Shown here in pieces: positions 1-64,000 of a stretch of 64,000 nucleotides of DNA. The stretch is taken from contig JACPKR010000038.1 in assembly GCA_016186945.1 (NCBI GenBank), positions 15,472 through 79,471 on the forward strand, written 5' to 3'. The translations under genes and the position numbers were made by a program. Below the pieces are notes generated by a model. The model did not search any database and was not told the origin of the DNA. It saw only the letters and a program-made list of their open reading frames with translations. The DNA comes from Deltaproteobacteria bacterium (GTDB lineage: Bacteria; Bdellovibrionota_B; Oligoflexia; Oligoflexales; Bog-1112). The first letter of the stretch is position 1. Each line of letters starts with the position of its first letter.

Positions 1-358
1 TCGTCACGGTTTGGATGGAGCTAAGGACACTCAACGCCTCGAGAGCATTCAAGTCCTCATCTTTTTCAATAAAAAGTTCGTCAATATGCAGAGACGCGAA
101 ATTGGAGAGGTATTTAGTCTGAAGAAGGCCCAAAACCTCGCTCTCTAATGTCCCATAAATGCAAATTTTGGGGACGTTCTCGTCCAAACTAAGCGTTATG
201 AGACATTTTTTTTTGTTGTAAGCCGAAAGCAGGCGTTTTTGGGCAACAGAAAGTCTTTCGTTTGCGCCCCTGGCTTGCGCGCCCGAAATTATAGTGATGT
301 TTATGGCTAGAAAATAGGTGAATAATCGAAGGTAGTTAAGTGCCTTAATGCTGTTCAA
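1..358 (-). CDS. partial hypothetical secreted protein (runs off the left edge)
   Basis: Minus-strand frame open from position 391 to the window edge. It has no stop in the window, so it is absent from the ORF track. A candidate TTG start at 356-358 gives LNSIKALNYLRLFTYFLAINITIISGAQA, which looks like a signal peptide. Confidence 0.3.
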   Translation of the reverse strand, partial: MNSIKALNYLRLFTYFLAINITIISGAQARGANERLSVAQKRLLSAYNKKKCLITLSLDENVPKICIYGTLESEVLGLLQTKYLSNFASLHIDELFIEKDEDLNALEALSVLSSIQTVT

Positions 359-545
359 TTTCTTATCCTCACTTTTTGTGAATGGCGACTTTTAAAAAGG
401 GTGTTTCTAAAGACGAGAAACGAACCTACGATTGAGGTTGGACTCCAATTACTGGAAACCCATATGGTGGTCAATTCTTAATTCCCTAACGAAACCGCCC
501 TGGGGCCCAAACCGATCAAAAATGGAGTCAATCGCGGCCTCACTC

Positions 546-578
546 GCGCCCCTCAATAAGGGGTTACGCTTTTGATTT
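546..578 (+). terminator. orphan stem-loop plus T-run in an unassigned spacer
   Basis: GCGCCCCT-caata-AGGGGttaCGC followed by TTTTGATTT. No called gene ends here. Confidence 0.25.
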
Positions 579-681
579 ACGTCTCCTATTTCGCTAGGCT
601 TGTTTTTTTAGCAAGTTATGGGAAAAAACTAAAGAAGTAGGGAGGGTCGTCGAAACATAGCCAAGCTAAAAAGGAGCGAGG

Positions 682-918
682 ATGTATACCATAAGTGGAC
701 TATTTCCCGTCAGGCTTGGTGACCACGAATTTCTCCAGTACGCCCGCGTTGTTGATAAAGAAACGGGGGACGAGCGCCTGCTGGAAACCCACGAGCTGAA
801 CGACACGGACCCTAACGCTTACTCGATCGGAGAAGGGGAAGCTTACCAGGTCAGTTTTGCCGCAAACACCGTGGAGAAGACTTACGGCACCTACCAGTTT
901 ACCTCTCCCGAGGATTAA
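682..918 (+). CDS. small hypothetical protein (78 aa)
   Basis: ATG preceded by AAAGGAG at 8 nt spacing. No recognisable family. Confidence 0.4.
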   Translation: MYTISGLFPVRLGDHEFLQYARVVDKETGDERLLETHELNDTDPNAYSIGEGEAYQVSFAANTVEKTYGTYQFTSPED

Positions 919-934
919 GATTGAAAAAGTAGGT

Positions 935-2020
935 TTACTGGCTTTCCGCCAAGAGCCAGTTTCTGACTTCACGAAAAAGAACGTGAGGATGTCGGGAAGC
1001 CATGATGTCCTGGTGTCCTGTATTTTTTAGGTTCACGAAGTTTTTAACGCTAGAACCTACAGCTTCGAATCCGTACTTGCGGATCGTGTCCAGATGAGTG
1101 ATCTGATCATATTCCCCTTGTAGAAACAAAATGGGAAGGGAGAAAGCCCGCAAGTCTTCGGTGAATGTCTTTAGCGCGTTGCTTCGCACACTTCGGATAC
1201 GTTCGCCTTCCGGCACGAGGCCAAGAATCGTAAGAAAGGACTCCCATGTTTCATCGCTGCTTCCCTTCGAAAGTCCCAATTGCAGCGCTTCAAAGTCGAC
1301 GTTGCTGAAATGAAAGCTCGGAGTCATTCCCGCTTTTTCAACGATTCTTAGAAGGCGTTGCATGGGCCAAGCCGAGGGAGCGAAACGGAGCCAGGCGAAC
1401 TGACTTGTAGGCACAATGGGGGTCCAACGTTTCAATCCTGCAAAGGGAATGACCTTTAACAAACCTCTCATAGTGGGGTAACTTAAAGCTCGCAAACCTT
1501 CCTCATACAAGAGGGGCATGGTGTCTGGCCACGCGAGCTTAAATAGCCCCGCAACACTCGTAAAAGAACGAACCTTGTCCTGATTTTCGTGTGCTTTTTT
1601 TTCAATGGGTCTAAATCCAGCGTCCTGTTTTTCATAACCAAGAAGAAAGGCAAGCAGCAAGGTCACTCCGTAGCTATGGCCCACGTAGTGAATCGTTTGA
1701 TATGTCTCTGCAACGCTCTTATGGAAATGAGGTAGAAGGTCACAAACAATGTCTCGAAAGGATGTATCTGGCGGTAGGTGTTTTTTTTTGAGTCTCGCTA
1801 AGTTTGGCTCAAAGCTTAGAACATAAACATCAAATCCTTCCTGCGCAACGTTCCGTGCTAGGGAATACCCCTTTTTTTCAATCTGGTACCAGTAACCGTT
1901 TTCGATGAAAGCCGTTGCCATGATAACGGCCCCTGTCGAAGGTGGGGTGTGACGATAACAATCCACTTTTAATGTTCGAAAGGCGCCTGCGTGAGTGGTT
2001 CGAGAAACGTTAATTTTCAA
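935..2020 (-). CDS. alpha/beta-fold hydrolase (lipase/esterase-like)
   Basis: Nucleophile elbow GHSYG (YVGHSYGVT). Length and hydrophobic pattern are typical of alpha/beta hydrolases. Confidence 0.65.
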   Translation of the reverse strand: MKINVSRTTHAGAFRTLKVDCYRHTPPSTGAVIMATAFIENGYWYQIEKKGYSLARNVAQEGFDVYVLSFEPNLARLKKKHLPPDTSFRDIVCDLLPHFHKSVAETYQTIHYVGHSYGVTLLLAFLLGYEKQDAGFRPIEKKAHENQDKVRSFTSVAGLFKLAWPDTMPLLYEEGLRALSYPTMRGLLKVIPFAGLKRWTPIVPTSQFAWLRFAPSAWPMQRLLRIVEKAGMTPSFHFSNVDFEALQLGLSKGSSDETWESFLTILGLVPEGERIRSVRSNALKTFTEDLRAFSLPILFLQGEYDQITHLDTIRKYGFEAVGSSVKNFVNLKNTGHQDIMASRHPHVLFREVRNWLLAESQ

Positions 2021-2102
2021 TGTCTTTTCCCCCCCATATCATTTACCTTATTCTTACTCTGCCTCGTTGAAAGAGGCTCTTTAGAAAGGGATCAGCAAAA
2101 TC

Positions 2103-3446
2103 ATGCCTACATCGTTCTACGCCTGGCTTCTCCCCATACTTATTTGGGGACAATGTGTCTTAGCCGATCGTCCCAAGGAAGTTTCCCCAGCTCCGAAGGA
2201 TGCGTCTGCCACTCTGACTATAAATAAAATCCTGGGTCTTACAATAGATTCTTCCATAAATCCTGGGACTTACAACTATCTCATGTCCGGTTTTGAAAAA
2301 GCCAAGCTGGAGGGTTACCAAGCCATCCTTATCCGGCTTGACACGCCTGGTGGCCTCGTTTCCACAACGAAGGACATTTTAACCCTCATAGGCGATAGCA
2401 ACATTTTAACCATAGTCTGGATCACACCGGAAGGAGCGTCAGCCTCGAGCGCGGGGGCTATTATCGCGAGTGGCGCGCATGTGCTTGCGATGTCACCAGG
2501 GACGAATTTTGGTGCAGCGACACCCATACAAATGTCGCAGGACATTGAGCAGGGAGACATGCGTAAGAAGGCCATCAACGACCTTGTGGCTCTCGTTCAG
2601 AGTTTGTCGGAATCACGGGGTCGGAATGCAGAACTCTTTGGCAAAATGATTGAAGAGGCGGCGTCCTACAAATCAAAGGAAGCATTGGAAAACAACCTGA
2701 TTGATTATCTTGTAAGCACAGAGCAGGAACTCCTGGAGAAGATGAATGACCGCAAGGTGACCATACTCGGTCAGGAATACAAACTTGCCACTCACTCTGC
2801 GACGATTTCGGTAAGTCACGAGATGGACCTCGGGCAGCAGCTTCTGAACACGCTCGCTAGCCCGGGGCTTGCTTATGTTCTCTTCCTCTTGGGGGCCGCT
2901 CTGCTTTATCTGGAATTTCAGGCGCCCGGTGGCTTTATAGCAGGTTCCATAGGTGCGCTATGTCTTCTTCTTGCAGGTATTGGGTTTCAAGTCTTACCCC
3001 TCAATTTCGGCGCTCTTGGCCTGATTGTTCTTTCTTTCATTATGTTTATTCTGGAAGCTTACATTACAAGTTACGGGCTTCTATCCATTGCAGGCCTCGC
3101 CGCGCTTCTGGCAGGTTCTCTCTTTCTTTTCCGTACTGACGAAGCTTATATGAGTGTCAGTCGCTCTCTCGTCTTTTCAAGTGTTGGAGTTGTTGCTCTA
3201 TTCTTAGCTGGGTTAGGTATATACTTTTTGCGCGATCTTCGCAGACACAAACTTCCGAAAAACTATTATTCCTTGATAGGAAAAAAGGGTACGATAGTCA
3301 CCATTCTGCCGACTGAAGACGGGCAGCATTTCTACCAGATGCGCATTGCGGGTGAAATTTGGAAAGCTCGCTCGGAGCAAGAATATCACGTTGGAGATCA
3401 TTGCACCGTCAAAGAAGAACAGAACGGGATGACTTTGTTCATCTGA
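2103..3446 (+). CDS. NfeD-family membrane-bound ClpP-class serine protease
   Basis: ClpP-like N-domain (RLDTPGGLV, SSAGAIIASGAH), central TM block and C-terminal NfeD OB-fold region. Paired with the downstream SPFH gene. Confidence 0.85.
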   Translation: MPTSFYAWLLPILIWGQCVLADRPKEVSPAPKDASATLTINKILGLTIDSSINPGTYNYLMSGFEKAKLEGYQAILIRLDTPGGLVSTTKDILTLIGDSNILTIVWITPEGASASSAGAIIASGAHVLAMSPGTNFGAATPIQMSQDIEQGDMRKKAINDLVALVQSLSESRGRNAELFGKMIEEAASYKSKEALENNLIDYLVSTEQELLEKMNDRKVTILGQEYKLATHSATISVSHEMDLGQQLLNTLASPGLAYVLFLLGAALLYLEFQAPGGFIAGSIGALCLLLAGIGFQVLPLNFGALGLIVLSFIMFILEAYITSYGLLSIAGLAALLAGSLFLFRTDEAYMSVSRSLVFSSVGVVALFLAGLGIYFLRDLRRHKLPKNYYSLIGKKGTIVTILPTEDGQHFYQMRIAGEIWKARSEQEYHVGDHCTVKEEQNGMTLFI

Positions 3447-3472
3447 CACCTTGTGAATATTGGAGTTAAATC

Positions 3473-4222
3473 ATGATTTCGATTATTTTTGGCATTCTCC
3501 TTCTCGTCGTCTTACTTTTCAACACGATTAAGATTCTCAACGAATATGAGCGAGCGGTTGTGTTCCGATTAGGCCGCTATACGGGAATCCGAGGGCCTGG
3601 ACTTATCATCCTTATTCCGGGTATCGAGAAGATGCGACGGGTCGACCTGCGCACAATCACAATGGACATTCCCTCTCAGGATATCATCAGTCGAGACAAC
3701 GTAACGCTCAAGGTCAACGGTGTCGTTTACTTCCGCGTCGATGTGCCTGACAAGTCTGTCATTGCGGTGGAAGACTACCTGCAAGCTACCGCGCAAATTT
3801 CTCAGACGACTCTTCGCTCCGTCATTGGCCAATTTGAGCTGGATGAAATCTTGTCGAACCGTGAATTGATCAACAGCAAGTTGCAGACCATCCTAGACGA
3901 ACAAACAGAGCCATGGGGGATCAAAGTGACGGTGGTGGAAGTCAAAGCGATTGACCTTCCCATCGAAATGCAAAGAGCCATGGCCAAGCAAGCACAGGCT
4001 GAGCGAGACAAGCGTGCGAAAGTGATTTCCGCAGAAGGAGAACTTGCCGCGTCTAAGAAGCTAGCCGAAGCCGCGGAAATTCTAGCAACACAGAAGAACG
4101 CCATCACCCTCCGCTACCTCGAAACGATGCGAGAAATTTCCATAGGCGAAGGTAAGTCGACGACCTTCTTTCCCCTTCCCGTCGACTTTCTTATGAAGGT
4201 GCTCAACCCTAAGGACGCCTAA
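3473..4222 (+). CDS. SPFH/band-7 (stomatin/slipin-like) protein
   Basis: N-terminal [14 protein letters not shown]...GPGL motif and a coiled-coil tail. Classic NfeD-stomatin operon arrangement. Confidence 0.9.
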
Positions 4223-4260
4223 CTTGTGGCAAGGAGGAGCTTTGGATTAACTTTGTTAAT

Positions 4261-4426
4261 TATAGTATTTGGGAAAAAGAATTTGTGGAGAGGACCTTTT
4301 TTGAAAAAAAGTTCCCCTCCACACCTCCCCCAAAAAACTTTAGATATTGAAGTTTTTAAAAAGGGGCTTGGGGAAAGAACTTTTTTCAAAAAGTTTTTCC
4401 CCAAATTGATTATCTTGAATACTATA
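4261..4426 (+). mobile_element. MITE-2 copy A (full length, includes flanking TA dinucleotides)
   Basis: TA|TAGTATTTGGG...GAATACTA|TA. Internal long hairpins GTGGAGAGGACCTTTTTT/AAAAAAAGTTCCCCTCCAC and GGGGAAAGAACTTTTTT/AAAAAGTTTTTCCCC. Five other copies are in the window. Confidence 0.8.
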
Positions 4427-4860
4427 GTAGAAACACTGCGCAATCTTGGATTAACAAAATCCATGCAGATTGCAGAGTAAGCGCTTTATGCCCTCTTTCA
4501 ATAAACTGTTGGATAATCTCAGGAAGGATTGCATTACTCGTAGAGAAGCATGTTACCTTTAGAAAGGCGGGCCAGAGTCATGACATGAAAAACGTTACCC
4601 ATGTTTTTGAATTTACTGACGAATAGCCTTTCCCTTTGTCGTAAGGCGTCTCGTTGCTGTTTCAAATATTCCAAACCGAGATCGGTCAGCCCTTGATAGA
4701 TCTTACCCGTCTCGGAATCAAAGATAATAAGTTCACTTATATCCGGCTTGTTTTCTCGGGCCTCTGCAAAACTCGCTTGGAAGGATAAAGCGAGGTTGCC
4801 GAATAGACAAAATTCCCTAACAGGCTAGTTTTGTTTTGTTTTGCCCGGTTTAAAGGGAAT

Positions 4861-4982
4861 GGGGCAAGGAGGTGGTTTGGAGGAAACTGCGCAGCTGGTT
4901 CCTCCAAGAAATCCGGGGGAGGCGACGCTTCCCTCGCCCCCCCAACCCCCCCTCTCCCTAGTTGCCCCAAGTGGCTTACGCG
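4861..4982 (+). mobile_element. MITE-1 copy 1 (left TIR missing)
   Basis: GGGGCAAGGAGGTGGTTTGGAGGAAACTGCGCAGCTGGTTCCTCCAAGAAATCC...CCCCAAGTGGCTTACGCG, shared with 15 other loci. Confidence 0.8.
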
Positions 4983-5064
4983 CGTGTGCCTCCGCTCATG
5001 TTTTTCGCCTAATTGCCGATAGACAGCATGGTTTCGATTTTAAGGACGGCTTAGGGGAAAAACT

Positions 5065-6081
5065 TTGCTAAGGCAGCTGCTTAAAACAATCCTAATCGGC
5101 TTTCTCCTTTCCTACACCAGCCAATGCAAAAGCGAACAAAAAGGAGGGAAACCCCAGGCTACCCCTACTGGTGCAGACGTTTCTCCCCCGGTTCCCTATG
5201 CTGGACAAAGCAGCTCACCTGAACTGCCAGCAACGGAAAAAGCAACCGACCCTTTGACGGGACGACTTACGACCACGATCGCCCAGGCGGACAGCACACC
5301 TGCGGGGGAAACACAGAAAACACAAATGACAGGCGGAGGGGCAGTCGGAGCCAATGCGAGTGACCTCTATTCCATGACACCGGCTCAGCTTAGAAAGGTC
5401 CCCGCGATCACTCTCGAACCGGAACTTATTAAGCTTCGGGAGCAAAACAAACTAGAAGAAGATCAATTGCGCAAAATCCAGGCCTTTAACGCAGCCATGT
5501 GTCAGCGAATGGAGACACTCAAGAAGCAGTGCGTTGCTCAGCACCTTCTCGTCCCTGCAACGGGTGCATCTGACCTCACCTGCACTCCGGGCGAAGAAGA
5601 GGCTGAATCCGAGATCGAAGCGGAAGTGCAGAATGCGGGGGCTTATACCTTTCGTCTTAAAGCAAACAAGGACTATATCAGCGACGAATTCGGAAGCGGA
5701 CGCACGATTATCCGTTTCTCCCGCACTGACAACCGCCTTGTAAAGGCCCCTCGCTTTCGTGAAGTAACGTCTCTGACTCTTGTGTCAGTAACACCAAACT
5801 CAAAAATCGAGCTGGGGAGGATTCAACATCCTACGGATATCAAAAACCAGGACCAGCTTTCCAGTACCATGAAGCTTCGCATCTATGTAAACGGGACACT
5901 TCTCGTCGAAAGCTCCGAGAAAGGAGCAGGATGGCTTCGACTCGCACCCAATACGAAAACGAAATCCGAGCTGCTCGTCGCTCCGGAAGATATCTTAAAG
6001 ATGGGACGTACGGAATCCTGCATGATCACCCTTGAGGAAATAAATGAAATCCGTAGACAAGCAGAAAAAGGGAGTCCCTAA
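5065..6081 (+). CDS. hypothetical lipoprotein
   Basis: TTG start. N-terminus LLKTILIGFLLSYTSQC is signal/lipobox-like, followed by a Pro/Thr-rich linker. No family recognised. Confidence 0.5.
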   Translation: MLRQLLKTILIGFLLSYTSQCKSEQKGGKPQATPTGADVSPPVPYAGQSSSPELPATEKATDPLTGRLTTTIAQADSTPAGETQKTQMTGGGAVGANASDLYSMTPAQLRKVPAITLEPELIKLREQNKLEEDQLRKIQAFNAAMCQRMETLKKQCVAQHLLVPATGASDLTCTPGEEEAESEIEAEVQNAGAYTFRLKANKDYISDEFGSGRTIIRFSRTDNRLVKAPRFREVTSLTLVSVTPNSKIELGRIQHPTDIKNQDQLSSTMKLRIYVNGTLLVESSEKGAGWLRLAPNTKTKSELLVAPEDILKMGRTESCMITLEEINEIRRQAEKGSP

Positions 6082-6082
6082 C

Positions 6083-6925
6083 ATGAGACGATGGGGAACA
6101 TCAGCCTATCATTGCAAGAATTTCCTGCTGGTCTTACTCTGCATACTTCTCTGGAACTGTGAGTCAAAGCCTCAGCCCGTCTCGAAAGGTGCAGCACGAC
6201 AAACGACAGATGATGTAGGCCAGACAGGTCAGCTCACCAAACTGGAAACGGCAAACCCTATCGTCGACGAATTTCTTTCTCTCGTCGATGCCATAGGACG
6301 TCGTCGTCCCGCTCTGGAGAGAGAAAAGGACAGGCGTGGCAAACTCATGCTCGAACTGATGGCAAATATCGGAGCAGGCTGCATGCACGACGTACGGGTG
6401 AACAACCTCGAAATCAAGATCGACGGTGACAAACTAGACGACCTCGATGTCACTCACGACAAGGCAAACGCTCAGTTCCTTCCCGAACCCGAACAAGGTA
6501 AAACCATGTTTGAATTCTCCTTCGGAGACATCAGCGAAACCAACGTCATCAGTATTCCCAACAATGAATACCAGAAACAAATGTTCAACATCGCTAGCAG
6601 CTTGACTTACAGTGTTCCCGCGGACAAGAATTTCAAGATCGGTAATATCGACTTTATTCGCATCAAAAAACGTATCCCCGTCTATCGGAAACTCGATATC
6701 GGAGGCGTTCCAAAAGTGGAAGAAGTCGAGCGCTATATGCTGAACAATCTGACGATAAAAGTGAACGGCCTTGTTCTCTACTCACAAGACGGTATCAATC
6801 ACGGTTTTTCCCTTAATCCGGGGGGCCCTGAAGATGCCCGATCAGAGGGCTTGACCTGGAAAGAAAACAACGCGCAACTTAACCAAGCCTTCGCTGCTCT
6901 CCTGCAACGCGATGAATGCCAATAG
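6083..6925 (+). CDS. hypothetical lipoprotein
   Basis: I prefer the internal ATG at 6083, directly after the upstream stop and with a GGGAG RBS. N-terminus FLLVLLCILLWNC is lipobox-like. Confidence 0.5.
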   Translation: MRRWGTSAYHCKNFLLVLLCILLWNCESKPQPVSKGAARQTTDDVGQTGQLTKLETANPIVDEFLSLVDAIGRRRPALEREKDRRGKLMLELMANIGAGCMHDVRVNNLEIKIDGDKLDDLDVTHDKANAQFLPEPEQGKTMFEFSFGDISETNVISIPNNEYQKQMFNIASSLTYSVPADKNFKIGNIDFIRIKKRIPVYRKLDIGGVPKVEEVERYMLNNLTIKVNGLVLYSQDGINHGFSLNPGGPEDARSEGLTWKENNAQLNQAFAALLQRDECQ

Positions 6926-6936
6926 CCAAAAAATGC

Positions 6937-7102
6937 TATAATTTCAAGATAATCAATTTGGGGAAAAACTTTTTGAAAAAAGTTCTTTCCCCAAACCCCT
7001 TTTTAAAAACTTCAATAGTTAAAGTTTTTTGGGGGGAGGTGTGGAGGGGAACTTTTTTTCAAAAAAGGTCCTCTCCACAAATTCTATTTCTCAAAGACTA
7101 TA
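6937..7102 (-). mobile_element. MITE-2 copy B (full length)
   Basis: Reverse complement of copy A, flanked by TA on both sides. Begins 12 nt after the stop at 6925. Confidence 0.8.
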
Positions 7103-7206
7103 TCTGACCCTCTTGACCTCGCTAAAATCATAAGTAATTTCAATTAGTTGTAAAATTTTTTCGCTTGCTCAAGTAGACAATTTTCTCTAGGATCACAGCA
7201 AGATCA

Positions 7207-9153
7207 ATGTTTCCAAATCGTTCGGTGAAGAGGGATTTTATGAATCGCTTCTTAGTGCATGCAATCTTGGCGTACCTGTTGACTGCGTCTCCCTTCTTGA
7301 TTGCCAAAACGTTTACGATCCTTCACACAAATGACTGGCAATCGCGACTGCTTGGTTTTGGGCCTAACTCAAACTACGAACCCTCTCGGATCGGGGACGG
7401 AACGGTCGGGGGGATTGCTCGCCTGGCCACGCTCCTAAAAGCAAAGCGGGAGGCTGCGGGACAAAAGGGAGCTGTGCTTGTCTTGGACGCTGGCGATTTC
7501 ACAATGGGGACCCTCTTTCATACGATCACACGAGAGACAGGTGGCGAGCTTCAACTTCTAAACCTTCTTGGTTACGACGCCGTAGCTTTAGGCAACCATG
7601 AATTTGACTTCGGCCCGCAGGGGCTGGGGGACATGATCGAGTCGGCACTGAGAGAGGCAGGCTCACTTCCCCGACTTCTTGCTTCCAACATGGTCCTCTC
7701 GGAAAACGATCCAAGCGATGCAAAGCTTCGAAAATTCGTCAAGCAAGGCATTATTACCGACCATGCCATCATCGAACGGGGCGAGATCCGATTCGGCCTT
7801 TTTGGAATCATGGGCTACGACGCGTCGGAAGTCACCGTCAGCATGGGAGCTGTCACGTTTTCTGATCCCATCGAAACGTCTCGAAAAATGGTCGCGTTGC
7901 TGAAAGAAAAAAAGGCCGACGTCATCATTGTGCTGTCCCATAGTGGGGTAACAAGAAAGGAAGACGGCTCTTGGGGAGGAGAAGACGTTGAACTCGTCAA
8001 GAAAGTGCCAGGTATTGACATCGTAATCGGTGGGCATTCCCACACGACCCTCGACAAACCGATCCTTGAAGGGAAAACGTCTATCGTTCAGGTAGGTTCT
8101 GAGGTTCAGTTTTTAGGGGAGCTAGAGATGAGGATAAATTCATCCGTCGTCTCGATGCAGAATTATGTGCTGAATGCGATCAATGATCAAATCCTTGGGG
8201 ATAACTTCATAACACAAAAAATAGAGCATTTAGCTGATCTCGTGTCCGAACTCATTCTCAAACCAATGGGGATTCGTTTCGACGAACCTATCGCTAAGAT
8301 TGAAAGTGGTGCCACGAGAGACTTCGAAGATGACGTCATCGGAAACCTCGTTGCCAGCTCCTACAAGAGAGCCACTGGCGCTGATATCGGCTTCACTCCC
8401 AACGGAGTCCTAAGAGACGATCTGCACTATGGACGCGATGGCATTCAAAACTACTCCGATATCTTCCGCATCCTTCCCCTCGGTGTAGGGGAAATCGAAG
8501 ACACTCCCGGTTATCCCCTTGTCAAGGTATGGGTAAACGGAAAAGAATTAAAAAGCATCCTGGAGGTTCTTCTCCTGGCTTACAAGGTCAAGAACGAGAG
8601 TTACTACCCCCGCTTTGCCGGGATCGAATTTGATTACAACCCCCTACGTGTCCCCTTCGACCGTGTTATGGAAGTTCGCCTGCAACAAGGCGACGGCAGC
8701 TACCTTGTCGTCGATTTGAACGACGAAAACTCGCTCTACAGTATTGCCGCAACGTCCTATGAAGGGAAGTTTTTTTGGGTGATCCCTGAAGTCAGCATGG
8801 GGCTGCTCTCGGTAACTCCCAAATTCGAAGACGGGACACCCGTGCATGACATTGGCGATGCGCTCTTCGACGCCCAACCGGACATCAAGGCAATTCAGGA
8901 ATACAAAGCATGGCGAGCCTTGCTCGACCATATTCGTAAACTTGTCCCTGATGAAAAGACGCACCTCGCCTTTATTCCTACATCGGGTGCAGCAGCCCAC
9001 ACGCCGATGATCAAGAGAACAAGCCTCGATCCGCAGGATCTCTATAAAAACGCGACCTGGATCCAATGGACGGCGACTGCTGTTTTTCTTGTCAGCCTTT
9101 CGGTGCTGATTTTCGGCTTTATCCTTCTGATCCGCTGGAAGCGTAGTCGTTAG
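7207..9153 (+). CDS. bifunctional metallophosphatase/5'-nucleotidase, C-terminally membrane anchored
   Basis: Calcineurin-like motifs HTNDWQS, DAGDF, GNHEFD, SHSG and GGHSH, plus a 5'-nucleotidase C-domain. An alternative start at 7240 is possible. Confidence 0.8.
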   Translation: MFPNRSVKRDFMNRFLVHAILAYLLTASPFLIAKTFTILHTNDWQSRLLGFGPNSNYEPSRIGDGTVGGIARLATLLKAKREAAGQKGAVLVLDAGDFTMGTLFHTITRETGGELQLLNLLGYDAVALGNHEFDFGPQGLGDMIESALREAGSLPRLLASNMVLSENDPSDAKLRKFVKQGIITDHAIIERGEIRFGLFGIMGYDASEVTVSMGAVTFSDPIETSRKMVALLKEKKADVIIVLSHSGVTRKEDGSWGGEDVELVKKVPGIDIVIGGHSHTTLDKPILEGKTSIVQVGSEVQFLGELEMRINSSVVSMQNYVLNAINDQILGDNFITQKIEHLADLVSELILKPMGIRFDEPIAKIESGATRDFEDDVIGNLVASSYKRATGADIGFTPNGVLRDDLHYGRDGIQNYSDIFRILPLGVGEIEDTPGYPLVKVWVNGKELKSILEVLLLAYKVKNESYYPRFAGIEFDYNPLRVPFDRVMEVRLQQGDGSYLVVDLNDENSLYSIAATSYEGKFFWVIPEVSMGLLSVTPKFEDGTPVHDIGDALFDAQPDIKAIQEYKAWRALLDHIRKLVPDEKTHLAFIPTSGAAAHTPMIKRTSLDPQDLYKNATWIQWTATAVFLVSLSVLIFGFILLIRWKRSR

Positions 9154-9181
9154 CTGTTTGCCCGAGTTGTTGTTGAATCAA

Positions 9182-9330
9182 TATAGTATTTGGGAAAACG
9201 AATTTGTGGAGAGGACCTTTTTTGAAAAAAAGTTCCCCTCCACACCTCCCCCCAAAAAACTTCAAATACTGAAGTTTTTGAAAAGGGGGTTGGGGAAATA
9301 ACTTTTTTCAAAAAGTTTGTCTGAAATTCT
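9182..9330 (+). mobile_element. MITE-2 copy C (right end degenerate)
   Basis: The left 140 bp match copies A and E. Similarity decays after AAAAAGTTTGTCTGAAATT. The degenerate end overlaps the kinase ORF start. Confidence 0.7.
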
Positions 9331-10625
9331 TGATCCTCAATCTCTTGTCCACCTCGCTGCTTGCTGTAACACCGGCCCATCTTATCAAGCGGGTCCATTT
9401 TCCCCCTCGCCTTTCACAGGAGGTGGCCTACACCCTTTACGATTCCGCAAGTCTGAAAGCGACTCTGGAAGAAAGGTCCGACATTCTTCAGAAAGCAAAT
9501 CGCCTTGCGAATATTCTTAGCACCAAGCTCCCGGTCCGCCGCTCTAAAATTCAATACATGGTCGCGTTTATTGAAAAAAATAGGCAAGAGCACCCTGATG
9601 TCATAGGACTTGGTTCCCTCTACATTCCCAAAAATCACGAGCTTCCTTTTTCAATTCAAGTTTATGACAATGGACACACCTACATCAACCTTGAAGAGGC
9701 TGATCCCGAGAAGAAAAAAGGAGGCTATAAATCGTTTGCCCGGGCCCTCGACTACGATAACGAAACCTTCTACGCCCAACTACGTACCGAGGTGAAAGAC
9801 TTTTACAATCTTAAAAAACAAATCCGTGAACTGGAAATCATGGATCTCCTTCGTGACAGCCCCGAAGCTTTGAACTACCGAGACACCGATATTTACGTAG
9901 TCAAAGAATTCGATGAAGCGAAACATATCCTGTCCATTCATACAGAGGTATATGACACCGATCTTCGCTCTTTCAAAGGGCAGAGGGAGGATACCGAGCA
10001 GCTTCTCACGCTTCTGAAAGGAGCAACAAAAGGTCTTCATGCCATGCATCAACACTCCGTCGTTCATCGTGACTTAAAAGCTGCTAACTACTTTTTTAGG
10101 GAACGAGCCGGGACTAGGGAAATTGTCATCGCCGACTTCGGCTTGAGTCAGAGCGCTGACGATCCTCGCTTTGGCCTTAATCTGTGCGGTACCCGTGGGT
10201 TCATGGCACCAGAATCATGTCATCGCTGGGCTTCGGACCGATCCGCCTTCAGAACTCTAGCCGAGGGGAAAGCTGCGGACGTCTTTTCCCTGGGAATGGT
10301 GTTCCGGGAACTCATCTGGGGTGATCAGGCAAGCCCCGACAGCAAAGCTCTCACCCAACTCAACTACGCAGCCCTGCCCCCGAAAACAAGTGGGAAAACG
10401 CTTGACCCTAAGGAAGTTGAAAGTCGCTTCGAGAGTTTCGTCACAGCCTATGGAGCATCCTACCCTCAAGTTGGAGACGTGAGGCCCAGGACCAAATGCC
10501 TTTTCATTCTAAACGCACTGACTTGGAAAATGTTAGACCCTCATGCCCATGACAGGCCCTCAGCTGAATATGTACTCCAGAGTCTGCAGGATCTGGATCG
10601 CACCCAGCTTTGCGCAAACTCGTGA
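9330..10625 (+). CDS. Ser/Thr protein kinase (Hanks type)
   Basis: HRDLKAANYF catalytic loop, DFGLS and GTRGFMAPE activation segment. The start is uncertain (TTG at 9330 lies inside degenerate MITE-2). Confidence 0.75.
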   Translation: MILNLLSTSLLAVTPAHLIKRVHFPPRLSQEVAYTLYDSASLKATLEERSDILQKANRLANILSTKLPVRRSKIQYMVAFIEKNRQEHPDVIGLGSLYIPKNHELPFSIQVYDNGHTYINLEEADPEKKKGGYKSFARALDYDNETFYAQLRTEVKDFYNLKKQIRELEIMDLLRDSPEALNYRDTDIYVVKEFDEAKHILSIHTEVYDTDLRSFKGQREDTEQLLTLLKGATKGLHAMHQHSVVHRDLKAANYFFRERAGTREIVIADFGLSQSADDPRFGLNLCGTRGFMAPESCHRWASDRSAFRTLAEGKAADVFSLGMVFRELIWGDQASPDSKALTQLNYAALPPKTSGKTLDPKEVESRFESFVTAYGASYPQVGDVRPRTKCLFILNALTWKMLDPHAHDRPSAEYVLQSLQDLDRTQLCANS

Positions 10626-10695
10626 GCCGCCGCAAAGCACCGCCATTGACGAAGGTCCCAGATTTCAGTACAACTTGCCCAGGATAACGCCCCCG

Positions 10696-12309
10696 ATGAG
10701 GAATACCGTGAATCTCGAACACGAAATACAACGACGCCGTACGTTTGCGATCATCTCCCACCCTGACGCCGGCAAAACGACCATTACGGAAAAATTGCTC
10801 CTTTACGGGGGAGCGATCCAGATGGCTGGGACAGTGAAAGCCAAACGCTCAAAAAAATTCGCCACTTCGGATTGGATGGAATTGGAAAAGCAGAGGGGCA
10901 TTTCCGTAACAAGTTCTGTCATGAGTTTTCCTTACGCAGACCATGCCATCAACTTGATCGACACCCCCGGTCACCAGGATTTTTCCGAAGACACGTACCG
11001 CACCCTGACAGCAGTGGATAGCGCCCTCATGTTGATTGACTGCGCTAACGGTGTGGAGACCCAGACCAAGAAGCTTTTCGAAGTCTGCGCCCTGCGTAAA
11101 ACCCCTATCATCACATTTGTTAACAAACTCGATCGACCTGGACGTGATCCGTTCTCCCTATTGGAAGAGATTGAAAATGTCCTGGGTATTGCCACGTATC
11201 CCGTCACCTGGCCCATTGGCATGGGAGATGAATTTCGTGGGGTCTACAACCGCAAGACTCGGGAATTTCTGATCTACGACAGAAATTCGGACCGATCGCG
11301 TAAGGTGCCTCTCAGGGGCCTTTCCCTTGCCGATCCTCTCGTGGATCAAGAACTCGGAGACGAACATGCAAGAGCGTTGCGTGAGGACATCGAGCTACTT
11401 GATGCTGCAGGCGACAGCTTTAAGCTCCAGGCTTACCTGGAAGGAACACTCGCACCCGTTTTTTTTGGAAGCGCGCTAAACAACTTTGGGGTGGAGCTGC
11501 TGTTGGAGAATATTGTCCATCTTGCTCCTGGACCCCAGGCGAGGGATACAGCGCAACGAACGGTTATGGCAGATGAGAAGAATTTCACCGCCTTTGTCTT
11601 CAAAATCCAAGCTAACATGGACCCCGCGCATAGAGACCGTGTGGCCTTCCTCCGCATTTGTTCTGGCAAATTTGAACGTGGCATGAAAGCCCATCATGTG
11701 CGCCTGGGCCGCTTGATGCGCCTGGGACGCCCCACACATTTCATGGCGCAGGATCGTTCCCTAGTCGATGAAGCTTTCGCAGGTGATATCGTCGGTATCC
11801 ACGACCCCGGCTTGTTTCGCATCGGAGATTCCCTGTCATGCGGAGAAACCCTTAACTTCACAGATATCCCCGTGTTTGCTCCGGAACACTTCGTGCGTGT
11901 TGAACTCGCTGACCCACTCAAATCCAAGCAACTGAGAAAGGGCCTGGATCAACTTTCAGAGGAAGGAGCTGTTCAAGTTTTCCGCCCCCTTCACTCTAAC
12001 GATCAGTACTTGGGTGTTGTGGGCCTTCTTCAAATTGATGTTGTAAAATACAGGATCAAAGCAGAATACGGCGTTGACGTGAATATGAAAGCGCTGCCCT
12101 ATACTGCCGCTCGTTGGATTTCCTCGGACGACAAGAAAGCACTCGAAACGTTCAAAATCGACCAGGCAACCCATATCGTGCTGGACTCACATGAACATCC
12201 AACGCTGCTGCTTGATCATGACTGGCGTTTGAAATTTTATCAGGAACGGCACCCTGCTATCAAGTTTTTGCAAGTTTCGGAAGCCGTTCAAACGACCTAT
12301 AGTATTTAA
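10696..12309 (+). CDS. prfC: peptide chain release factor 3
   Basis: RRRTFAIISHPDAGKTT G1 motif, DTPGHQDF and NKLD. ATG at 10696 chosen over the track's upstream extension. The last 3 codons and stop lie in the TA+MITE-2 sequence. Confidence 0.9.
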   Translation: MRNTVNLEHEIQRRRTFAIISHPDAGKTTITEKLLLYGGAIQMAGTVKAKRSKKFATSDWMELEKQRGISVTSSVMSFPYADHAINLIDTPGHQDFSEDTYRTLTAVDSALMLIDCANGVETQTKKLFEVCALRKTPIITFVNKLDRPGRDPFSLLEEIENVLGIATYPVTWPIGMGDEFRGVYNRKTREFLIYDRNSDRSRKVPLRGLSLADPLVDQELGDEHARALREDIELLDAAGDSFKLQAYLEGTLAPVFFGSALNNFGVELLLENIVHLAPGPQARDTAQRTVMADEKNFTAFVFKIQANMDPAHRDRVAFLRICSGKFERGMKAHHVRLGRLMRLGRPTHFMAQDRSLVDEAFAGDIVGIHDPGLFRIGDSLSCGETLNFTDIPVFAPEHFVRVELADPLKSKQLRKGLDQLSEEGAVQVFRPLHSNDQYLGVVGLLQIDVVKYRIKAEYGVDVNMKALPYTAARWISSDDKKALETFKIDQATHIVLDSHEHPTLLLDHDWRLKFYQERHPAIKFLQVSEAVQTTYSI

Positions 12310-12464
12310 GATAATCAATTTGGGGAAAAACTTTTTGAAAAAAGTTATTTCCCCAAGCCCCTTTTCAAAAACTTCAGTATTTAAAGTTTTTTGGGGGGAG
12401 GTGTGGAGGGGAACTTTTTTTCAAAAAAGGTACTCTCCACAAATTCTTTTTCTCAAATACTATA
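12298..12464 (-). mobile_element. MITE-2 copy D (full length)
   Basis: Fills the entire prfC-glnS spacer, flanked by TA. The glnS ATG is 14 nt beyond it. Confidence 0.8.
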
Positions 12465-12477
12465 AAATAGGAAACCC

Positions 12478-14136
12478 ATGGAAACGAAACGATCTAGCAA
12501 CTTCATTCGTCAAATCATCGACGAAGACTTACGAACAGGAAAACATAAACAAATCATCACGCGCTTTCCTCCCGAGCCAAACGGTTATCTTCATGTCGGA
12601 CATGCGAAGGCCCTATGCGTGAATTTCGGCATTGCGGAAGACTACCCAGGGGCATACTGCAACCTGCGCTTCGACGACACCAACCCCCTTAAGGAAGACT
12701 TACACTTCATCGAAGCGATCCAAGACGACATTAGCTGGATGGGCTTCCAGTGGCACGGGGATATCAAATATGCGTCAGCCTATTTTGATAAACTTCACGA
12801 CTATGCTGTACAATTGATAAAAATGGGCAAAGCTTACGTCTGCCGTTTAAGCACGGACGAGATGAAGACCTATAGAGGAACACTTACAGAACCTGGAAAA
12901 GAAAGTCCCGACAGAAATCGTTCTATCGAAGAAAACCTTGCCATGTTCGAGAAAATGCGGGATGGCGTTTACGACGAAGGTTCCTACACTCTACGCGCTA
13001 AAATCGACATGAATTCCGGTAACGTCAACATGCGTGACCCTGTGATCTATAGAATCCTCAAGGCTACCCACCCGATGCTTGGAAATAAGTGGGTCATCTA
13101 CCCCATGTACGACTACACCCACTGCCTGTCCGACTCGCTCGAATATATCACCCACAGCCTTTGCACTCTTGAATTTCAAGATCATCGGCCGCTTTACGAC
13201 TGGTTTATTGACACACTTCGTTGCGAGAGTCATCCACAGCAGATCGAATTTGCTCGCTTGAACGTCAACTATACGGTCACCAGCAAACGAAAGCTACGTG
13301 CTCTCGTAGAAAATAAACTCGTCGATGCTTGGGATGATCCCCGAATGCCAACGCTGAAAGGAATGCGCCGACGAGGTTACACCCCATCTGCTATTAAAGA
13401 TTTCTGTGAGCGCGTCGGTGTGACCAAAAAAGAAACGACGATCGACATAAGCCTTCTTGAAGAGTGCGTCCGGGAAGATCTCAACAAAAATGCCCTACGC
13501 GCTTTCTGTGTTCTCGATCCCTTGAAACTTGTGATTGAAAATTATCCTCAAGGAAAAAAAGAGCAAGTTTCCGCCCCCAATCATCCGCAGAATCCAGACA
13601 TGGGATCCAGACCCCTGCCGTTCTCTCGAGACATCTACATCGAGCGAGATGACTTCGCAGAAGTCCCCCCGAAGGGCTATTTCCGCCTTTCCCCTGGTCA
13701 GGAAGTCCGTCTCCGTTACGCCTACATCATCCGATGTGAGAAAGTGGTGAAAGACGCCTCAGGTAAAGTCACCGAACTGCGCTGTAGCTACGACCCCGAC
13801 ACCTTGGGGAAAAACCCCGTCGGACGCAAAGTCAAAGGCGTCATCCACTGGGTAAGCGCTGCCGACGCTGTGCCCGCTGTTGTCCGCCTCTACGACCGCC
13901 TGTTTACAGTCCCCGACCCTACGGAAAAAGAAAAGGACGGCATTCCCTACACAGATTTTTTCAACCCCCACTCCTTGGAAAGGCGCGACCACGCCATCGT
14001 TGAAGCGAGTTTGAGAAACGCTGCTCCCGAAACGCACTTCCAATTCGAACGACTGGGCTACTTCACCGTAGACCGGGATTCACGAGATAAACCTCTGACT
14101 TTCAACCGCACGGTGTCACTAAGAGAGACTCGGTAG
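12478..14136 (+). CDS. glnS: glutaminyl-tRNA synthetase
   Basis: Class I HIGH motif (PNGYLHVGH), VTSKRKL (KMSKS-like) and a typical GlnRS C-terminal anticodon-binding region. Confidence 0.95.
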
Positions 14137-14186
14137 GGGCAAGACTCTTAGTTTTTCCTCACAGTCATTTCTGTATAGACACCCTT

Positions 14187-14325
14187 GTAACCCGTAAGCT
14201 GTTTGTGGCAAAAAGGGAGAGGGGGGTTTGGGGGGGCGAGTGAAGCGTCGCCTCCCCCGGATTCCTTGGAGGAACCAGCTGCGCAGTTTCCTCCAAACCA
14301 CCTCCTTGCCTTAAGCGGCCTATGC
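14187..14325 (-). mobile_element. MITE-1 copy 2 (full length, degenerate TIRs)
   Basis: GTAACCCGTAAGC...GGGAGAGGGGGGTTTGGGGGGGCGAG...TTGGAGGAACCAGCTGCGCAGTTTCCTCCAAACCACCTCCTTGCC... Confidence 0.8.
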
Positions 14326-14339
14326 ACCTGGGGCGGCCT

Positions 14340-16487
14340 ATGAGAATGACAAGATTCGTTTTTCCTTTCATCACTCTATTAACGATCAACCTGGCAACTC
14401 AAAGTTTTTCCTTGGGCGATATTTCATACGCACAGATGGGAGAATACCTGGAAAATCTTGGCTTAGGGGGTGAATGTACCGCAGAATCCTATCAGCGCAT
14501 GCGGGACATGCTCATAAACACGCTCTCCCAAATCCAAGATGTATCCTGTGAAGCCGAGCAGCAAACTTGCCAGAAAGGGAAGATCGTAGACTGCACCTTT
14601 CAATTCCCGCATGAGTGGTGCGTCCAACTTTTACAAAACGAAGAGGACGACGGTTTTTCCAAACCTCTCAGGAAAAACTTCGTCGCCATCCTCAAATACG
14701 GCATTGCGCAACTGGAAAAACACAAGTCTTCTGAAACGCAGGAGCAGGCATTCGTCTTCATGCTTGCGAAGAATATCCTCTACAATATTTTTTCTGTCCC
14801 GTTCAAAACCCGCAAGATGACCTTTGAAGAAATTGTCACCTTCCCTGCTAAATTGACCTCCAAATTACGCTACAGGGGAGAGAAAGACAGGCGGGAACCC
14901 ATAACGCTTGAAGATGCCAAGAAAGAGGCAAAGTTTCTCGTCGACCCAGAGTCTGCCCAGCCTGATCGCTTTCTCACACCCTCAGAACTGGTGGGGAAAA
15001 CACACGAAGAACTTGCTGCCCTTGACGTTCGGGAGGATCACCACATATGGCACTCTGAACGTTATATGAAGGAACACCCCCGGCTCTGGGACGACTTCAT
15101 GAAGATGATGCAGACCTTGATAGAGCAGAATCTCGACGAGAGAAACGATGTCGAAACTCCGTACGACTTGGACCTGATGCGCCAAGTCGTTTGGCTCGAA
15201 CGGTTCCAGGACTCCGCAGGTGTTCATCCCAAATTAAGAGTCCGTGATGTACACGGATTCAAATGGAAACTGAAATTCGGGAGCGAGTTTTTTTCCGAAC
15301 AACTAGCTAACTTTCTTTACCTTTCCCTTGGGGGGAAATACAACGATCTTAATTTTTCCCACACCGTCGCAAATCCCGTCTACGTGGTTCTCCAAGAAAA
15401 GCCAGTTGAGCAAATGCAACAAAATCGGAAAACCCAACTTGCATGCGTAACTATCGCTACCCCTGACGACCTTCAACAATGCCTTGATAAAAAATCTAAG
15501 AAGCCGATTAAAATAAGCCAATACGTCCTACCAGGAAACGTAGGTGTGATCGACGACTCCAATCTTGCTGCTTTCATGAAAGATTCCCACATGAAAGAGA
15601 AAGACCTATTGGGACGCCACTACATAGCACTGCACCAGGTTTCCATGGAGTTCCGTGATAAACGTATCCTAAAACGAACGGGACCTGCTCCTCACAGTAC
15701 GATGGGAAACGAAGATGATCGCGCGATGCGTGGTATGATCCTCTTCCATTTCTGGGTCGACAACTTCGATGTTAAAGATGACAACGGAGAAGGTGCACTT
15801 ATGCCTACCCCGTACGGCCCTCGTCAGCTCATCCAAGCACCTACCGACCTCGGTGGTGCTTTCCGCGGCTCGCTCGGTCACGGCACCGGTGTTCTTGGAA
15901 ATGGTATCGGTATCAATCATTACAATGAAAAAGATTGGCTTTTTGTTCCTGCGCTTGACAGGAGGCACTTGCTCTACCCAAGATTGATGACTTTCTTCCC
16001 CGATTCGGCAAAGAAAGCACGCTTCTCAGATACCCTCTGGATGGCGAAGAAGATTGTGGGCCTCCCCTTCGACACCATCAAACGAGGGGTTGATATGACC
16101 CCCCTTCCTGACTTCTATAAAGATCTCCTTCTCTATAAACTAGCGAAACGTCGAGCTGACTTAGCCAAACTATACGGTATTGAAGATTTGCTCGATGTAA
16201 GCACGCTCAAAATTCCGGAACACAAGGTATCGTTCGGTTGTCCTGGATGTGACGAGGAAATTGCCGAGCGTTACCATATTCCCGTCAGCCTGATCGCCGC
16301 AGAACGGAAAAAGCTAGGCATCGACGGAAAACAGTGGATCGAATCTGTTGTCAGAAAGGGAAGACTTGAAAAGTGCAACACGTCTCTTCTCATCAACCTG
16401 CTGGAGCGCTACGCTTACCCTGACGGGCTTTCCCGCAACCACCTCATCGTATTTGAAAAACCAGGGGTCTGCCGTTTCCATTTGTAA
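14340..16487 (+). CDS. secreted hypothetical protein with protein-kinase-like motifs
   Basis: Signal-peptide-like N-terminus (MRMTRFVFPFITLLTINLATQS). Motifs FKWKLKFG, FWVDNFDVKDDN (D-x-K-x-x-N) and TDLGGAF (DFG-like) in kinase order. Confidence 0.5.
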   Translation: MRMTRFVFPFITLLTINLATQSFSLGDISYAQMGEYLENLGLGGECTAESYQRMRDMLINTLSQIQDVSCEAEQQTCQKGKIVDCTFQFPHEWCVQLLQNEEDDGFSKPLRKNFVAILKYGIAQLEKHKSSETQEQAFVFMLAKNILYNIFSVPFKTRKMTFEEIVTFPAKLTSKLRYRGEKDRREPITLEDAKKEAKFLVDPESAQPDRFLTPSELVGKTHEELAALDVREDHHIWHSERYMKEHPRLWDDFMKMMQTLIEQNLDERNDVETPYDLDLMRQVVWLERFQDSAGVHPKLRVRDVHGFKWKLKFGSEFFSEQLANFLYLSLGGKYNDLNFSHTVANPVYVVLQEKPVEQMQQNRKTQLACVTIATPDDLQQCLDKKSKKPIKISQYVLPGNVGVIDDSNLAAFMKDSHMKEKDLLGRHYIALHQVSMEFRDKRILKRTGPAPHSTMGNEDDRAMRGMILFHFWVDNFDVKDDNGEGALMPTPYGPRQLIQAPTDLGGAFRGSLGHGTGVLGNGIGINHYNEKDWLFVPALDRRHLLYPRLMTFFPDSAKKARFSDTLWMAKKIVGLPFDTIKRGVDMTPLPDFYKDLLLYKLAKRRADLAKLYGIEDLLDVSTLKIPEHKVSFGCPGCDEEIAERYHIPVSLIAAERKKLGIDGKQWIESVVRKGRLEKCNTSLLINLLERYAYPDGLSRNHLIVFEKPGVCRFHL

Positions 16488-16488
16488 A

Positions 16489-16518
16489 ACTGGGAACAGT
16501 CATTCTTCTTTTCCCAGT
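16489..16518. terminator. candidate bidirectional stem-loop between convergent genes
   Basis: ACTGGGAA-14 nt-TTCCCAGT. It starts 2 nt after the stop at 16487 and overlaps the last codons of the GH1 gene. Confidence 0.3.
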
Positions 16519-18005
16519 AAGCGACCATCTTTGATGATCTTTCTATAGATTTCAGCGCTTGGTCGAAATCTACGCTCAAACTCGTTATCGAAATCGACCT
16601 GCATGAGTCCGAATTTCAATTCAAAACCGTGGATCCATTCGAAGTTGTCCATCAACGACCAATAGAAATATCCTCGTACATCAACCCCACCGTGGCGCAT
16701 GGCGTAACCCATTTCTTTGATATGGGCCGGGATGTATTTTTGCCGTAGCGTGTCGTTGAAGGCAGCCTCCGCAATGCCATGTTCAAGTACAAAAATAGGG
16801 AGGTGATATTTGTCGTTAAGAGCCGTCAACACACGATAGAAGCCATGAGGGGACATGACGTGCTTCATCTCGTCAACGTCCTGTGTAGGATCGTTGGGAT
16901 CGTATTCATACACATCCGGATTATACGGGTCGTTTAGCTTGCTTTGAAAAAAAAGACGCCCGTAGTAGTTTACCCCCAGATAGTCTTGCGATCCTGCCAG
17001 ATCGGGAATGCTCTCGTTAAATGATGAGCCGGAAACATGAAGCTTGCCCGTTGCCAGAGCGTCAAGAAAGTCGTAATGAAAAGCCTGCTCTGCTATTTTT
17101 GCCGAGATCCTGTCTAGCGGATTGAATCGACGCATAGGCTCGAAGGTCCGAGAGTGTTTGGCAATCCCCACCCAGGTTTCATGATCGTTCTCTTTCTCGA
17201 ATGCTTTTATAAGTTTATATGCCTTCAAATGAGCTTTCAGCAGCTGTGAGACAACGGGAGCATACTCGTCTGGCTCCTTGCGCTTCTCGAGCGGAGGGTA
17301 ATAACCAAGATGATAGCCTTCGTAAAGGTAGACCATAGGTTCATTGAGCGTCACCCAATAGGAAACATAGCGTCCATAATGATCGAGACATGCTTGCACA
17401 AACTGACCAAACAATTCAAGCGCGTCCTCCCTCTCCCATCCACGCTTTCCATTGCGTTCATTCCAAAACCACTCGGGTGTGGCAAAATGGAACAGGGTAA
17501 CGAATGGTTCCATTTTCAAGCTTTTCAGCGTCTCGAAAATGTTTCTATAATACTCAACTCCGTCCGGATCAGGCTTCGTCATCCCCTCACGTGGGAAGAG
17601 TCGTGACCAGGAGATCGAGAAGCGGTAAGCATTCGTCCCCAAGGATTTCGCATCACTGAGATATTCCATCGCAAGCGAATCGTAGTTCGTCTTCTTCTCT
17701 CGGACATCATTAGAATAGTTGTCCAGGCGAGCAATATGACCAGCCTTTGGTAATAAACTCCTCCCCGAGGCTTCGTCCGTTAATCCCTCCTTGACTACAC
17801 GTTTTTCAAAGGCTGTCCAGTCACTCGCCTGCTGTCCCTCGACTTGTTGATCAGAACTTGCAGTGCCCCAGAAGAATTGACTGGGGAATTTGAAAGGAGT
17901 GTCTTCAAACTGTGAGAATACCCGGTCTACACGATCATTTCCCAAACGGAAAATCGAAGCATATGTACCAAGTCCAATTCCCAGAGCAAGAAGAAACCAT
18001 TTCAT
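16500..18005 (-). CDS. glycoside hydrolase family 1 (beta-glucosidase-like), N-terminal signal/anchor
   Basis: GH1 signatures FxWGxAxSxxQxEG, TLNEP (acid/base) and YFYWSLMDNFEW. The nucleophile region reads VLEHG. Confidence 0.85.
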   Translation of the reverse strand: MKWFLLALGIGLGTYASIFRLGNDRVDRVFSQFEDTPFKFPSQFFWGTASSDQQVEGQQASDWTAFEKRVVKEGLTDEASGRSLLPKAGHIARLDNYSNDVREKKTNYDSLAMEYLSDAKSLGTNAYRFSISWSRLFPREGMTKPDPDGVEYYRNIFETLKSLKMEPFVTLFHFATPEWFWNERNGKRGWEREDALELFGQFVQACLDHYGRYVSYWVTLNEPMVYLYEGYHLGYYPPLEKRKEPDEYAPVVSQLLKAHLKAYKLIKAFEKENDHETWVGIAKHSRTFEPMRRFNPLDRISAKIAEQAFHYDFLDALATGKLHVSGSSFNESIPDLAGSQDYLGVNYYGRLFFQSKLNDPYNPDVYEYDPNDPTQDVDEMKHVMSPHGFYRVLTALNDKYHLPIFVLEHGIAEAAFNDTLRQKYIPAHIKEMGYAMRHGGVDVRGYFYWSLMDNFEWIHGFELKFGLMQVDFDNEFERRFRPSAEIYRKIIKDGRLLGKEE

Positions 18006-18040
18006 AAGTCATCCTTTCATCAAAGCCTCTTTAAAGCCTT

Positions 18041-18087
18041 GCAAGGAGGTGGTTTGGAGGAAACTGCGCAGCTGGTTCCTCCAAGAA
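18041..18087 (+). mobile_element. MITE-1 copy 3 (core hairpin only)
   Basis: GCAAGGAGGTGGTTTGGAGGAAACTGCGCAGCTGGTTCCTCCAAGAA in the divergent promoter region. Confidence 0.8.
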
Positions 18088-18173
18088 TACGGTTTTTTTA
18101 AATTATCTCTAGACTTTCACATTTTTACAAGATATTAATTTGATTAAGAAATCAAATACAACAAAGGTTCTCT

Positions 18174-19694
18174 ATGCATGACGATGTTCGTTGCCGAAGT
18201 TTGTGGCTCGCTCTGACTCCTATGTTGTTTCTTGTCACATTGTTAGCTTTCAATCTCAAACTTTACGGTGACGGAGCAGCCGCTGGCCCTAACCAGGTTG
18301 CCCTTCTTTTGTCTGCTATGTTTGCAACATGCGTTGGTGTTTTTGCCTTGGGCATTCCCTATAAAAACATTGAGTCTGCCATCCTTGAATCTACAAGTCA
18401 TATTTTGCAGGCTATTCTCATCCTGTTGGTGGTGGGAGCTTTGATCAGCCTTTGGATACTGAGTGGAATCGTTCCGACTCTGATTTATTATGGCTTGAAG
18501 CTTCTCTCTTCCTCGATTTTTCTTCCCGTATCATGTGTCATTTGTACGATTGTCTCGCTTGCGACTGGTTCCAGTTGGTCGACCGCGGGAACGGTTGGAG
18601 TCGCCTTGATTGCAGTGGGCAAGGCACTTGGAATTCCCGAAGGCCTGGTCGCAGGTGCCATCATTTCCGGAGCATATTTTGGGGACAAGATGTCTCCTCT
18701 TTCCGACACAACCAACATGGCTTCTGCTATGGCCGGCGTCGATCTTTTTGACCACGTCAGACATATGCTTTACACAACCGTTCCTGCTTACACATTGGCT
18801 ATTCTGGGGTTTGTAATCACCGGGTTCTTCGTCACTCCCGCAGGGGGGGCGGACGGGAACATAACGGAAGTCCTTGGCGTCATCACTCAGAATTTCAACG
18901 TCGGACCACAGCATTTGTTTGTTCCGCTCCTGGTCTTGTTTCTCATAAGAAGGAAGATAGCTGCTTTACCTGCTTTGGCTGTAGGCTGCGTGCTCGCAGT
19001 TCCGTCAGCACTTCTATTTCAGCAACAATTTTTGCATCAAACTTTAGGAGAATCTTACGATGGCGCCAGTGTGTTCAAAATGATTATAAGCACAGCTGCC
19101 AACGGCTTCTCCAGCAAGACGGGATCGAGCTTGGTCGACGGCCTTCTCTCACAGGGGGGAATTTCGAAGATGCTAAGCACGCTTTGGCTCTTGATATCAG
19201 CGATGGTGTTCGGGGGAGCTCTGGAAGGATCGGGCATGTTGGCGCGTATTTCCCAAGCTTTGCTCAGCAGTGTCAGGAAAACGGTGAGCCTGATCGGAGC
19301 AACCCTGGCCAGCTGCCTTTTTGTCAACATGACTGTCGGTGACCAGTACCTTGCCATTGTCCTACCGGGCCGCATGTTTCGTTCGATCTATGCACGATAT
19401 AAACTCGATGCGCGCAATTTATCCCGCGCTCTCGAAGATGCCGGGACGGTTACGTCTGTGCTCGTGCCTTGGAACTCGTGCGGAGCCTACCATGCTGCCA
19501 CTCTGGGAGTGGCGACCTTGACGTACTTGCCGTTCTGCTTTTTCAACATTGCTAGCCCCTTGGTTTCGTTCGCTCTTGCTGCCCTTGGTTGGACAATCCT
19601 GAAGAGTTCAGAGAGCCAAGAAGAACAGAAATCGGATGCGATTTCCATTCCGGACCAAAAAAGGGTATCGTCATTTAGTGAACGTAATGCGTAA
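18174..19694 (+). CDS. nhaC: Na+/H+ antiporter NhaC family
   Basis: About 12 predicted TM segments and NhaC-type conserved blocks (GSSWSTAGT, GAYFGDKMSPLSDTT). The last 3 codons plus TAA lie in the MITE-1 TIR. Confidence 0.8.
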   Translation: MHDDVRCRSLWLALTPMLFLVTLLAFNLKLYGDGAAAGPNQVALLLSAMFATCVGVFALGIPYKNIESAILESTSHILQAILILLVVGALISLWILSGIVPTLIYYGLKLLSSSIFLPVSCVICTIVSLATGSSWSTAGTVGVALIAVGKALGIPEGLVAGAIISGAYFGDKMSPLSDTTNMASAMAGVDLFDHVRHMLYTTVPAYTLAILGFVITGFFVTPAGGADGNITEVLGVITQNFNVGPQHLFVPLLVLFLIRRKIAALPALAVGCVLAVPSALLFQQQFLHQTLGESYDGASVFKMIISTAANGFSSKTGSSLVDGLLSQGGISKMLSTLWLLISAMVFGGALEGSGMLARISQALLSSVRKTVSLIGATLASCLFVNMTVGDQYLAIVLPGRMFRSIYARYKLDARNLSRALEDAGTVTSVLVPWNSCGAYHAATLGVATLTYLPFCFFNIASPLVSFALAALGWTILKSSESQEEQKSDAISIPDQKRVSSFSERNA

Positions 19695-19764
19695 CCCGCT
19701 TTTGGCAAGGAGGTGGTTTGGAGGAACGCTGCGCAGCTGGTTCCTCCAAGAATTCCCTTGGGGC
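19684..19764 (+). mobile_element. MITE-1 copy 4 (left TIR plus core, right half missing)
   Basis: GTAATGCGTAACCCGCTTTTGGCAAGGAGGTGGTTTGGAGGAACGCTGCGCAGCTGGTTCCTCCAAGAATTCCC. Confidence 0.8.
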
Positions 19765-19796
19765 AGAAGCGATACAAATTCCTGGAGGAAGAGACT

Positions 19797-20885
19797 ATGT
19801 CGTATCTCAGGTATTTTTTGGCTCCCCTACTTGCTTGGTTTGCAATCATCGGCGTCTTGATGGGTGGACACTGGCTGTGGCTAGGGCTGGTGATAGCTTT
19901 TGGTGTGATGATGGGAGGTGACTCTCTTTTAGGCCAAGACGCTTCCAAACTACATTTTAATCATCCATGGATTCTGCAAATACCACTTTACTCTGCGTTA
20001 CCCGTTCTCACTTTGCTCTTGCTCTCCTTCGCTTGGGCAACGGGGACGGGGGAAAGCGATTTCCTTAGCCTCGGGGCAAACTTGCAGAGACTTTTCGCCT
20101 ATGACTTCCTTGCTGCGCGTGCGGAAAACAGTGCTTGGGATTTTGTCGGTGGGGTTTTAGGTGTAGGCCTCGTCGTGGTCGGTTGGGGAGTCAACGTAGG
20201 CCATGAATTGACTCACAGAGTCAAATCGACTGTTGCCATGTTATGTGGTCGCTTCCTGCTGTCGATGGCTGGTATTGCCGACTTTGCTATTGAGCATGTT
20301 TATGGCCACCATGCTTTTGTGGGAACCCCTCGCGATCCAGCAACGGCAAGGAGGGGTGAGAACGTTTATGCCTTTGTAGTCCGCTCTTCGATTTTCGGAC
20401 ATATCAGCGCATGGAAACATGAACTCAAGCGTCTGCGTCGGAAAGAACAGAATATCTTTTCCCACCACAACTGGATGTTGAGAGGGTATCTTCTGACCGT
20501 ACCTTGGCTTATCATGTTCTTTCTGGCTGGATCCTGGTTCGGGGTCCTGCTTTTTGTAGCGCAGGCTGCGTTTGCAAAATTCATCCTCGAAATTGTCAAC
20601 TACATCGAACATTACGGGATTGTGAGGAAAGCGTCCGAGCCAATCAAACCGCAACATTCCTGGAACACGAACCATCGCATGAGCGCCATGATTTTATTCT
20701 CCCTGAACAGGCACTCTGCTCATCATGAAAAAATGGAGCTTCCCTATTGGGTGCTCGAGCCCTACCCAGACGCTCCTCAATTGCCCTATGGATACCTTAA
20801 CGCGATCATCGTTTCTCTAATCCCTCCGCTGTGGTTTCGAGTGATGGATAAAAAAATTCAGGAATGGGAAGCAAAGTACGCCTGA
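19797..20885 (+). CDS. alkB: alkane 1-monooxygenase / membrane fatty-acid desaturase family
   Basis: His boxes HELTHR, EHVYGHH, NYIEHYG and LNRHSAHH. ATG at 19797 has a GGAGGAAGAG RBS. The track ORF extends upstream through MITE-1. Confidence 0.7.
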   Translation: MSYLRYFLAPLLAWFAIIGVLMGGHWLWLGLVIAFGVMMGGDSLLGQDASKLHFNHPWILQIPLYSALPVLTLLLLSFAWATGTGESDFLSLGANLQRLFAYDFLAARAENSAWDFVGGVLGVGLVVVGWGVNVGHELTHRVKSTVAMLCGRFLLSMAGIADFAIEHVYGHHAFVGTPRDPATARRGENVYAFVVRSSIFGHISAWKHELKRLRRKEQNIFSHHNWMLRGYLLTVPWLIMFFLAGSWFGVLLFVAQAAFAKFILEIVNYIEHYGIVRKASEPIKPQHSWNTNHRMSAMILFSLNRHSAHHEKMELPYWVLEPYPDAPQLPYGYLNAIIVSLIPPLWFRVMDKKIQEWEAKYA

Positions 20886-20887
20886 TG

Positions 20888-20924
20888 CTTGGGGGGCAAG
20901 GAGGTGGTTTGGAGGAAACATTAC
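20888..20924 (+). mobile_element. MITE-1 copy 5 (mini derivative: left arm joined to the ATTAC tip)
   Basis: CTTGGGGGGCAAGGAGGTGGTTTGGAGGAAAC+ATTAC. The folP stop codon (20921-20923) lies in the tip. Confidence 0.6.
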
Positions 20925-21859
20925 CATCGAACTTCCTTTTTCATTGCGCCCAAAAGTGTGCGTAACTCATGATGCTCGGCAACATCATGCACCCTGATCA
21001 CATCCACTCCTTTATCCATGCAGAGTGCATTCATAGCAAGGGTTGCCGAGAGCAAGTCGTTTGCAGGTTTGTCGAGAACAAGGCCCATGAACGACTTGCG
21101 AGAAAGCCCTATGAGGAGGGGATAACCGAGAGATTTCAGTTCCGAAAGCGCGAGGAGTATTTCAAAATCTTGATCAGGCTTTTTCTTTCCAAAGCCAATA
21201 CCGGGGTCGATGATAATCTGGGAGTCCTTGACTCCGTATAAGTTAAGAAGAGCGATTTGCTTATGAAACCATTCCCTAAGATTGGGGATCATGGGGCCGT
21301 TGTGAAACTTGCCCCCTTGCATGCTCTGAGGCTTTCCCCGCATGTGGCAAAGCACTAGAGACCCTTCTGGGTGCGTAGCGATGACTTTAGCCATGGCAGG
21401 ACTCACACTCTCCGTCACATAGTTCACCATCCGTACTCCCTCCGCAAACGCTGCCGCAGCGATGGACGCTCTTCTTGTGTCGACAGATAGGGTCTGCGTC
21501 GGAAATTGCCTCAGCAAGGCGGAAAGGACAGGAAGGACACGCTTTCTTTCTTCTTCTTCAGAAACTTCAACAAGCTGGCCGTGTTTCTCATGAAACGTCG
21601 ACGGAGGGCGGGTGGACTCCCCGCCTACATCTATTATGTCGGCGCCTTCACGAAGCATCTGCTCCGCCCGCTCCAAGGCGCGGCTCATGTCAAGGTACTT
21701 CCCACCATCGAAAAAGGAGTCCGGCGTCACGTTGAGAACGCCCATGATCCTTGTTTTCTTCACGTTTTGGGCGCTTTGTTGCATGCAAGCTCCTACAATG
21801 TATTGGGAATTTATAGCTTGACTGAGCTGGGGAATCTCTGCCATTAAGGAGGTTCCCAA
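20921..21859 (-). CDS. folP: dihydropteroate synthase
   Basis: MGVLNVTPDSFFDGG, DVGGESTRP and DPGIGFGK motifs. The start may be the ATG at 21844 or further downstream. Confidence 0.9.
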   Translation of the reverse strand: MGTSLMAEIPQLSQAINSQYIVGACMQQSAQNVKKTRIMGVLNVTPDSFFDGGKYLDMSRALERAEQMLREGADIIDVGGESTRPPSTFHEKHGQLVEVSEEEERKRVLPVLSALLRQFPTQTLSVDTRRASIAAAAFAEGVRMVNYVTESVSPAMAKVIATHPEGSLVLCHMRGKPQSMQGGKFHNGPMIPNLREWFHKQIALLNLYGVKDSQIIIDPGIGFGKKKPDQDFEILLALSELKSLGYPLLIGLSRKSFMGLVLDKPANDLLSATLAMNALCMDKGVDVIRVHDVAEHHELRTLLGAMKKEVRW

Positions 21860-21891
21860 AAACTCAGGCTACCATAAACGGTCTGGTCCTG

Positions 21892-22024
21892 ACTTGGGGC
21901 AAATAGGGAGAGGGGGGTTTGGGGGGGCGAGGGAAGCGTCGCCTCCCCCAAGGGATTTCTTGGAGGAACCAGCTGCGCAGTTTCCTCCAAACCACCTCCT
22001 TGCCCCAAGTGGCTTACGCATTAC
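21892..22024 (-). mobile_element. MITE-1 copy 6 (near full length)
   Basis: ACTTGGGGCAAATAGGGAGAGGGGGGTTTGGGGGGGCGAGGGAAGCGTCGCCTCCCCCAAGGGATTTCTTGGAGGAACCAGCTGCGCAGTTTCCTCCAAACCACCTCCTTGCCCCAAGTGGCTTACGCATTAC. Confidence 0.85.
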
Positions 22025-22038
22025 CTTGGAGAAACTTC

Positions 22039-22746
22039 TTGGTCGACACAATAGAAATAAAGAAAAACTATCTCAAAACAGTCCTCTTTGGTCTTGGATT
22101 TTTTGCCCTTCTTGCTTGCGGGGACGACGCTAGTGCAGACAATTTTGGTTTAATCTCCCGACTTACGGACCACGCCTTTGCGGGCGAATATGCTAACGAC
22201 CCCGCCTTTGATTCTGCTCAACAGGCTTTTTCCCCTCTATCGGCTATAGATCATCAGGGAGGCAAAACGCTCGCGAGTCTTACAAAAAAACAAATTCGTC
22301 GCAACCGCCCGCAAGGCAAATGCCTTCGTTGGGTTCGTATCGCTCTTACGAAATACAAATGGCAACGTGAACAGGATAAACGAAAAAGCAAACGCACGTT
22401 CAGTTTCCACTCCCTTCCCCGCGATTCCCACCCCTTCGCTAAAAACATATTGTCCCCTGGCCGATCAGCCGCCGACTTCATGGGCTGGGCTCTTCAGAAT
22501 CCGGCTTCTCTATGCACCGAGTTGGGATTGGCAAATATTACGGATTTGCCTTACCACACGACTTTTGATGGTATGGTTTTCGTTTACGGGCGTGGCAAAT
22601 GTGGCTTTCACAGAAGGTGGGGGCATATTGAAGTCGTTACGAACGCCGAAAAAAAAGAAGTTTGCTCCGATCACTGTCGTAAACTTCAACCTGATTGCAA
22701 GCCCGATATCGTTCTGGCGCCTGTAACACACTGTGGCTGGCTATAG
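22039..22746 (+). CDS. lipoprotein, possible CHAP/NlpC-P60-like Cys-His hydrolase
   Basis: In-frame TTG at 22039 gives a lipobox (LFGLGFFALLAC). GKCLRWVRIAL (Cys) and RRWGHIEVV (His) follow the order of papain-like amidases. The TAG stop is the first 3 nt of MITE-2 copy E. Confidence 0.4.
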   Translation: MVDTIEIKKNYLKTVLFGLGFFALLACGDDASADNFGLISRLTDHAFAGEYANDPAFDSAQQAFSPLSAIDHQGGKTLASLTKKQIRRNRPQGKCLRWVRIALTKYKWQREQDKRKSKRTFSFHSLPRDSHPFAKNILSPGRSAADFMGWALQNPASLCTELGLANITDLPYHTTFDGMVFVYGRGKCGFHRRWGHIEVVTNAEKKEVCSDHCRKLQPDCKPDIVLAPVTHCGWL

Positions 22747-22908
22747 TATTTGAGAAAAAGAATTTGTGGAGAGTACCTTTTTTGAAAAAAAGTTCCCCTC
22801 CACGCCTCCCCCCAAAAAACTTTAGATATTGAAGTTTTTGAAAAGGGGTTTGGGGAAATAACTTTTTTCAAAAAGTTTTTCCCAAAATTGATTATCTTGA
22901 ATACTATA
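22742..22908 (+). mobile_element. MITE-2 copy E (full length)
   Basis: TA|TAGTATTTGAG...GAATACTA|TA, about 95% identical to copy A by eye. Confidence 0.8.
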
Positions 22909-22964
22909 GCTCAGACAAGTGTGAAAAGACCAGTGACTTCGCAGGGGATGAAAATCAGTTCATT

Positions 22965-23759
22965 ATGAAACTTTCCTTAGCTTTTTCCCCCTGTCCCAAC
23001 GATACCTTTCTCTTCCATGCTTTAGTAAAAAGCCTGATCCCCCATCCTTTCACATTGAGCGTGACACTCGCCGACATTCAGCACCTCAACGAGCTAGCTT
23101 TACAAGGCACGGCAGATGTCTGCAAAATTTCCTTTTCGATGCTAGCGCATTTGGACACGTATTGCTTGCTTCCCGTTGGCGCAGCTCTCGGACATGGCAA
23201 CGGTCCCAAGATCGTTGCGGAGAGGCCATTTCCTCTAGCAAGTCTCCAGGACAAAACGATCGCCATCCCGGGACAAGGGACCACAGCCTACCTTCTTTAT
23301 AAGCTATTAACACCTGGAGCCGGGCGGGAAGTCTTTTGCCTCTATCATGAAATTCCCTCACTCATAAACTCGGGCACTGTCGACTGTGGTTTGATTATCC
23401 ACGAAACTCGCTTCACACTCGATCAAAACAAGCTTGTAGAAATTTGCGACCTTGGTCCTATGTGGGAAGAGCACACCAAACTTCCTATTCCTCTTGGGGG
23501 ACTGGTTGCGAAACGATCGCTCGGTTCAAAAACGATTGAGAAAGTGGTCTCCTGCCTGCAGTCTTCACTTCGCTTTGCGTGGAAAAATCCGGCAGCGTCT
23601 CGTTCCTACATTCTGCAACATAGCCAGGAAAAAAACTGGGATGTCGTACGCTCTCATATCGACCTTTACGTTAACAAAGAAACAGAATCGCTTTCCTTAA
23701 AGGCAAGAAATGCAATAGAATTGCTTTCTCGAAAAGGAGGGCTTGTGAAATGTATTTAA
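22965..23759 (+). CDS. mqnD: 1,4-dihydroxy-6-naphthoate synthase (futalosine pathway, MqnA/MqnD family)
   Basis: N-terminal SPCPNDTFLFHAL motif typical of MqnD. Periplasmic-binding-like fold length of about 265 aa. Confidence 0.75.
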   Translation: MKLSLAFSPCPNDTFLFHALVKSLIPHPFTLSVTLADIQHLNELALQGTADVCKISFSMLAHLDTYCLLPVGAALGHGNGPKIVAERPFPLASLQDKTIAIPGQGTTAYLLYKLLTPGAGREVFCLYHEIPSLINSGTVDCGLIIHETRFTLDQNKLVEICDLGPMWEEHTKLPIPLGGLVAKRSLGSKTIEKVVSCLQSSLRFAWKNPAASRSYILQHSQEKNWDVVRSHIDLYVNKETESLSLKARNAIELLSRKGGLVKCI

Positions 23760-24814
23760 AGAACATTTTTTATGGTTTCACCTTTGTTTGTGTTCTGCTT
23801 GCGACACCCAACTGTGTTGCAGGAGTCTCCTCGCGTGGAGTTTCCTCAGAAAAAGTATACAGGATTGCGTTTGGTTCCTGTGTTCATCAGGACAAGGAAC
23901 AGCCTGTGTGGGAGGCAGTTTTAAAAGATCATCCAGACCTATTCATCTTTCTTGGCGACAATATTTACGGCGATACGGAAGACATGAAAGTTTTACAGGA
24001 GAAATATGACAAGCAAAACAGCAAGCCTGGCCTTTCAGAACTTCGCAAGCAAACAAGAGTGATCGGTACCTGGGACGATCACGATTATGGCGTGAACGAT
24101 GGAGGAGCAGAGTATCCGAAGAAGGAGGAATCACGGCAAATCATGTTGAACTTCTTCGAAGAGCCTGGAGATTCTCCCCGAAGGACTCAAGACGGTGGAG
24201 TATACGCCTCCTACATGTTTGGAGAAGGTAGCGAGGCTATTCGCGTCATTTTACTGGACACTCGCTGGGCACGCAGTCCTCTGATAAAGGTTCCAGAAGA
24301 AGAGCTTGAGGATCGCGATAACCGGAACATGGGGCCATACGTAGCCAATGAGGCTCCTGAGGCACGGATGCTCAGCGAAACGCAATGGACCTGGCTGGAA
24401 AAACAGTTCGAAGGTGAAGCTTCCCTCACGATCATTGGTTCCAGTATTCAATTCCTCTCGGATTTCACAGGATGGGAAAGTTGGGCTAATTTCCCACCGG
24501 AAAAGGAACGACTCTTAGCCGTTCTCAAGAAGCATCCAGAAACCAGGGTGATGTTCATCAGTGGGGACATGCACTATGCAGAAGTCAGCAAATGGGATGG
24601 AATTCTTCCTTACCCTTTGTGGGATTTCACTTCGAGTGGGCTGACTCAGAGCTGGCATAATGTTTCACCTAATCTTTTTAGAGTGGGTAAGTCATTTCTT
24701 GAAGCCAACTATGGTCTGATGGAGTTTCAATTCGATCCGGTACCAAGACTTCGATTTCAGATCAAAAACGTGTTTGGAACGGTCTTGCAAAGTACGGATC
24801 TGGTTTTGCGGTAA
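23750..24814 (+). CDS. PhoD-like metallophosphatase (alkaline phosphatase D family), secreted
   Basis: Signal peptide, then FGSC..QD, FLGDNIYGD, WDDHDYG.ND and SGDMHYAE motifs. Confidence 0.75.
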   Translation: MYLKNIFYGFTFVCVLLATPNCVAGVSSRGVSSEKVYRIAFGSCVHQDKEQPVWEAVLKDHPDLFIFLGDNIYGDTEDMKVLQEKYDKQNSKPGLSELRKQTRVIGTWDDHDYGVNDGGAEYPKKEESRQIMLNFFEEPGDSPRRTQDGGVYASYMFGEGSEAIRVILLDTRWARSPLIKVPEEELEDRDNRNMGPYVANEAPEARMLSETQWTWLEKQFEGEASLTIIGSSIQFLSDFTGWESWANFPPEKERLLAVLKKHPETRVMFISGDMHYAEVSKWDGILPYPLWDFTSSGLTQSWHNVSPNLFRVGKSFLEANYGLMEFQFDPVPRLRFQIKNVFGTVLQSTDLVLR

Positions 24815-24937
24815 CAAGGGGATTTCTTGGAGGAACCAGCTGCGCAGTTTCCTCCAAACCACCTCCTTGCCACAAGAGGAACCAGCTGCGCAGTTTCCTC
24901 CAAACCACCTCCTTGCCACAAGCGGGTTGCGTATTAC
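24815..24937 (-). mobile_element. MITE-1 copy 7 (core duplicated in tandem, right TIR)
   Basis: Two successive GGAACCAGCTGCGCAGTTTCCTCCAAACCACCTCCTTGCCACAAG units, then CGGGTTGCGTATTAC. Fills the whole spacer between convergent stops. Confidence 0.8.
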
Positions 24938-24939
24938 AC

Positions 24940-25941
24940 TTATTGCTTTGTCATCAGCTTTTCGTCGAGAAGATGACAAGCTGCATGATGGCCTTCCCCG
25001 GCTTTGAAGTTGGGGGGGACAACTCGTGTGCATACGTCCATTTTCCATGGACAGCGCGTGTGGAAGGGGCAGCCGCTGGGAGGATGAGCGGGAGACGGCA
25101 GGTCTCCATGCAAAAGAATTTGCTCACGTACTCGCTCTTTCCTAGGGTCTGCCAAGGGGACAGCACTGAGGAGCGCTTTTGTGTACGGGTGCTGTGGACT
25201 TCCGAACAGATCTTCGGTGTTTGCCAATTCAACGATTTTTCCAAGATACATGACGGCGATGCGATCGGAGATGTAGCGTACCACCGAGATATCATGAGCG
25301 ATGAAAAGATAGGAGAGGTGAAACTCTTTCTGCAAATCTTTCAAAAGATTCAAAATCTGAGCTTGAATGGACACGTCTAAAGCTGAGACGGGTTCGTCGC
25401 AGAGAATGACTTTCGGCCGAATAGCGACTGCTCTGGCGATGGCAATCCTTTGCCGTTGTCCTCCTGAGAACTCGTGGGGATATTTGCGAATATAGCGAGA
25501 GGAAAGTCCGACGGTTTCCATAAGATCGGCGACAGTTTTTTCCAACTCTTTGCGCGCCAGTACTTTCTCGCAAGCTCGGATGGGTTCTGCGATGATGTCA
25601 AAGACGGTCATTCGCGGGTCGAGTGATGCGTAGGGATCCTGGAAGATCATCTGTATATTCGAGCGATGCTTCCTAAGCGCGGCACCATCGAGCCTGGTGA
25701 TATCTTGGCCGCAAAGTTCGATGTGTCCATCGGTGGGAGAGTATAAGCGGATCAGGGTTCGGCCCAGCGTGGTTTTTCCACACCCTGATTCGCCCACCAG
25801 ACCGAGCGTTTCCCCCTTGAACAGATCGAGAGTCACCCCGTTGACAGCTTGAATGAGGGAATCCTGTTTGCGAAACAACACACCCTTGTATGTAGGAAAG
25901 TACATTTTCAGATCGCGAGCGGCGAGCATGAGTTCCGTCAT
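24940..25941 (-). CDS. oligopeptide/dipeptide ABC transporter ATP-binding protein (OppF/DppF-like)
   Basis: Walker A GESGCGKTT, signature FSGGQRQR, Walker B ILCDEP and a C-terminal Cys-rich oligopeptide-transporter domain. Confidence 0.85.
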   Translation of the reverse strand: MTELMLAARDLKMYFPTYKGVLFRKQDSLIQAVNGVTLDLFKGETLGLVGESGCGKTTLGRTLIRLYSPTDGHIELCGQDITRLDGAALRKHRSNIQMIFQDPYASLDPRMTVFDIIAEPIRACEKVLARKELEKTVADLMETVGLSSRYIRKYPHEFSGGQRQRIAIARAVAIRPKVILCDEPVSALDVSIQAQILNLLKDLQKEFHLSYLFIAHDISVVRYISDRIAVMYLGKIVELANTEDLFGSPQHPYTKALLSAVPLADPRKERVREQILLHGDLPSPAHPPSGCPFHTRCPWKMDVCTRVVPPNFKAGEGHHAACHLLDEKLMTKQ

Positions 25942-26927
25942 GTTTTCTCCCCTTCCTTCTTTTCCCAGTAACAGAGAGCTTCCTGTGTCGAAGAATATTT
26001 TCGCAGGGGAAGAGGATGATCATCTCGGCACTGGCGCATCACTTTCGGGCAGCGATCTGCAAAGGGGCAACCCTTCGGCAGACGGGAGGGGTCCGGTGGT
26101 AGCCCGGGGATGGCTTTCAGGTCTCCTTTTCCCGAGTCAAGGCGGGGCATGGAACCAAGCAACCCAATCGTGTAAGGATGGCTGGGGGTATAGAAAATAT
26201 CGTCTGCCGTACCTCGTTCCACGATTTTACCTGCATACATGACACAGATTTCGTCCGCCATCCCTGCCACCACGCCCAAATCATGCGTGATCAGGATGAT
26301 GGAAAGGTTCATTTCCTTTTGAAGATTTTTTAAAAGGTTGAGGATCTGTGCCTGAATTGTCACGTCCAAAGCAGTAGTAGGCTCATCGGCAATCAGAAGT
26401 TCCGGCCTGGAGATAAGTGCCATTGCTATCATCACCCGTTGGCGCATCCCTCCGGAAAACTCGTGCGGGTAACGGTCTATTCGTTGTTTCGCATCAGGAA
26501 TACCGACATGTTCCAGAGCTTCAATTGCTCGTCTGCGTGCCTCTTTTTTTGAAATCTCGTTGTGATGGGCACGGAGGCCTTCCGTCAGCTGGATGGAAAC
26601 GCGCAGGTAGGGATTGAGGGAAGTCATGGGGTCTTGGAAGATCATCGCGATCTTTTCTCCACGCAATGCCTGTAGCTCTCGATCGGGAAGGTGCAAGAGG
26701 TCGCGGTCGTGGAAAAAAGCTTTGCCTCCTACAATTCTGCCAGGCGGCTGCGGGATTAGCCCCAAGAGCGAAAGCATAGAGACCGACTTCCCGGAACCAG
26801 ACTCACCGACCAAAGCCAAGGTTTTTCCCTTTTTCACGGTCAGACTGATGCCGTCTACAGACTTGAATAGACCGTCACGAGTGAAAAAGTAGGTTTTCAG
26901 TTCATCGACTTGCAGGAGAGCTGTCAT
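25938..26927 (-). CDS. oligopeptide/dipeptide ABC transporter ATP-binding protein (OppD/DppD-like)
   Basis: [16 protein letters not shown] and [11 protein letters not shown]. Overlaps the downstream ATPase gene by 4 nt. Confidence 0.85.
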
Positions 26928-26935
26928 GTGTGGCC

Positions 26936-27844
26936 TCAGTCTTTACTGGCTTGAGGATCCAAAGCATCTCGTAAGCCGTCACCCAGGAAATTCAAAGCCA
27001 GGAGAGTTAACATCAACGACGCACATGGAATTATCAACATCCACGGATAAGTCTGCATCGCCCCTACTCCATCGGAGATAAGCGTACCCCAGCTGGCCAT
27101 AGGTTCTTGCACCCCCAGGCCAAGAAAACTGAGGAAAGCCTCCTCCAGGATCACGTTAGGTACTGTCAACGTTACATAGACGATCACGGTTCCCAACACG
27201 TTGGGTATTAAGTGGGACGCGATGATCCGCACATGCCCCACACCCATCGAACGGGCTGCATCGACATATTCCATCTTCTTTAAACTGACAACCTGGCCTC
27301 GCACGATCCTTGCCATGGTCAGCCACTGAATGGCTCCTAGAGCTATGAAGAGCAGATAAATATTTCTGCCAAACAGCACCATCAGAATGATCACGAAGAA
27401 CGTGAAAGGCAGGGCGTACAAAATTTCCAACAAGCGCATCATGATGTTATCGACCCGCCCTCCCATGTACCCTGAGATGGACCCGTAAAGCACACCTATC
27501 GCCAAACTTACCGCAGTCGCAAGAATCCCCACCATGAGAGAAATCCGCGCTCCGTGAAGCACTCGTGTGAACATGTCACGCCCGAGCGCATCCGTGCCAA
27601 AATAATGCACGCTGTCAGGAGCAACCGCCCCCAACAGTAAGTCTGTCTCCTCAAACGGAAAGGAAGCAATCCAGGGGGCTAAAACGGCAAGACTCGCCTG
27701 TACGATCAAATAGCAGAACCCTATGACCGCCATCTTGTTTTTCAAGAGACGTTGGAAAGCGTCTTGCCACAGACTTCTCCCCTTTTCTGCCTCCACGACC
27801 GCTGCTTTCATTATCATCTGCTTCTCAAGTACCATTTGAGTCAT
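26936..27844 (-). CDS. ABC transporter permease (OppC/DppC-like)
   Basis: BPD-type permease with an EAA-loop region (DAARSMGVGHVRII) and 6 TM pattern. Confidence 0.8.
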   Translation of the reverse strand: MTQMVLEKQMIMKAAVVEAEKGRSLWQDAFQRLLKNKMAVIGFCYLIVQASLAVLAPWIASFPFEETDLLLGAVAPDSVHYFGTDALGRDMFTRVLHGARISLMVGILATAVSLAIGVLYGSISGYMGGRVDNIMMRLLEILYALPFTFFVIILMVLFGRNIYLLFIALGAIQWLTMARIVRGQVVSLKKMEYVDAARSMGVGHVRIIASHLIPNVLGTVIVYVTLTVPNVILEEAFLSFLGLGVQEPMASWGTLISDGVGAMQTYPWMLIIPCASLMLTLLALNFLGDGLRDALDPQASKD

Positions 27845-28754
27845 AAGACACTTTCGGGTTCATGAATGCATACGCGATATCGACGATCAAATTCATAAGA
27901 ACAATGAAAACCGCAAGGAACAAGACGCACCCAAGCACGAGTGTGTAGTCTCGATTCAGGGCTGACTGAACGAAAAAACGTCCCAGCCCAGGGACACTGA
28001 AGATGGTCTCCACAACCAGGGAACCGGTCAGCATTGCCGCAACGGCAGGACCGAGGAAACTTACAGTCGACAGCAGCCCACCTTTTAAAGTATGGCGCAG
28101 CATAATCAACCAACCTGGAAGTCCTTTTGCCTTCGCCGTCCTTATGAAGTCCTGATGCACCATATCGAGAATCCCCGCACGAGAGAGACGAGCGAAGTAA
28201 GCTGCGTACATGGTACCCAGAGTCAGCGCGGGGAGAACCGCGTCTTTCGCCTCGGTCCATCCGGCGACATTAAACCACTCCAAGTTTATCGCAAAGACAA
28301 GCATAAACAAGGGACCGATCACAAAAGATGGGAGACTGATCCCAAGCATGGCAAAGGTCATGGGAAGAAAGTCCCGCTTGGTGTTGGGTTTGCTGGCCGC
28401 GAAAATCCCCGCACCAACACCGAGTATCAAGGCGTAAATCAAACCCAAAAGGCCGATCAACGCAGAAACAGGAAACGTCTCGGCAATGATTTCATTGACA
28501 GTCCTGCTTGGGTAGCGAAACGAGGGGCCCAGGTCACCCTGGAGTAACATGCCCATGTAACGCAGGTACTGCGCAGCAAGTGGTTCATCGAGGTGATACT
28601 TTGCTTCCAGGTTTTTCAAAATTTCTTCGGGAACTTTCCGGTCAGTGTCAAACGGCCCGCCAGGAGTCATGCGCATTACGAAGAAGGTGAGGGTGGCAAC
28701 AATCCAGAGGACTGGGATAATGATCAGGAGCCGCTTCAGAATAAATTTCGTCAC
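27825..28754 (-). CDS. ABC transporter permease (OppB/DppB-like)
   Basis: Typical N-terminus ILKRLL..IPVLW...FF..R..PGGPF and an EAA loop (RTAKAKGLP). Confidence 0.8.
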   Translation of the reverse strand: MTKFILKRLLIIIPVLWIVATLTFFVMRMTPGGPFDTDRKVPEEILKNLEAKYHLDEPLAAQYLRYMGMLLQGDLGPSFRYPSRTVNEIIAETFPVSALIGLLGLIYALILGVGAGIFAASKPNTKRDFLPMTFAMLGISLPSFVIGPLFMLVFAINLEWFNVAGWTEAKDAVLPALTLGTMYAAYFARLSRAGILDMVHQDFIRTAKAKGLPGWLIMLRHTLKGGLLSTVSFLGPAVAAMLTGSLVVETIFSVPGLGRFFVQSALNRDYTLVLGCVLFLAVFIVLMNLIVDIAYAFMNPKVSYDSNGT

Positions 28755-28774
28755 CTACGTCCCCATTTGTTGTT

Positions 28775-30445
28775 TCACTTCTTAACGTCCACCAAAACAT
28801 AGTATTTGTATAATAGACGGTCCGTGATGTTGTCGTACCATTCCGTTATTTTCCCTTCCTCCAGCATGCGCACATCTTCCGATATCAGTTTCTGCTGGGT
28901 ATAGAAATAAATCGGGAGGATAGGCAGTTCAGTGAGGAGAAGGTCTTCCGCTTTTTGGAAGTAATCAAATCGTTTTGCCTGATCGAGAGTTTCTGCTGCC
29001 ATATCAATCATCTTGTCGTAGTCCTTATTGGACCAACCGGTCTTGTTATTGCCACCATTTGTTACGAACATGTCCAAAAATGTATTGGGATCAGGATAGT
29101 CACCCACCCAACCCGCTCGCGAGACGTTGAAGTTTCCCTTGTTTTCGGAATCAAGATAAACTTTCCACTCTTGATTGAATAGCTCCACTTCCACCCCTAG
29201 GTTTTTGTTCCACATCTGCTGGATGGCAATAGCGATTTGCTTATGCGCTTCGTTTGTGTTGTAAAGCAGTTCTATTTTCGGCATCGTCTTGGGATCTTCG
29301 TAACCCGCATCCTTAAGAAGTTTTTTCGCTTCGGCTATCGCCTCGGGCGTTACACTCACGGGCAGTGTGTGCTGGCCCTGGTAGAAGTAACCCGCCACCG
29401 TCGGAGTGAAAGAACCAGCTGGTAACTGCCCCCCGCGCGTTACGCGCTCGACAATTAGCTTCCTATCGACAGTGAGCGCAAGAGCACGGCGAACCCGTGG
29501 GTCATCCATCGGTTTCTTCCTGACATTAAAACGATAGAAGTACACGGCAAGGTTAGGAACATTTTTGTAGATCTGATATTGATTGGGGTTCTGTTTCATC
29601 TTGCTTTGATAGAAGGGAACTTTTAGTGTAGGCACTGTGGACGTCATATGCAAGTCCCCGGCTACGAACATCTTCTCCTCCGTATCAGTGTTTTCCACCG
29701 GATAGAAAATAACTTCGTTCATCATGACAGCTTCTTTGTCCCAGTAATGTTCGTTACGCGCCAGGTGTATATGACGATTAAGCTTCCACTCTTTCAACTT
29801 GAAAGGGCCATTGGAAACCAACTTGCCTTCTTTCGTCCACTCTTTGCCTTCCTTCTCAACAACGTGCGGAGGTACAGGGTAATACGTGTGAAATGAGGTA
29901 AGGCGTACAAAGAACGGGGTCGGGTTTTCCAAGCTTACCTGCAAGGTGTATTTATCGAGTGCCTTTATGCCAACTTGTGTGGGATCCTTAATTTTGCCAG
30001 CGTTGAAAGCCTCGCCATTCTTCACGTAAAAAAGTTGATAGGCATATTCTGACGCTGTCTTCGGCGACAAAGCACGGATCCACGAATAAACGAAGTCTTG
30101 TGCAGTAACTTCGACGCCGTCTGACCAGCGCGCATTTTTGCGCAGTTTGAAGGTATAAACTTTTCCATCTGCTGAGACAGACCAGGATTCAGCCACTCCC
30201 GGAATAGGATCAAGGGTTCGCGGTTGGTATGCCATCAAACCTTCGAAAAGGTTGTCAAGAATGTGCGACTCGGGCGTCCCTGTTACAGTCGCGGGATCAA
30301 GATCCTTCGGCTCGGTAGCGTTTCCGACTTTTATAAGCTGCTGCTTAGCAACCGTGTAGCTGCGGGCATCCGCTTCCCATAGCAGGAGAAACGACAAACT
30401 TACACTAAAGATCTTGAAAAAGTTCCCCATACCGAACCACCTCAC
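28775..30445 (-). CDS. ABC transporter substrate-binding protein, family 5 (OppA/DppA-like)
   Basis: Signal peptide plus SBP_bac_5 pattern (LFEGL, AESW, RFNV.KKP..D.RVRRA). The start may be the ATG at 30430. Confidence 0.8.
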   Translation of the reverse strand: MRWFGMGNFFKIFSVSLSFLLLWEADARSYTVAKQQLIKVGNATEPKDLDPATVTGTPESHILDNLFEGLMAYQPRTLDPIPGVAESWSVSADGKVYTFKLRKNARWSDGVEVTAQDFVYSWIRALSPKTASEYAYQLFYVKNGEAFNAGKIKDPTQVGIKALDKYTLQVSLENPTPFFVRLTSFHTYYPVPPHVVEKEGKEWTKEGKLVSNGPFKLKEWKLNRHIHLARNEHYWDKEAVMMNEVIFYPVENTDTEEKMFVAGDLHMTSTVPTLKVPFYQSKMKQNPNQYQIYKNVPNLAVYFYRFNVRKKPMDDPRVRRALALTVDRKLIVERVTRGGQLPAGSFTPTVAGYFYQGQHTLPVSVTPEAIAEAKKLLKDAGYEDPKTMPKIELLYNTNEAHKQIAIAIQQMWNKNLGVEVELFNQEWKVYLDSENKGNFNVSRAGWVGDYPDPNTFLDMFVTNGGNNKTGWSNKDYDKMIDMAAETLDQAKRFDYFQKAEDLLLTELPILPIYFYTQQKLISEDVRMLEEGKITEWYDNITDRLLYKYYVLVDVKK

Positions 30446-30519
30446 TCAACGATTTCTACTTATATGAATAACTTGATAAGCAGGCGAGAAGCAACCGGAA
30501 ATTAGCTACGTCAAAATCG

Positions 30520-30640
30520 CGTAGGACACTTGGGGCAAATAGGGAGAGGGGGGTTGGGGGGGCGAGTGAAGCGTCGCCTCCCCCGGATTTCTTGGAGGAA
30601 CCAGCTGCGCAGTTTCCTCCAAACCACATCAATGCATTAC
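30520..30640 (-). mobile_element. MITE-1 copy 8 (internally deleted), flanked by a 14-bp direct repeat
   Basis: CGTAGGACACTTGGGGCAAATAGGGAG...CCTCCAAACCACATCAATGCATTAC. CTACGTCAAAATCG occurs at 30506-30519 and 30641-30654. Confidence 0.75.
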
Positions 30641-30688
30641 CTACGTCAAAATCGAGCAAGGAAGGGACTTCCTTGCTCCTAATGTGGG

Positions 30689-33600
30689 TTATTGAACTTC
30701 GCTGTCAGGGTTTAGAGTAGCGCTGAATGAAGCTGTGAAGCCTCCATTCTCTGTTGACTCTTCAGACGAGCCTTCTGCACTTTCACCCTGGTCAACGTTA
30801 CGTGATCCTCGGCAAGTATCGACAAAGGACTGGCTATACACGCCTTTGATCACCGCATCGTCGCCACCGTTGGTGTAAGTAAGATTTTTCAGACGCTGCA
30901 CTTCGCCCCAGAAACAACCTTCTGATCCCATACCGCCTTCTTCTTTCTGGAGGCGAGAGTCTTCGACTATGAAGCTTGCCGTTGTGCCTTTTTCAGCAGC
31001 ACTGAGGTCGAGGTTCAATGCGCCCGCCATGCGTCTCTTCACAGGCCCGCGGATGGTGACACCGAACGTGAAGTCGTCGTTAGCATCCAAAATGGGCTGA
31101 TGAGAGAGGGACGAGTCGGGAAGACAACTTGACTTTGCTTCGATGGAACGAAGTTTTTGCTTGTAAGTGTCGTCGGTGCGGAACGCTTCACGACCCTTGA
31201 TTTCCGCGATGCGACGTGTCAGCTCGGCCAGGATGTGTTGCTTGGGAATCGACCCTGCACTCGCAGATTCAAACGCAGGAAGGCTGCAACTTGTGCCTCC
31301 ACCGCCCGGTCCACCGGGACCACCGATGAAGCGACATAGTTTCTCCGCAATGGAAGCTGGTACCGCTTGCCCGCAGGCTACGCCAGCAACAGCTAACCCC
31401 GTGAGAGTCCCAATGTCGAGAAGGCGGCACATGTCGTTCAGAAGCCAACCGAAGCGATCAGGATGATTGAGAGCAAGGTTTACCACCTTCACAGCCAGGC
31501 TTGGTAACTGAGTTGCCGCAAGCGTCGCGCGCTCTGAATCCGTTTTTGCAATGTCCAATGCTGTCAGTGTCGTTATCGACGTGTCGATGGATGTGAGATC
31601 GGATCGGAAAAGATGATCGCGGATGGCCCATCCAAAACCACGAACGACATCTTCAACCGCACGGCCGCTAGTATCGTTCTGCACGAAATTCAACTGACTC
31701 TTGATTTGTGTCGCTGTACAGCCAAACACAAAAGGTCCGCCAGCAACCGCTCCCGTTTCTCCCGTTTTTGCGGTAAGCGCTCGGAAGAAATCTAGGATAA
31801 GCCCTTGCTTGGCAGAAGCAGCTACAGTGGACTTCCACTGTGGCTCACCCGTGTCAAAGTCGAGGCTATTCTTAAATGTCGTGAAATAAGCTGCTGTCGT
31901 GACAATGCGTGAAAGGTCAAACTCATGAAGATCCTGACAAACCTGCTGGTTCATGTCAGCAATGCCAGTTGGCTCGGTGCTACCAGCGGGTGCGGACGGT
32001 CCTGTGATGCCAGATTTGTCTTGAAGCGCTTGTCTGAAGGACTTGGACAGCAAATCCTTCAACAAGTCACGACCGTTCGTCCATGTGAACGTAGTGCCTC
32101 CTTCGAACGGTTTAAAGCTGATCGCGCTACAATTCAGATCGCCGTCATCTTCAATGGCCTGGTCTACAAAGCGTGAACGCTCCCAGTTCCAGTCGGACCC
32201 TTGCCACTCCGATGCGAGAGCAGCCAAGGCTGCGTCTTTCACACCGTTGTCGCAGGTTTTGCTGAGGTCAGCAATTCCTGTCTCGGAAAGATCGAGGCCG
32301 ACGCTTGCAGCATAGTTAAATGCATCGCGTAGGCCCGAGGTACGATTTTCACCCCCTTGTTGGTGACGAGCCTCGCCCAGGGTGTTGAGAAACTCCTCAA
32401 CGATCCCCTGCTTTTGCCACAAGGATTCATCAACCTTACCCTCGACATGAGCCTGGCACTCGGCTATGAATTTCTTGCGCTCAGCATCCTGATTACCCGC
32501 TTTGAGAGCGTCTTTGTAGATGCTACACCACTCGGCAGGAGGGCCTTCTCCGGGTTGATTGAACATGCTTTCAAACTGTGCCAACTCTCCCGCAGGAACA
32601 CCGGCAGTGTTCGCGGTTGCTCCCGCGCCTACCTTGAAGGTGAATCCTTCACATTGCCGAACCCCGTTTTTGAACGCGACGGTAGCTTTTTTATATCCCG
32701 CGATCAGGTCGTCAACAATCCCGGCACAACCTGCGCCTTCTCCGTAAATTTGCTCCAGACCCTCCTTCAACTCTTCAACGTCTTCCCCCTGTTCTTCGGC
32801 CTGGCCGGCAAGGGCGACCTTGTAGTTTTCTACAGCGGCAGAAGGCATCCATGAATCGGTACCGTTGTTGTAAATCACGTTAAAGAGACTGTTGAAAGAG
32901 ACATCGTCCTGGGTAAAGGAGTAGGAACGGGTACCGTCTGAAAGATGGTAGGTGACTGCTCCTGTGTTGCCACCTGGACGGCAGGCATTCATGGCATCTT
33001 CAGATCGCCACATTTCCAAGACTGGTAAGTCACCTGTAACGGCAGTCGTCAGATAATTGACAAAGAACTCCTCGGTGAATCCTTCACAGCCTTCAAAGTT
33101 ATGCTCGACGGCTTTGTCACCCTTTACAAAGTCGTTTCTCTCTTCTCGTCCCAATTCGACCATACAGAAACCATATCTCCCACTTGTAATGCTTAGGTTA
33201 GACACTTCAGATGGGATGAAGGTCCCCGTGTCTTCCACCACCACCTCTTCGTTTGTTGCAGATGTTTGTTCGATGGTAGAGACCGATACGGCACCGCTGC
33301 TTGGATCGAAGTTAAGAGCCAGGCTGACTTTGCTGGAATTTTTCCCGACTGCGAGTTGACTCGACGTCAATATCCCGACAATCGTGAGATTGTTCGGGTC
33401 GCTTCCCGTCAACACAAAGCAACCAAATGCTTTTTCTTTAAACCCATCGCAAGTAAGGTCAAAAGCACCGTTTACATCTAACTGATCGATACAGGCAGTT
33501 GCGCCCGTCAAGTCAAGCGTCACGCATTTCAACCAGTAGTCTGTGGGTGATACGCTTGTCGATGTCGATGTGCTTTGCGCCAACCTAAGAGAGGAGCTTG

Positions 33601-33772
33601 AAGACGATGATGTAAAATTCAAGGCTCCCACTAAATTGACTGTCGTACTCTCCGCTGTGGCTGCGGAGCTCGTTGAATCCTCCGATTTTTTACCGCAACT
33701 CTGACTGAAAGCTGCCACCAACGCCAGACACACAAGAGCTTTCCAGACAGATACTGTCTTTGACGCCGTCAT
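30689..33772 (-). CDS. large hypothetical lipoprotein (1027 aa)
   Basis: Lipobox LVAAFSQSC, a Ser/Thr-rich N-terminal linker and an internal GGPGGPGGGG tract. No family recognised. Confidence 0.6.
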   Translation of the reverse strand: MTASKTVSVWKALVCLALVAAFSQSCGKKSEDSTSSAATAESTTVNLVGALNFTSSSSSSSLRLAQSTSTSTSVSPTDYWLKCVTLDLTGATACIDQLDVNGAFDLTCDGFKEKAFGCFVLTGSDPNNLTIVGILTSSQLAVGKNSSKVSLALNFDPSSGAVSVSTIEQTSATNEEVVVEDTGTFIPSEVSNLSITSGRYGFCMVELGREERNDFVKGDKAVEHNFEGCEGFTEEFFVNYLTTAVTGDLPVLEMWRSEDAMNACRPGGNTGAVTYHLSDGTRSYSFTQDDVSFNSLFNVIYNNGTDSWMPSAAVENYKVALAGQAEEQGEDVEELKEGLEQIYGEGAGCAGIVDDLIAGYKKATVAFKNGVRQCEGFTFKVGAGATANTAGVPAGELAQFESMFNQPGEGPPAEWCSIYKDALKAGNQDAERKKFIAECQAHVEGKVDESLWQKQGIVEEFLNTLGEARHQQGGENRTSGLRDAFNYAASVGLDLSETGIADLSKTCDNGVKDAALAALASEWQGSDWNWERSRFVDQAIEDDGDLNCSAISFKPFEGGTTFTWTNGRDLLKDLLSKSFRQALQDKSGITGPSAPAGSTEPTGIADMNQQVCQDLHEFDLSRIVTTAAYFTTFKNSLDFDTGEPQWKSTVAASAKQGLILDFFRALTAKTGETGAVAGGPFVFGCTATQIKSQLNFVQNDTSGRAVEDVVRGFGWAIRDHLFRSDLTSIDTSITTLTALDIAKTDSERATLAATQLPSLAVKVVNLALNHPDRFGWLLNDMCRLLDIGTLTGLAVAGVACGQAVPASIAEKLCRFIGGPGGPGGGGTSCSLPAFESASAGSIPKQHILAELTRRIAEIKGREAFRTDDTYKQKLRSIEAKSSCLPDSSLSHQPILDANDDFTFGVTIRGPVKRRMAGALNLDLSAAEKGTTASFIVEDSRLQKEEGGMGSEGCFWGEVQRLKNLTYTNGGDDAVIKGVYSQSFVDTCRGSRNVDQGESAEGSSEESTENGGFTASFSATLNPDSEVQ

Positions 33773-33911
33773 AAGCTCATCTCCTTTATAATGTAATCGA
33801 AAGCCCGTCGACCCTAGGACTCTTCAATGGGAAAAGCCTACCCACGCGACAGACTTCCCATGCATCGTCAGAGCTTGATAAAAATTGAGGGGAAAATATA
33901 AATTCTTTTAT

Positions 33912-35069
33912 TTACGGTAACTTGGAACTTAAGACTAGGCTCATGGCCTGCCCGCCAAAACCAGCTGAATTGACCATGACCGTTCTTATGGCTTTTGACC
34001 TGCCTGACTCTAACCAAGGGGCCTGGGGGGGTAAACTCTGCCTTTCAAGGATAAGCATTGCCAGCTCAAGGCTCAAAGCACCCGAAGCGCCGAAACAGTG
34101 CCCCATCTTCCATTTATTGTTGATGAGGATAGGAGGATGAGAAAAAACACTTTCCAAACTCTTCAACTCCGCAAGGTCTCCTTCTACAGTTCCAGGGGTG
34201 TGAGTGATGACAAGGTCCACAGCATCCAAGCCAGCTTCTGCCAAAGCCATCCTCATGCTTTGTTTCAGTGCGACACCGTCCTTGCTCATTCCCGTGAGAG
34301 AGGGGGGAACTTCCTTCGCGTACCCTACGCCTTCCACGACAGCTTTGCTCTTCTCACTTGCTGCTTCCAGGCAAAAGCAGGCTGCTCCTTCTCCCAGAAC
34401 TAGCGAGTTCTCCCGTTTCGAAGGATCACCAGCCCGGCAAGGGAAGGGAGCGTCAAGCTTGCTATATAGATGTAGGGCTGACATTTGCGCGAAGGTAAAC
34501 GGTGTGAGAGGCGCCTCAGTTCCCCCGACCAGGAAGGCATCCAAGCGCCCAGACTCCAGCCAAGCGACACCATTCAGGAAAGCATGGAGAGCGGTCGAAC
34601 ACGTTGCCGAAAGTTCCACAGCAAATCCATCAACGGCCAGTGCATTCGCAACATTGCTGCTGAGATTGCCAAGGGTCGTCGTGGGCGAGCACGAGGGGGA
34701 CAGGGGAATGCCTGAAGCCAGGAACTGACCGAGGTATTGTTCCGTCAGGCGGCTTGCACCCCTTGCGGATCCTATACTTACCCCAAGTCGTATTTTTTCC
34801 TGCCAACCTGCATCCTTTCTTGCGTTCAGCGCCGCAAAGATCGCCATCTGAACAGAACGGTCGAGCTTGTGAAATTTCGAAATTTCCCGGCCCATGGTCA
34901 ACAATGCCGATTCAGCTTGTGGGGAAAGGCGAGCGAGACATTTTTCAAGGTCAGGGTCGTAGGAGATGAAGCTTCGGGGCGTATCGTAGGCAGCTTCGAT
35001 TTCCTCACGTGACCCACCTAGGGCAGAAATCGAACCGAAGCCTGTTATTCCTATTTTCAATTTGGACAT
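33912..35069 (-). CDS. beta-ketoacyl-ACP synthase (KAS I/II-like)
   Basis: Active-site Cys context LSATCSTALHA, His motifs ITHTPGT and MGHCFGASG, and a C-terminal NSAGFGG. Confidence 0.75.
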   Translation of the reverse strand: MSKLKIGITGFGSISALGGSREEIEAAYDTPRSFISYDPDLEKCLARLSPQAESALLTMGREISKFHKLDRSVQMAIFAALNARKDAGWQEKIRLGVSIGSARGASRLTEQYLGQFLASGIPLSPSCSPTTTLGNLSSNVANALAVDGFAVELSATCSTALHAFLNGVAWLESGRLDAFLVGGTEAPLTPFTFAQMSALHLYSKLDAPFPCRAGDPSKRENSLVLGEGAACFCLEAASEKSKAVVEGVGYAKEVPPSLTGMSKDGVALKQSMRMALAEAGLDAVDLVITHTPGTVEGDLAELKSLESVFSHPPILINNKWKMGHCFGASGALSLELAMLILERQSLPPQAPWLESGRSKAIRTVMVNSAGFGGQAMSLVLSSKLP

Positions 35070-35108
35070 GAGATCGTCTTACCAGAATGTTGGAAGCTGA
35101 GGCAGTAC

Positions 35109-35600
35109 TCAGTCCTTTCGGAGTCTGAGTTTAAGCCAACTCTTTTGAGGGTCTTGTAGCAGCAGTTCGACTTGTCCAGCAAGCTCGTAGTCACCCTTTA
35201 TTTCTGTAGTGACAGTCTTTTGCTCATCCCACTTGTCTTTAGCATGAAACTCAGTGACGACGGAGTAATTGATTGTTTTACTGTCCACCAAAGCAAGGAT
35301 CTCATCAGTTGGTATTTTCACAACGACAGGGACCGTCTGCGCTTTTTTAGGCCCCAGCGCGAAGCCGCTAAACTGCACCGGCTTTGCTTGCACCGCACCC
35401 AAACTTAGCTTGGCAGTTCCGTCTGTAACGTCGATGCGTACGTCATCAATGTTTTTTATGTCTAACGCGACATCGAAAAGGGAGTATTCCGTATCAATAT
35501 CCGCTAGTTGGATCTCCGCAACTTTCACTTCAGGATCGTCGAAACCCTTGGCGCAGAACGCAAGGGGCAGGACGAGTGTAATATAGAGCAAACATTTCAT
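35109..35600 (-). CDS. LEA14/WHy-like (LEA_2) lipoprotein
   Basis: Signal peptide with Cys (LPLAFC). A single ~120-aa beta-sandwich-like domain resembles LEA type-2/WHy proteins. Weak call. Confidence 0.4.
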   Translation of the reverse strand: MKCLLYITLVLPLAFCAKGFDDPEVKVAEIQLADIDTEYSLFDVALDIKNIDDVRIDVTDGTAKLSLGAVQAKPVQFSGFALGPKKAQTVPVVVKIPTDEILALVDSKTINYSVVTEFHAKDKWDEQKTVTTEIKGDYELAGQVELLLQDPQKSWLKLRLRKD

Positions 35601-35665
35601 GACGATCTCGTTTCACCAAGCCAACTCACTTTTCGGCGGGAGATCCCCAATTCATAAGGAAAATG

Positions 35666-36748
35666 TTACAAAAGGCCTTCGCAGTTCTCACATATGACGT
35701 TCTCCACGTCCTTTCCGGAAATGTAATCTGTGAACCATCTTAGAAAGGGCTGGCCCTTGCTCTGTTCCGAGTAGAATCGGTCAAAAGGCAAAATGCAGTG
35801 TTCTTCACCGGGAGACACGAAATGTCTATAGTTCGAGTTTTGCGCCGCTAATTTGCTCACGGATGCTCTGAGTTTTTCCGACCAGAGAGCAGGGTCCCCG
35901 CCCATAAGCTCGTAGAAGAAAGTTTGAACTCCATCATTGATGGAAGAATATTGTGAAAAGCTCACATCGGGGTAAAAATGTCCCGCAATGCGATACCATT
36001 CGTCCAAATGTATTTTCGTCACGTCCACACGATCAGGGTCTACATCGGGAATCCATCGTGGCATGAAAGTTTTGAAATTCCAACGCGGGTCAACCATTTT
36101 TTGAAAGTCTTCAGTAATGACCCCGTTACCGCTGTCGGCAAATTGTACAAGGGACGAGTGAGGAAACATCTTGCGCACATGGGGTGTCCAGTAGATGGAA
36201 CCATACGCACCCGCACTGCAACCGGTTACAAGAATTCTCTCGGGATCTTGCACACGCTCATGCAACCAAGTCAGGACAGCCTGTGCGTTGATGGCTCCTC
36301 TGTGCCGCACGGTGAATGTAGAACCATCATCCTTCGTGTACGTCGCATCGTTGGCACCCCAATGGATATCTCCTGTGCAGTAAGGGATGACGACATGATG
36401 CCAGTCTTTCGTAGGGTTTCGCTCATCCGTCTTGTCATAGAGTCCCTGCAACCCTTCTCTTTGAACCCTATCTCTCAATTCGTCCACTGTTTCAGTAAAG
36501 GTAGGAGAATCAGGTGAACATGTATCCTTGTTCCAACAGGCACCACCCCCAATGAAATCGACGACAACTTTGTTGACGGACCCGGAGTGTACAAAAAATG
36601 AAAATTCATCACCTCGTGCGCAGACGGTGTCCCCTCCCGGTTTTACTTCGCTCCACCCTACAGGAAACTCTGAAACCTTTTCAGCGCCGATCAATAGCTT
36701 GGGACTCAAGAAAAAATAAAGCACGGCACAACGAAGCACTGTTCTCAT
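35666..36748 (-). CDS. pectin acetylesterase (PAE/Notum-like) family esterase, secreted
   Basis: FIGGGACWNKDTC and the VTGCSAGAYGS serine motif, characteristic of the PAE family. Confidence 0.65.
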   Translation of the reverse strand: MRTVLRCAVLYFFLSPKLLIGAEKVSEFPVGWSEVKPGGDTVCARGDEFSFFVHSGSVNKVVVDFIGGGACWNKDTCSPDSPTFTETVDELRDRVQREGLQGLYDKTDERNPTKDWHHVVIPYCTGDIHWGANDATYTKDDGSTFTVRHRGAINAQAVLTWLHERVQDPERILVTGCSAGAYGSIYWTPHVRKMFPHSSLVQFADSGNGVITEDFQKMVDPRWNFKTFMPRWIPDVDPDRVDVTKIHLDEWYRIAGHFYPDVSFSQYSSINDGVQTFFYELMGGDPALWSEKLRASVSKLAAQNSNYRHFVSPGEEHCILPFDRFYSEQSKGQPFLRWFTDYISGKDVENVICENCEGLL

Positions 36749-36810
36749 ACATCACACTCCACGAAAAATTGTTTTTGAAATTTGGAATTGATTATAGGGA
36801 AAAAAATCGT

Positions 36811-36863
36811 TTGGGGCAAGGAGGAGGTTTGGAGGAAACTGCGCAGCTGGTTCCTCCAAGAAA
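36811..36863 (+). mobile_element. MITE-1 copy 9 (core only)
   Basis: TTGGGGCAAGGAGGAGGTTTGGAGGAAACTGCGCAGCTGGTTCCTCCAAGAAA. Confidence 0.8.
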
Positions 36864-36868
36864 CTGAC

Positions 36869-37606
36869 TCACTTAATATCCAAACTCATGGGAAGTCGCT
36901 GGCCCGAACGTTCAATCTCGACGTCCACTTTATCCGCAGTTTTAAGGGAGTTTAAAATACGGATTGTCGCCTGAACATTAGTGAGTTCTTCACCGTTGAT
37001 GGACTTGATGATGTCACCATTGACGAGTCCTGACTTTTGAAAGATGCTGTTTTGCTCGATTTCCCAAAGTTGGAAACCTATGACATTTCCGTTTGCGTCC
37101 ACGACAACTTCATGAGCGGCTTCCATCATGATCGTGGGAAGATCCTTAATGACTTTTTTTCTAAATTCCTCACTGATGGTAATCTTACCCTTATCCCTTT
37201 CAAACCCTTCCTCTTTATACGTGCCTGAAAATCCTACGGGGGCTAGCTTCCTTTCGACTGGTCGGGCCGCTACAGGAACGAATCCTTCCTTGTAATACCT
37301 GCGGATCTCCTGATTGAGCAGAAGATCGACGGCGTTTTCATGGATGGCAAACAAGATATAGTCCTTTTCAAGAGAAAGCGTATTGCCTGCTTTGAGCGCC
37401 TGCGTTTTGCTCGTCTTCATATTTTTGACGAGGACTGTAGAATTGTTAGGTTTAGCGCGATCGACAATGACGCCGAGAATTTCCAGTTGAAGGGACGACG
37501 CGGAGAGGTGTTCCAATATCTGTTGAGAGGCGAGATGCAAAGGAACTATGATCAATCCGAGAAGAAACGACACGCTGAATTGGTGAAACGCTTTCAATGT
37601 TGGCAT
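36869..37606 (-). CDS. PDZ-domain protein (GspC-like)
   Basis: ATG at 37606 with an AAGGA RBS gives an N-terminal TM segment. C-terminal PDZ domain (SGLVNGDIIKSINGEEL). Confidence 0.5.
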   Translation of the reverse strand: MPTLKAFHQFSVSFLLGLIIVPLHLASQQILEHLSASSLQLEILGVIVDRAKPNNSTVLVKNMKTSKTQALKAGNTLSLEKDYILFAIHENAVDLLLNQEIRRYYKEGFVPVAARPVERKLAPVGFSGTYKEEGFERDKGKITISEEFRKKVIKDLPTIMMEAAHEVVVDANGNVIGFQLWEIEQNSIFQKSGLVNGDIIKSINGEELTNVQATIRILNSLKTADKVDVEIERSGQRLPMSLDIK

Positions 37607-37703
37607 ATTCCCATCCTTTGTCAGAATATCGGTGTTTCTACTCTCTTTTTTAAGTAAAGTTGCTGCCTCAGATTTCCAAAAGCAGCAGAAAGGGAAGTTA
37701 TCC

Positions 37704-38405
37704 ATGACCATTACAAGAAAGGAGATCCGCAAGTTCCTGAACAAGAAAATTGCTCATCTGAACGACATCATTGCGGATATTGACATCCTCTTGAGCAAGC
37801 TGGAGACGGAATTCTATCGTGTCGCCATCTTTGGTTCTGCTCGCATAGGGCCGGATTCCCCTATTTATAAGGATGCCTACGAGTTGGCGTATCAACTTGC
37901 TATGCGCGGCGTTGACATTGTGACGGGTGGCGGACCTGGCCTTATGGATGCTGCCAATAAGGGGGCGAAAGAAGGTGGGCAGCACTCTCGCTCCATCGGC
38001 CTTCCCATCGCCCTTCCCTTCGAAGTAGGTACGAACGCCCACTTGGATGTAAAGCGCGAGCACAGACGCTTCTCCTCCCGTCTCGATGAATTCATGAGGA
38101 TCAGTCACGCTGTGGTCGTGACCCCTGGGGGGATCGGAACTCTGCTCGAATTCATCTACACATGGCAGCTAATGCAGGTAAAACATATACCTGCACGACC
38201 CATTTTGCTCCTCGGGGGCGATAAAATGTGGCCCGATTTTCTGCACTGGATGAAGAAGTGGTCACTGGCACAAAAACTGATGAATAAGGAGGATTTTACG
38301 AATATTTCATTTTGTAAGTCGATTCAGGATGTTATAATGAAGCTAGAACCCGACATAAAACGGTTTCAAAGCCAGGCAAAAAAAACTGAGGAAACCATAA
38401 CTTAG
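37704..38405 (+). CDS. LOG-family (TIGR00730) nucleotide N-ribohydrolase-like protein
   Basis: TGGGPGLMDAAN and PGGIGTLLE motifs. ATG at 37704 is preferred. Confidence 0.75.
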   Translation: MTITRKEIRKFLNKKIAHLNDIIADIDILLSKLETEFYRVAIFGSARIGPDSPIYKDAYELAYQLAMRGVDIVTGGGPGLMDAANKGAKEGGQHSRSIGLPIALPFEVGTNAHLDVKREHRRFSSRLDEFMRISHAVVVTPGGIGTLLEFIYTWQLMQVKHIPARPILLLGGDKMWPDFLHWMKKWSLAQKLMNKEDFTNISFCKSIQDVIMKLEPDIKRFQSQAKKTEETIT

Positions 38406-38434
38406 TCTTGAGGAGTGGGTTTGGGAAGGTCATC

Positions 38435-39475
38435 ATGAAACACAGAATTGAATTGCGCTTCTTGGCTTCGTTTGGGTTTCTCGTTGCAAGCTTGACCTTT
38501 ATTTTTGTGACCTTGCTTTCCCAAAAACCGTCTGGTTCCTTTCGTGATCCCATCGAAACAGTGGAAAAAAAGCCGGAGAGAAAGAAAGAAGTTCCATCGA
38601 TTAAAGAAGCTGCTCCTCTGAAAGAAGAACCTGCCAACATCGAACTTGCCGATACCTTCTCCATTGGGCAAAAACAAGCTGAGCAAAATAGAACGTATGC
38701 AAGTAACTCTGCTAGCGCTCGTCCCCAGGACCAACCAACCCTTTCCTTTTCTGACGCTGAGGAGATGTTGAACCAGGCAACGGAGCTGATCAACAAAGGC
38801 TCGCCGTTGGAAGCCAAGCGCCTCCTTGAACAAATTGTGAAAGACCACCCCGACCACGACGCTGCCATCACCGAGCTGGCTCTTATACATCTGCTCGATT
38901 TGAAAGACCCAGCGACCGCTCAAGGTTTGCTAGAGAAAGCCGCCGGCATTAATCCAGACAATCGCATCGCTCTGGGTGAGCTTGTAGAGATTTATAGCGA
39001 GGTCGACCAAGGAAAGGGGTTCACGTTCCTACGTAACTTGCAGGAGCAAAACCCCTATAACCCAAATGTTGCGCAAGCGCTCGGCCAGCTATTTCTCGAA
39101 GATCAACCAGCAGCCGCAGCTCCGTATCTCGAATCTGCCGTGCGCAACGGTAACACCAGTGCCCTACCCGAACTTGCGGAAGCGTATACTGCTGCGGGAA
39201 ATTACCCGAAAGCCATTGAAGTCAGACAGAGAGAAGAAGACCTGGCGCGTGAAAAATTTGAGGCGGGAGGCAACGAATTTGACAAAGAACACCGAATTAC
39301 CAGCGCCATGAATGTAATCTCGCTTCACCTGGAAATGGGTAATAAAAAACAGGCAGAAGAAAAACTTGCCGAACTAAAAGCGATCGTGGCGAACGACAGG
39401 GAATACCTTTCCATCCTCGATCATTTCAACATGAGTCAACGTAGTAACGAACGCCCCGTTGATGAACGCTTCTAA
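38435..39475 (+). CDS. membrane-anchored TPR-repeat protein
   Basis: N-terminal TM segment, charged linker and several TPR-like A/L/Y-rich helical repeats. Confidence 0.55.
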   Translation: MKHRIELRFLASFGFLVASLTFIFVTLLSQKPSGSFRDPIETVEKKPERKKEVPSIKEAAPLKEEPANIELADTFSIGQKQAEQNRTYASNSASARPQDQPTLSFSDAEEMLNQATELINKGSPLEAKRLLEQIVKDHPDHDAAITELALIHLLDLKDPATAQGLLEKAAGINPDNRIALGELVEIYSEVDQGKGFTFLRNLQEQNPYNPNVAQALGQLFLEDQPAAAAPYLESAVRNGNTSALPELAEAYTAAGNYPKAIEVRQREEDLAREKFEAGGNEFDKEHRITSAMNVISLHLEMGNKKQAEEKLAELKAIVANDREYLSILDHFNMSQRSNERPVDERF

Positions 39476-39965
39476 GGCACATTCCCAAAAACGAGTGTTC
39501 TTCGGTTTCAAAGTAATTACTGATTGGCCGACTGAGTTACCGAGGGGACGCCTAGTTCCAGAAGCCTGTCGACACGTGACCTTTGCCTTCCTGGGCGAGG
39601 TAGCATGGGAAAAACTCAAACCGCAGCTTAACGATATTCCCTTACCACCAAGCTCCACCTCGTCAGCAAGATTTACAGGTACGCTCTTCCTTCCCCCTGA
39701 TCGCCCTCGTGTGGTCGCATGGGAACTTCAATTCTCCGACGCGCGTATCCTGAGTTACCAGCAACGACTTTCCCTAACTTTGCAAGGCTTAGGTTACGAA
39801 CGGGAGGAACGCCCCTTTCTCCCTCACATGACCATTGCTCGCGCGCCGTTTGTTCCGGAAGAGTGGGCGGCGTTCCCCTTACCCGAAAAGGTCGTAAAAC
39901 TGGAAGGCCTCCACCTCTTCGAAAGTCTGGGTAACATGCAATACCAATCCCTCTGGCACACCTAG
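39459..39965 (+). CDS. thpR: RNA 2',3'-cyclic phosphodiesterase (2H family, LigT/ThpR)
   Basis: Two H-x-T-x motifs (RHVTFAF and PHMTIAR) at the spacing typical of 2H phosphoesterases. Confidence 0.7.
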   Translation: MMNASKAHSQKRVFFGFKVITDWPTELPRGRLVPEACRHVTFAFLGEVAWEKLKPQLNDIPLPPSSTSSARFTGTLFLPPDRPRVVAWELQFSDARILSYQQRLSLTLQGLGYEREERPFLPHMTIARAPFVPEEWAAFPLPEKVVKLEGLHLFESLGNMQYQSLWHT

Positions 39966-40039
39966 ACTCACGGTGCCCGCTGCTTGTAGCAAGTCACGGT
40001 GGTATAATGTTAAAAACAACTTCAAAGAAAGGTTTTGGC

Positions 40040-41311
40040 ATGACGACGTATTGTGCAAGATTAATTGCATCGTTTGTTCTCCTTTACTCAGCTTCCTTGC
40101 TGGCTACAAACGGAGCAAACCTTATCAGTTCCACCACAGCAAGTCGGGGGATGGGAGGAACGGGCGTAGCGCATTTCCATGATGAAAGAACTGCGGCCAT
40201 TATGAGTCCTTCCCTGCTTTCAAAGTCCATGCTCCCAGACGGAGGGTGGAACTTCGGTCTTGATCTGACGTATCTGAACGGGAACGTCAGGTCTGATGTT
40301 CGCAACTATACCGACACGGTTTCCAGTGGGGAGAAGGAGAGTAAGCACAGGCCTGGGTACATTCCGGCGATCGCTGCCGTTAACCGGGTAAATGAGCACC
40401 TTGTGTGGGGTTTCGTTTACTACGGAGCTGCTGGTTCTATGGTGGACTACAAGGATGAAGTGACTCACAGCAAGCTTAAGGTCGAATACGGAATGGCGCG
40501 CCTCGGTGTAGCCGCGAGTTACAGACAAGAAAAATTCAGCTTCGGTCTGGCCCCTCTCTATAACATGGGAAATTTTGCCATCAATACGAGAGAGGCAAGC
40601 GGTGAACAGTCTTCGCGCAAACCCGACACTCAAGGTGCGTTTGGAATTCAGGTGGGGGCATCGTTGTTTCTCCTGGACGAGTTGACCGTCTCGTTAACCT
40701 ACTTGAGTCCAGCAAAGTTCAAATATAAAGGGGTTGTAGATCTCGATGCCTACACGCTTACAGAAGCTGATGGTAAGCTTGATGACCTTTCCCTAGACCA
40801 ACCCACGGAACTTGCGTTTGGGCTAAGCTGGTTGCCCATAACTGACCTTGGCCTCGCCTTGGATTTCAGAAGCTTAGACTGGGCAGCTACGGAAGGCTTC
40901 GGAGATATCGGCTGGAAGCGTCAACTTGTCATCGCCCTCGGAGGCAAGTACAGAATCGATGCCTTCACTCTGCGAGCTGGGGTGAACATGGCCAATGGTC
41001 CTATTGAAGATGTCTCGGGCGAAGTCGGTTTGGAAACAAGCGATGTCAGTGGGAAGGCGCTCACCAAAGCGGGGATCAGTGGTCTCAACGCAGTCGGCTT
41101 CCCTGCTATCAGTGAGACGCATTACACACTTGGCCTTGGTCACATGGTGAACGAACAATTTTCCTGGGATCTCGCCTTTATGATGAGTCCTAAGGCTAGC
41201 CTTGAGCGAAGCGGCACGGTTACCAGCCCAGCAGGATCGGCTCCTTACTCCTTAAAAACGTCAGTCTCTCAATACGCCTTTTCCGCAGGGGTGAGTTATA
41301 ATCTTTGGTAG
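40040..41311 (+). CDS. outer-membrane transport protein (FadL/OMPP1/TodX family)
   Basis: Signal peptide, alternating beta-strand pattern, and a C-terminal aromatic residue (YNLW). Confidence 0.6.
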   Translation: MTTYCARLIASFVLLYSASLLATNGANLISSTTASRGMGGTGVAHFHDERTAAIMSPSLLSKSMLPDGGWNFGLDLTYLNGNVRSDVRNYTDTVSSGEKESKHRPGYIPAIAAVNRVNEHLVWGFVYYGAAGSMVDYKDEVTHSKLKVEYGMARLGVAASYRQEKFSFGLAPLYNMGNFAINTREASGEQSSRKPDTQGAFGIQVGASLFLLDELTVSLTYLSPAKFKYKGVVDLDAYTLTEADGKLDDLSLDQPTELAFGLSWLPITDLGLALDFRSLDWAATEGFGDIGWKRQLVIALGGKYRIDAFTLRAGVNMANGPIEDVSGEVGLETSDVSGKALTKAGISGLNAVGFPAISETHYTLGLGHMVNEQFSWDLAFMMSPKASLERSGTVTSPAGSAPYSLKTSVSQYAFSAGVSYNLW

Positions 41312-41360
41312 CAAGGAGGAGGTTTGGAGGAAACTGCGCAGCTGGTTCCTCCAAGAAATC
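41311..41360 (+). mobile_element. MITE-1 copy 10 (core only)
   Basis: GCAAGGAGGAGGTTTGGAGGAAACTGCGCAGCTGGTTCCTCCAAGAAATC, occupying the whole 47-nt spacer between convergent stops. Confidence 0.8.
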
Positions 41361-42390
41361 ACTTGCTGTCACTCGAAAGTAGATGAAGGTTGGGAGCGTG
41401 TTCGGATTTTCGATCTTGCGCAACGAGGAAGCGGTGGCCAGGGAGAACCACAAACGCTTCGGCACCGCTTATATTCTTAGGCAATCCCCAAGTGTTGACA
41501 AAAGTCATTTTGTTCTGATCGAGGGAAAGTTCACCAATTTGAGCAATCATCCTGCATTTCTGACTTAGGATGTACAGATTGCCTTCACTATCTGCAGAGA
41601 CCTCGCTTAAATCACAGGGACGGAAGTCTGCGGGAAGTTTCCAGTAATGCAACGGTACGTATGACGTGTGGGACGTATTGAGTGGAAATGTGTCCTTGCT
41701 CCTTATTAACGAACTTATCTGATAACCTTCCGCTGGGTCATCTGCCGGGCCGAATTCAATCATCGCTGCTTTCTCTCGTTCCTTCGCAACCATAATGTGA
41801 CCGTTTTTGAGTAGAACCATACCTTCTCCCAAGGCATTTTCCTTGAGGTCACGCCGATTCCTTGTCAGCTCGAAGTGTTCCAGGTTGATCACTCCTTCGA
41901 CTTCTGTGCTGTCCCTGCGGATGACGACGATTGAGGCAAACTGCTCATGAAGGAGGTATATTCTCCCGGAGGCATCGCTTTTTATAGCTTCCCACTGACT
42001 TGTCATACTTTTCTTGAGCTTGTGACAGTCGGGAATGCGGTCACTGTGACAAATAGCAAAGTAATCAACGATCGAGTCGGTGTAGTCGATGACCTCGGAG
42101 TTTTCCACGAGTCTGCTTGTAAGATTGAAGTGGGTGAAAAGAACTTGGGCGTATCTGTCTCCTACCGCTAAGAGTTCGAAGGTATCGTTTTTCAGAGGAC
42201 GAGCGTCCAGCCCGGATATTTCTCGCAGGGGAAGGTAGAACGTCTGGTCAATCTGTAGCTCGTTTGCCCCCGAAGCGTAATTTTCAAACGTTCCACTCAC
42301 AAAGGACGTGAGGTAAAGGATGACCGAAAAATAGCCCGCCATCATTATGATTCTTATAGGTCTGCGTCTTAACGCTGCTGCACTTACCAT
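41359..42390 (-). CDS. membrane-anchored beta-propeller-like protein (SdiA-regulated/YjiK-like?)
   Basis: N-terminal TM segment. Recurrent blade-like motifs (EISGLDA..., GEGMVLLKNGHIMVAKE, DLSEVSADSEGNLYILS, GAEAFVVLPGHRFLV). Confidence 0.4.
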   Translation of the reverse strand: MVSAAALRRRPIRIIMMAGYFSVILYLTSFVSGTFENYASGANELQIDQTFYLPLREISGLDARPLKNDTFELLAVGDRYAQVLFTHFNLTSRLVENSEVIDYTDSIVDYFAICHSDRIPDCHKLKKSMTSQWEAIKSDASGRIYLLHEQFASIVVIRRDSTEVEGVINLEHFELTRNRRDLKENALGEGMVLLKNGHIMVAKEREKAAMIEFGPADDPAEGYQISSLIRSKDTFPLNTSHTSYVPLHYWKLPADFRPCDLSEVSADSEGNLYILSQKCRMIAQIGELSLDQNKMTFVNTWGLPKNISGAEAFVVLPGHRFLVAQDRKSEHAPNLHLLSSDSK

Positions 42391-42398
42391 TTTCCACC

Positions 42399-43121
42399 TC
42401 AGGAGCCAAGTCGACCGTTAGGATAGAACACGTTAATACTTGAGCCTTTATCCATTTCCTCCAATCGATGGGTCAAATCACTCAAATGGACTTGTCGCAA
42501 ATTAGCTATATTGAATACGAACGAGGTGATCCCGTCGTAAGTTCGGGAACTCACGAACTCGAAACTTCGACACCTGGCTTTGCGAATTTCCGACTCCAGA
42601 TCGGTCAACCTCGTGTCCATCTTTGTATTAAAGGTCAGGACGGCGAAATTTTTCCCGCTAAGAGAAGCAGGTCGAAAAAAGTTCCTTGTGAGTGAGTAAA
42701 TAAGGAAGATAAGGATAAGCCCCGCTCCTATCAACGGTTTTACAATCGCCGTCGACACCGAGCAGGCAAGGGCAATAACAATAAAGGCAACGTCCTCCGC
42801 TCGCTTCACGGGAGAGCGGAAGCGCACGAACGAGAGGGTTCCTAACAATCCGACGGAAAGAGGCAGACTGAACTGTATCACCCAAAAAATCGTCATCAAG
42901 GCTGGGGTTAACAGGATCAGACTTCGGGAAAGACTGGCATCCACCGGTTCGTTTTCCCTGTAGTAGACATTGTAAAGCTGATGCAACATCACCCCGTAAA
43001 TCAGTGCCACCGTTAGCATGATGACGAAAGTCCACGACTGCGGAGAACTTAGATCCAAATCCTGTACGTCCGCCACTCCCATGAGCTGGTAAAAGTAATC
43101 CATCACAACCCCCTTCCACAA
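42399..43121 (-). CDS. DUF4956-like integral membrane protein
   Basis: Four N-terminal TM segments and a soluble C-domain. Abuts the VTC-domain gene, the usual partner of DUF4956. Confidence 0.5.
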   Translation of the reverse strand: MWKGVVMDYFYQLMGVADVQDLDLSSPQSWTFVIMLTVALIYGVMLHQLYNVYYRENEPVDASLSRSLILLTPALMTIFWVIQFSLPLSVGLLGTLSFVRFRSPVKRAEDVAFIVIALACSVSTAIVKPLIGAGLILIFLIYSLTRNFFRPASLSGKNFAVLTFNTKMDTRLTDLESEIRKARCRSFEFVSSRTYDGITSFVFNIANLRQVHLSDLTHRLEEMDKGSSINVFYPNGRLGS

Positions 43122-43847
43122 CTAGTCTTCATTCAGAATCTGCAACCCCAACATGAACTTCGAAAAGGAAACCTGCTGCAAAGCGATCAACCCGATGAAC
43201 GGAAGCTTCGGACGTGTCTGCATCGTCTTGATTTCTAACACGTGCCAGGGAAGCGTTGCGTTCGATATCCGACGAGGCAAACCGTTTGCCATAGAGAACA
43301 CCTCGATGTTCGTATCAAGCGTAATGCGATAATCATACGCACGGTACCGAAAACGGTAATACTTGACACGGATCGAGGGCAAAAGAGGCCCCATCCTCTG
43401 AGCATTGTAGGCAATCGTCTGAAACTGGACGTCATTGGGATCTTTGGGGAACAAGTCTTCCCAGTTAGGTGCCATGCCAAGGGGCGAACTTGCCGTAACA
43501 ATCCTTGCCTTGTACTTGCCCACACCGAACAAGTCTTTCATCTTCTGATGAACTTGTAGGTAGGTGCCTCCCCCATAACCCCTGATGCGAAACTTGGTTT
43601 TTTGAGAATCCCCGTTCTGACATTCGTCTAAGAAACGCTCATTGGGTGTATCGTAGTATATCGAATCAACTATCCCCTCAGGAAAGGGATCCGAACCTCC
43701 ACAAAACTCCTCGAGGACGTTACGGACGAAGTGAAGAGACTCGTGCGGCACCATGAACTTGTACTCGTAGTACGAGAACCGAGCCGGATGAGGAGGATTT
43801 GCAAAAATCGTAAGCCTATTTGGCGTACCTGTCATAACTCCCCCCAC
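43122..43847 (-). CDS. VTC-domain (polyphosphate polymerase-like) protein
   Basis: YEYKFMV start, FRIRGYG and a Tyr/Arg/Lys-rich triphosphate-tunnel pattern typical of bacterial VTC/CYTH-like proteins. Confidence 0.55.
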   Translation of the reverse strand: MGGVMTGTPNRLTIFANPPHPARFSYYEYKFMVPHESLHFVRNVLEEFCGGSDPFPEGIVDSIYYDTPNERFLDECQNGDSQKTKFRIRGYGGGTYLQVHQKMKDLFGVGKYKARIVTASSPLGMAPNWEDLFPKDPNDVQFQTIAYNAQRMGPLLPSIRVKYYRFRYRAYDYRITLDTNIEVFSMANGLPRRISNATLPWHVLEIKTMQTRPKLPFIGLIALQQVSFSKFMLGLQILNED

Positions 43848-43943
43848 TTTCTTTATTGTGGGTTATTTGACTACTTTCATTGTAGTCGGGGAGATGTAAA
43901 AAAGCAATATTTACAATTAGTTATAAATACAGGTAGACGACTC

Positions 43944-44033
43944 AAAGTTTATATTGAAGTTTTTGAAAAGGGGCTTGGGGAAAGAACTTTTTTCAAAAAG
44001 TTTTTCCCCAAATTGATTATCTTGAATGCTATA
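43944..44033 (+). mobile_element. MITE-2 copy F (right half only)
   Basis: AAAGTTTATATTGAAGTTTTTGAAAAGGGGCTTGGGGAAAGAACTTTTTTCAAAAAGTTTTTCCCCAAATTGATTATCTTGAATGCTA|TA. Confidence 0.75.
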
Positions 44034-44070
44034 TATGATTAAGCCAATTAAGGAAGCGTGGCGGAGATCT

Positions 44071-44271
44071 TTATTTCTTGCGAAGAAACTCCCGCACATT
44101 GGCCTGTTCCAGGGCTTTCCAATTTCTGTATGCGGTTTCAGTATTGCAGCCGATTGTCTTTACAACCTGATAAGGCGTTTGATCGGGATTCAGATATATT
44201 TGCCAGACAATATCTGCTCTCCAGTTAGCGCCAAACAAAGCCCGCAGTCGCAACCAAAAGTGGTGACGCAA
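44071..44271 (-). CDS. small ORF, possible HTH fragment or gene remnant
   Basis: TTG start. PYQVVKTIGCNTETAYRNWKALEQ resembles a helix-turn-helix. The upstream ORF 44301-44627 is in another frame, suggesting a broken gene. Confidence 0.2.
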   Translation of the reverse strand: MRHHFWLRLRALFGANWRADIVWQIYLNPDQTPYQVVKTIGCNTETAYRNWKALEQANVREFLRKK

Positions 44272-44479
44272 TACATAGTCCCGATTGAGTAGTTTTTTCT
44301 CTACCCCTGCAATATCGCCCAGCGTTTATTTGCACCCATAAAGTTTGCTATGCCACCGATCCACGCTTTGGTGGTCATTGGAGAGACTCGAATTAAGGCT
44401 TTCAGACGTTCAATATGGAGAAGGTCCCCATAATTTTGGAGCCAACAAAGGACGAGTTTGAGAGTTTTGCTGTCACCAG

Positions 44480-44643
44480 GCGTAAGCCACTTGGGGCAAG
44501 GAGGTGGTTTGGAGGAAACTGCGCAGCTGGTTCCTCCAAGAAAAATCATGGGGGAGCGACCCTTCGCTTTGCTCAGGGCAGGCTTTTCCCTCGCCCCCCC
44601 AAACCCCCCTCTCCCTATTTGCCCCAAGTGGCTTACCCATTAC
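44480..44643 (+). mobile_element. MITE-1 copy 11 (long subfamily, both TIRs)
   Basis: GCGTAAGCCACTTGGGGCAAGG...core...plus the extra segment GAGCGACCCTTCGCTTTGCTCAGGGCAGGC...TTTGCCCCAAGTGGCTTACCCATTAC. Confidence 0.85.
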
Positions 44644-44921
44644 ATCCACAGTAATTAACATTCTGTATTTATTTAATAATTTACATTAATTTTGTTTGAA
44701 AATCGCAGATCTCATGAAAGAGGTTCCTTTCGGGGGGATAAAAGTTTGTAAGACACACCTAAACCCGAAGCAGCAACAAAAAAGACTGCTGGAATAAAAT
44801 ACCCCACGGCGCCGGATGCAGCGCGTGCTCACGATGTCATTGGATCCACTTTCTACATTGCGTAATGCTAGTTATGTCTCAGGGACTAAAGTTCGGCCCT
44901 GGACATCCGATATACATATTG

Positions 44922-44939
44922 CTATTGTATTGACAATAG
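44922..44939. promoter_or_regulatory. perfect palindrome upstream of the toxin-antitoxin pair (operator candidate)
   Basis: CTATTGT-ATTG-ACAATAG, 19 nt upstream of the ATG at 44958. It contains TTGACA. Confidence 0.25.
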
Positions 44940-44957
44940 CAGCTGGTGGAGCCGCTG

Positions 44958-45245
44958 ATGAAGTTCGTATTTACGGGGCGAATCAGACAGAAACTGAAAG
45001 AGAAACATGGTGTTATCCCCGAAGAAGTTAAGCAGTGTTTTTGTAACCGGGCTGGGCGCTTTCTTGAAGATACGAGAGAGGAGCACCGGACCGCTCCACC
45101 CACACAGTGGTTTATCTCCGAGACAGAAACCGGGAGACGACTCAAGGTGGTTTTCGTCGAGGATGTTGATGAAGGCGTCGTCTACATCAAGACCACTTAC
45201 GAACCGAACGCCACCGAGGAGAAGATTTATGGCAAATACAGTTAA
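44958..45245 (+). CDS. BrnT-like (DUF497-related) toxin candidate
   Basis: About 95 aa. The pattern KL..KHGV..EEV.Q.F......ED.R......T......T..GR.LKVVF........I.T.Y.P resembles BrnT-type toxins. Overlaps the downstream antitoxin gene by 17 nt. Confidence 0.45.
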   Translation: MKFVFTGRIRQKLKEKHGVIPEEVKQCFCNRAGRFLEDTREEHRTAPPTQWFISETETGRRLKVVFVEDVDEGVVYIKTTYEPNATEEKIYGKYS

Positions 45246-45507
45246 GAGAGAGAAACAGTCACTTGAATTTGTCGATGACTCGGATCGTTGGGAGAGCGGC
45301 GAGTTGGGTGCTGACGAGAATTCCGTTCGCGTATCCACCCAAGGCACGGAATCTAGGATCGATGAAGGTCTTGGCCTTCAGATGGTGTCCATGCGGCTGC
45401 CGAAGGATGTGGTGGAACAGTTCAAGGTTCTGGCTAGGGAGCAAGGGCTTGGTTATCAGCCATTCATTCGGCAGATCCTGATGAACTACCTGCGGGATCA
45501 TAAGTAG
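45229..45507 (+). CDS. BrnA/CopG-like ribbon-helix-helix antitoxin candidate
   Basis: The internal ATG at 45229 gives a 92-aa protein. The C-terminal VSMRLPKDVVEQFKVLAREQGLGYQPFIRQILMNYL matches the RHH antitoxin pattern. Confidence 0.5.
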   Translation: MANTVKREKQSLEFVDDSDRWESGELGADENSVRVSTQGTESRIDEGLGLQMVSMRLPKDVVEQFKVLAREQGLGYQPFIRQILMNYLRDHK

Positions 45508-45622
45508 GTTGACGATGACTCTTCCCACAAACGATGGGGTCTTGAACTGTCTTAGTTGGCACGTTCTTTGCGTTATTTCCAGACGTAGTGTTTTTCACAA
45601 ACGTCCGTAAGGACTACGCCGC

Positions 45623-45652
45623 GAGAGAGAGTAAGATTCCTTACCCTCTCTC
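45623..45652 (+). terminator. strong stem-loop downstream of the TA pair
   Basis: GAGAGAGAGTAAG-ATTC-CTTACCCTCTCTC (13-bp stem, 1 mismatch) followed by TTCCTT. Confidence 0.35.
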
Positions 45653-45675
45653 TTCCTTGACTTTGCATCAGCCCT

Positions 45676-45746
45676 GGGCAAGGAGGTGGTTTGGAGGAAA
45701 CTGCGCAGCTGGTTCCTCCAAGAAATCCACGGGGGGGAGGCGGCTC
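45676..45746 (+). mobile_element. MITE-1 copy 12 (core plus the ...GGGGGGGAGGCGGCTC variant end)
   Basis: GGGCAAGGAGGTGGTTTGGAGGAAACTGCGCAGCTGGTTCCTCCAAGAAATCCACGGGGGGGAGGCGGCTC, the same variant end as the 49410-49498 copy. Confidence 0.8.
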
Positions 45747-45760
45747 TAAACAACTCCATG

Positions 45761-47590
45761 CTAAAGCGGCTTTAGAACACGGTCTAATACTTCACGCTTG
45801 TGCTCAATATACCCGACCTCTGTGAGGAGCCTGCTAAACGCATCCCCAAAACTGTCTAAGGACTGCTGAACGCAAGATGTGAAAGATTGGTTCATCGAAC
45901 TTTCCGTTAAGAGCATTGCTCGGACAGCTAGCGTGCCCGCGACTACAGCCACACTCGTTCCCTTTCCTCCAACCCCCTTGTCCGGAGACGTCGATTTTGT
46001 GCTTGCATCTACACCTTGCAATCTTTGAGCAGTCGCAAATTCCTGCGCAAATGTACGCGCCTGAGCCTCAACCCTACTCGGGATGGACATGATCCCCCCC
46101 CCGAAATCCTTCTTGTAGATTCTCCCTAAGCAAGTCCCTGTCACCGCAGCACAATTATGGGTTAGGATATTGTACTCCCTACCGTACGAATTTTGAGCGC
46201 CCATCATTCTTTCTCTCATTGTTCGATAGGTCTGCAAATTATGGGCTATCTTCGCTCTGCCTGCCACACTGAGTTGCTCAAATTTCGGGTACGCAAGCTC
46301 TGGCTTGAGTCGCTGCTGTTCTGATGGAAAAATGTGATGCCAATATATGTCCTCCCCTTCAAGCAAGCCCATTTCCGCCTTCAGGGAACTTGTCAGGGTC
46401 GAGTAACTTTCAAGATTGTCCCTTAGAAAGACATAGTTTCGCATGTCCACCTGCAATTTTTGTAAAATTTCTGGCTCAGATGTTCTCAGACGCTCATAGT
46501 CATCAAAGCCTGTAAGAAAGTCTGCTCGTTTCAGGTAGGCTTCAAGAGCTTCATTAGTGGACAAATTTAACCTAGTTTTTAAAGATTCCTTGACCTCAGC
46601 AAGGTGGCTCTTCAACCCACTGTCGTAAATATTTTTTTCTTCAAAGTAAACTGTTTGTTGGAACCATTTGTGAAAGCTCTCGAACTGCTCTTCGGTCATG
46701 GGAGGCAATTCCGTAATCACCCTTCTGGTTGTTCCAAAACGAGCCGCATCAACCTCATAGCTATTTCCCATAGCCCAGGAAATATAGACACGGCGTGGAC
46801 TAGGCGTTTCGTCACCAATGAGGAGAGCTGAGTGTCCAAACATTTTGAGAAGAGCTATGCTTGGATCAATTTTTTCAGGATGCCATGTAATCAATCTAAC
46901 TCTTATAGCGCCGACCTGGCCTGGAGTTGCAAGACCAAGGGACAGCTTTTGCCCAAAAGAGCTGAAGTTTATCTGCCCTTGTCTGTGATACTGTTCCTGG
47001 AAGAATTCAGGGCCGTTTTCAATTAATTCATCTACAGACCCCCTATAATCCTCAACCGACTTTTTAAAAGTATCTTCCTCCTGGTTATTCCCTAGACAAA
47101 CATCCAGAGAATTCTTATGGGCTTCAAACGAGTTGTAAAGTTCTGTCAGTGTCTCTGACATTTCGATATTTAGTGATAACGTTAGGCGATGAACATCGAA
47201 CATAGTCTGATCGTTATAGGAATCGAAAGTTATCTTCCGTTCCTCTGACCATGGGGAGCATTTCCCATCGTCACTCTGCCCGGAAAATTGACATCGTCTA
47301 AATTGCAGAGAGTTGGCTCCAGGAACAAATCCAACCAGGTTAAGTTTCGACTCAGATGAAAAGTCTTCGACACAAGATTGCTTGTCACAAATTTTGTATC
47401 GGAAAAACTCACCCTTGTTCAGCGGAAACTCAAGAACAGGAATTTTCTCGTTATTGACGGTCTGATACGAAATGTTCCCCAGCTGCTGCCCAGAAAGCGT
47501 CTGCTCCTCCTCATGGCTTTTTTTGCAGGTTGACATGAGGAATAGAATTGAACATAGAGCTAGAGTAGCAACTCTGCGAACTCGTAGCAT
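45761..47590 (-). CDS. hypothetical lipoprotein, paralog A (His...Asn-Cys motif)
   Basis: Lipobox LFLMSTC. Cys-rich N-domain, FGHSALLIG (His codon 46832-46834) and YNILTHNCAAV (Cys codon 46151-46153). Paralogous to the upstream gene. Confidence 0.6.
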   Translation of the reverse strand: MLRVRRVATLALCSILFLMSTCKKSHEEEQTLSGQQLGNISYQTVNNEKIPVLEFPLNKGEFFRYKICDKQSCVEDFSSESKLNLVGFVPGANSLQFRRCQFSGQSDDGKCSPWSEERKITFDSYNDQTMFDVHRLTLSLNIEMSETLTELYNSFEAHKNSLDVCLGNNQEEDTFKKSVEDYRGSVDELIENGPEFFQEQYHRQGQINFSSFGQKLSLGLATPGQVGAIRVRLITWHPEKIDPSIALLKMFGHSALLIGDETPSPRRVYISWAMGNSYEVDAARFGTTRRVITELPPMTEEQFESFHKWFQQTVYFEEKNIYDSGLKSHLAEVKESLKTRLNLSTNEALEAYLKRADFLTGFDDYERLRTSEPEILQKLQVDMRNYVFLRDNLESYSTLTSSLKAEMGLLEGEDIYWHHIFPSEQQRLKPELAYPKFEQLSVAGRAKIAHNLQTYRTMRERMMGAQNSYGREYNILTHNCAAVTGTCLGRIYKKDFGGGIMSIPSRVEAQARTFAQEFATAQRLQGVDASTKSTSPDKGVGGKGTSVAVVAGTLAVRAMLLTESSMNQSFTSCVQQSLDSFGDAFSRLLTEVGYIEHKREVLDRVLKPL

Positions 47591-47602
47591 TTAAACTCCA
47601 AG

Positions 47603-49186
47603 TCATCGTTTTTGATACATGTTGTCAAATCGTTCAGACTGTGCTTGAAGAATGGCTTCAAAAAAAGCCTGAGAGCGAACCTGATATTCTTCCAGCAGTC
47701 CACTACACGATCCTTCTAGACGCATAGAGGCAGCAGCACCGGCAACCGCTGCTCCGGTTAAAACAATTCCCAACAGAGCGACTCCCCTGGCATCACCGCT
47801 TGTGCGTCTGGCCTTCATCTCTCCCCGAACAGCCTCCTGCTTATGAGCCAAAGCCTGTGAACGCACTAGTGCTGGGGTGTCACTTGCTTGGATTGTTCTA
47901 TGTTGGTAGGGACGGAATTCATCGGTATTGTAAATGTCCTGTAAAACGCACATGCCTCTTTGCGCGCAATTCCAATTTGCTTTGTTATAGCTCTTTTCCT
48001 TCTGTTTTCTTGTACGATAGGCTCGCTGATATTCAAGAACCTTTTGGTAAGAATCAGAGTCCGGTTTTTTCCGAAGGGTTTCCTGCCATTTTTTCCCTTC
48101 TCTCCCTTCCAACCACGAATACGCGTCTTTTTGCGCAGTGCCCGCAGGGAGGTCTTGCTTGAACTTGGAAAACGTTGTCTCTTCAACTTTGCGAAGTTGG
48201 GTGTCCAACTCTTCATCCCAATAGCCACCCGTCTTCTGGTATGCCGCTTTGAACTGAGCCGCTTTCTCTTTCGTGATTTCCGGAAGTTCGATCACTTCCA
48301 GATCGGTCTTCTGGAATACATCCACGTCTTCACTCCAGCTATTGCGAAACGGAACTGAGTAGTAATCTGCCCCTTCTGGAAGAGATCTTGTTTCGAGTGC
48401 CGATTCCAGGTTAAATGCTCCTACAACGATGGCAACATGCCGATCATTGATTATTCTCTGGTAGAGTCTATCAAAGAATTGGGGCAACTCCTTCTGCTTC
48501 CAAACAAGCAAGGTTACTTTTACCGACTCTTTGTTAACGAGTTCAAATTTGTCAGTTTGTTCGGTTTGAAGAGCAGAAATTATGAACTGCGGGTTGGTCT
48601 CAACATCGATACGATTAGCAAAATGGAACGGAGTAGGGTCCCTTACTATAGCTGCTGAAACAAAGCTGTCGGGCTGGATGCCACACTGACGTAATTTTTC
48701 TCTCCACTCAACCGCATAAAGAAAAAACTCACTCGCTGACGATCTCACCAGAAGAGAATTCGTCCGTTCATTTGCCACGAACGTCGACAATTCAGCCGGA
48801 ACCTCTCCCTGCTGATAAGGAAAGGGAGGAAGCGAGTCTCGGCAAGCCAAACCGTCAATGTTTGTCCAACGACAAAAAAAAAGGGTGACCGTGTACTGTC
48901 CCGGAGCAAGCCAGTCTATTGTATGATTCTGAAAGGTAAAGAAATCAGTCTGGCATTCAGAATCACTTGCCTTGTCGGGGCAGATTTCGACCCGTACAAT
49001 GTCTTGCGGGTCCTTCTTTGGGAAATTTAAACCAAGAAACTTGGTCCCTTTGGCAGCTTCAGTTTCAAAGGTCTCATAAACCAAAACTCGATTAGGGCCT
49101 GTTGATTCCCCTTCCAGCACTGGCCTCTTAGGGGTTTTGCACCCAAAAGCAAGAAAAAGGAAAACTACAACGCATATGTTTTTCAT
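47603..49186 (-). CDS. hypothetical lipoprotein, paralog B (His...Asn-Cys motif)
   Basis: ATG at 49186 gives MKNICVVVFLFLAFGC (lipobox). DRHVAIVVG (His codon 48437-48439) and YNKANWNCAQRG (Cys codon 47966-47968). Confidence 0.6.
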   Translation of the reverse strand: MKNICVVVFLFLAFGCKTPKRPVLEGESTGPNRVLVYETFETEAAKGTKFLGLNFPKKDPQDIVRVEICPDKASDSECQTDFFTFQNHTIDWLAPGQYTVTLFFCRWTNIDGLACRDSLPPFPYQQGEVPAELSTFVANERTNSLLVRSSASEFFLYAVEWREKLRQCGIQPDSFVSAAIVRDPTPFHFANRIDVETNPQFIISALQTEQTDKFELVNKESVKVTLLVWKQKELPQFFDRLYQRIINDRHVAIVVGAFNLESALETRSLPEGADYYSVPFRNSWSEDVDVFQKTDLEVIELPEITKEKAAQFKAAYQKTGGYWDEELDTQLRKVEETTFSKFKQDLPAGTAQKDAYSWLEGREGKKWQETLRKKPDSDSYQKVLEYQRAYRTRKQKEKSYNKANWNCAQRGMCVLQDIYNTDEFRPYQHRTIQASDTPALVRSQALAHKQEAVRGEMKARRTSGDARGVALLGIVLTGAAVAGAAASMRLEGSCSGLLEEYQVRSQAFFEAILQAQSERFDNMYQKR

Positions 49187-49229
49187 TTTCAGTTCCCAAT
49201 GTGCATAATCCATGTTGTTGTTTCAGTAT

Positions 49230-49498
49230 ATTATGCATAAGCCACGCGGGGCAAGGAGGTGGTTTGGAGGAAACGTAATGCGTAAGCCACGCGGGGCAAG
49301 GAGGTGGTTTGGAGGAAACGTAATGCGTAAGCCACGCGGGGCAAGGAGATGGTTTGGAGGAAACGTAATGCGTAAGCGACGCGGGGCAAGGAGGTGGTTT
49401 GGAGGAAACGTAATGCGTAAGCCACTCGGGGCAAGGAGGTGGTTTGGAGGAAACTGCGCAGCTGGTTCCTCCAAGAAATCCCTGGGGGGAGGCGGCTC
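49230..49498 (+). repeat. MITE-1 copy 13: four 45-bp tandem units of TIR plus left arm, then a complete left half with core hairpin
   Basis: Units start at 49230, 49275, 49320, 49365 and 49410. The unit is GTAATGCGTAAGCCACGCGGGGCAAGGAGGTGGTTTGGAGGAAAC. Confidence 0.9.
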
Positions 49499-49500
49499 CT

Positions 49501-49965
49501 CTAAGCTTTCTGATCCCCCGACCTTCCAAAGGAATCAACGGGCAGTCTGGTGGGATGACCGCGTTCATTGACAGACACAAGGCGGACAAGGCCAGTGACA
49601 TGCGTGCTAGTTACCCCGTTTTCATTTAGACACGCAGTATGGTGGCAGGTGACTACTGCAGGATGGTCGAACACGATCTTACTTTTTATTGTGATGACGT
49701 CGCCATGACGGACGGGTTTGTGGAAGCTAAGCTGAGCATCCTTCACGACGAAGTGCTTGCCTTCGAGGTAAAGTTTCCTCAGTTGCTCGCGACCGAAAAG
49801 TTCTTCCCGAGCACGTTCGAAGAATTTTAGAAAATTAGCGTGATAGACATAACCCGTGAAGTCCGTATCTTCATAGTAAATCGGCACCTGGAATTCACCT
49901 TCCACAAGTCTCCTCGAAAGTTTCCGTCTAGGAGCGGCTTTTGAATTTATTGAGAAGGTCCTCAA
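49501..49965 (-). CDS. acyl-CoA thioesterase, 4HBT/YbgC family
   Basis: YYEDTDFTGYVYHANFLKFFERAREE hot-dog motif. A GTG at 49905 would avoid overlap with tex. Confidence 0.75.
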   Translation of the reverse strand: MRTFSINSKAAPRRKLSRRLVEGEFQVPIYYEDTDFTGYVYHANFLKFFERAREELFGREQLRKLYLEGKHFVVKDAQLSFHKPVRHGDVITIKSKIVFDHPAVVTCHHTACLNENGVTSTHVTGLVRLVSVNERGHPTRLPVDSFGRSGDQKA

Positions 49966-52366
49966 CGGAAAAGTGCTGCTCCTCCCGCTTCGGTCCTCGA
50001 TACCCGCCCCTCTCCTGTCTGCGAGGCGGATGGGAAGGATTGCCCTGGGGCCTTCTACTGTCAGACTGCTGACGATGGTGGGGCTTCACGTTTCCGTTCA
50101 CGTTGGGCGCTTCAGTACCTTGCGCACGCATCTGCGTTTGCGGTTTTCGGCAACTCAGGCTTATCCGGTTGCGTATCTTGTCCACACCGATGACATAGAC
50201 ACTCAGTATATCACCGACTGAAAAAGCAGTCGAAGGATCCGAACCGGTCTGAGGAGGAAGTTCACTGATGTGCACCAATCCATCCTGATGCACTCCTATA
50301 TCCACAAAACATCCGAAGCGCGTGACGTTGGAAACTGTACCCTTCAAGGGCATCCCAACTTTCAAGTCATGAATACTTGTCAGAGTGTTGGAAAACTCGA
50401 GGCGAGTGTTATCCTGACGCGGGTCACGTCCTGGTTTGGCAAGTTCCTTTACGATATCAAGAAGCGTAGGCATCCCTACTTCGTCATTTACATATCGCTC
50501 AAGTGGGATTGTTTTTATAAGCTCCTGCTTACCGATCAAATCACGCAGGGAAATTTGCAAGTCCTGTGCAAGCCGCTCGACGATGCTATAGCGTTCGGGA
50601 TGCACAGCTGAATTTTCCAGAGGGTTTTCTGAAAGCGAGGTGCGGAGGAACCCAGCAGCCTGCTCGAAGATCTTGGGGCCAAGCCCACTCACCTGCAAAA
50701 GTTCCTGGCGAGAACGAATGCCCCCTTGTTTGTCTCGGTACGCAACGAGGCTCTTTGCGAGTCCCGGTCCGATACCGGAAACGTTGCTGAGTAGCTTGAA
50801 CGAAGCAGTATTCATGTCCACTCCGACACGGTTCACGCAGCTACCGACAGTTTCCTGCAAAGTTTTATCAAGCTTGGAAGCGTCGCAGTCGTGCTGATAC
50901 TGCCCGATCCCCAGTGAGCGGGGGTCGATCTTAACCAATTCAGCAAGGGGGTCTTGCAGACGTCTAGCAATGCTCACCGCACTGCGTATGGTGGGGTCAA
51001 GGTCCGGAAATTCTTCCCGCGCAATCTGGTCGGTGGAATACACACTCGCGCCCGACTCGTTCACCATGTACCGCTTGATGTGTTCAAGGCCTTCCTTTCG
51101 AAGGACACCCAGGACAAAACGATCGACTTCCCGACTTCCCGTCCCGTTCCCCAAAGCAATACAATCGACTTTATGGCGTTCCAAAAGTTCCCTGAAAATC
51201 CTTTCCGCCTGTGCATTCTTGGGATCGTCCCCTTCCGAAAAGCGAGGAAAGATCACCCGGTGCTCCAAAAGTGCTCCGGTTGCCGACACAACCGCCAGTT
51301 TTGAACCTGTGCGCAAGCCTGGGTCGATACCACACACCACTTTCCCAGGAAGAGGGGGTAGAAGAAGAAGACTTTGAAGATTCGAAGCAAAAACGCGTAT
51401 GGCCTCTTCCTCTGCTCTTATGCGTAAATCCATGCGAAGCTCGGTTTCAATCGCGGGAGCGACAAGCCTTTTGTACGCATCCGCAACAGCTTCCTGAACC
51501 CAACGGGCAAGGTCTTGGGGAAGGGTTTCGGTTCTCTTTTCTTTTTTGATCGCAGCAAGGATTTCGTCCTTGATTCGCTCGGCATCGACCTCGATGCTGA
51601 CTTGTAGAACTTTCTCAGCCTCACCCCTTCGCACAGCCATGACACGATGAGAAGGCGCCCTCTGGATGGATTCGCGGTAGGAAAAATAGTTCTCGTATTT
51701 TTCCGCAGTCTTTTTCAGTTCTTCGGTGTTGGCACGCTCGTTCTGTTTAGCGGAGAGCATGCCAGTCTCAAAACTGATCCTTCTGGCCAAAGCTCGCAGC
51801 TCTGCTGTTTCGTTGATCTGCTCGGCAAAAATGTCAGCGGCACCCTTTAATGCTTCCTCCTCATCCGCAACAGCGAGTGCGGGGTCCACACCTTCTGTTT
51901 TCACGTATGTCCTAGCGAGTTCACGCAAGTCTCCCACCGCAGCCCATCTTTCGAGAATGGTCTTGAGCAAAGCGTCGAGACCCTTTTCCCTCGCCACGCT
52001 GGCCCGTGTCTTGCGTTTTGGCTTAAACGGAAGGTAGATGTCTTCCAACTCCTGCTTGGTAAGGCACTGTCGGATCTTCTCCTTCAACTGAGGCAGTTTT
52101 TGAGCAAGTTCTGGTTTTGCCTTAGCATGTTCTTCGATCACCTTGAGGTAGCGTTCCTTCGTCGTGTCCAACTCGGTCATGTAAGTGTAACGATCACGAA
52201 CTTGTTGCAGTGTAAGTTCAGTCATCGATCCAGTTTTTTCCTTTCGATAACGCGTCACGAATGGAATCGTACATTTTTCCTCGAAGAGAAGTTCCACCGC
52301 ATTTTTCACGTGAACTTCTTCAACCTTCAGCTCTTCAGCCAACTTGCCAATCACTGACCCTGACAT
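49928..52366 (-). CDS. tex: transcription accessory protein Tex (S1 RNA-binding)
   Basis: Tex N-terminal HTH, YqgF-like and HhH regions and a C-terminal S1 domain (GTVSNVTRFGCFVDIG..DGLVHISEL). Confidence 0.9.
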   Translation of the reverse strand: MSGSVIGKLAEELKVEEVHVKNAVELLFEEKCTIPFVTRYRKEKTGSMTELTLQQVRDRYTYMTELDTTKERYLKVIEEHAKAKPELAQKLPQLKEKIRQCLTKQELEDIYLPFKPKRKTRASVAREKGLDALLKTILERWAAVGDLRELARTYVKTEGVDPALAVADEEEALKGAADIFAEQINETAELRALARRISFETGMLSAKQNERANTEELKKTAEKYENYFSYRESIQRAPSHRVMAVRRGEAEKVLQVSIEVDAERIKDEILAAIKKEKRTETLPQDLARWVQEAVADAYKRLVAPAIETELRMDLRIRAEEEAIRVFASNLQSLLLLPPLPGKVVCGIDPGLRTGSKLAVVSATGALLEHRVIFPRFSEGDDPKNAQAERIFRELLERHKVDCIALGNGTGSREVDRFVLGVLRKEGLEHIKRYMVNESGASVYSTDQIAREEFPDLDPTIRSAVSIARRLQDPLAELVKIDPRSLGIGQYQHDCDASKLDKTLQETVGSCVNRVGVDMNTASFKLLSNVSGIGPGLAKSLVAYRDKQGGIRSRQELLQVSGLGPKIFEQAAGFLRTSLSENPLENSAVHPERYSIVERLAQDLQISLRDLIGKQELIKTIPLERYVNDEVGMPTLLDIVKELAKPGRDPRQDNTRLEFSNTLTSIHDLKVGMPLKGTVSNVTRFGCFVDIGVHQDGLVHISELPPQTGSDPSTAFSVGDILSVYVIGVDKIRNRISLSCRKPQTQMRAQGTEAPNVNGNVKPHHRQQSDSRRPQGNPSHPPRRQERGGYRGPKREEQHFSVEDLLNKFKSRS

Positions 52367-52404
52367 TTTAAATCCTATCTTTAATGGGGGTGTTGAAACC
52401 CGAC

Positions 52405-52824
52405 TTAGCTATAGATTTCCGTCTTGGAGAAGAAATAACCTAGCTCCCTTTCAGCAGATACAACGGAATCAGAACCATGGATCGTATTTTCTCCGATACT
52501 CTTCGCGTAGGTTCGTCGTATGGTCCCGTCCGCTGCTTGTGCTGGGTTGGTGGCTCCCATAATGTCACGATTTCTCTTCACAGCGTTCTCACCTTTCAAG
52601 GCCATCAGTACGACAGGAGTTGAGCTTAAAAACGCTGTCAGTTCGTCGAAAAAAGACTTTCCTCTGTGCTCAGCATAGAATCCTTCCGCCTCTTCCCGCG
52701 AAAGTTTTTTCATCTTCATTGCCGCAATTCTAAAGCCTTCTTCCTCATAGCGCCCGATGATTTTACCAATAAGATTCCTACGCATGGCATCAGGCTTAAT
52801 GATCGCTAATGTAACTTCGTCCAA
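52405..52824 (-). CDS. ndk: nucleoside diphosphate kinase
   Basis: LAIIKPDA and NTIHGSD (active-site His) with full-length NDK architecture. TTG start. Confidence 0.95.
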   Translation of the reverse strand: MDEVTLAIIKPDAMRRNLIGKIIGRYEEEGFRIAAMKMKKLSREEAEGFYAEHRGKSFFDELTAFLSSTPVVLMALKGENAVKRNRDIMGATNPAQAADGTIRRTYAKSIGENTIHGSDSVVSAERELGYFFSKTEIYS

Positions 52825-52864
52825 CTCTTATCCCTTTCTTGTCAATTTTGCCATTAAAAGCGCC

Positions 52865-52892
52865 ATACTACCTATTTTTCGCGATTTGACAA
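52865..52892 (-). promoter_or_regulatory. candidate sigma70-type promoter for ndk
   Basis: On the minus strand, TTGTCA-16 nt-TAGTAT. This is about 35-40 nt upstream of the ndk start and directly downstream of the A-tract array. Confidence 0.3.
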
Positions 52893-52921
52893 GATGCTCC
52901 CGCTTAGACGAGGCTGCCGTT

Positions 52922-52949
52922 GGATCCCGCGGTCAAGCCGCGGGATGAC
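52922..52949 (+). repeat. REP-like hairpin element, copy 1
   Basis: GGATCCCGCGGTCAAGCCGCGGGATGAC (7-bp perfect stem CCCGCGG/CCGCGGG, loop TCAAG). Second copy at 59379-59406. Confidence 0.8.
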
Positions 52950-53284
52950 AGACTCAAAAAAGCGGGATGACAGACTCAAAAAAGCGGGATGACAGACTCA
53001 AAAAAGCGGGATGACAGACTCAAAAAAGCGGGAAACAGACTCAAAAAAGCGGGAAACAGACTCAAAAAAGCGGGAAACAGACTCAAAAAAGCGGGAAACA
53101 GACTCAAAAAAGCGGGAAACAGACTCAAAAAAGCGGGATGACAGACTCAAAAAAGCGGGAAACAGACTCAAAAAAGCGGGATGACAGACTCAAAAAAGCG
53201 GGATGACAGACTCAAAAAAGCGGGATGACAGACTCAAAAAAGCGGGAAACAGACTCAAAAAAGCGGGATGACAGACTCAAAAAA
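52940..53284. repeat. 16-unit tandem array of 22-bp (GCGGGATGACAGACTCAAAAAA) and 21-bp (GCGGGAAACAGACTCAAAAAA) units
   Basis: Counted unit by unit. The order is L L L L S S S S S L S L L L S L (9 long, 7 short, 345 bp). Units are otherwise identical. Confidence 0.95.
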
Positions 53285-53296
53285 GTTTGTCCCCCA

Positions 53297-55645
53297 TTAC
53301 GAGGAAATTTTTCTCAAGATCGGCAAAACACATCCGGCGATAAAATAGACCGTAAGAGCTGCGGAAAAGGTCACGGTGAAGCCGAAATGCAGGGTACCGA
53401 TCTGAGCCAGGATCGAGCTTAACACAGAAACACTGCCGTTAATGGCCCAAGCCCAGGAGACATAGTGAGAGGATGCCTCGGCGATCCTTTGAATTCCCAA
53501 GACAAACGGAAAGCCCATCAGAAATGCCAAGGGGACAATCAAACCTACGATCGCAAGTAGGTCCACCCCGGGCGGAAATGAAGGGGCCACTCTCGCCAAG
53601 GCAGACAATGCAAAGCACAGAACGCCGCCGTACGCGCAAAGAACGGTGAATAAGCCCAGCCCCCACACTGTTGCCGGCTCCTTTGATGCCAGTTTCTTGG
53701 CTCCCAGTGCTCCCAATCCTCCCCCCACCAGGAAAGAAGAAATCCCAATGGACACAGCCAAAACGCTTTGTCCAAGAAGCAGCTTCAGTTTTTCAATCAC
53801 GGCAATCTCAATCACAATAAAAGAGAAACCAATCGCTGAAAAATAAATCGCAAATGCAAGCAGTGACCCTGGTGACGCTTTCAGGCGCGCATGGCTCAAA
53901 GGCCATAAGGGCAAGAGGATAAAAAGGATGCTACAAATCGCTGCCATAAAAAGTGAGGCCCATAAGTGGAAGTAATCCGCTTCCACTGGGAAAAAACGTG
54001 GGTTCATGCCCTTACGTACCCAGTCTCCAAAGAAGGAAAGCTTGCTGGAATTGAGAAAATGAGGGCTGTCAAAGTTTGGCACCGTCAAGTCGAAGGGGTA
54101 AGCCTCCACGAATTCGTGGACGGCCTCTTCATTTTCTTGAGCAAGAAGTGTGTAAACGTTGGACGCTCCCTCCAGGGGATAAAGCACCCGAAAGGCGTTG
54201 CGGTTACAAAATGATTCGATGCGTTGTTCTTCCTCCCGCAGAGGGCTTGTCCCCGCAAGGATTAAAACGGTCTGCAAACTTTCGATCACTAAGCTTGAAT
54301 CACGAGGGAAGGTATCCAGGATCATGCGCCAGGCTTTTAAGGATTCCTTCGCCGGAAAATGGTTCCAAAGGGAAATCGCGAATAGGCCCCCAGGTGCCAA
54401 TCTTTCTCGATAGGTCTGGAACATTTCGAGAGTGAAGGCTTCCTGACTGTCATTTTGAGAACCTAGGAATGCTGACGGGCTTCCCAGGGTGTCGGATAGG
54501 TGGATGATATCATAGGACGCTTCCGACCCCATGAGGGAGAGGGGGGAATCGGGGGGCGAGTGAAGCATCTCTTCCCCAAAAGGAGGCATAAAGGCAGGCT
54601 CTAAACTTCCGAGGAAATCGAAAAGCTTGCGATTGCGTTCCACCACCGTCAGCGAGGTGACATTGTGAAACCTTGCGAGCCGTACCAGATCGCCACCACC
54701 TAACCCCACTTGGAGAACCTTGGCCTTCTCTCTTAGTTTATACGGCAGGCTTTCGGGCGTGTGTTCGAAGTACTGCCAGTCTTCTTCCCCACCCGATCCC
54801 TGTGTGACAGCGAAGAACGTTCCTCCGTTGATGAAAAGTCCCCATTGTTTCGGCACCACACCTTCAAAGTACAAACTGAGGCCGGGAGCGTAACGAAAAG
54901 GGATGCGAGCCGACTCGACAAGGGAAATCTGTGCATAGGCTGATGAACTTTCCGCAAGAACCCGTGTCTCAGGTACAAACATTGCTTTTGCTAGCGGCTT
55001 GTAAGACGTTGAACTCGGGGACCAGTCTTTGGGGGAAATAACGAAGAGAAAAACCAGAAATCCAGAAAACGCACCGAGGAGTTTCCCTAAGTTTAACGGT
55101 GTAATGACTACGAAAGACAGGACACCCAATAAACTTGCCGCTGCCAGAGCTTTCCCGGGTGCCAGAATTTCGAGAAACACAAAGGCACACAAGCCCCCCA
55201 AACCGGCTCCCACAAGATCAGAAAAATAAACGCGATGCAGTTGCTCCGGTCTGAACACCATAGCAAGATTGATACAGTTGGAGACGAAAAAGAAAGGTAG
55301 AGATAACGCGCAGAAATACAGGAAAAGATAAAGGAGCGGGCGCCAACCCCAAAGCAGTTCGTTCGGGTTGTAATCAAAGGTCGTGACTAGGAGAAAACTC
55401 AAAACTGAGCTAATCGAAAACAACAATGAATTGTAAGCAAGGAACGAAAATGGATCTGCCTTGTCGTGGAATTTTTTCAGGTAACTCAGAAAAGACCCGC
55501 TATAACCAAAACCCAGCAAGGCTAGAGAAATGATTACACCAATTACGGAACTTTCCTGCACGATGGCAAGAAGCCGAAAAAGAACAATTTCGTAGGTCAG
55601 ACCTGCGCATGAGATCCCAAATACGAATAAGAACAGTCTATTCAT
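53297..55645 (-). CDS. polytopic membrane protein fused to a spermidine synthase-like (class I methyltransferase-fold) domain
   Basis: N- and C-terminal multi-TM blocks flank VLQVGLGGGDLVRLA...VVERN...YDIIHLSD (SpeE-like). The ATG at 55645 overlaps the pcm stop by 8 nt. Confidence 0.55.
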   Translation of the reverse strand: MNRLFLFVFGISCAGLTYEIVLFRLLAIVQESSVIGVIISLALLGFGYSGSFLSYLKKFHDKADPFSFLAYNSLLFSISSVLSFLLVTTFDYNPNELLWGWRPLLYLFLYFCALSLPFFFVSNCINLAMVFRPEQLHRVYFSDLVGAGLGGLCAFVFLEILAPGKALAAASLLGVLSFVVITPLNLGKLLGAFSGFLVFLFVISPKDWSPSSTSYKPLAKAMFVPETRVLAESSSAYAQISLVESARIPFRYAPGLSLYFEGVVPKQWGLFINGGTFFAVTQGSGGEEDWQYFEHTPESLPYKLREKAKVLQVGLGGGDLVRLARFHNVTSLTVVERNRKLFDFLGSLEPAFMPPFGEEMLHSPPDSPLSLMGSEASYDIIHLSDTLGSPSAFLGSQNDSQEAFTLEMFQTYRERLAPGGLFAISLWNHFPAKESLKAWRMILDTFPRDSSLVIESLQTVLILAGTSPLREEEQRIESFCNRNAFRVLYPLEGASNVYTLLAQENEEAVHEFVEAYPFDLTVPNFDSPHFLNSSKLSFFGDWVRKGMNPRFFPVEADYFHLWASLFMAAICSILFILLPLWPLSHARLKASPGSLLAFAIYFSAIGFSFIVIEIAVIEKLKLLLGQSVLAVSIGISSFLVGGGLGALGAKKLASKEPATVWGLGLFTVLCAYGGVLCFALSALARVAPSFPPGVDLLAIVGLIVPLAFLMGFPFVLGIQRIAEASSHYVSWAWAINGSVSVLSSILAQIGTLHFGFTVTFSAALTVYFIAGCVLPILRKISS

Positions 55646-56381
55646 TGATAGCACCCGTGAACGGCACAAATTGCACAGGTAGAATGCGTTTCGTTTCGAC
55701 ACCCTTTTCCGTTTTGGTGACGACCGTCAGGTATTGCGTCTGGAAAGGCGGCCCGACGGGAATGACCAGCCTGCCCCCGACTTTGAGTTGCTTCAGCAGG
55801 GGGGGAGGAATGTGACTGGCTGCTGCTGTGACGAGGATACCGTCAAAGGGCGCTTTGCTTTTATCGGGCCAACCGTAATACCCATCTCCGACCTTCCCTA
55901 AAACGTTTTTCAAACCTGCGTCTTCAAATCGTTTCTGCGCTGCTTCCCCTAGCTTGTCGATAATTTCAATGGTGTAAACTTCCTTCGCAAGATGGCTTAA
56001 AACAGCAGCCTGGTATCCAGAACCCGTTCCTATCTCAAGCACGCGGTCGTAGGCCTTCACCTCAAGGAGATCCGTCATCAAGGCAACAATGTAAGGCTGA
56101 GAAATCGTCTGGCCATAACCGATCGGCAGTGGCTGATCGAAATAGGCCAATGCCCGAAGGGCGGGAGGCACGAAGAGGTGCCGGGGAGTCTTCCGAAGTG
56201 CCGCATAGGTAGACTCGGCAAAATCCCCTCTTCCCGTGGAATAGGATGTCAACCGAGCTTCCTGCCTGATGGTATCTATTAGGTCCATAAGTTCCCCTTC
56301 CCATCCGAGCGGCCTAGCTCCCTTATCGGCTGCGACGAGGGCAAAGGATATATAAATTAACAATATTAGAGGCTTGGTCAT
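55638..56381 (-). CDS. pcm: protein-L-isoaspartate O-methyltransferase, with signal peptide
   Basis: GQTISQPYIVALM, VLEIGTGSGYQAAVL and GGRLVIPVG motifs. ATG at 56381 chosen because the track ORF extends through MITE-1. Confidence 0.85.
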   Translation of the reverse strand: MTKPLILLIYISFALVAADKGARPLGWEGELMDLIDTIRQEARLTSYSTGRGDFAESTYAALRKTPRHLFVPPALRALAYFDQPLPIGYGQTISQPYIVALMTDLLEVKAYDRVLEIGTGSGYQAAVLSHLAKEVYTIEIIDKLGEAAQKRFEDAGLKNVLGKVGDGYYGWPDKSKAPFDGILVTAAASHIPPPLLKQLKVGGRLVIPVGPPFQTQYLTVVTKTEKGVETKRILPVQFVPFTGAINE

Positions 56382-56436
56382 TTCGTCCCTCGTCCGACAT
56401 CTCTCTCTTTTTCGGACGGAAGGGGCAGGAATCTGA

Positions 56437-56596
56437 GTAATGCGTAAGCCAGGTAATGCGTAAGCCACTTGGGGCAAGGAGGTGGTTTGGAGGAAACTGC
56501 GCAGCTGGTTCCTCCAAGCAATCCCTTGGGGGGGCGACGGTTCCCTCGCCCCCCCAAATCCCCCTCTCCCTATTTGCCCCAAGTGGCTTACGCATT
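56437..56596 (+). mobile_element. MITE-1 copy 14 (full length, both TIRs, left TIR partly duplicated)
   Basis: GTAATGCGTAAGCCAG+GTAATGCGTAAGCCACTTGGGGCAAGGAGGTGG...CTATTTGCCCCAAGTGGCTTACGCATT. Confidence 0.9.
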
Positions 56597-57586
56597 CCAA
56601 ATATCGTCAACCGGCTCATCTTCGTTGCGCATGGAAAGGCCAACGATGCGAGGTCGGAGGGAAGGAGGAAGTATGTCGGGATTGACAACGGGCATCTGTC
56701 TACGAAGTGGAGAAGGGTTGCGCACAGAAAAATCTAATGATGCTAAGATGGCGCGTGCTATATACCAGACAGCTTGATGATCCGTTCCGTGTGCGGTTTT
56801 GATGGCGACCCCCAAGCCTTGCGGAAAATCAGCGTGACGAATACCTAAGCACAAAAGGCCATCTGCACCTTCTTTGGATACAACCTGCCCCATGCACGCT
56901 TTCATGACGATTGAGTCGACCCGGTTCATGCCTCCAATAAGATAAGGGTTGCGCACCATTGCTTCCCAAACCCAATCACTGTCCTTGTTTTTTGCGAGAG
57001 AACTAAAGAGTGTTGCCAATTCCCTCAACCTGAAAGAGACAGTGGGAAGATTACATCCGTCCTTTGCTATGAATTGCGGAGACCATTGAGGACCGAGTGT
57101 CTGGCGTATGACGTCGATAAATCCTTTATGAAAAGGGTGGGTCGGCAAATTATAGCTCACACGTGGCCACCCCTTTAATTGACAACCTCGCAAGAGGGCT
57201 GAATGCTCACCGGAGCAGGTATGATACCAACGACTAGGTTTGCGAATCTGTTTGCCAAATTGTTGAAGAGGAAGAGTGTGAGGTGTTTGCACCAAACGTT
57301 GTTCAGACGGTCTGAGGATACTTTTCGCTAGTTCCAGATGGCAAGGTTCTGCGTTGTGTGAGGACACACCGATGGCCTTTTGCTCCCAGGTTAAACTCTT
57401 GTCCAGCTCCTTCGAAAAGACTTTGATGTGAAATGGTTTGACTGACGAGCGACCGTAGGTCGTGATGTCTCCCCCGTGGGAATGGATCAGCTTATTTCCA
57501 CTTACCCAAGCGACGGCACCTAACTTTGCAACTTCACAAAGGCCTGCTCTTCGGTATTCAACCAATATTTCCCAATGATTTTTCAT
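56588..57586 (-). CDS. asparaginase II (PF06089-like) family protein
   Basis: RSSVKPF, SSHN.EP.H, HTCSGEHSALL, DGCNLPT and KEGADGL blocks in the order of the L-asparaginase II family. The last codons and TAA lie in the MITE-1 TIR. Confidence 0.6.
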   Translation of the reverse strand: MKNHWEILVEYRRAGLCEVAKLGAVAWVSGNKLIHSHGGDITTYGRSSVKPFHIKVFSKELDKSLTWEQKAIGVSSHNAEPCHLELAKSILRPSEQRLVQTPHTLPLQQFGKQIRKPSRWYHTCSGEHSALLRGCQLKGWPRVSYNLPTHPFHKGFIDVIRQTLGPQWSPQFIAKDGCNLPTVSFRLRELATLFSSLAKNKDSDWVWEAMVRNPYLIGGMNRVDSIVMKACMGQVVSKEGADGLLCLGIRHADFPQGLGVAIKTAHGTDHQAVWYIARAILASLDFSVRNPSPLRRQMPVVNPDILPPSLRPRIVGLSMRNEDEPVDDIWNA

Positions 57587-57610
57587 AAGTTCCTCTCAAT
57601 GTGTGAGTGC

Positions 57611-58258
57611 TTACTGTTTCGCAGTTGCGAAGCGGACAAACTCAGCGTCAAGATAACGAAGGGGTAGGTGCTCGTCACGGCCTTTGGGGATTCCCAGGCG
57701 AGTGGTTGCAATGACCCTTCGCGGTCCACAGCCTGAATCGCTAATGTAAAAACTTTGCTGATCGAATTGTTTCTGATCCCATTCGGGGACTTTCAGATTG
57801 AGGGAGCGGCAGAGTAGGGTTTGGCCTGAGCACAGTTTTTCCACCGGACGTCGTTTGCCACTGAGGGGGTTGAGTTTCTGCATGAGCAAAAGGGGAGGGG
57901 TAAGGGTGATTTCCGAGGTCCCCAAGACGGGGGGAAAAGGATAGACGACTCCGGATTTGATGAGAACCGCGTTTCCTGCGCCGCGGCAGCTTACGTTGAG
58001 GGAATCTTTGCCTCGTGCGTAGTACATGTAGATGGTGCCTGGGGGCATGAAGAGCGCTTTACGTTTTTCCGTAAAACCTAGGGACGAATGGCTAGCTTTT
58101 TCTTCAAGGAGATAGGCTTCGGTTTCAATGATCTGCACGCGAAGCCAGAGAGTCTCGACCTTTCGGCAAATGATTTTCCCTAGCAAGTCCTTTGCCACTT
58201 CCCGAGCGTCTCGGTCGAAAAACGAAGGAGGGAGCAGTGTAAACTTAGCTTTGGTCAT
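57611..58258 (-). CDS. mpg: DNA-3-methyladenine glycosylase (AAG/Mpg family)
   Basis: FFDRDAREVAKDLLGK...IIETEAY...ASHS...GTIYMYYARG pattern. Confidence 0.8.
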   Translation of the reverse strand: MTKAKFTLLPPSFFDRDAREVAKDLLGKIICRKVETLWLRVQIIETEAYLLEEKASHSSLGFTEKRKALFMPPGTIYMYYARGKDSLNVSCRGAGNAVLIKSGVVYPFPPVLGTSEITLTPPLLLMQKLNPLSGKRRPVEKLCSGQTLLCRSLNLKVPEWDQKQFDQQSFYISDSGCGPRRVIATTRLGIPKGRDEHLPLRYLDAEFVRFATAKQ

Positions 58259-58903
58259 TTACAGTTTTCGAACAAGGTTGATGCCATCCCGTACCGTCAG
58301 CAAGACATTTTCAACCCTTTCATCTCTTGCGACGAGTTCGTTGGTTTGGGCGATCGCGGTAGATTCCGCATCACTGCTTGAGGGATCGAGGACTTTTCCT
58401 CCCCAGAGGGCGTTATCGAATACAATAAGACCGCCTTGTCTCAATTTTGGCAGACAAGCTTCATAGTAATTTTTATAGTTCTCTTTGTCCGCATCAATGA
58501 ACACAAAATCGAGCGTTTCTTTCAATTCAGAAATTGTCTTCATAGCGTCCTGAAGTTTTATCGTAATTTTCTTGGCATAGGCACTTCGATCAAAAAAATT
58601 CCGAGCTATTTTTGCGCATTCCGGGTCGACATCGCAGGTGATCAGTCGGCCATCGGGAGGTAATCCTTCGGCTATGCAAAGAGCGGAATATCCAGTGAAC
58701 ATTCCAATTTCAAGCGCACGGCGGGCACCGGAAAGCTGGACGAGCATTTTCAGGAATCTGCCTTCCAAGTGTCCACTTAGCATTTGCGGGACTGCCATTT
58801 TTGCATTGGTCTCGGCTTGAAGTTCTCGCAGAAGCGCTGATTCCGGGTGGATATGACGTCGGCAGTAGTCTTCTATTCCTGCAAGCATGTGATTCTGAAG
58901 CAT
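58259..58903 (-). CDS. class I SAM-dependent O-methyltransferase (caffeoyl-CoA OMT-like)
   Basis: LEIGMFTGYSAL, FVFIDADKENY and GGLIVFDNALWGG motifs. Confidence 0.75.
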   Translation of the reverse strand: MLQNHMLAGIEDYCRRHIHPESALLRELQAETNAKMAVPQMLSGHLEGRFLKMLVQLSGARRALEIGMFTGYSALCIAEGLPPDGRLITCDVDPECAKIARNFFDRSAYAKKITIKLQDAMKTISELKETLDFVFIDADKENYKNYYEACLPKLRQGGLIVFDNALWGGKVLDPSSSDAESTAIAQTNELVARDERVENVLLTVRDGINLVRKL

Positions 58904-59083
58904 CGTAAGTCTCCTTTATTTGTGATGGCGCGCTACCGTTTTAAAGATGCCCCTTGCTATCTAAGTAATTGATAGTAAGATTATAATTTAAGAAGCCTCC
59001 AAAAAAAGGTGAGTATAGATGCCAGGGCTGTGCGGCCGGTTGTCCGCAATTTTTCATACGCCCATTGTGAAGGAGTTAGACGT

Positions 59084-59371
59084 ATGGTCAAGTCAGAACT
59101 GATTGAAAAGTTAGCCGATCGAGCGGGGATTACATTGTTTAAGGCGGAGGAACTCGTAGACCTCTTCTTTAACACCCTATCAGGAACCTTGGGCAAAGGT
59201 GGGCGCATTGAAATCCGAGGGTTCGGTGCCTTTTCTGTAAAGGAGTACAAGGGGTACACGGGTCGAAATCCTAAGACAGGCGAAGAGGTGACCGTTCCCT
59301 CGAAACGCCTACCTGTTTGGAGAACCGGCACTGAGCTTCGTCAACGTGTCGACTCAGTTTTTTCCAAGTGA
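59084..59371 (+). CDS. ihfB: integration host factor beta-like (HU/IHF family) DNA-binding protein
   Basis: ATG at 59084 with an AGGAG RBS. MVKSELIEKLA...GGRIEIRGFGAFS...GRNPKTGE is close to the IHF-beta pattern. Confidence 0.75.
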   Translation: MVKSELIEKLADRAGITLFKAEELVDLFFNTLSGTLGKGGRIEIRGFGAFSVKEYKGYTGRNPKTGEEVTVPSKRLPVWRTGTELRQRVDSVFSK

Positions 59372-59375
59372 GCAC

Positions 59376-60692
59376 TTAGGATCCCGTGGTCAAGCCGCGG
59401 GATGACTTAGGAACTTCGTCGGAACCTTGACTCCGTGACAGGAGTGTCTGAACAGCCGAGGCGCTTGCCCGTATGGTGCCATCGGCGATCTTGAAAAGGG
59501 CATCCTGCATCACTTCTAGAATAATAGCCTTCGCCAGTGTCATGCGAGTGGTCTCATCGTTAGGCCATCTCAGTACATTTTGGCAGAACTTTAATGCAAA
59601 CGGAAAGGTGACTGTAGCCACGGAAACGGTATAGGATTTCTCTGCGAGATAATTCCCAAGTTTTCGCCCAAGTTGGCGCCAGCTGAGGGGTTTTGCCTTG
59701 GGGAACACGAGGTAAATGCGTTTTTCGTGAATTGCCTTCGCAAGCGGAGTGTCCAGTCGCTTTCTCGGAAAGGAACGAAGGAGAAGCTTGTCAACTCCCG
59801 ACTCGGTGATATCCAGGAGGACAGAAACCATGAGGTGCTCCCTGATGTCCTGCCAAAAACGTGTCGGATTGGGAAGAAGATAAGTGCGAATCAAACGGCG
59901 TGCTGAGACTGAAATGATGTTCTTGTTGATGAACGATTGGGTTGTCTCGGCACTGATGAGAAGCCCTGTCCTCAGCAATTCTGTTTTGTCATCCAGAGGC
60001 TCTAGCGCTTCGAAGTCATATTGTTTCGTTGTGGCAACCGCATCGTAGTCCCATAGAGGCAAATGGACGGTGATCTCATCTGGAATCTGATTGAGAAGCG
60101 TTGTAAAGGCTTCGTCTTCATCAAGCAAGACTTTGCAAGCCATGGTGTCAAAGATGTTTCGCAATTCTCTGCTCTCACACATCTTGTCCGCAGCCAGTTC
60201 GAGTAGTCGTAAAGCGAAAGTCATAGCATTCTTATGGTTAGTGTCCTCAAAACGGGAGATCTGCCTGGCGAAGTGGAGGAGAATCTCAGGGAGTCGGGAC
60301 TGAATGAGACTTGCTAAGCTCAAAATGCGCTCAGATTTCATGCGAAAATCGCTAGCAAGTTCGTCGTAGGCCGCAGCGAAAGCCAAGAGTGCATCGCCGT
60401 GCTGCCATCCTTTTTCCGCTTGAAGGTGTGCTTCGAACCAGAAGGGCGCTGAAGTTTCGTCCAGTGTCCACGGAAGTTCCATCAAATTTCGTACATGCAG
60501 CGCGAAGGTCTCGTTGTCGGCCTGGGTATTATGGAGCGAAGCCAGCCACGCCCCGCTTGTAAACGTCGCGAAGGAAGCAAGAATTCCTATTTCAGCGGAC
60601 GGATCATCATCCTGAGTCACCGAGCTGCCACGAGCTGCCAGGGAAAACACACACAACGAGAGTGTAATGATCCGCCTCAAAGATGACCTCAT
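59376..60692 (-). CDS. hypothetical secreted protein (438 aa)
   Basis: Signal-peptide-like N-terminus (ITLSLCVFSLAARG). Mostly helical composition. No family recognised. Confidence 0.5.
   Translation of the reverse strand: MRSSLRRIITLSLCVFSLAARGSSVTQDDDPSAEIGILASFATFTSGAWLASLHNTQADNETFALHVRNLMELPWTLDETSAPFWFEAHLQAEKGWQHGDALLAFAAAYDELASDFRMKSERILSLASLIQSRLPEILLHFARQISRFEDTNHKNAMTFALRLLELAADKMCESRELRNIFDTMACKVLLDEDEAFTTLLNQIPDEITVHLPLWDYDAVATTKQYDFEALEPLDDKTELLRTGLLISAETTQSFINKNIISVSARRLIRTYLLPNPTRFWQDIREHLMVSVLLDITESGVDKLLLRSFPRKRLDTPLAKAIHEKRIYLVFPKAKPLSWRQLGRKLGNYLAEKSYTVSVATVTFPFALKFCQNVLRWPNDETTRMTLAKAIILEVMQDALFKIADGTIRASASAVQTLLSRSQGSDEVPKSSRGLTTGS
59379..59406 (+). repeat. REP-like hairpin element, copy 2
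   Basis: GGATCCCGTGGTCAAGCCGCGGGATGAC, 8 nt after the ihfB-like stop. Also encodes the last 9 residues of the convergent gene. Confidence 0.8.
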
Positions 60693-60758
60693 TTAAAAAC
60701 TTCTTTAATTTCAATAACTTAACTTATCAAAAAGGACAAGGAATTTCTGTGGTGGATG

Positions 60759-60806
60759 GCAAGGAGGTGGTTTGGAGGAAACTGCGCAGCTGGTTCCTCC
60801 AAGAAA
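60759..60806 (+). mobile_element. MITE-1 copy 15 (core only)
   Basis: GCAAGGAGGTGGTTTGGAGGAAACTGCGCAGCTGGTTCCTCCAAGAAA. Confidence 0.8.
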
Positions 60807-60813
60807 GGCTGAA

Positions 60814-61566
60814 TTACTTGCGTTTAAGAAAATGTTTAGGTGGACGAATGGTTTCTACATCTTTCTTCATGATGAAGAGGTAGTTGAATCCCCTAAGGAA
60901 GTAATTACCTTCCACGGCAGAGTTGTGCCAGTTTCTTCGTTTCAGCGTTTGGTTGTGTCGAACAACGCACACGATGTCAACGGGACGAAAGAAGTGGCCC
61001 AGGATATTGAAAAGTTCAAAGCCTAGGGGAACGAAGGGTTTTCCTTTCTTGAAAGAATCACTTACGTAGAGGGCACAGTAGCGTTTGTCACGCAGGACAC
61101 GGTAGATTTCCGCAATGACTTCCGTCATGGCCTCGTAATAGGCATCGCTGCGGGCATCGAGTGTTCCAATGCATTCCTCCTTACCTGAGTAAGTGAGGTG
61201 AGTGGAATAGGGGGGATCAATGAAAACAAAGTCAGAACTTTCGTCCTCCAAAGGAAGAGATCTTGCGTCTGCTTTTACAATGTCGTTGCGGTAAGGAGCT
61301 AGGTCGAAGCCACGACCCTTACGTTTTAAGTCCTTGCAAACATCGAGAGTGGTGCCGCTCCCACACATAGGATCCACGACCGTATCATTTTCCCGTGTGT
61401 AGCGTCGCAGAAGGTTCCATATAACGAAAGACGGGGTTGCTCCCTTGTAGTTTTGATCCCCTTGCACGGATGTTCCGTAATGTTGAGAAGGGTATTCCCA
61501 CAAGGTGGTAGTTTGCAGTTCAAGGGCAGGTTTGCCAAAATTCACTTTATTGTTGTGTAAGTTCAT
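60814..61566 (-). CDS. DNA methyltransferase (N6-adenine/N4-cytosine, DPPY type), no visible restriction partner
   Basis: SAM motif VVDPMCGSGTT and catalytic motif FIDPPYS. ATG at 61566 is preferred because the track ORF runs through MITE-1. Confidence 0.75.
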   Translation of the reverse strand: MNLHNNKVNFGKPALELQTTTLWEYPSQHYGTSVQGDQNYKGATPSFVIWNLLRRYTRENDTVVDPMCGSGTTLDVCKDLKRKGRGFDLAPYRNDIVKADARSLPLEDESSDFVFIDPPYSTHLTYSGKEECIGTLDARSDAYYEAMTEVIAEIYRVLRDKRYCALYVSDSFKKGKPFVPLGFELFNILGHFFRPVDIVCVVRHNQTLKRRNWHNSAVEGNYFLRGFNYLFIMKKDVETIRPPKHFLKRK

Positions 61567-61609
61567 GGGGCAGGTTCTGTCATAAATCAAGGGCAAATGC
61601 AAGAATCTT

Positions 61610-61749
61610 GTAATGCGTAAGCCACTTGGGGCAAATAGGGAGAGGGGGGTTTGGGGGGGCGAGGGAAAAGCCTGCCCTGAGCAAAGCGAAGGGTCGCTCC
61701 CCCAAGGGATTTCTTGGAGGAACCAGCTGCGCAGTTTCCTCCAAACCAC
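61610..61749 (-). mobile_element. MITE-1 copy 16 (long subfamily, one TIR, truncated at the core)
   Basis: GTAATGCGTAAGCCACTTGGGGCAAATAGGGAG...GCCTGCCCTGAGCAAAGCGAAGGGTCGCTC...TTGGAGGAACCAGCTGCGCAGTTTCCTCCAAACCAC. Confidence 0.85.
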
Positions 61750-61751
61750 TT

Positions 61752-64000: not shown

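Follow-up and report, generated by a model that had tools for sequence, protein, structure and literature searches.

What is the 166-bp sequence at positions 4261-4426 of the window (the whole 64,000-nucleotide stretch analysed here), which recurs along the window and lies, wherever it recurs, at the end of a gene? The preliminary description named it MITE-2, placed it at six loci and took it for a transposon-derived repeat with strong hairpins. A scan of the 64-kb window recovers six copies of one repeat at those loci, namely four intact copies, one with a decayed right end and one right half. The intact copies are 166-167 bp long, with a core of 162-163 bp, and a TA dinucleotide flanks each intact end. 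The copies are as follows.

4261-4426, plus strand: copy 1 of the candidate MITE (166 bp), intact; TA at 4261-4262, core at 4263-4424, TA at 4425-4426
6937-7102, minus strand: copy 2, intact, both termini slightly mutated; target ATAG in element orientation
9182-9348, plus strand: copy 3, full length; right terminal inverted repeat (TIR) decayed over the last ~35 nt
12298-12464, minus strand: copy 4, intact; lies over the prfC stop codon and ends 13 nt before the glnS ATG
22742-22908, plus strand: copy 5, intact; in a CTAG in the 3' end of a conserved 275-aa ORF (21919-22746)
43951-44033, plus strand: copy 6, right half only, 83 bp

Two boundaries differ from those first proposed. Copy 3 had been thought to end near 9330; it runs at full length to 9348 and is decayed, not truncated, over its last stretch. 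For the half copy, the start is closer to 43951 than to the 43944 first given.

Pairwise identity among the four intact copies is 94.0-96.4%, and copy 3 is 87-89% identical to them. Copy 6 is 94-98% identical to the corresponding right half in each of the four intact copies and 80.5% identical to that in the decayed copy 3. Flanking sequences are unrelated between the six copies, and both orientations are present. The repeat is real and far above chance, which we confirmed by counting its parts across the window: the 18-mer of hairpin 1 has 10 matches (five copies, both arms) against 0.11 expected by chance, the 25-nt left end has five matches and the right end four against none expected, and TATAGTATT occurs seven times against 0.05 expected. 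All copies that were detected fall within 40 kb of the window. Exact searches with the core patterns GGGGAAAKAACTTTTTTCAAAAAGTTT and GAAAAAAAGTTCCCCTCCAC returned no match in GTDB genomes, JGI metagenomes or IMG/VR, collections that do not include the source genome. The element has no capacity to encode a transposase, and the ORFs that cross a copy are spurious frames of 81-84 aa only. The G+C content of the window is ~48%, and other short repeats are abundant in the same genome. Judged by RF3 and further proteins, the window comes from an uncultured bacterium of Oligoflexales/Bdellovibrionota-like affinity.

The ends of the element carry most of the information about its origin. Intact ends read TATAGTATT...AATACTATA, with nine perfect terminal bases followed by an imperfect inverted repeat that extends to ~28 nt. 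The TIRs are thus imperfect and ~26 nt long (25-28 nt), with the sequences TAGTATTTGAGAAAAAGAATTTGTGG and TAGTATTCAAGATAATCAATTTGGGG. The canonical left end is TATAGTATTTGAGAAAAAGAATTTG, as in copies 4 and 5, from which copy 1 differs at one base. All intact ends had been described as TAGTATT-type; this holds for most of them and fails for copy 2, in which both termini are mutated, one to TATAGTCTT by a point mutation and the other by a 1-nt deletion. Within copy 1, the parts are arranged as follows.

4263-4288, plus strand: left TIR, TAGTATTTGGGAAAAAGAATTTGTGG, the presumed transposase-binding end
4285-4322, plus strand: hairpin 1, GTGGAGAGGACCTTTTTT-GA-AAAAAAGTTCCCCTCCAC, 16 of 18 positions paired
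4328-4366, plus strand: central hairpin, CCCCAAAAAACTT...AAGTTTTTAAAAAGGGG
4370-4402, plus strand: hairpin 3, GGGGAAAGAACTTTTTT-C-AAAAAGTTTTTCCCC
4399-4424, minus strand: right TIR, reverse complement TAGTATTCAAGATAATCAATTTGGGG

Both the sequence and its folding bear out the two long hairpins and the central pairing that were first reported. As RNA, the element is predicted to fold at -51 to -52 kcal/mol (z -5.5 to -6.5), and as DNA at -28.5 kcal/mol (z -5.3). The element as a whole is an imperfect palindrome, in that the right half, read as its reverse complement, can be aligned with the entire left half, and it can be drawn in two alternative folds, either a terminal stem with three hairpins or an end-to-end rod. 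Most simply, the internal hairpins are a by-product of this palindromic build.

A mobile element of this kind would need a transposase. As the preliminary description had it, none was found in the window: transposase domains were absent from the 46 distinct window ORFs that were scanned, a set that comprises all but a few large ORFs. Neither a full-length IS with these ends nor any further TIR-like end was detected in the 64 kb. The frameshifted ORF at 44071-44460 (minus strand), which lies beside the half copy, was considered as a transposase and discarded, as it has no Pfam match and is unlike a transposase. We therefore looked outside the window, scanning GTDB genomes with a degenerate consensus of both MITE ends. 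The matches were mostly chance single-copy loci, plus repeated elements. The ~25 matches in Streptococcus represent one orthologous single-copy locus with a common flank, and those in SAR86 and some others are likewise single loci; both sets were set aside as chance matches.

Among the repeated elements is an IS of ~1.62 kb in the MAG JAYVPO01 (L014/L027), with the ends TATAGTATTCAAGAAAAGTAATTTGG and TATAGGCTTTAAGAAAAAGAATTTGGG; the latter matches the left end of the MITE though it lies outside the search pattern. Its transposase (357 aa) carries DDE_3 (3e-30) together with HTH_33, HTH_32 and HTH_23 domains and a YSPDYNPIEKLW motif, and this predicted domain layout is the IS630-family architecture. 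The protein has thousands of homologues, which, where named, are called 'IS630 family transposase' (NCBI). A second IS end, in a Thermodesulfobacteriota MAG (L046), is identical to the left end of the MITE in the form of copies 4 and 5 at 24 of 25 positions and adjoins the C-terminus of an IS630-type transposase, again with YSPDYNPIEKLW. An IS630-family transposase with TAGTATT-type termini, which had been proposed as the thing to search for, thus exists in other bacteria.

These ends belong to a larger group. When the surroundings of 80 related metagenomic transposase genes were searched without bias for inverted repeats, ~50 of them proved to have ends of the form (C)TATAG-NNN-TT-(C/A)AGAAAAAG-ATTTTGG. 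Among these IS, the base before the left TA is C in 41 of 49 and the base after the right TA is G in 34 of 48; as this analysis was conditioned on TATAG, its informative parts are the flank counts and positions 6-28 alone. The flanks of the clade thus read C-TA-[IS]-TA-G, that is, a CTAG target with TA duplication. A preference of IS630 for CTAG is credited to Tenzen and Ohtsubo (1991), as cited in PMC2170065. The same end type and CTAG flanks occur in a cultured organism, in an IS on a plasmid of Acaryochloris marina S15 (WP_212662243.1). Against the consensus TIR of the clade, the MITE ends agree at 19-22 of 28 positions, and the left TIR of copy 1 agrees at 21-22 of 28 when the flanking TA is counted. 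The intact MITE copies lie in the targets TTAG, ATAG, TTAG and CTAG (in copy 1 the context is T-TA/TA-G), so that all four are of the form nTAG but only one of the four is a full CTAG. None of the IS examined has sequence in common with the core of the MITE.

Insertion at TA with duplication of the TA had been suggested by the preliminary description, which proposed a comparison with empty sites. Three relatives (L002, L003 and L004, the last from GCA_964611335.1) keep the gene order 5'-nucleotidase-prfC-glnS, and their RF3 proteins are 91%, ~81% and ~81% identical to that of the window, respectively. The gap between prfC and glnS is 12-13 bp in all three versus 168 bp in the window. The insertion point of copy 4 is the TA of what was originally the stop codon of prfC (ACC-TAA), and the window prfC ends ...AVQTT-Y-S-I-stop, the element supplying the last three codons (Y-S-I) and the TAA. 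Out of three deletion models at this site, removal of the core plus one TA is the only one that restores a colinear RF3 C-terminus. It yields ...FLQVSEAVQTT*, a C-terminus exactly as long as that of the nearest homologue (...FLQVSEAVQNT*), with the stop positioned as in L002 (ACC TAA vs ACT TGA). Deletion of the entire TATAG...CTATA makes RF3 longer by one residue, and deletion of the core alone, with both TAs retained, lets prfC read through into glnS.

A second, independent site is that of copy 5, where the terminal TAG of the element serves as the stop codon of the 275-aa ORF and ~20 ancestral C-terminal codons are lost. In L004, the homologues of this ORF and of the menaquinone gene that follows it are 19 bp apart. 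When the core and one TA are deleted from the window sequence, the frame continues as ...HCGWLAQTSVK..., to be compared with ...HCESLANNDNK... in L004 (conserved "LA"); the model without duplication gives an unrelated continuation. In addition, the spacer that holds copy 2 measures 281 bp versus 100 and 85 bp in relatives, an excess of about the length of the element. Both independent sites are consistent with a 2-bp TA duplication, with the empty sites being those of different species and not of conspecific strains, and the duplication read from the restored reading frames together with the rule of the family. That rule has a biochemical basis, as the flanking TA of the IS630 family was shown to be target and not element (PMC2170065). 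Duplications of 3 bp (TAG or TAA) and of 5 bp (TATAG) were also considered and rejected, as they leave the left and right repeats out of register. The proposed comparison with empty sites thus came out in favour of TA duplication, at two orthologous sites.

We conclude that the six repeats are very probably copies of one non-autonomous transposon of the IS630/Tc1-mariner type, that is, a MITE. The element is small, within the range of about 50-400 bp that is usual for MITEs, lacks a transposase, bears TIRs and is dispersed (six copies in one window), all of which are generic features of prokaryotic MITEs, and the target-site duplication by which MITEs are also recognised is found in the comparison of filled with empty sites, at two orthologous positions in other species. 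Insertion at TA with duplication, and TIRs homologous to those of IS630-family IS, are the features of an IS630/Tc1-mariner-derived element in particular. The type assignment first made for the repeat is therefore upheld by TIR homology, by the empty sites and by nTAG targets at all four intact copies. Given that its ends match those of IS630-family IS in other bacteria, it is a real but ordinary mobile element.

We envisage its mobility as follows. The core cannot encode a transposase and carries the imperfect TIRs of ~26 nt; an IS630-family transposase (N-terminal HTH domains plus a catalytic DDE_3 domain) would be supplied in trans by an intact, full-length IS of this clade that has ends of the same kind. 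The HTH domains of this enzyme would bind the ~26-nt TIRs, and the element would be excised by cut-and-paste and reinserted at a TA, preferably within nTAG or CTAG, with duplication of the TA. Only insertions in short spacers or in the last codons of genes would then have survived selection. What we infer here is that the element is mobilised in trans, that it is active at present, that the same genome has a partner IS and that selection has caused the positional bias. Copy 3 is probably immobile because its right TIR has decayed.

The positional bias itself is plain. The preliminary description counted five of the six copies near or over a stop codon, and this holds for all six, which lie within 40 nt of a stop codon (11-38 nt) or, in the case of copies 4 and 5, overlap one. 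Copy 1 lies 38 nt 3' of the stop of an HflK/C-like gene (3473-4222). Copy 2 lies 11 nt 3' of the stop of ORF 6044-6925 and 104 nt 5' of the 5'-nucleotidase gene, and copy 3 lies 28 nt 3' of the stop of the latter, adjoining an extra kinase-like gene that the relatives do not have. Copy 5 is 56 nt 5' of the VitK2_biosynth (menaquinone) gene, which starts at 22965, and copy 6 is 37 nt from the stop of the frameshifted minus-strand ORF. The supply of target sites was examined as a cause and rejected: ORFs make up ~89% of the window, and both nTAG and TA are about as dense within ORFs as they are elsewhere. As target availability does not produce the bias, purifying selection is its simplest cause. 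In one reading frame the terminus TA/TAG TAT T(T/C)(G/A)A provides a stop codon immediately, as at the 275-aa ORF, and in a second frame it does so at the fourth codon, as at prfC; with a stop thus soon reached in two of the three frames, these two insertions would have been tolerable.

A TA flank alone does not separate IS630 from IS5-type or Harbinger-like families. Another transposase could therefore have moved this MITE, one of the IS5-family ISL2, IS427 or IS1031 groups or a PIF/Harbinger-like enzyme, with the likeness of the TIRs a coincidence, and it would fit with such an origin that no partner IS was found in the window. We consider it very improbable, as both ends match IS630-clade TIRs over 25-28 nt, one of them outside the search pattern, the nTAG flanks are in keeping with the CTAG preference of the IS630 type, and a 3-bp duplication of TAG or TAA puts the repeats out of register. 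More radically, the repeat may not be a transposon at all and instead be REP/BIME-like and dependent on a RAYT, or have been spread by recombination-driven duplication, or represent a family of small RNA genes. Its palindromic build and intergenic setting, the wealth of other short repeats in the genome and the lack of a transposase nearby are all in keeping with this. What makes it most improbable is that the TIRs are homologous to IS ends, that TA stands at the copies and the flanks are unrelated, and that two of the insertions interrupt the 3' ends of coding sequences. Rfam gives no match either, and there is no RAYT/Y1 or other transposase domain among the ORFs that were scanned. Where PMC3733652 describes them, REP/BIME are palindromes of 20-40 nt with a GTAG/CGTC head, associated with RAYT and without target-site duplication; the element, by comparison, has 166 bp, three hairpins, TIRs and TA flanks, which is not the architecture of a 20-40 nt REP.

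A different matter is whether the core of the MITE has since been co-opted, as a 3'-end stabiliser, as an RNase III/E processing site or as a weak bidirectional terminator. This would add to the origin as an IS630-type MITE, not replace it, and would explain why copies persist beside stop codons. On either strand the predicted fold is very stable, all copies lie no more than 40 nt from a stop codon or over one, and a U-rich stretch (AAAUUCUUUUUCUC or AAAUUGAUUAUCUU) follows the last hairpin in each orientation. Roles of this kind have been documented or proposed for the Correia, ERIC/YPAL and SPRITE elements (PMC2229807; PMC10969869), which lend the idea support by analogy. We nevertheless regard co-option as unlikely. 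The orientation of the element relative to the upstream gene alternates (+, -, +, -, +), one pair of hairpin 1 is lost to a G-to-T variant for which the other arm does not compensate, the copies are too alike to show covariation, and purifying selection alone would account for the positional bias. A terminator scan of positions 4000-13000 gave no call inside any of the copies there, and an Rfam scan of the entire window gave no match at gathering thresholds; both a known structured RNA and an intrinsic terminator, the latter defined as a GC-rich stem that runs straight into a U-tract, were rejected on these results. The arrangement at copy 4 bears on termination as well. With a prfC-glnS gap of 12-13 bp, the relatives have no room for a glnS promoter, so transcription must cross copy 4, which argues against strong termination there. 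Overall, nothing supports a role as terminator. It is also doubtful, at the lower end of what we would entertain for co-option, that the element acts as a portable gene-end module, its ends bringing a fresh stop codon and its three hairpins a structured 3' UTR (a stabiliser, processing site or insulator) to each landing site, and that it has been retained for that reason at the ends of conserved genes, namely prfC, the 5'-nucleotidase gene and the 275-aa ORF.

How does the IS630-type MITE of the window compare with described systems? It had been likened to the Correia and RUP types; the resemblance in kind stands, and membership of either family does not. The ends of Correia elements also begin TATAGT. 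These elements (Correia/NEMIS/CREE) are found in Neisseria and have 104-157 bp, long TIRs, 5'-TA-3' termini and a TA duplication; they form stable hairpins and are often co-transcribed with their neighbours (PMC2229807, PMC3184786). They are like the window MITE in size, TA ends and hairpin, a likeness of kind that was compared by description only. They are unlike it in being a genus-specific family with a TIR sequence of its own (~24-26 bp), an IHF site and promoters and no known cognate transposase, whereas the window MITE shows no evidence of promoters or of an IHF site.

RUP of S. pneumoniae is a non-coding element of 107 bp whose TIRs are like those of IS630-Spn1; it goes into TA sites and duplicates the TA, occurs mostly between genes and adopts a stable fold (PMC2229807). 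IS630-type TIRs, TA insertion, intergenic position and stable fold are all shared with the window MITE, for which we propose the same mechanism. However, the two have no sequence relationship, differ in length (107 vs 166 bp) and live in hosts of different phyla, and the partner IS of RUP is in the same genome whereas the IS matching the window MITE are in other bacteria only. Membership of RUP was rejected because the length is 166 and not 107 bp; the Streptococcus matches of the TIR scan are a single-copy locus and not RUP. In this last respect, Nezha of Anabaena/Nostoc is closer, as it has TIRs and direct repeats in common with ISNpu3, which is absent from its host, and the case for its mobility was made by comparing orthologous sites with and without the element (PMC3184786). 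The matching IS is thus in another species only, as for the window MITE, and the same logic applies with the same limitation; sequence and host are unrelated. The full-length IS of the clade resemble the MITE in TIR type and TA flanks and, as far as its nTAG sites go, in the CTAG-like target; they are its autonomous relatives, and their transposases would recognise its ends. They differ in their length of 1.2-1.6 kb and in encoding a DDE_3/HTH transposase, and none of them comes from the source genome.

A sibling of the window MITE is a MITE of ~130 bp in the Desulfobacterales MAG AC2.63 (L009, positions 2061-2193; L016, positions 1348-1477). Its TIR is identical at 27 of 28 positions to the right end of the window MITE (the T variant, as in copy 4), and its termini have the same form, TATAG...CTATA. 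It is shorter, lives in a host of another phylum and has an unrelated core (GGGGTTCCG...GGGGTGAGGAACGAA...). The same TIR on unrelated cores suggests repeated, independent births of MITEs from one IS630 clade.

The copies have left their mark on the genome and on its assembly. The gene annotation is altered, as prfC gains three codons and a new stop and the 275-aa protein loses ~20 residues, and operon spacers have been widened from ~12-19 bp to 170-220 bp. A Logan contig recovered from five samples (L001) equals window positions 7073-9209 exactly, reaching 30 nt into copy 2 on one side and 28 nt into copy 3 on the other; it ends there because repeats break short-read assemblies. The copies leave the current understanding of MITEs unchanged. 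What they add is a previously undescribed MITE family in the IS630/Tc1-mariner group, from a barely studied lineage (uncultured Oligoflexales/Bdellovibrionota), and with it the documentation of a widespread IS630 clade with TA/TAG...AGAAAAAG ends and CTAG targets. This clade appears to have given rise on at least two occasions, and in different phyla, to MITEs whose cores are unrelated.

A second interspersed repeat family is present in the window in more copies than the 166-bp MITE (>15, full or partial), and it is probably the element called MITE-1 in the preliminary description. Its core, GGCAAGGAGGTGGTTTGGAGGAAACTGCGCAGCTGGTTCCTCC, is a hairpin, and longer forms of ~150 bp carry an extra G-rich block, GGGAGAGGGGGGTTTGGGGGGGCGAG, together with GTAATGCGTAAGCCAC-like ends. 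Copies use both strands and usually lie at gene ends. These copies and further features of the window are as follows.

4840-4986, 14184-14330, 18017-18088, 19681-19753, 20872-20917: second repeat family
21875-22024, 24783-24937, 30511-30639, 36792-36863, 41287-41358: second repeat family
44472-44643, 45654-45725, 56450-56598, 60735-60806, 61607-61761: second repeat family
49233-49454: tandem array, 45-nt unit, 4.9 copies, 96% matches
52940-53285: tandem array, 22-nt unit GCGGGATGACAGACTCAAAAAA, 16 copies, 96% matches
44071-44460, minus strand: small ORF broken by a frameshift or stop
9330-10625: Ser/Thr protein-kinase-like ORF (Pkinase, 3.7e-21)

The 45-nt unit of the first tandem array derives from the 5' part of the second repeat family (ATGCGTAAGCCACGCGGGGCAAGGAGGTGGTTTGGAGGAAACGTA). 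In the second array, which is flanked by two minus-strand ORFs, 21- and 22-nt unit variants alternate.

Two ORFs lie next to MITE copies. The interrupted ORF, whose product reads ...LKALIRVSPMTTKAWIGGIANFMGANKR / LGDIAGVEKKLL...NWKALEQANVREFLRKK*, had no match in a Pfam search; it lies between the MITE half copy on one side and a copy of the second repeat family on the other, and is probably a pseudogene within a repeat-rich patch. The kinase-like ORF is placed between the 5'-nucleotidase gene and prfC and directly adjoins MITE copy 3 at its right end, which has decayed. This ORF is not present at the syntenic loci of two relatives (L003 and L004), where the gap between the 5'-nucleotidase gene and prfC is 50-153 bp.

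The tetranucleotide CTAG is strongly depleted in the whole window, with 84 occurrences observed vs about 250 expected by base composition; a second-order model predicts 104. The two GCGATCGC sites (0.85 expected) are not above chance. We also observed a weak σ-70-like match (TTCAAA-17-GATAAT, 9/12) at 12287-12315, with its -35 hexamer within the 3' end of prfC and its -10 hexamer within the MITE terminal repeat. This candidate promoter would be directed through MITE copy 4 towards glnS. The GATAAT hexamer is present in every MITE right end.

Related elements were found in other bacteria. A MITE of ~130 bp with TATAG...CTATA ends occurs in the Desulfobacterales bacterium AC2.63 MAG (L009, 2061-2193; L016, 1348-1477). 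While its terminal inverted repeat and the window element's right end are identical at 27 of 28 positions, the two cores are unrelated, that of AC2.63 being GC-rich. Some insertion sequences of the IS630 clade with MITE-like ends (at L014, L065, L071, and L086) are about 1.6 kb rather than about 1.2 kb in length. In the MAG JAYVPO01 (L014, 2947-4569), the additional stretch contains a DUF3024 ORF (8e-9), antisense to the transposase and within the inverted repeats, which could be a passenger gene.

Follow-up and report, generated by a model that had tools for sequence, protein, structure and literature searches.

Few kinases are known to act beyond the cytoplasm of bacteria, and their supply with a phosphoryl donor there is an open question. 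HipA, one of the best points of comparison for the protein described here, is the cytoplasmic toxin of a toxin-antitoxin pair. The Fam20 kinases (Fam20A/B/C, Four-jointed, Fam198), atypical members of the protein-kinase-like (PKL) superfamily without a GxGxxG loop, are described as distant relatives of HipA; they carry an N-terminal export signal, are stabilised by disulfides and work in an oxidising compartment (PMC6829671), and they have been placed in one cluster with CotH (PMC9758233). CotH is a bacterial atypical PKL kinase whose homologues are often exported, and it is found with a VTC polyphosphate polymerase and DUF4956 in an accessory group beside Pel operons (PMC7112168). Here we describe a gene in a 64,000-nucleotide stretch of DNA from a Deltaproteobacteria bacterium (GCA_016186945.1, JACPKR010000038.1:15472-79471; hereafter the window), which probably encodes a Sec-exported, disulfide-stabilised and catalytically competent PKL phosphotransferase of an unnamed family. 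The family is new, and the superfamily is already known.

The gene and its predicted fold

The window holds an ORF on the + strand (14322/14340..16487) which, read from the ATG at 14340, gives a product of 715 aa identical to the NCBI entry 'MAG: hypothetical protein HYW48_07960 [Deltaproteobacteria bacterium]'. A preliminary description of the sequence had placed a 715-aa ORF at 14340-16487, and these coordinates are exact; the mutants that it proposed, K318/D483/D509, designate the right residues in a 721-aa numbering that starts from the ATG at 14322, and they become K312/D477/D503 in the 715-aa protein. The features of the locus, with the evidence for each in brackets, are:

14184..14326, unstranded: copy of a palindromic intergenic repeat, the 'MITE-1' of the preliminary description, which folds as a long hairpin (repeat families, inverted pairs)
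14340..16487, +: complete gene, stop codon included, for a 715-aa kinase-like protein predicted to be exported (ORF, NCBI identity, motifs)
14340..14411, +: putative Sec-type signal peptide, aa 1-24, with cleavage predicted directly before a conserved GD(I/V) motif (sequence)
14427..15149, +: N-terminal all-helical domain, aa ~30-270 (AF2 secondary structure, conservation)
15177..15389, +: predicted kinase N-lobe, aa 280-350 (conservation, AF2)
15231-15233, +: K298, N-lobe (conservation)
15273-15275, +: K312, N-lobe, within HGFKWKLKFGSE (sequence, conservation)
15285-15287, +: E316, N-lobe (conservation)
15390..15719, +: family-specific insert of ~110 aa between the N-lobe and an alphaE-like helix (AF2, cysteine covariation)
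15444-15446 and 15480-15482, +: C369 and C381, a pair in the insert (co-varying)
15720..16184, +: predicted kinase C-lobe, aa 461-615 (conservation, AF2, Foldseek)
15768-15785, +: putative catalytic loop D477-V-K-D-D-N482, C-lobe (sequence, conservation)
15846-15854, +: D503-L-G505, C-lobe (sequence, conservation)
from 16029, +: helix 562-574 with D564-x-x-W-M-A, C-lobe (AF2, conservation)
16149-16151, +: invariant R604, C-lobe (conservation)
16197..16484, +: C-terminal alpha/beta domain, aa 620-715, with conserved P694-x-G696 (AF2, conservation)
16374-16376 and 16470-16472, +: C679 and C711, a pair in the C-terminal domain (co-varying)

The repeat just upstream had been remarked on as a MITE-1 copy immediately preceding the gene, and a copy does lie there, separated from the start codon by 13 nt. 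This copy belongs, however, to a genome-wide repeat with some 16-20 copies in the window, in both orientations, which fills most of the intergenic spaces; it lies outside the functional unit of the kinase-like gene and is uninformative on it, and we rejected it as a functional or mobile link to the gene. A promoter and terminator scan around the gene gave nothing above background.

The AF2 model built on an alignment of 112 sequences reached a pLDDT of 89.4 and a pTM of 0.91, with 537 residues at 90 or above; with a 3-sequence alignment, pLDDT was 43 and the model unusable. In the predicted N-lobe, strands 283-290, 298-302 and 308-313 (with K312 at the end of the last) are followed by a helix (319-330) and by strands 338-341 and 347-350. 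After the insert of ~110 aa come a long helix (461-472) with R461/R464 at the start of the C-lobe, the D477...N482 loop, a hairpin (483-489/495-501), the D503-L-G motif and a helical C-lobe. On either side of this core lies a further domain, a helical one of 240 aa before it and an alpha/beta one of 95 aa after it. The strands, the helix after strand 3 and the helical C-lobe thus appear in kinase order in the model; K312 has E316 or E320 as a candidate partner Glu, and a D-x-x-x-x-N loop is followed by DxG 21 aa further on. A GxGxxG loop is absent from the 715-aa protein.

When the model was compared with the PDB by Foldseek, the best 50 matches were all kinases, drawn from at least six distinct PKL families: Fam20C first; AAK1, PINK1 and a MAP kinase; HipA (3hzi, 3dnv and 3tpv among the top matches); VPS34, mTOR and ATM; and Rv3197/COQ8A. 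The E-values were about 0.08 or above, and no PDB match was found at E<0.001. Against BFVD, all E-values were >0.001 and the matches were mostly Ser/Thr, 'divergent' and PI3K/PI4K kinases of giant viruses, with a few large phage polyvalent proteins also among the top ones. Because no Foldseek match fell at E<0.001, the model points to a new family within the PKL superfamily, outside every named one, rather than to a member of a named family, the fold class being drawn from the identities of the matches and the order of secondary structure in the AF2 model and not from superposition. The closest structural neighbours of the predicted fold are Fam20C and HipA, and the geometry of the active site would follow from the order of the motifs in the sequence.

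The likeness to Fam20C, the best PDB match (5yh2_C, 4kqa_A, 5yh0), is marginal in structural terms (E 0.077, prob 0.5-0.66, TM 0.2-0.38, or 0.31-0.38 when normalised to the target). The two families are alike in being atypical PKL proteins without GxGxxG, and they would also share the export signal, oxidising compartment and disulfides described above for Fam20; they differ in that we found no sequence relation (PF06702 without match at E<10) and in that the present family is bacterial and has a helical N-domain of 240 aa, an insert of 110 aa, a C-terminal domain and a D-x-K-x-x-N loop. With HipA the protein shares an N-x-D-x4-N catalytic segment and, in a reading of the sequences that we treat as a lead only, a conserved Lys in the loop that stands in for the glycine-rich one ('ATSPK298' here, 'GAQEK' in HipA). 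When the core profile was aligned by hhalign with PKA, HipA and B. subtilis CotH, all at probabilities <1% and not significant (the HipA and CotH target sequences were confirmed against the PDB), the non-significant HipA alignment (0.3%) placed D477/N482/D503 on HipA D309/N314/D332. Unlike HipA, the present protein is predicted to be exported and has no antitoxin-like neighbour, and for the HipA families PF07804 and PF20613 we found one HipA_2 match among 64 members scanned, at chance level (E 0.02).

CotH resembles the present family in being a bacterial atypical PKL kinase with exported homologues, and its genes travel with DUF4956 (PMC7112168), as do those of the Verrucomicrobial members described below. 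It differs in that PF08757 is without match, that hhalign (0.8%) aligned wrong or non-homologous regions, and that the partner is VTC for CotH and a Metallophos phosphatase here; the CotH structure 5jd9 was not among the best 50 Foldseek PDB matches. The Foldseek alignments with the PI3K/PI4K-type kinases (VPS34, mTOR, ATM) extend over ~660-715 columns, which suggests a layout of a helical domain followed by a kinase domain, but their TM is 0.14-0.17 and their prob at most 0.08, and the present protein has no DRH motif and no PF00454 match. As for eukaryotic-type kinases, PF00069 and PF07714 gave no match at E<10, PKA reached 0.3% in hhalign, and the protein reads 'FDVKDDN' instead of HRD.

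The family, its conserved residues and its probable export

When 1.84 billion cluster representatives were searched exhaustively with HMMER, 210 related clusters came out at E<=1e-3 (139 at E<=1e-10, 96 at E<=1e-30), mostly of 600-750 aa; a word-indexed protein search, with the sequence and then the alignment as query, returned 2 relatives only (36-38% identity). The three motifs are invariant in these 2 relatives and across the three closest sequences. In GTDB, relatives occur in Verrucomicrobiales/Verrucomicrobiia, Bdellovibrionales, Riflebacteria/Ozemobacteraceae, a Methylomirabilis MAG and several unclassified MAGs, and the members that we looked up are all unnamed or 'hypothetical'. Pfam and NCBIfam scans of the 715-aa protein gave no match at E<10, a PADLOC scan no match, and a PHROGs scan a single weak match (E 0.013), to a family whose function is unknown; when the PDB was searched by sequence, the protein alone and a profile both yielded only noise and no kinase, and Pfam scans of 74 members (64 plus 10 long ones) gave no meaningful match. 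The family comprises about 200 sequence clusters from uncultivated bacteria and is named in no curated database; its hosts are diderm, mostly uncultivated bacteria. In phage and plasmid collections, tblastn found no homologues, and a phage or plasmid origin was rejected.

The 112 members of the alignment are ~20-40% identical to the query (~25% on average), and of the 715 positions in the query only about 20 reach a conservation of 90% or more: K298, D303, W309, K312, E316, G331, G448, R461, R464, D477, N482, D503, G505, D564, W567, M568, P590, R604, P694 and G696. Within the helical N-domain the first ~160 aa are variable, and E196/L200 and L228-D-x4-H-x2-W237 are conserved. K312, E316, D477 and D503 are each conserved in 99% of the members, N482 in 97% and G505 in all of them; K479, the Lys of D-x-K-x-x-N, stands at 89%. 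The bare pattern of D-x-K-x-x-N followed by D-[LF]-G after 15-30 aa is only suggestive, being expected, by an estimate from residue frequencies, in ~1-2 per 1000 proteins of such a length. Because K312, E316, D477, N482 and D503 all fall within the ~20 most conserved columns, for which the chance would be (20/715)^5, or ~2e-8, the motifs lie beyond chance; as read from the sequences, the conservation pattern argues that coincidence is excluded and speaks against a pseudokinase.

Much of what the preliminary description had read into this protein is borne out by the model and the alignment. K312, D477-V-K-D-D-N482 and D503-L-G505 lie in the order and exactly at the positions that it listed, and the distances that it put at about 165 aa from the Lys to the catalytic loop and about 20 aa to DLG measure 165 (K312 to D477) and 21 aa (N482 to D503). 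Its helical N-domain corresponds to the 240-aa domain before the core, and its proposal of a protein-kinase-like or HipA/PI3K-like fold with a large insert agrees with the order of elements in the model and with Fam20C, HipA and PI3K-type kinases among the neighbours. It had named two observations that would count against a kinase, the lack of a bilobal fold and unconserved motif residues; the confident model with its kinase matches and the conservation of 97-100% at the six residues from K312 to G505 go the other way. The Lys followed by a Glu-containing helix stands in part: helix 319-330 does come after K312, but the better conserved Glu is E316 of 'GSE' (99%) and not E320 at the start of the helix (77%). 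The family had not been recognised, in keeping with the silence of the Pfam and NCBIfam models, and the Pfam search that had been suggested matched none of PF00069, HipA_C and CotH. Finally, the N-terminus described as signal-peptide-like is arranged as in a Sec signal peptide.

In this N-terminus, MRMTRFVFPFITLLTINLATQSFS|LGD, a basic n-region is combined with a hydrophobic core of 14 aa and small residues at -3/-1, and the closer relatives keep GD(I/V) directly after the predicted cleavage site. By a heuristic, a hydrophobic segment of the kind typical of signal peptides stands at the N-terminus in 97 of the 110 family members whose sequence begins with Met, and there is a lipobox in several. 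C369 and C381 occur together in 71 sequences, are both missing from 39 and occur singly in 2, and for C679 and C711 the corresponding numbers are 69, 38 and 5. As the cysteines of each pair are gained and lost together, they would form structural disulfides, which points to an oxidising and therefore extracytoplasmic location. Export is very likely for the protein of the window, and it appears from these sequences to be a trait of the whole family.

Gene neighbourhoods and DUF4956

We examined the neighbourhoods of 28 loci. In the window, the gene is flanked on one side by glnS (12478-14136), on the same strand, and on the other by a GH1 glycosidase (16500-18005) that is transcribed towards it. 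The closest relatives have no conserved neighbours, unrelated housekeeping genes flanking the gene instead; a conserved operon in the clade of the window was therefore rejected, and the kinase-like gene is a stand-alone unit there. HipA toxins target aminoacyl-tRNA synthetases, and the upstream glnS had raised the idea of a HipA-like toxin; this was rejected, given the predicted export, the lack of an antitoxin and the absence of the glnS adjacency in the relatives.

The picture is different in Verrucomicrobia. At 10 Verrucomicrobial loci, an exported purple-acid-phosphatase-like Metallophos protein (~595 aa) is encoded directly before the kinase-like gene, often with overlapping stop and start codons, and 8 of these 10 loci also encode a protein in which a PepSY-like domain and a four-TM DUF4956 domain are combined with a signal peptide. 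The Metallophos, DUF4956 and kinase-like genes would form a putative operon, a clue that comes from relatives only ~25-30% identical to the protein of the window. The loci retrieved all stem from MAGs. Further neighbours are a UshA-like 5'-nucleotidase, divergently adjacent at L011 and L017; an exported 215-aa protein downstream of the kinase-like gene at L011, L016, L017 and L018, joined at L011, L016 and L018 by a CBM48/X25-like exported protein, also downstream; and a GH2 protein at L034. A VTC domain was found in none of the loci examined. DUF4956 now adjoins two unrelated families of exported atypical kinases, which is the most interesting lead.

Proposed activity and its alternatives

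The fold prediction and the conservation are solid, and export is very likely. We infer the function (nucleotide binding, phosphotransfer and substrate class) and also the final location, periplasmic or secreted. In the mechanism that we propose, a nucleotide triphosphate would be bound between the N-lobe beta-sheet and the helical C-lobe, where K312, on the third strand, would hold the alpha and beta phosphates together with E316 or E320, and K298, in the loop replacing the glycine-rich loop, could assist at the same phosphates. D477 would act as the catalytic base and K479 would contact the gamma-phosphate, while N482 and D503 would bind Mg2+, and the phosphate would be passed to a hydroxyl of an extracytoplasmic substrate. 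A Lys at D+2, as in D-x-K-x-x-N, is a signature of Ser/Thr protein kinases, and because K479 occupies this position a protein substrate is weakly favoured over a sugar or a lipid. The periplasm is generally thought to be free of ATP, so the source of the phosphoryl donor is a difficulty for every reading in which the enzyme is active.

An exported PKL enzyme could also phosphorylate something other than a protein, for instance a glycan of the surface or the periplasm, a lipid or a small molecule, a reading that we hold to be rather unlikely. It overlaps with our best explanation, with the same fold and chemistry, and differs only in the class of substrate. Fam20B is a xylose kinase, and PI-kinase-like bacterial enzymes likewise use non-protein substrates. 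The structural neighbours of the present family include Fam20, which thus holds a glycan kinase, and lipid kinases of the PI3K/PI4K type; carbohydrate-related proteins lie nearby (the CBM48/X25-like proteins, the GH1 in the window, the GH2 at L034), and CotH-DUF4956 modules adjoin Pel polysaccharide operons (PMC7112168). The glycoside hydrolase neighbours are, however, convergent and unconserved across loci. The Lys at D+2, kept in nearly nine tenths of the family, also speaks for a protein kinase, as it is not known from the kinases of aminoglycosides, choline or sugars.

The PKL fold can also support other chemistry, AMPylation and glutamylation among it, and atypical PKL families have repeatedly proved to have non-kinase chemistry. 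The missing glycine-rich loop, the additional invariant K298 and R461/R464 could mean a different pose of the nucleotide, and AMPylation/UMPylation (SelO-like), glutamylation (SidJ-like) or the use of a non-ATP donor, e.g. polyphosphate, would then come into question. The link of DUF4956 to VTC polyphosphate polymerases in other bacteria makes a polyphosphate donor conceivable (PMC7112168), but VTC is missing from our loci, and as the catalytic loop and the DxG are canonical for phosphotransfer we regard such other chemistry as quite improbable. More improbable by far is a dead pseudokinase serving as a scaffold or binding protein, or a non-kinase fold with motifs arisen by chance. The Foldseek E-values above 0.001 and the lack of a sequence-based link to kinases in Pfam, PDB profile and hhalign comparisons would fit such a view. 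Yet pseudokinases typically lose at least one of the K/D/N/D residues, which are 97-99% conserved here across phyla, and top structural matches that are exclusively kinases, from many families, cannot be chance.

Returning to the exported phosphotransferase, it is tempting, if improbable, to see in the Verrucomicrobial loci a bacterial system of extracytoplasmic phosphorylation, in which the exported kinase would be served by DUF4956, supplying or gating ATP or polyphosphate across the inner membrane, and the exported phosphatase would reverse the reaction. The three-gene module of phosphatase, DUF4956 and kinase-like gene offers a system for probing extracytoplasmic phosphorylation, for which K312, D477 and D503 are precise mutant targets, and the tie of DUF4956 to a second atypical kinase family, unrelated to CotH, offers a hint as to what DUF4956 itself does. 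The family is sizeable (~200 clusters at 50% identity, in several phyla, represented by neither a Pfam nor an NCBIfam model nor a solved structure) and combines a kinase fold predicted with confidence, catalytic residues that are intact and clear predicted signals for export. If its members are ordinary secreted kinases, the gain would be the annotation of a new family; if the phosphorylation system outlined here proves true, it would be to the periplasm what the Fam20 kinases are to the secretory pathway of eukaryotes, and the CotH-VTC-DUF4956 module would have a parallel in it.

Genes adjoining the kinase-like gene in other genomes

In Verrucomicrobial loci, relatives of our kinase-like gene belong to a three-gene module, in which reading frames frequently overlap and which encodes an exported purple-acid-phosphatase-like Metallophos protein, a four-TM PepSY+DUF4956 protein and the kinase-like protein itself. 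We found this module in L004 (2568-7560) and also in L005, L007, L008 and L014, and a rearranged form of it in L006, L010, L021, L027 and L028. In a second clade (L011, L016, L017 and L018), a 215-aa exported protein that has no match in Pfam is conserved immediately 3' of the kinase-like gene, and a CBM48/X25-like exported protein is likewise conserved downstream in three of these four loci.

Conserved exported-protein region 3' of the kinase-like gene
L011 7448-8881, minus strand
L016 1635-3344, minus strand
L017 4016-4657, minus strand
L018 1199-2491, minus strand

In L011 and L017, the kinase-like gene adjoins a nucleotidase gene, and blastp clustering puts these nucleotidases into one ORF cluster with a protein encoded in the window:

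7207-9153, plus strand, UshA-like 5'-nucleotidase, 648 aa, with signal peptide and C-terminal TM anchor

Because 5 kb containing prfC, glnS and one other gene separate it from the kinase-like gene, its closeness in the window is probably a coincidence.

Repeats of the window

Most intergenic gaps of the window are filled by a palindromic repeat of 120-140 nt (core GGCAAGGAGGTGGTTTGGAGGAAACTGCGCAGCTGGTTCCTCCAAG ... GCCCCAAGTGGCTTACGC), present in both orientations; a 45-nt sub-unit of it forms 4.9 tandem units at 49233-49454. The copies of another, unrelated intergenic repeat are about 170 nt long, contain a palindrome (…GGGGAAAGAACTTTTTTCAAAAAGTTTTTCCCC…), are 92-96% identical and are also found in both orientations.

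Repeat copies in the window
120-140-nt palindromic repeat: 4863-4980, 14184-14326, 18017-18090, 19681-19753, 21875-22027, 24783-24920, 30511-30639, 36792-36863, 41287-41358, 44472-44644, 45654-45736, 49227-49503, 56450-56600, 60735-60806, 61607-61761
~170-nt repeat: 4261-4427, 6943-7103, 9181-9348, 12294-12465, 22742-22912, 43951-44033
22-nt tandem array: 52940-53285, 16 copies of GCGGGATGACAGACTCAAAAAA, 96% matches

The tandem array sits within a 930-nt gap between the ORFs 49928-52366 and 53297-55702 (both minus strand).

Paralogues and phage structural matches

In each of two MAGs the family is represented by a pair of paralogues that lie on separate contigs, namely CAYFLR010000041 (L003) with CAYFLR010000013 (L032), and CAYMEN010000038 (L022) with CAYMEN010000025 (L024). 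When the AlphaFold2 model was compared with BFVD, the top viral matches (E 0.005-0.17) were large polyvalent phage proteins fused to portal or ADP-ribosyltransferase domains: A0A4D6E245 (Gordonia phage GodonK, 1479 aa), A0A6J5S481 and A0A6B9L6W7. The three phage proteins may carry an unrecognised kinase-like domain.

Follow-up and report, generated by a model that had tools for sequence, protein, structure and literature searches.

The 47 nt at positions 18041-18087 of the window, the 64-kb stretch of DNA that was analysed as a whole, lie in the spacer between two divergent genes and upstream of both: the start of the GH1 gene (18005, minus strand) is 35 nt off and that of the NhaC gene (18174) is 86 nt off. 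The segment contains a Shine-Dalgarno (SD)-like 9-mer, AAGGAGGTG (18043-18051; hereafter SD1), followed by GGAGGAA (18056-18062; hereafter SD2) and TTCCTCC (18076-18082). Two arms, TTGGAGGAA (18054-18062) and TTCCTCCAA (18076-18084), form a hairpin with the overlapping palindromes TGCGCA and CAGCTG in its loop. The initial annotation had described a MITE-type repeat with a perfect SD complement in its core and an anti-SD-like CACCUCCUU on the other strand, and our analysis bore this out. It had also named TTCCTCC as supplied by the hairpin partner; of the two SD-like motifs only SD2 is part of this hairpin, SD1 lying 5' of it. The proteins of the window are deposited under accessions MBI26029xx/MBI26030xx, the hypothetical ones with HYW48_* locus tags, and Pfam annotation of about 50 window ORFs returned ordinary chromosomal genes.

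A search of the window with the 24-nt left arm of the core, GCAAGGAGGTGGTTTGGAGGAAAC, gave 20 matches at three or fewer mismatches (14 on the plus and 6 on the minus strand), against an expected count of 0 in 100 dinucleotide-preserving shuffles. With tandem units collapsed, and with a relic at 4222-4246 and a truncated copy at 61697-61749 added, the repeat occupies 17 loci (12 plus, 5 minus), or about one per 4 kb, and covers 2.8% of the window. The abundance of the repeat noted earlier thus stands, and the earlier figures of 10 plus-oriented and 6 minus-oriented copies are replaced by 12 and 5. Among the 17 loci, cores were at least 96% identical, and every locus (17/17) was intergenic. The loci are as follows.

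18041-18087, plus strand: flagged solo core, GCAAGGAGGTGGTTTGGAGGAAACTGCGCAGCTGGTTCCTCCAAGAA
56437-56598, plus strand: best full-length copy; left TIR GTAATGCGTAAGCCACTTGGGGCAA with its first 16 nt duplicated, core and hairpin 1, hairpin 2, C-rich tract, right TIR
21892-22024, minus strand: near-complete copy; consensus 1-133 at 100% identity, right TIR truncated; divergent spacer by the DHPS gene start
44480-44643, plus strand: long variant; about 35 nt inserted in hairpin 2, left TIR without its first 5 nt, right TIR complete
61610-61749, minus strand: long variant, left-truncated; begins GTGGTTTGGAGG, no SD1, right TIR perfect; sense between two minus-strand genes, 6 nt past the stop codon of the GH3 gene
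30527-30627, minus strand: hairpins 1 and 2 and right part; SD1 replaced by ATTGATGTGG; sense between two minus-strand genes, with the 14-nt direct repeat CGATTTTGACGTAG on its flanks
4860-4981, plus strand: core, hairpin 2 and most of the right TIR; consensus 18-142 at 96% identity, outer left TIR missing
4222-4246, plus strand: relic CTTGTGGCAAGGAGGAGCTTTGGA; inner TIR and SD-like tract, no hairpin; directly 3' of the stop codon of the Band-7 gene
14207-14310, minus strand: core, hairpin 2 and C-rich tract; both TIRs of a diverged subtype (GCATAGGCCGC...); antisense between the GlnRS gene and a gene for a 715-aa hypothetical protein
19684-19763, plus strand: left TIR (variant AACCCGC) and core; TIR TAA at 19692-19694 is the NhaC stop codon; GTG 19713 is mis-annotated as the AlkB start
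20893-20919, plus strand: left arm only (SD1 and SD2, no hairpin partner); squeezed between the convergent genes AlkB and DHPS, whose stop codons are at 10 nt and 1 nt
24819-24937, minus strand: a diverged left TIR and then a tandem pair of cores (46-nt period); the genes on either side converge, with their stop codons at 11 nt and 3 nt
36811-36863, plus strand: solo core, T-to-A variant AAGGAGGAGG; antisense to both minus-strand neighbours, 6 nt from the stop codon of the upstream gene
41311-41365, plus strand: solo core, T-to-A variant; takes up all of the spacer between convergent genes, the TAG stop codon of the FadL-like gene ending on its first G
45676-45728, plus strand: core and alternative right-hand module GGGGGGGAGGCGGCTC, which the 49431 copy also has; a minus-strand gene has its stop codon 20 nt away
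49233-49494, plus strand: tandem array of left TIR and left arm, five units with a 45-nt period, with one complete core at the end; antisense between two minus-strand genes
60758-60806, plus strand: solo core; antisense between two minus-strand genes, 8 nt past the DNA-methylase stop codon, with 66 nt left to the next start

At full length the element measures about 147 bp (about 180 bp in the long variant), and its best copies are 56453-56598 (plus) and 21892-22024 (minus). From the left it consists of a 25-bp TIR (GTAATGCGTAAGCCACTTGGGGCAA), GGAGGTGG, hairpin 1, hairpin 2, a C-rich tract and the right TIR (TTGCCCCAAGTGGCTTACGCATTAC), the two TIRs being perfect partners in the best copies. 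Hairpin 1 has the arms TTGGAGGAA and TTCCTCCAA around a 13-nt loop with the palindromes TGCGCA and CAGCTG; hairpin 2 is G/C-rich (GGGGGAGGCGA...TCGCCCCCCC) and carries the insertion of the long variant at 44480-44643 and 61610-61749. The core, as we use the term, is the SD-like purine tract plus the 9-10-bp hairpin. SD1 sits where the left TIR meets hairpin 1, and the 'GCAA' of the 9-mer is the inner end of the TIR; the 9-mer is a perfect SD complement, as had been proposed, with the correction that part of it belongs to the 25-bp TIR. Whichever strand is taken as RNA, the whole element is predicted to fold into a single long hairpin (-91 and -96 kcal/mol, z = -10 and -9).

Copies of the element are modular. 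Modules are either present or absent, with near-100% identity to the consensus when present, and this near-identity is a sign of homogenisation or of a recent spread. The core hairpin is the sole module found at every locus except the arm-only copy at 20896 and the relic at 4222, and the TIRs and right-hand modules are missing from many copies. Because the core hairpin is kept where these are lost, the core could be a selected or propagating unit and not a passive remnant. Solo cores of 47-53 nt with ragged outer ends lie at 18041, 36816, 41311, 45678 and 60759, and local tandem duplications occur at 49233-49454 (left TIR plus left arm, five units of 45 nt) and 24830-24922 (two units of 46 nt). 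Two copies begin at GTGGTTTGG, without SD1 (30527-30627 and 61697-61749). Differential decay as a sign of selection on the core gave no clean signal: loss is not graded, a module being either absent or highly identical, and the TIR variants AAGCCAC, AACCCGC and TAGGCCGC resemble subfamilies. No target-site duplication was found around the sole copy with both ends intact, and the 14-nt CGATTTTGACGTAG flanks one truncated copy.

A second, unrelated repeat family of about 165 nt, with TIR TATAGTATT, is present in six copies in the window. In this family GGGGGGAGGTG stands directly 5' of a hairpin with arms TGGAGGGGAAC and GGTCCTCTCCA, so that GGAGGTG directly precedes a GGAG-armed hairpin, parallel to the layout of the core. 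Homology between the core and this hairpin was rejected (local alignment p = 0.06, not significant in view of the G-rich composition) and kept as a hint. The likeness in layout hints at what might be a common functional module.

The repeat favours gene ends. At about eight loci a stop codon is no more than 11 nt away (20896, 24819-24937, 36816, 41311, 49233-49494, 56437-56598, 60759 and 61610-61749), and the repeat occupies 4 of the 5 convergent and 3 of the 6 divergent spacers. Between co-directional genes, four copies are in sense and five in antisense orientation, in agreement with the earlier statement that there is no orientation bias relative to flanking transcription in the window. The TAA at TIR positions 9-11 provides the stop codon of two genes, NhaC (19692-19694) and asparaginase II (56588-56590, minus strand), and these ends agree with the deposited proteins. 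All results on orientation, spacing and conservation refer to 64 kb of one MAG.

We then considered the start codons and ORFs associated with the repeat. No annotated or plausible gene start lies 5-10 nt past SD1 at any copy in the window, and the nearest real starts are at least 85 nt from the SD. The initial annotation had pointed to GTG and TTG codons following the SD; the GTG shares bases with the SD (spacing 0), and the TTG, 4 nt past GGAGG, forms the first base pairs of the stem, so that both are badly placed as starts. The recurring peptides in the ORF track were correctly attributed to the element: the listed ORFs exist, and those starting in the element share an element-encoded prefix only and then diverge. 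A small protein encoded by the element was rejected on the same ground, the ORFs diverging beyond it.

One such start has entered the public record. GTG 19713 is in frame with an AlkB-type gene, 28 codons upstream of ATG 19797, and the NCBI annotation starts the 390-aa alkane 1-monooxygenase MBI2602978.1 at this GTG. In a library of 1.84 billion proteins, AlkB homologues align their own residues 1-5 to query residues 29-31, and ATG 19797 has an SD of its own, GGAGGAAG. The extension is thus in frame, as had been noted, and it is an annotation artefact caused by the repeat, given where the homologues begin (query residue 29) and the SD at ATG 19797.

To judge the SD likeness itself, we counted perfect 9-mers (AAGGAGGTG or CACCTCCTT) on both strands of the 64 kb and found 16, all of them (16/16) inside the repeat. 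AAGGAGGTG is exactly complementary to CACCUCCUU. Dinucleotide shuffling produced a match of at least 9 nt to the SD consensus on either strand in 0.5% of cases for the 147-nt element and in 0.35% for the 47-nt core, so that the match is more than composition gives, in a test made post hoc. The predicted duplex of SD1 with the canonical anti-SD has -18.4 kcal/mol, against -15.4 for the best native site and a native median of -6. Pairing with GAUCACCUCCUUA was stronger in 20-nt windows upstream of 27 confident starts than in coding controls (median -6.0 versus -4.05 kcal/mol; Mann-Whitney p = 1e-4), and because of this better pairing the organism appears to use canonical SDs, its anti-SD being assumed canonical.

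Accessibility and conservation do not follow the strength of the match. SD2 is predicted to be base-paired in nearly every native context; SD1 has a predicted unpaired probability of 0.13-0.48 outside the tandem array, and antisense CACCUCCUU one of 0.18-0.94. In complete elements, both SD-like motifs are predicted to be buried in the TIR-closed fold. In 18 aligned copies we found substitutions at 3 of 162 positions in SD1 and 2 of 546 in the rest of the core, which makes SD1 the most variable segment of the core; the perfect 9-mer is not its best-conserved part. SD1 is wholly absent from two further copies; both lie in sense orientation between co-directional genes, which could hint at counter-selection of a sense SD (Fisher p about 0.05-0.2, varying with the grouping, and n is tiny). 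The SD likeness is real but shows no sign of use in its placement, orientation or conservation.

Beyond the window, the element translated in four frames was compared with 5.8 billion proteins and matched only four, each with an N- or C-terminal tail that the element encodes. All four belong to the same MAG, where they place the element on four contigs besides that of the window. As all four come from one MAG, the family appears, as far as seen, to be genome-wide yet lineage-restricted. No copies occur on the contig of the closest relative, the 35-nt hairpin had 0 matches in JGI metagenomes, and blastn of the element against plasmids gave no match. Rfam, at the gathering threshold and at E <= 10, returned only sub-threshold, meaningless matches to miRNA hairpins. 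The GlnRS of the window is 100% identical to a protein encoded on a 96-kb contig of an NCBI MAG labelled 'Deltaproteobacteria bacterium'. Its nearest named relatives are at 61-64% identity (among them MAGs labelled Oligoflexales/Oligoflexus, Desulfonauticus, Anaerolineae and gammaproteobacterial methanotrophs), with other matches up to 69%.

The element combines small size, no coding capacity, TIRs and many near-identical dispersed copies, features by which MITEs are recognised, and its core hairpin is an extragenic imperfect palindrome at high copy number, as REP/BIME units are. The alternating clusters of REP/BIME type are not present, the clusters being direct tandem duplications. We rejected two further identities. 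The core is not an intrinsic terminator: its loop is 13 nt long, a T-run is missing from both orientations, and a terminator scan did not call it, calling only hairpin 2 of one antisense copy, weakly. Origin from the 16S rRNA 3' end (hairpin h45 plus the anti-SD tail) was dropped, the similarity to the E. coli sequence beyond the 9-mer not being significant (p of about 0.09).

Taken together, the flagged 47 nt are probably the solo core of a lineage-specific, very abundant, non-coding modular repeat, a selfish MITE/REP-like family in which the SD is incidental or a relic. Such a family would be selfish, non-autonomous DNA kept where insertions are tolerated, in spacers and mostly a few nt behind stop codons. 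It may spread or recombine via an enzyme encoded elsewhere in the genome; its mobility is inferred, no target-site duplication, parent IS or transposase having been found in the window. The SD complement would then not have been selected as an RBS, and may be incidental to arms rich in GGAGG/CCTCC or a relic of the source sequence. A stable RNA hairpin in 3' UTRs, REP-like and formed in either orientation, would be a by-product that could protect mRNA ends and, at less than 15 nt from a stop codon, could obstruct terminating ribosomes. Other by-products are plain in the data: TIR TAA codons that terminate two genes, spurious ORFs and wrong start calls. A distribution independent of orientation suggests that what matters, if anything does, is the palindromic hairpin and not the SD, which is strand-specific. 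The function had been left open earlier, with 'none' among the options; 'none' fits best, and a translational role for the SD is not supported.

Pure chance does not explain so improbable an SD match, for which a relic of a parent IS, a recognition module of a transposase and a real interaction with ribosomes or SDs are candidates. The recognition module belongs to a reading, doubtful in our judgement, in which the core is an imperfect palindrome of the REP type, headed by GT(A/G)G, that would serve as single-stranded DNA target of a RAYT or an IS200/IS605-like Y1 transposase, GGAGGTGG would be its recognition or guide sequence, and the 147-bp 'MITE' would be a BIME-like mosaic. GTGG lies 2-3 nt 5' of the stem, the canonical REP head being GTAG, and two truncated copies (n = 2) begin exactly there, at GTGGTTTGG. 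The hairpin as most widely kept module (absent at 20896 and 4222), the mosaic and tandem architecture, the extragenic, stop-proximal location and the lack of target-site duplications (with one copy intact at both ends) all agree with it, as does a second family with the same layout, GGAGGTG and then a GGAG-armed hairpin, although that similarity is not significant (p = 0.06). However, Pfam annotation of the approximately 50 window ORFs found no transposase, RAYT, Y1 transposase or parent IS, perfect 25-bp TIRs typify MITEs of DDE transposons and not REPs, and the clusters are direct tandems instead of alternating inverted pairs. A parent-IS relic, which we consider unlikely, would make the SD with TTG/GTG by the left TIR, its start and SD2 locked in a hairpin, an old translation-initiation control region kept after internal deletion produced the MITE. 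RBS sequestration of this kind is known for IS200 and IS10. The better-than-chance SD would be accounted for without present function, the SD lies 22-30 nt from the element end, and the TTG 4 nt past GGAGG is the first codon of the stem; that 4-nt spacing is short, however, and the window has no parent IS. Proteins starting MEETAQLVPP or VVWRKLRSWF were found only among element ORFs of the same MAG, an 11-residue match being below detection anyway. The TIR begins GTAA and holds GTAAGCC/GTAACCC, and IS66-family ends start GTAAGCG/GTAACCG (PMC12888890); IS66 parentage, proposed from the GTAA(G/A)C start alone, is a weak lead, and the 8-bp duplications typical of IS66 were not seen.

A functional SD/anti-SD is distinctly unlikely. 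Under it, sense AAGGAGGUG would serve as a standby site, decoy or post-termination capture site for 30S subunits, and the antisense hairpin with single-stranded CACCUCCUU would sequester SDs in cis or trans; selected or otherwise, an SD transcribed in sense should bind 30S subunits. The perfect 9-mer, improbable by composition, is the strongest SD in the window, in an organism that appears to use canonical SDs; at four loci (41311, 19705, 20896 and the 4222 relic) the sense SD begins 3-14 nt past a stop codon; predictions often leave antisense CACCUCCUU unpaired, up to 0.94; and the only two SD-less copies would fit counter-selection, at the Fisher p of about 0.05-0.2 given above. Yet a strand-dependent function should give a strand bias, and 4 sense versus 5 antisense copies show none; spacing to start codons is inconsistent, genes 3' of antisense copies mostly lack an SD to sequester, SD1 is the most variable core segment, and full-length elements bury both motifs in the TIR-closed hairpin. 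Its boldest form, which we hold to be very improbable, would make a repeat every 4 kb or so a genome-wide modulator of translation, in which sense copies 3-14 nt past stops would park ribosomal subunits, the antisense hairpin with CACCUCCUU, resembling the 16S 3' end, would sponge SDs, and the GGAGGTG and GGAG-armed hairpin of the second family would reflect convergent selection.

Read as a MITE/REP-like family, the repeat can be set beside known systems. Like the bacterial MITEs CREE (the Correia element of Neisseria), enterobacterial ERIC/RU and pneumococcal RUP, it is of about 100-170 bp, has long TIRs and a whole-element hairpin, is non-coding, exists in many near-identical copies that are intergenic or stop-proximal in both orientations, creates spurious ORFs and alters gene ends. 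Unlike them, it has no similarity to Rfam or plasmid entries and no detected target-site duplication, often occurs as solo 47-nt cores or tandem arrays, and carries a perfect 9-nt SD complement. With the REP/BIME sequences of E. coli, Pseudomonas and Stenotrophomonas (SMAG) it shares a hairpin unit of about 35-45 nt in a mosaic with accessory motifs, very high density (here about one per 4 kb), a position just past stop codons and plausible orientation-independent hairpin effects on mRNA 3' ends; E. coli REPs within 15 nt of a stop codon reportedly stall ribosomes. It differs in its 25-bp TIRs, its direct-tandem clusters, the lack of a RAYT in the window and a GTGG head, within GGAGGTGG, instead of GTAG.

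Antisense copies would, by analogy, resemble the 3' UTR of Staphylococcus aureus icaR, whose UCCCCUG is a 3'-UTR anti-SD motif, in putting single-stranded CCUCC able to pair with an SD into 3'-UTR or inter-cistronic RNA. Unlike in icaR, there is no target in a consistent position here, downstream genes are mostly without a strong SD, and the sequence is multi-copy and not gene-specific. There are precedents for repeats with an RBS: Neisseria REP2 and Borrelia IR-A/IR-B contain a promoter, an RBS and an ATG (Delihas 2011, PMC3184786). Like the present repeat, they are dispersed and have internal stem-loops and an RBS sequence followed by potential starts. REP2 and IR-A lie directly upstream of genes and donate RBS and ATG, whereas here the SD has no gene start nearer than about 85 nt, local transcription runs antisense to half of the copies, and the sole apparent fusion, AlkB, is an artefact. 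An RBS-donating repeat of the REP2 type was accordingly rejected, real starts lying at least 85 nt from the SD and the element GTG not being the AlkB start.

With this repeat, an uncultivated lineage gains a new MITE/REP-like family of very high density. Should its SD or anti-SD prove to bind ribosomes or SDs in vivo, it would be one of the rare examples in which a translation signal is spread genome-wide by a mobile repeat, with implications for how strong SD-like sequences away from starts are tolerated or exploited by cells. It also misleads gene callers, producing spurious ORFs, element-encoded protein tails and at least one wrong GenBank start (MBI2602978.1). Short-read Logan contigs of the same organism terminate within the repeat, which breaks short-read assemblies at every copy.

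The alkane 1-monooxygenase MBI2602978.1 (GenBank, 390 aa) has as its annotated start a GTG within MITE-1, the ~147-bp intergenic repeat, and its residues 1-28 (window 19713-19796) are translated MITE-1 sequence. Comparison with homologues places the true N-terminus at ATG 19797, for a predicted product of 362 aa. Two genes that are unrelated to each other, NhaC (19692-19694) and asparaginase II (56588-56590), have as their stop codon the TAA at positions 9-11 of the MITE-1 terminal inverted repeat (TIR), and an inward-reading ATG at TIR positions 4-6 gives rise to spurious ORFs (MRKPLGA...). Four deposited proteins from other contigs of the same MAG (P0121-P0124) also had ends encoded by MITE-1; among them was an ABC ATPase whose final ~35 residues pass through two antisense MITE-1 cores. 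These ends are probably annotation artefacts; alternatively, they could be real C-terminal replacements by insertion.

The right half of MITE-1 carries a canonical G-quadruplex motif, GGGGCAAATAGGGAGAGGGGGGTTTGGGGGGG, on its minus strand (for example, at 56533-56578), corresponding to consensus positions 98-129 reverse-complemented; this is the strand opposite the Shine-Dalgarno (SD) tract. At two places, segments of the repeat have been amplified locally in tandem:

49233-49454, left TIR plus SD arm (the left arm of the core), five units without the hairpin partner
24830-24922, duplication of 46 nt of the core

The units of the five-fold array are joined at TGCG microhomology. The array is situated between two minus-strand genes and brings ten unpaired GGAGG/CCUCC motifs into that interval. 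The MITE-1 copy in which the SD tract is replaced (30527-30627) is bracketed by a 14-nt direct repeat, CGATTTTGACGTAG (30514-30527 and 30642-30655), which could have arisen as an extended target duplication or through an event mediated by microhomology. A terminator-like native hairpin, AGCAAGGAAGTCCCTTCCTTGCT, follows the stop codon of the 1027-aa gene, just upstream of this copy.

The window contains a second MITE-like family, with a unit of ~165 nt. Its TIR is TATAGTATT/AATACTATA, and its two hairpins have loops rich in A/T.

Copies of the second MITE-like family
4261-4426, plus strand
9182-9348, plus strand
22742-22908, plus strand
43951-44033, plus strand, partial
6943-7102, minus strand
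12305-12464, minus strand

In this family, the hairpin TGGAGGGGAAC...GGTCCTCTCCA has GGGGGGAGGTG immediately on its 5' side, an arrangement shared with the MITE-1 core. The GlnRS start lies 13 nt downstream of the end of one copy.

A 22-nt unit is repeated 16 times in tandem at 52940-53285, in two variants (GCGGGATGACAGACTCAAAAAA and GCGGGAAACAGACTCAAAAAA). The array is flanked by ndk on one side and on the other by an ORF of 801 aa with a methyltransferase domain. The hairpin GGATCCCGCGGTCAAGCCGCGGGATGAC, which seeds this array, occurs a second time at 59379-59406.

On the contig of the closest relative (L003, from ENA), two GltX-like paralogues are followed by an 832-aa protein in which the GlnRS catalytic and anticodon-binding domains are duplicated. 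Downstream, synteny with the window is lost, with FolB and HPPK in place of the 715-aa hypothetical protein.

Follow-up and report, generated by a model that had tools for sequence, protein, structure and literature searches.

Two adjacent genes at positions 45,761 to 49,186 of the window (the whole 64,000-nucleotide stretch of DNA analyzed) probably encode exported lipoproteins with a PPPDE-like, permuted-papain core that is split by a helical insert, and the proteins are predicted to be acyl-thioester enzymes. By analogy with characterized enzymes of this fold, the two proteins, called A and B below, most likely function as thiol hydrolases or acyltransferases that would act on the cell envelope. 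Judged by sequence, their family is rare, bacterial, and uncatalogued; it is a new one, outside LRAT, PPPDE, and DUF4105, since no curated family threshold was reached.

The ORFs are co-oriented on the minus strand with 12 nt between them. The stop codon of B lies 12 nt before the ATG of A, which has a GGAG 7 nt upstream, and given this short gap and the GGAG we regard the genes as an operon. An alternative ATG at 49213 would extend B to 536 aa, while the ATG at 49186 gives 527 aa. Attempts to assign an intrinsic terminator or a strong promoter gave none, and the hairpin of a repeat element 3' of A is no more stable than shuffled sequence. A repeat array lies between B and an adjacent 4HBT thioesterase gene, which is not conserved beside homologs elsewhere. 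The gene neighborhoods of A/B and six homologs contained no conserved neighbors other than paralogs, and no T6SS, immunity-gene, or toxin-cassette context was found around A/B or the homologs. The features of the pair are the following:

47603 to 49186, minus strand: ORF B, the upstream paralog, 527 aa
49139 to 49186, minus strand: B signal peptide and lipobox-like LAFG/C16, residues 1 to 16
48215 to 48529, minus strand: B core, N-terminal half, residues 220 to 324, with His250 (codon 48437 to 48439)
48032 to 48214, minus strand: B helical insert, the shorter one, residues 325 to 385
47828 to 48031, minus strand: B core, C-terminal half, residues 386 to 453, with Y400NKANWN406C407 (Cys codon 47966 to 47968)
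47606 to 47791, minus strand: B C-terminal region, residues 466 to 527
45761 to 47590, minus strand: ORF A, the downstream paralog, 609 aa
47525 to 47590, minus strand: A signal peptide and lipobox-like LMST/C22, residues 1 to 22
47225 to 47476, minus strand: A all-beta N-domain, a predicted FN3/Ig-like sandwich, residues 39 to 122 (AF2 pLDDT ~90)
46979 to 47209, minus strand: A helical stalk, residues 128 to 204, with a nearly invariant Cys165
46640 to 46915, minus strand: A core, N-terminal half, residues 226 to 317
46832 to 46834, minus strand: A His253 codon, predicted general base and first beta-strand residue in the core model
46190 to 46639, minus strand: A all-helical insert dividing the catalytic domain, residues 318 to 467
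46013 to 46189, minus strand: A core, C-terminal half, residues 468 to 526
46151 to 46153, minus strand: A Cys480 codon, predicted nucleophile at the start of a helix in the core model
45764 to 45964, minus strand: A C-terminal region, residues 543 to 609

The N termini (MLRVRRVATLALCSILFLMSTC/KK in A and, from the ATG at 49186, MKNICVVVFLFLAFGC/KT in B) each carry a putative signal peptide leading into a lipobox with a conserved cysteine. A hydrophobic h-region precedes LFLMST/C22 in A and FLAFG/C16 in B, and the lipobox cysteine reaches at least 90% conservation across the family alignment; positions −3 to −1 are non-canonical in both (MST in A, AFG in B). The proteins are predicted to be Sec-exported and to be lipid anchored through Cys22 in A and Cys16 in B. 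The N-domain of A contains four conserved cysteines (68, 73, 100, and 111) and a PG-x-Y motif, and its best Foldseek matches in the PDB are FN3 and cytokine-receptor domains (E ~0.01). The preliminary description had proposed that A and B share a Cys-rich N-domain; both of its strings, YKICDKQSCVEDF and VEICPDKASDSECQTDF, are present, and the cysteines run in parallel along the two proteins (22/68/73/100/111/165/480/487/573 in A and 16/69/78/105/115/168/407/413/494 in B). At the other end, residues 543 to 609 of A comprise a Gly/Ala-rich hydrophobic stretch (Kyte–Doolittle 1.53), h-x-L-x-E, a conserved Cys573, and an amphipathic C-terminal helix, and residues 466 to 527 of B a hydrophobic Gly/Ala-rich stretch (Kyte–Doolittle 2.04), MRLEGSC494, and a C-terminal helix.

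The similarity between A and B is weak in direct BLASTP comparison (E = 2e-4 in the His region and 0.17 in the NC region), and when 5.8 billion proteins were searched by word index, nothing but A or B itself was returned, even with a 20-sequence alignment. HMMER, run exhaustively over 1.84 billion representatives, recovered 18 distant relatives. A family HMM built from 18 other members, with A and B left out, matched A (5.8e-84) and B (4.9e-53) over their full length and none of the remaining ORFs among the 423 in the window. Together with the ORFs and the lipobox cysteines, these matches bear out the earlier observation of tandem paralogs that start with lipoboxes. With a core-only HMM, the His half gave 2.8e-25 for A and 1.5e-16 for B, and the NC half 3.7e-8 and 1.7e-8, respectively. 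A search with a 5-sequence alignment yielded one genome locus, already among the known members. So far members are known only from MAGs labelled "Deltaproteobacteria bacterium", one of them named BDEL_B, and the family is absent from Pfam (copy with models to 2025), NCBIfam, PADLOC, and PHROGs.

The N-terminal half of the core of A consists of strands, GH253SALL, the block Y269-x-S-W...GN-x3-D281, and a helix LP-x-(I/M)-T-E-E-Q-F...W; the C-terminal half contains Y473NILTHN479C480, the Cys helix, a loop with the invariant Pro504, and a last helix. By translation, the two motifs read FGH253SALLIGD and Y473NILTHNC480A in A, and DRH250VAIVVGA and Y400NKANWNC407A in B. They are 227 aa apart in A and 157 aa in B from His to Cys, in agreement with the separation of about 160 to 230 residues given earlier for the shared motifs. 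Conservation of the motifs among homologs had been named as a check, and it holds: the His, the Asn-Cys, and the downstream Pro are invariant in all 15 to 17 relatives possessing both halves. A Tyr at −7 from the Cys is found in 13 of 16 members, and Tyr269 and Asp281 are nearly invariant in the family.

The family also explains the spacing. Two bare-domain relatives of 163 and 188 aa (P0010 and P0020) have the His and Cys 76 and 82 aa apart and no helical insert, while the insert reaches ~590 aa in P0012 and the spacing up to 669 aa. As the minimal members show the canonical spacing of 76 to 82 aa, the unusually long helical segment noted before between the motifs is a family-specific insertion. 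In P0020, the conserved NC cysteine is the sole cysteine of the protein, and Cys487, at i+7 on the same helix in A, is variable, which argues that the NC cysteine is not structural. For the same reasons, and because residues i and i+7 of a single helix lie too far from each other, a disulfide between Cys480 and Cys487 was rejected. A tandem paralog elsewhere in the family (L011), with 30% identity over the full length, has lost both active-site elements together (His to Tyr and Asn-Cys to Ser-Ser). Because default MAFFT misaligned the NC segment of B with residues 394 to 427 of A (SYSTLTSSLKAEMGLLEGEDIYWHHIF), these residues were considered as a possible decayed second copy of the Cys helix within A; BLAST self-comparison found no internal repeat, and in the family alignment the real NC motif of A sits with all the others, so this candidate was dismissed.

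Four known families had been put forward as candidates, and two of them, Peptidase_C97/PPPDE and Lnb_N (formerly DUF4105), recur as weak matches below the curated thresholds. Full-length A and B had no match in Pfam or NCBIfam even at E ≤ 10 and nothing meaningful in PADLOC or PHROGs, and neither phmmer with A and B nor hmmsearch with the core profile had a relevant match among PDB sequences; the Pfam comparison proposed earlier gave weak matches for the core and the relatives, at the NC helix. The only recurring Pfam matches were these two. The gathering score of Peptidase_C97 (PF05903), 29.2 bits, was missed by the best member, P0010 (18.6 bits, E = 0.0018), and by the insert-deleted core of A (12.4 bits), and the 22.2-bit threshold of Lnb_N (PF13387) by P0020 (18.4), P0010 (16.4), and the core of A (14.4). 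No family member matched LRAT (PF04970) at E ≤ 1. In hhalign, human DeSI-1 was aligned over 103 columns with the His on His38 and the NC on Cys108 (P = 0.006, probability 6%), colinearly through the His, the TEEQF helix, the Tyr-x6-Cys, and the Pro; PLAAT3 was aligned over 13 columns around the NC motif (P = 0.026).

The full-length AF2 model of A had a pTM of 0.46, and its Foldseek matches were confined to the FN3-like N-domain. We modeled the core of A separately as an artificial construct with the insert deleted and obtained a pLDDT of 90.9 and a pTM of 0.87. In this model, the His lies N-terminal to the Cys, His28 opens strand 28 to 33, and Cys105 opens helix 105 to 117, the predicted arrangement being that of a permuted papain-like enzyme. 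Among the 50 PDB matches listed by Foldseek, 2wp7 (prob 0.92) and 3ebq (prob 0.87) are set apart from the rest, which have prob ≤0.06; sequence identity to the solved structures is ~13%. Against BFVD, the best match was a viral PPPDE-domain protein (prob 0.97), followed at lower ranks by the poxvirus G6R homolog OPG091, a viral LRAT protein (prob 0.20), and a DUF4105 protein (prob 0.16). In both searches the matches are modest (E ~1e-2, TM-scores 0.44 to 0.48). The structure prediction and Foldseek search that had been called for thus place PPPDE structures nearest to the core of A, with modest scores. The His and Cys of A may be juxtaposed, as the structural match to DeSI-1 implies. At the level of fold or superfamily, the proposed permuted papain-like order, His first and NC second, is supported by the invariant residues, the AF2 core, Foldseek, and hhalign.

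Extrapolating from the family, we picture a disulfide-stabilized FN3-like domain followed by the helical stalk and the split core. His253 in A, or His250 in B, would deprotonate Cys480 or Cys407 at the helix N terminus, and the Tyr at −7 and the Asn at −1 may help define the oxyanion and substrate site. Attack of the thiolate on a carbonyl would give an acyl-thioester enzyme, which water would resolve in a hydrolase and an acceptor in a transferase. The insert, 60 to 150 aa, would occupy the loop that, in solved permuted enzymes, forms a wall of the hydrophobic S1 pocket, and most likely serves as a lid or a substrate-selecting module. Provided that the proteins are catalytic, there is about an even chance that the substrate falls into what is by analogy the likeliest class, the fatty-acyl esters, thioesters, and amides of envelope lipids or lipoproteins; the chief alternative would be a peptide or isopeptide bond. 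Solved permuted NlpC/P60-type members have hydrophobic S1 pockets (PMC3142127), and PPPDE1, PPPDE2, and Cln5 are S-depalmitoylases (PMC9012467).

The fold and the dyad could also be kept by peptidases, isopeptidases, or amidases that act on peptidoglycan stem peptides or (iso)peptide bonds of envelope proteins, a role that we consider rather unlikely. It would fit the predicted export of A and B and the identity of the nearest structures, DeSI-1 and PPPDE1: PPPDE/DeSI proteins were first described as deSUMOylases or deubiquitinases, and canonical NlpC/P60 proteins are cell-wall peptidases (PMC3142127, PMC9012467). However, characterized permuted members mostly act on acyl groups or lipids and have hydrophobic S1 pockets (PMC3142127, PMC12994826, PMC11573676), the peptidase activity of PPPDE1 and PPPDE2 is weak and their thioesterase activity strong (PMC9012467), and Pfam scans revealed no cell-wall-binding domain (LysM, SH3b, PG_binding).

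That the family contains a catalytically dead paralog, and that structural surface proteins typically have big helical and FN3-like modules, would suit non-catalytic envelope lipoproteins, either adhesins or scaffolds with the His and Cys as a metal-binding or structural pair or pseudoenzyme scaffolds; the joint loss of His and Cys is compatible with a metal site as well. We find this improbable, as A and B keep every invariant residue, the Asn(−1), Tyr(−7), and Pro match the PPPDE signature and not a metal site, and the Cys begins a helix and the His a strand as in papain-like enzymes. It is very improbable that the papain-like resemblance is fortuitous, produced by short motifs and a small alpha/beta fold in proteins of unrelated fold and function. 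All statistics against known families are indeed sub-threshold, but four independent methods, Pfam HMMs, hhalign, Foldseek against the PDB, and Foldseek against BFVD, all single out one small set of families and nothing else, the DeSI-1 alignment keeps the order of His, helix, Tyr-x6-Cys, and Pro, and the minimal members have the canonical domain size and spacing.

As envelope thiol enzymes, A and B would extend the PPPDE-like branch of permuted papain-fold enzymes, named after "dsRNA viruses and eukaryotes", to exported bacterial lipoproteins. The insertion of 0 to ~590 residues at a fixed site would be a natural experiment in grafting a lid or ruler module onto a thiol acyl-enzyme pocket. 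Fold relatives have lately been found to modify lipids or lipoproteins (Lnb, LnsA, Cln5, and Tox-Act1), which makes the family a sensible starting point in the search for new envelope-lipid chemistry among little-studied and possibly predatory bacteria. A bolder picture, which we regard as doubtful, is of lineage-restricted, envelope-anchored acyl-thioester enzymes (lipases, depalmitoylases, or transacylases) with an active site gated by the hyper-variable helical module in the S1-pocket loop and with active and dead paralogs working as tandem sets, such as heteromers, that would remodel lipids or lipoproteins of their own, prey, or host envelope. The family alignment and motifs would allow annotators to replace "hypothetical protein" with a testable prediction.

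Among known systems, TseH-, Tox-Act1-, and YiiX-type enzymes share with the family a bacterial origin, a place in the periplasm or envelope, and a permuted His...Cys core, and some have demonstrated phospholipase or acyl-directed activity (PMC12994826, PMC3142127), TseH and Tox-Act1 being phospholipases (PMC12994826); none of them, however, is among the 50 PDB Foldseek matches listed or the Pfam matches. Lnb/DUF4105, the periplasmic lipoprotein N-acyltransferase of Bacteroides with Asn66-His49-Cys148 (PMC11573676), likewise has a permuted NlpC/P60-type domain that lies in the periplasm and conserves a His...Cys pair, and three family members and the core of A show weak Lnb_N matches. Lnb differs in phyletic distribution and architecture and has five TM helices, a module that A and B lack, their hydropathy showing nothing beyond a signal peptide and a single hydrophobic stretch at the C-terminal end of each. 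LRAT/PLAAT proteins (PDB 4fa0, 4dot) share the H-box and NC motif, the Tyr at −7 from the Cys, a hydrophobic Gly/Ala-rich helix that follows the catalytic domain, comparable to the PLAAT3 tail anchor (sequence verified), and, by analogy, an expected acyl-thioester mechanism, but they have NCEHF where the family has NCA-x-(A/V). PPPDE is clearly nearer, as LRAT aligns over the 13-residue NC motif alone. The PPPDE active-site signature is His...Tyr-x6-Cys with an Asn before the Cys, His38/Tyr101/Cys108 in PPPDE1 (PMC9012467, PMC3142127), and it is present as H253/Y473/N479/C480 in A and H250/Y400/N406/C407 in B. The two groups share the order of His and Cys, the Tyr-x5-Asn-Cys (Y101NLFEHNC108 in DeSI-1), and the Pro after the Cys helix, and the 70 aa from His38 to Cys108 in DeSI-1 (PMC9012467) compare with 76 to 82 aa in the minimal members. 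PPPDE proteins are cytosolic and eukaryotic or viral, whereas members of the A/B family are predicted exported bacterial lipoproteins that add the FN3-like and stalk modules, have a catalytic domain split by a helical insert of 0 to 590 aa, and conserve a Y-x-S-W...GN-x3-D block missing in DeSI-1. PPPDE structures (2wp7 DeSI-1, 3ebq PPPDE1, and the viral PPPDE protein) are the sole credible Foldseek neighbors among the matches listed.

The two open reading frames, which the preliminary description had presented as tandem lipoproteins sharing a Cys-rich N-domain, lie side by side on the minus strand; the frames, the lipobox cysteines and the quoted motifs were all found where they had been placed.

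47603–49186, minus strand: ORF B, 527 aa from the ATG preferred in that description, 536 aa from the ATG at 49213
45761–47590, minus strand: ORF A, 609 aa

Their database entries, HYW48_08115 and HYW48_08120, come from a MAG labelled 'Deltaproteobacteria bacterium' and are annotated as hypothetical proteins. As the ATG of A stands 12 nt past the stop of B and has GGAG at −7, co-transcription is almost certain. The N-terminus of each product is a short signal sequence, basic and hydrophobic, that runs up to a Cys: ...LFLMST-C22-KK in A and ...FLAFG-C16-KT in B. By translation, the motifs read FGH253SALLIGD and Y473NILTHNC480A in A and DRH250VAIVVGA and Y400NKANWNC407A in B, with His-to-Cys distances of 227 and 157 aa, in agreement with the 160–230 residues described. 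All cysteines of A are matched by counterparts in B with their order kept. Compared directly by BLASTP, the two proteins are only weakly similar (E=2e-4 near the His, 0.17 near the Cys), but paralogy is secure, because an HMM made from 18 further members of the family, with A and B left out, matched A (5.8e-84) and B (4.9e-53) and no other of the window's 423 ORFs.

Upstream of B and on the same strand are genes for Tex and a 4HBT-type thioesterase. The intervening DNA and the region downstream of A contain copies of a dispersed, REP-like element, GGGCAAGGAGGTGGTTTGGAGGAAAC-TGCGCAGCTG-GTTCCTCC, whose core can form a hairpin.

49233–49454: five tandem 45-bp copies of the REP-like element, between the Tex/4HBT genes and B and directly upstream of B
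45676–45725: single copy, just 3' of A
44946–45507, plus strand: two-gene cassette, downstream of A and this copy
44494–44543: single copy, 1.2 kb past the one just 3' of A
40007–41311, plus strand: FadL/TodX-type outer-membrane transporter

The element is found at about 17 more sites, and in 64 kb its 20-mer was counted 20 times where 0 would be expected. The ORFs at 49128–49601, 49212–49571 and 44301–44627 are spurious and read through the repeats. Two short-read contigs with the gene pair (L001 and L002) are 3.4–3.6 kb long and contain little besides the two genes, which is consistent with assemblies breaking at REP-like repeats. The second product of the cassette matches CopG_antitoxin (E=4e-6) and a 99-aa ORF ahead overlaps its start, making a type II toxin–antitoxin pair likely. 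The genes at 40007–43847, which also include a weak SdiA-regulated-like protein, a DUF4956 gene and a VTC-domain (polyphosphate-related) gene, are envelope/lipid-uptake related neighbours, of types not conserved near the homologs. The homolog neighbourhoods have nothing in common except tandem paralogs, and neither A/B nor the homologs showed any secretion-system, immunity or toxin context.

With a cut-off as loose as E≤10, Pfam and NCBIfam gave no match to either protein, PADLOC and PHROGs scans gave isolated weak matches and nothing else, PDB sequences gave no meaningful match, and when 5.8 billion proteins were searched by word index, A and B themselves were the sole matches. Because default MAFFT put the Cys motif out of register, the search profile was made by aligning B to A minus residues 372–443. 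With this profile, HMMER was run exhaustively over 1.84 billion cluster representatives and found 18 more proteins (E from 9e-31 to 7e-4), and a pattern scan of species-representative genomes found one only, MAG HK-STAS-BDEL_B-1. In the family alignment, the lipobox Cys is at least 90% conserved, and nearly all relatives have an N-domain with four Cys and a PG-x-Y motif, a helix with a conserved Cys at its end (Cys165 of A), both the His and the NC block, and a C-terminal tail with one further conserved Cys (Cys573 of A). On these searches, the family is real and very rare, and A and B are the founding members of a new, uncatalogued group. In architecture the family is unusual: the proteins are lipoproteins in which an FN3-like domain and a helical stalk are combined with a catalytic domain split by an insert of 0–590 aa.

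The preliminary description had proposed a His...Asn-Cys active site interrupted by a long charged helical insert, and both elements are borne out by the homologs. In core alignments of the 15–17 members possessing both halves, the motifs behave like an active site: the His, the Asn-Cys and a Pro ~24 residues past the Cys are invariant, and Tyr269, Ser271 and Asp281 (a Y-x-S-W...GN-x3-D block) as well as a Tyr 7 residues ahead of the Cys are nearly so. Two members, P0010 (188 aa) and P0020 (163 aa), consist of a signal peptide and the domain alone. Their His and Cys are 76 and 82 residues apart, against 669 in P0012, so the helical segment is a variable-length insertion at one fixed site outside the conserved core. 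A structural disulfide role for the conserved Cys was rejected, because P0020 has no second Cys anywhere in its sequence; the Cys that stands at +7 in A and at +6 in B was likewise dismissed as its mate, that position not being conserved.

The tandem arrangement of the window pair recurs on two other contigs.

L011 (GCA_020050275.1, JAHZTE010008960.1), 5230–7392: 720-aa tandem paralog of P0007
L003 (GCA_023250635.1, JAHFAI010000045.1), 8442–13500: three family genes in tandem (518, 578 and 580 aa)

The L011 paralog precedes P0007 and is 30% identical to it over 760 columns and full length. It has Tyr in place of the His, Ser-Ser in place of Asn-Cys and a degraded Y-x-S-W/GN-x3-D block, with the remaining architecture kept, and thus appears to be a pseudoenzyme twin of the intact gene; such joint loss would be expected for a catalytic pair. 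The middle L003 gene (P0003) is the nearest relative of B (E=9e-31), and the third is without the Cys-rich N-domain and keeps GHAALAF and NNCADV.

An AlphaFold2 model of full-length A with a 20-sequence alignment reached pLDDT 75 and pTM 0.46.

A 39–122: beta sandwich
A 128–204: long helices
A 229–311: mixed alpha/beta unit
A 323–466: all-helical block
A from Cys480: helix beginning exactly at this residue
A 504–526: helix, followed by a poorly predicted hydrophobic stretch and a long C-terminal helix

In Foldseek, this model gave matches for the N-domain alone, to FN3 and cytokine-receptor domains (E ~0.01). A core model without the insert (A 226–317 plus 468–524, with contiguous homolog segments as the alignment) reached pLDDT 90.9 and pTM 0.87. 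A strand starts at the His and a helix at the Cys, a predicted placement that is papain-like. Against the PDB, the top matches of the core were PPPDE structures, first 2wp7 (DeSI-1; E=1.2e-2, probability 0.92, TM 0.44) and then 3ebq (PPPDE1; E=3.1e-2, probability 0.87, TM 0.46/0.48), the rest having probabilities ≤0.06 among the matches listed. In BFVD, a Bodo saltans virus PPPDE-domain protein came top (0.97), followed at lower ranks by poxvirus OPG091 (0.51), a pithovirus LRAT protein (0.20) and a DUF4105 protein (0.16).

Two further features flank this core.

A 215–222 (~46925–46948) and 559–565 (~45896–45916): motif copies LSLGLATPG and MLLTESS
B ~205–212 and 488–494: motif copies FELVNKE and MRLEGSC
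A Cys165 (47096–47098) and Cys573 (45872–45874); B Cys168 and Cys494: distal cysteines

The motif, h-x-L-x-(T/A/S/G)-(D/E/G), is present in two copies per protein, and in most homologs at equivalent positions: one copy directly precedes the catalytic core, the other directly follows the C-terminal hydrophobic stretch. The copies may pair as strands that close the domain, or serve as a sorting signal or as processing sites. An unrelated 565-aa lipoprotein beside P0004 (L004 11746–13443) has the same C-terminal tail of Gly/Ala-rich hydrophobic stretch, LRLAE and helix. The two distal cysteines are nearly invariant in long members and missing from minimal ones, a pattern that points to a disulfide holding the N-terminal helical stalk against the C-terminal helix. 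In that case, the Gly/Ala-rich stretch cannot span the membrane as a stop-transfer segment; roughly half of the homologs are without a hydrophobic stretch at this position.

The only recurrent weak Pfam matches across the family were to Peptidase_C97/PPPDE and Lnb_N (former DUF4105), both on the NC helix: PPPDE E=0.0018 (18.6 bits) and Lnb_N E=0.007 in P0010, Lnb_N E=0.0017 in P0020, and Lnb_N E=0.028 and PPPDE E=0.15 in the insert-deleted A core, every one under the Pfam gathering threshold. With hhalign, the core profile aligned to human DeSI-1 over 103 columns (P=0.006), pairing the His with His38, the LP-x-I-T-E-E-Q-F helix with VTEEIFLEYL, Y-x6-C with Y101...C108 and the invariant Pro with the IPSY/LPSEV segment, and to PLAAT3 over the 13-residue NC motif only (P=0.026); the DeSI-1 and PLAAT3 sequences used are identical to PDB chains 3ebq_A and 4fa0_A. 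Fold and profiles thus uphold the proposed permuted papain-type grouping at the superfamily level. As none of the tested HMM thresholds was reached, A and B should not be assigned to PF05903, PF13387 or PF04970. Set against these matches, a chance resemblance is highly improbable. A non-catalytic role, which the L011 twin may illustrate for a single copy, is improbable too for proteins that keep the His and Asn-Cys.

We infer that the new family works like the PPPDE/LRAT/DUF4105 group. From established superfamily knowledge, the His would activate a Cys thiolate that attacks a carbonyl, and the resulting acyl-thioester enzyme would be resolved by water or an acceptor. If A and B are catalytic, we favor an acyl or lipid substrate, at roughly even chance, because the S1 pocket is hydrophobic in every permuted member with a solved structure (PMC3142127), PPPDE1, PPPDE2 and Cln5 are efficient as S-depalmitoylases and poor as peptidases (PMC9012467), DUF4105/Lnb acts in the periplasm as a lipoprotein N-acyltransferase (PMC11573676), TseH and Tox-Act1 are phospholipases (PMC12994826), and A and B appear to be membrane-tethered by an N-terminal lipid anchor and the hydrophobic stretch past the catalytic domain (Kyte–Doolittle 2.04 in B, 1.53 in A). 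The main rival, a peptidase or isopeptidase role, draws on the same PPPDE likeness and seems rather unlikely, though less so than the two alternatives already weighed. The insert can reasonably be given a lid or specificity role, since it lies between the Cys helix and the helix following the last core strand, and the equivalent loop in solved structures is one wall of the S1 pocket (PMC3142127).

The Gly/Ala-rich hydrophobic stretch of A and B recalls the C-terminal anchor of PLAAT/LRAT proteins. The active centre of PPPDE and Cln5 is His38-Tyr101-Cys108 (PMC9012467; PMC3142127), and H253-Y473-C480 of A and H250-Y400-C407 of B have the same order and the same Tyr–Cys spacing.
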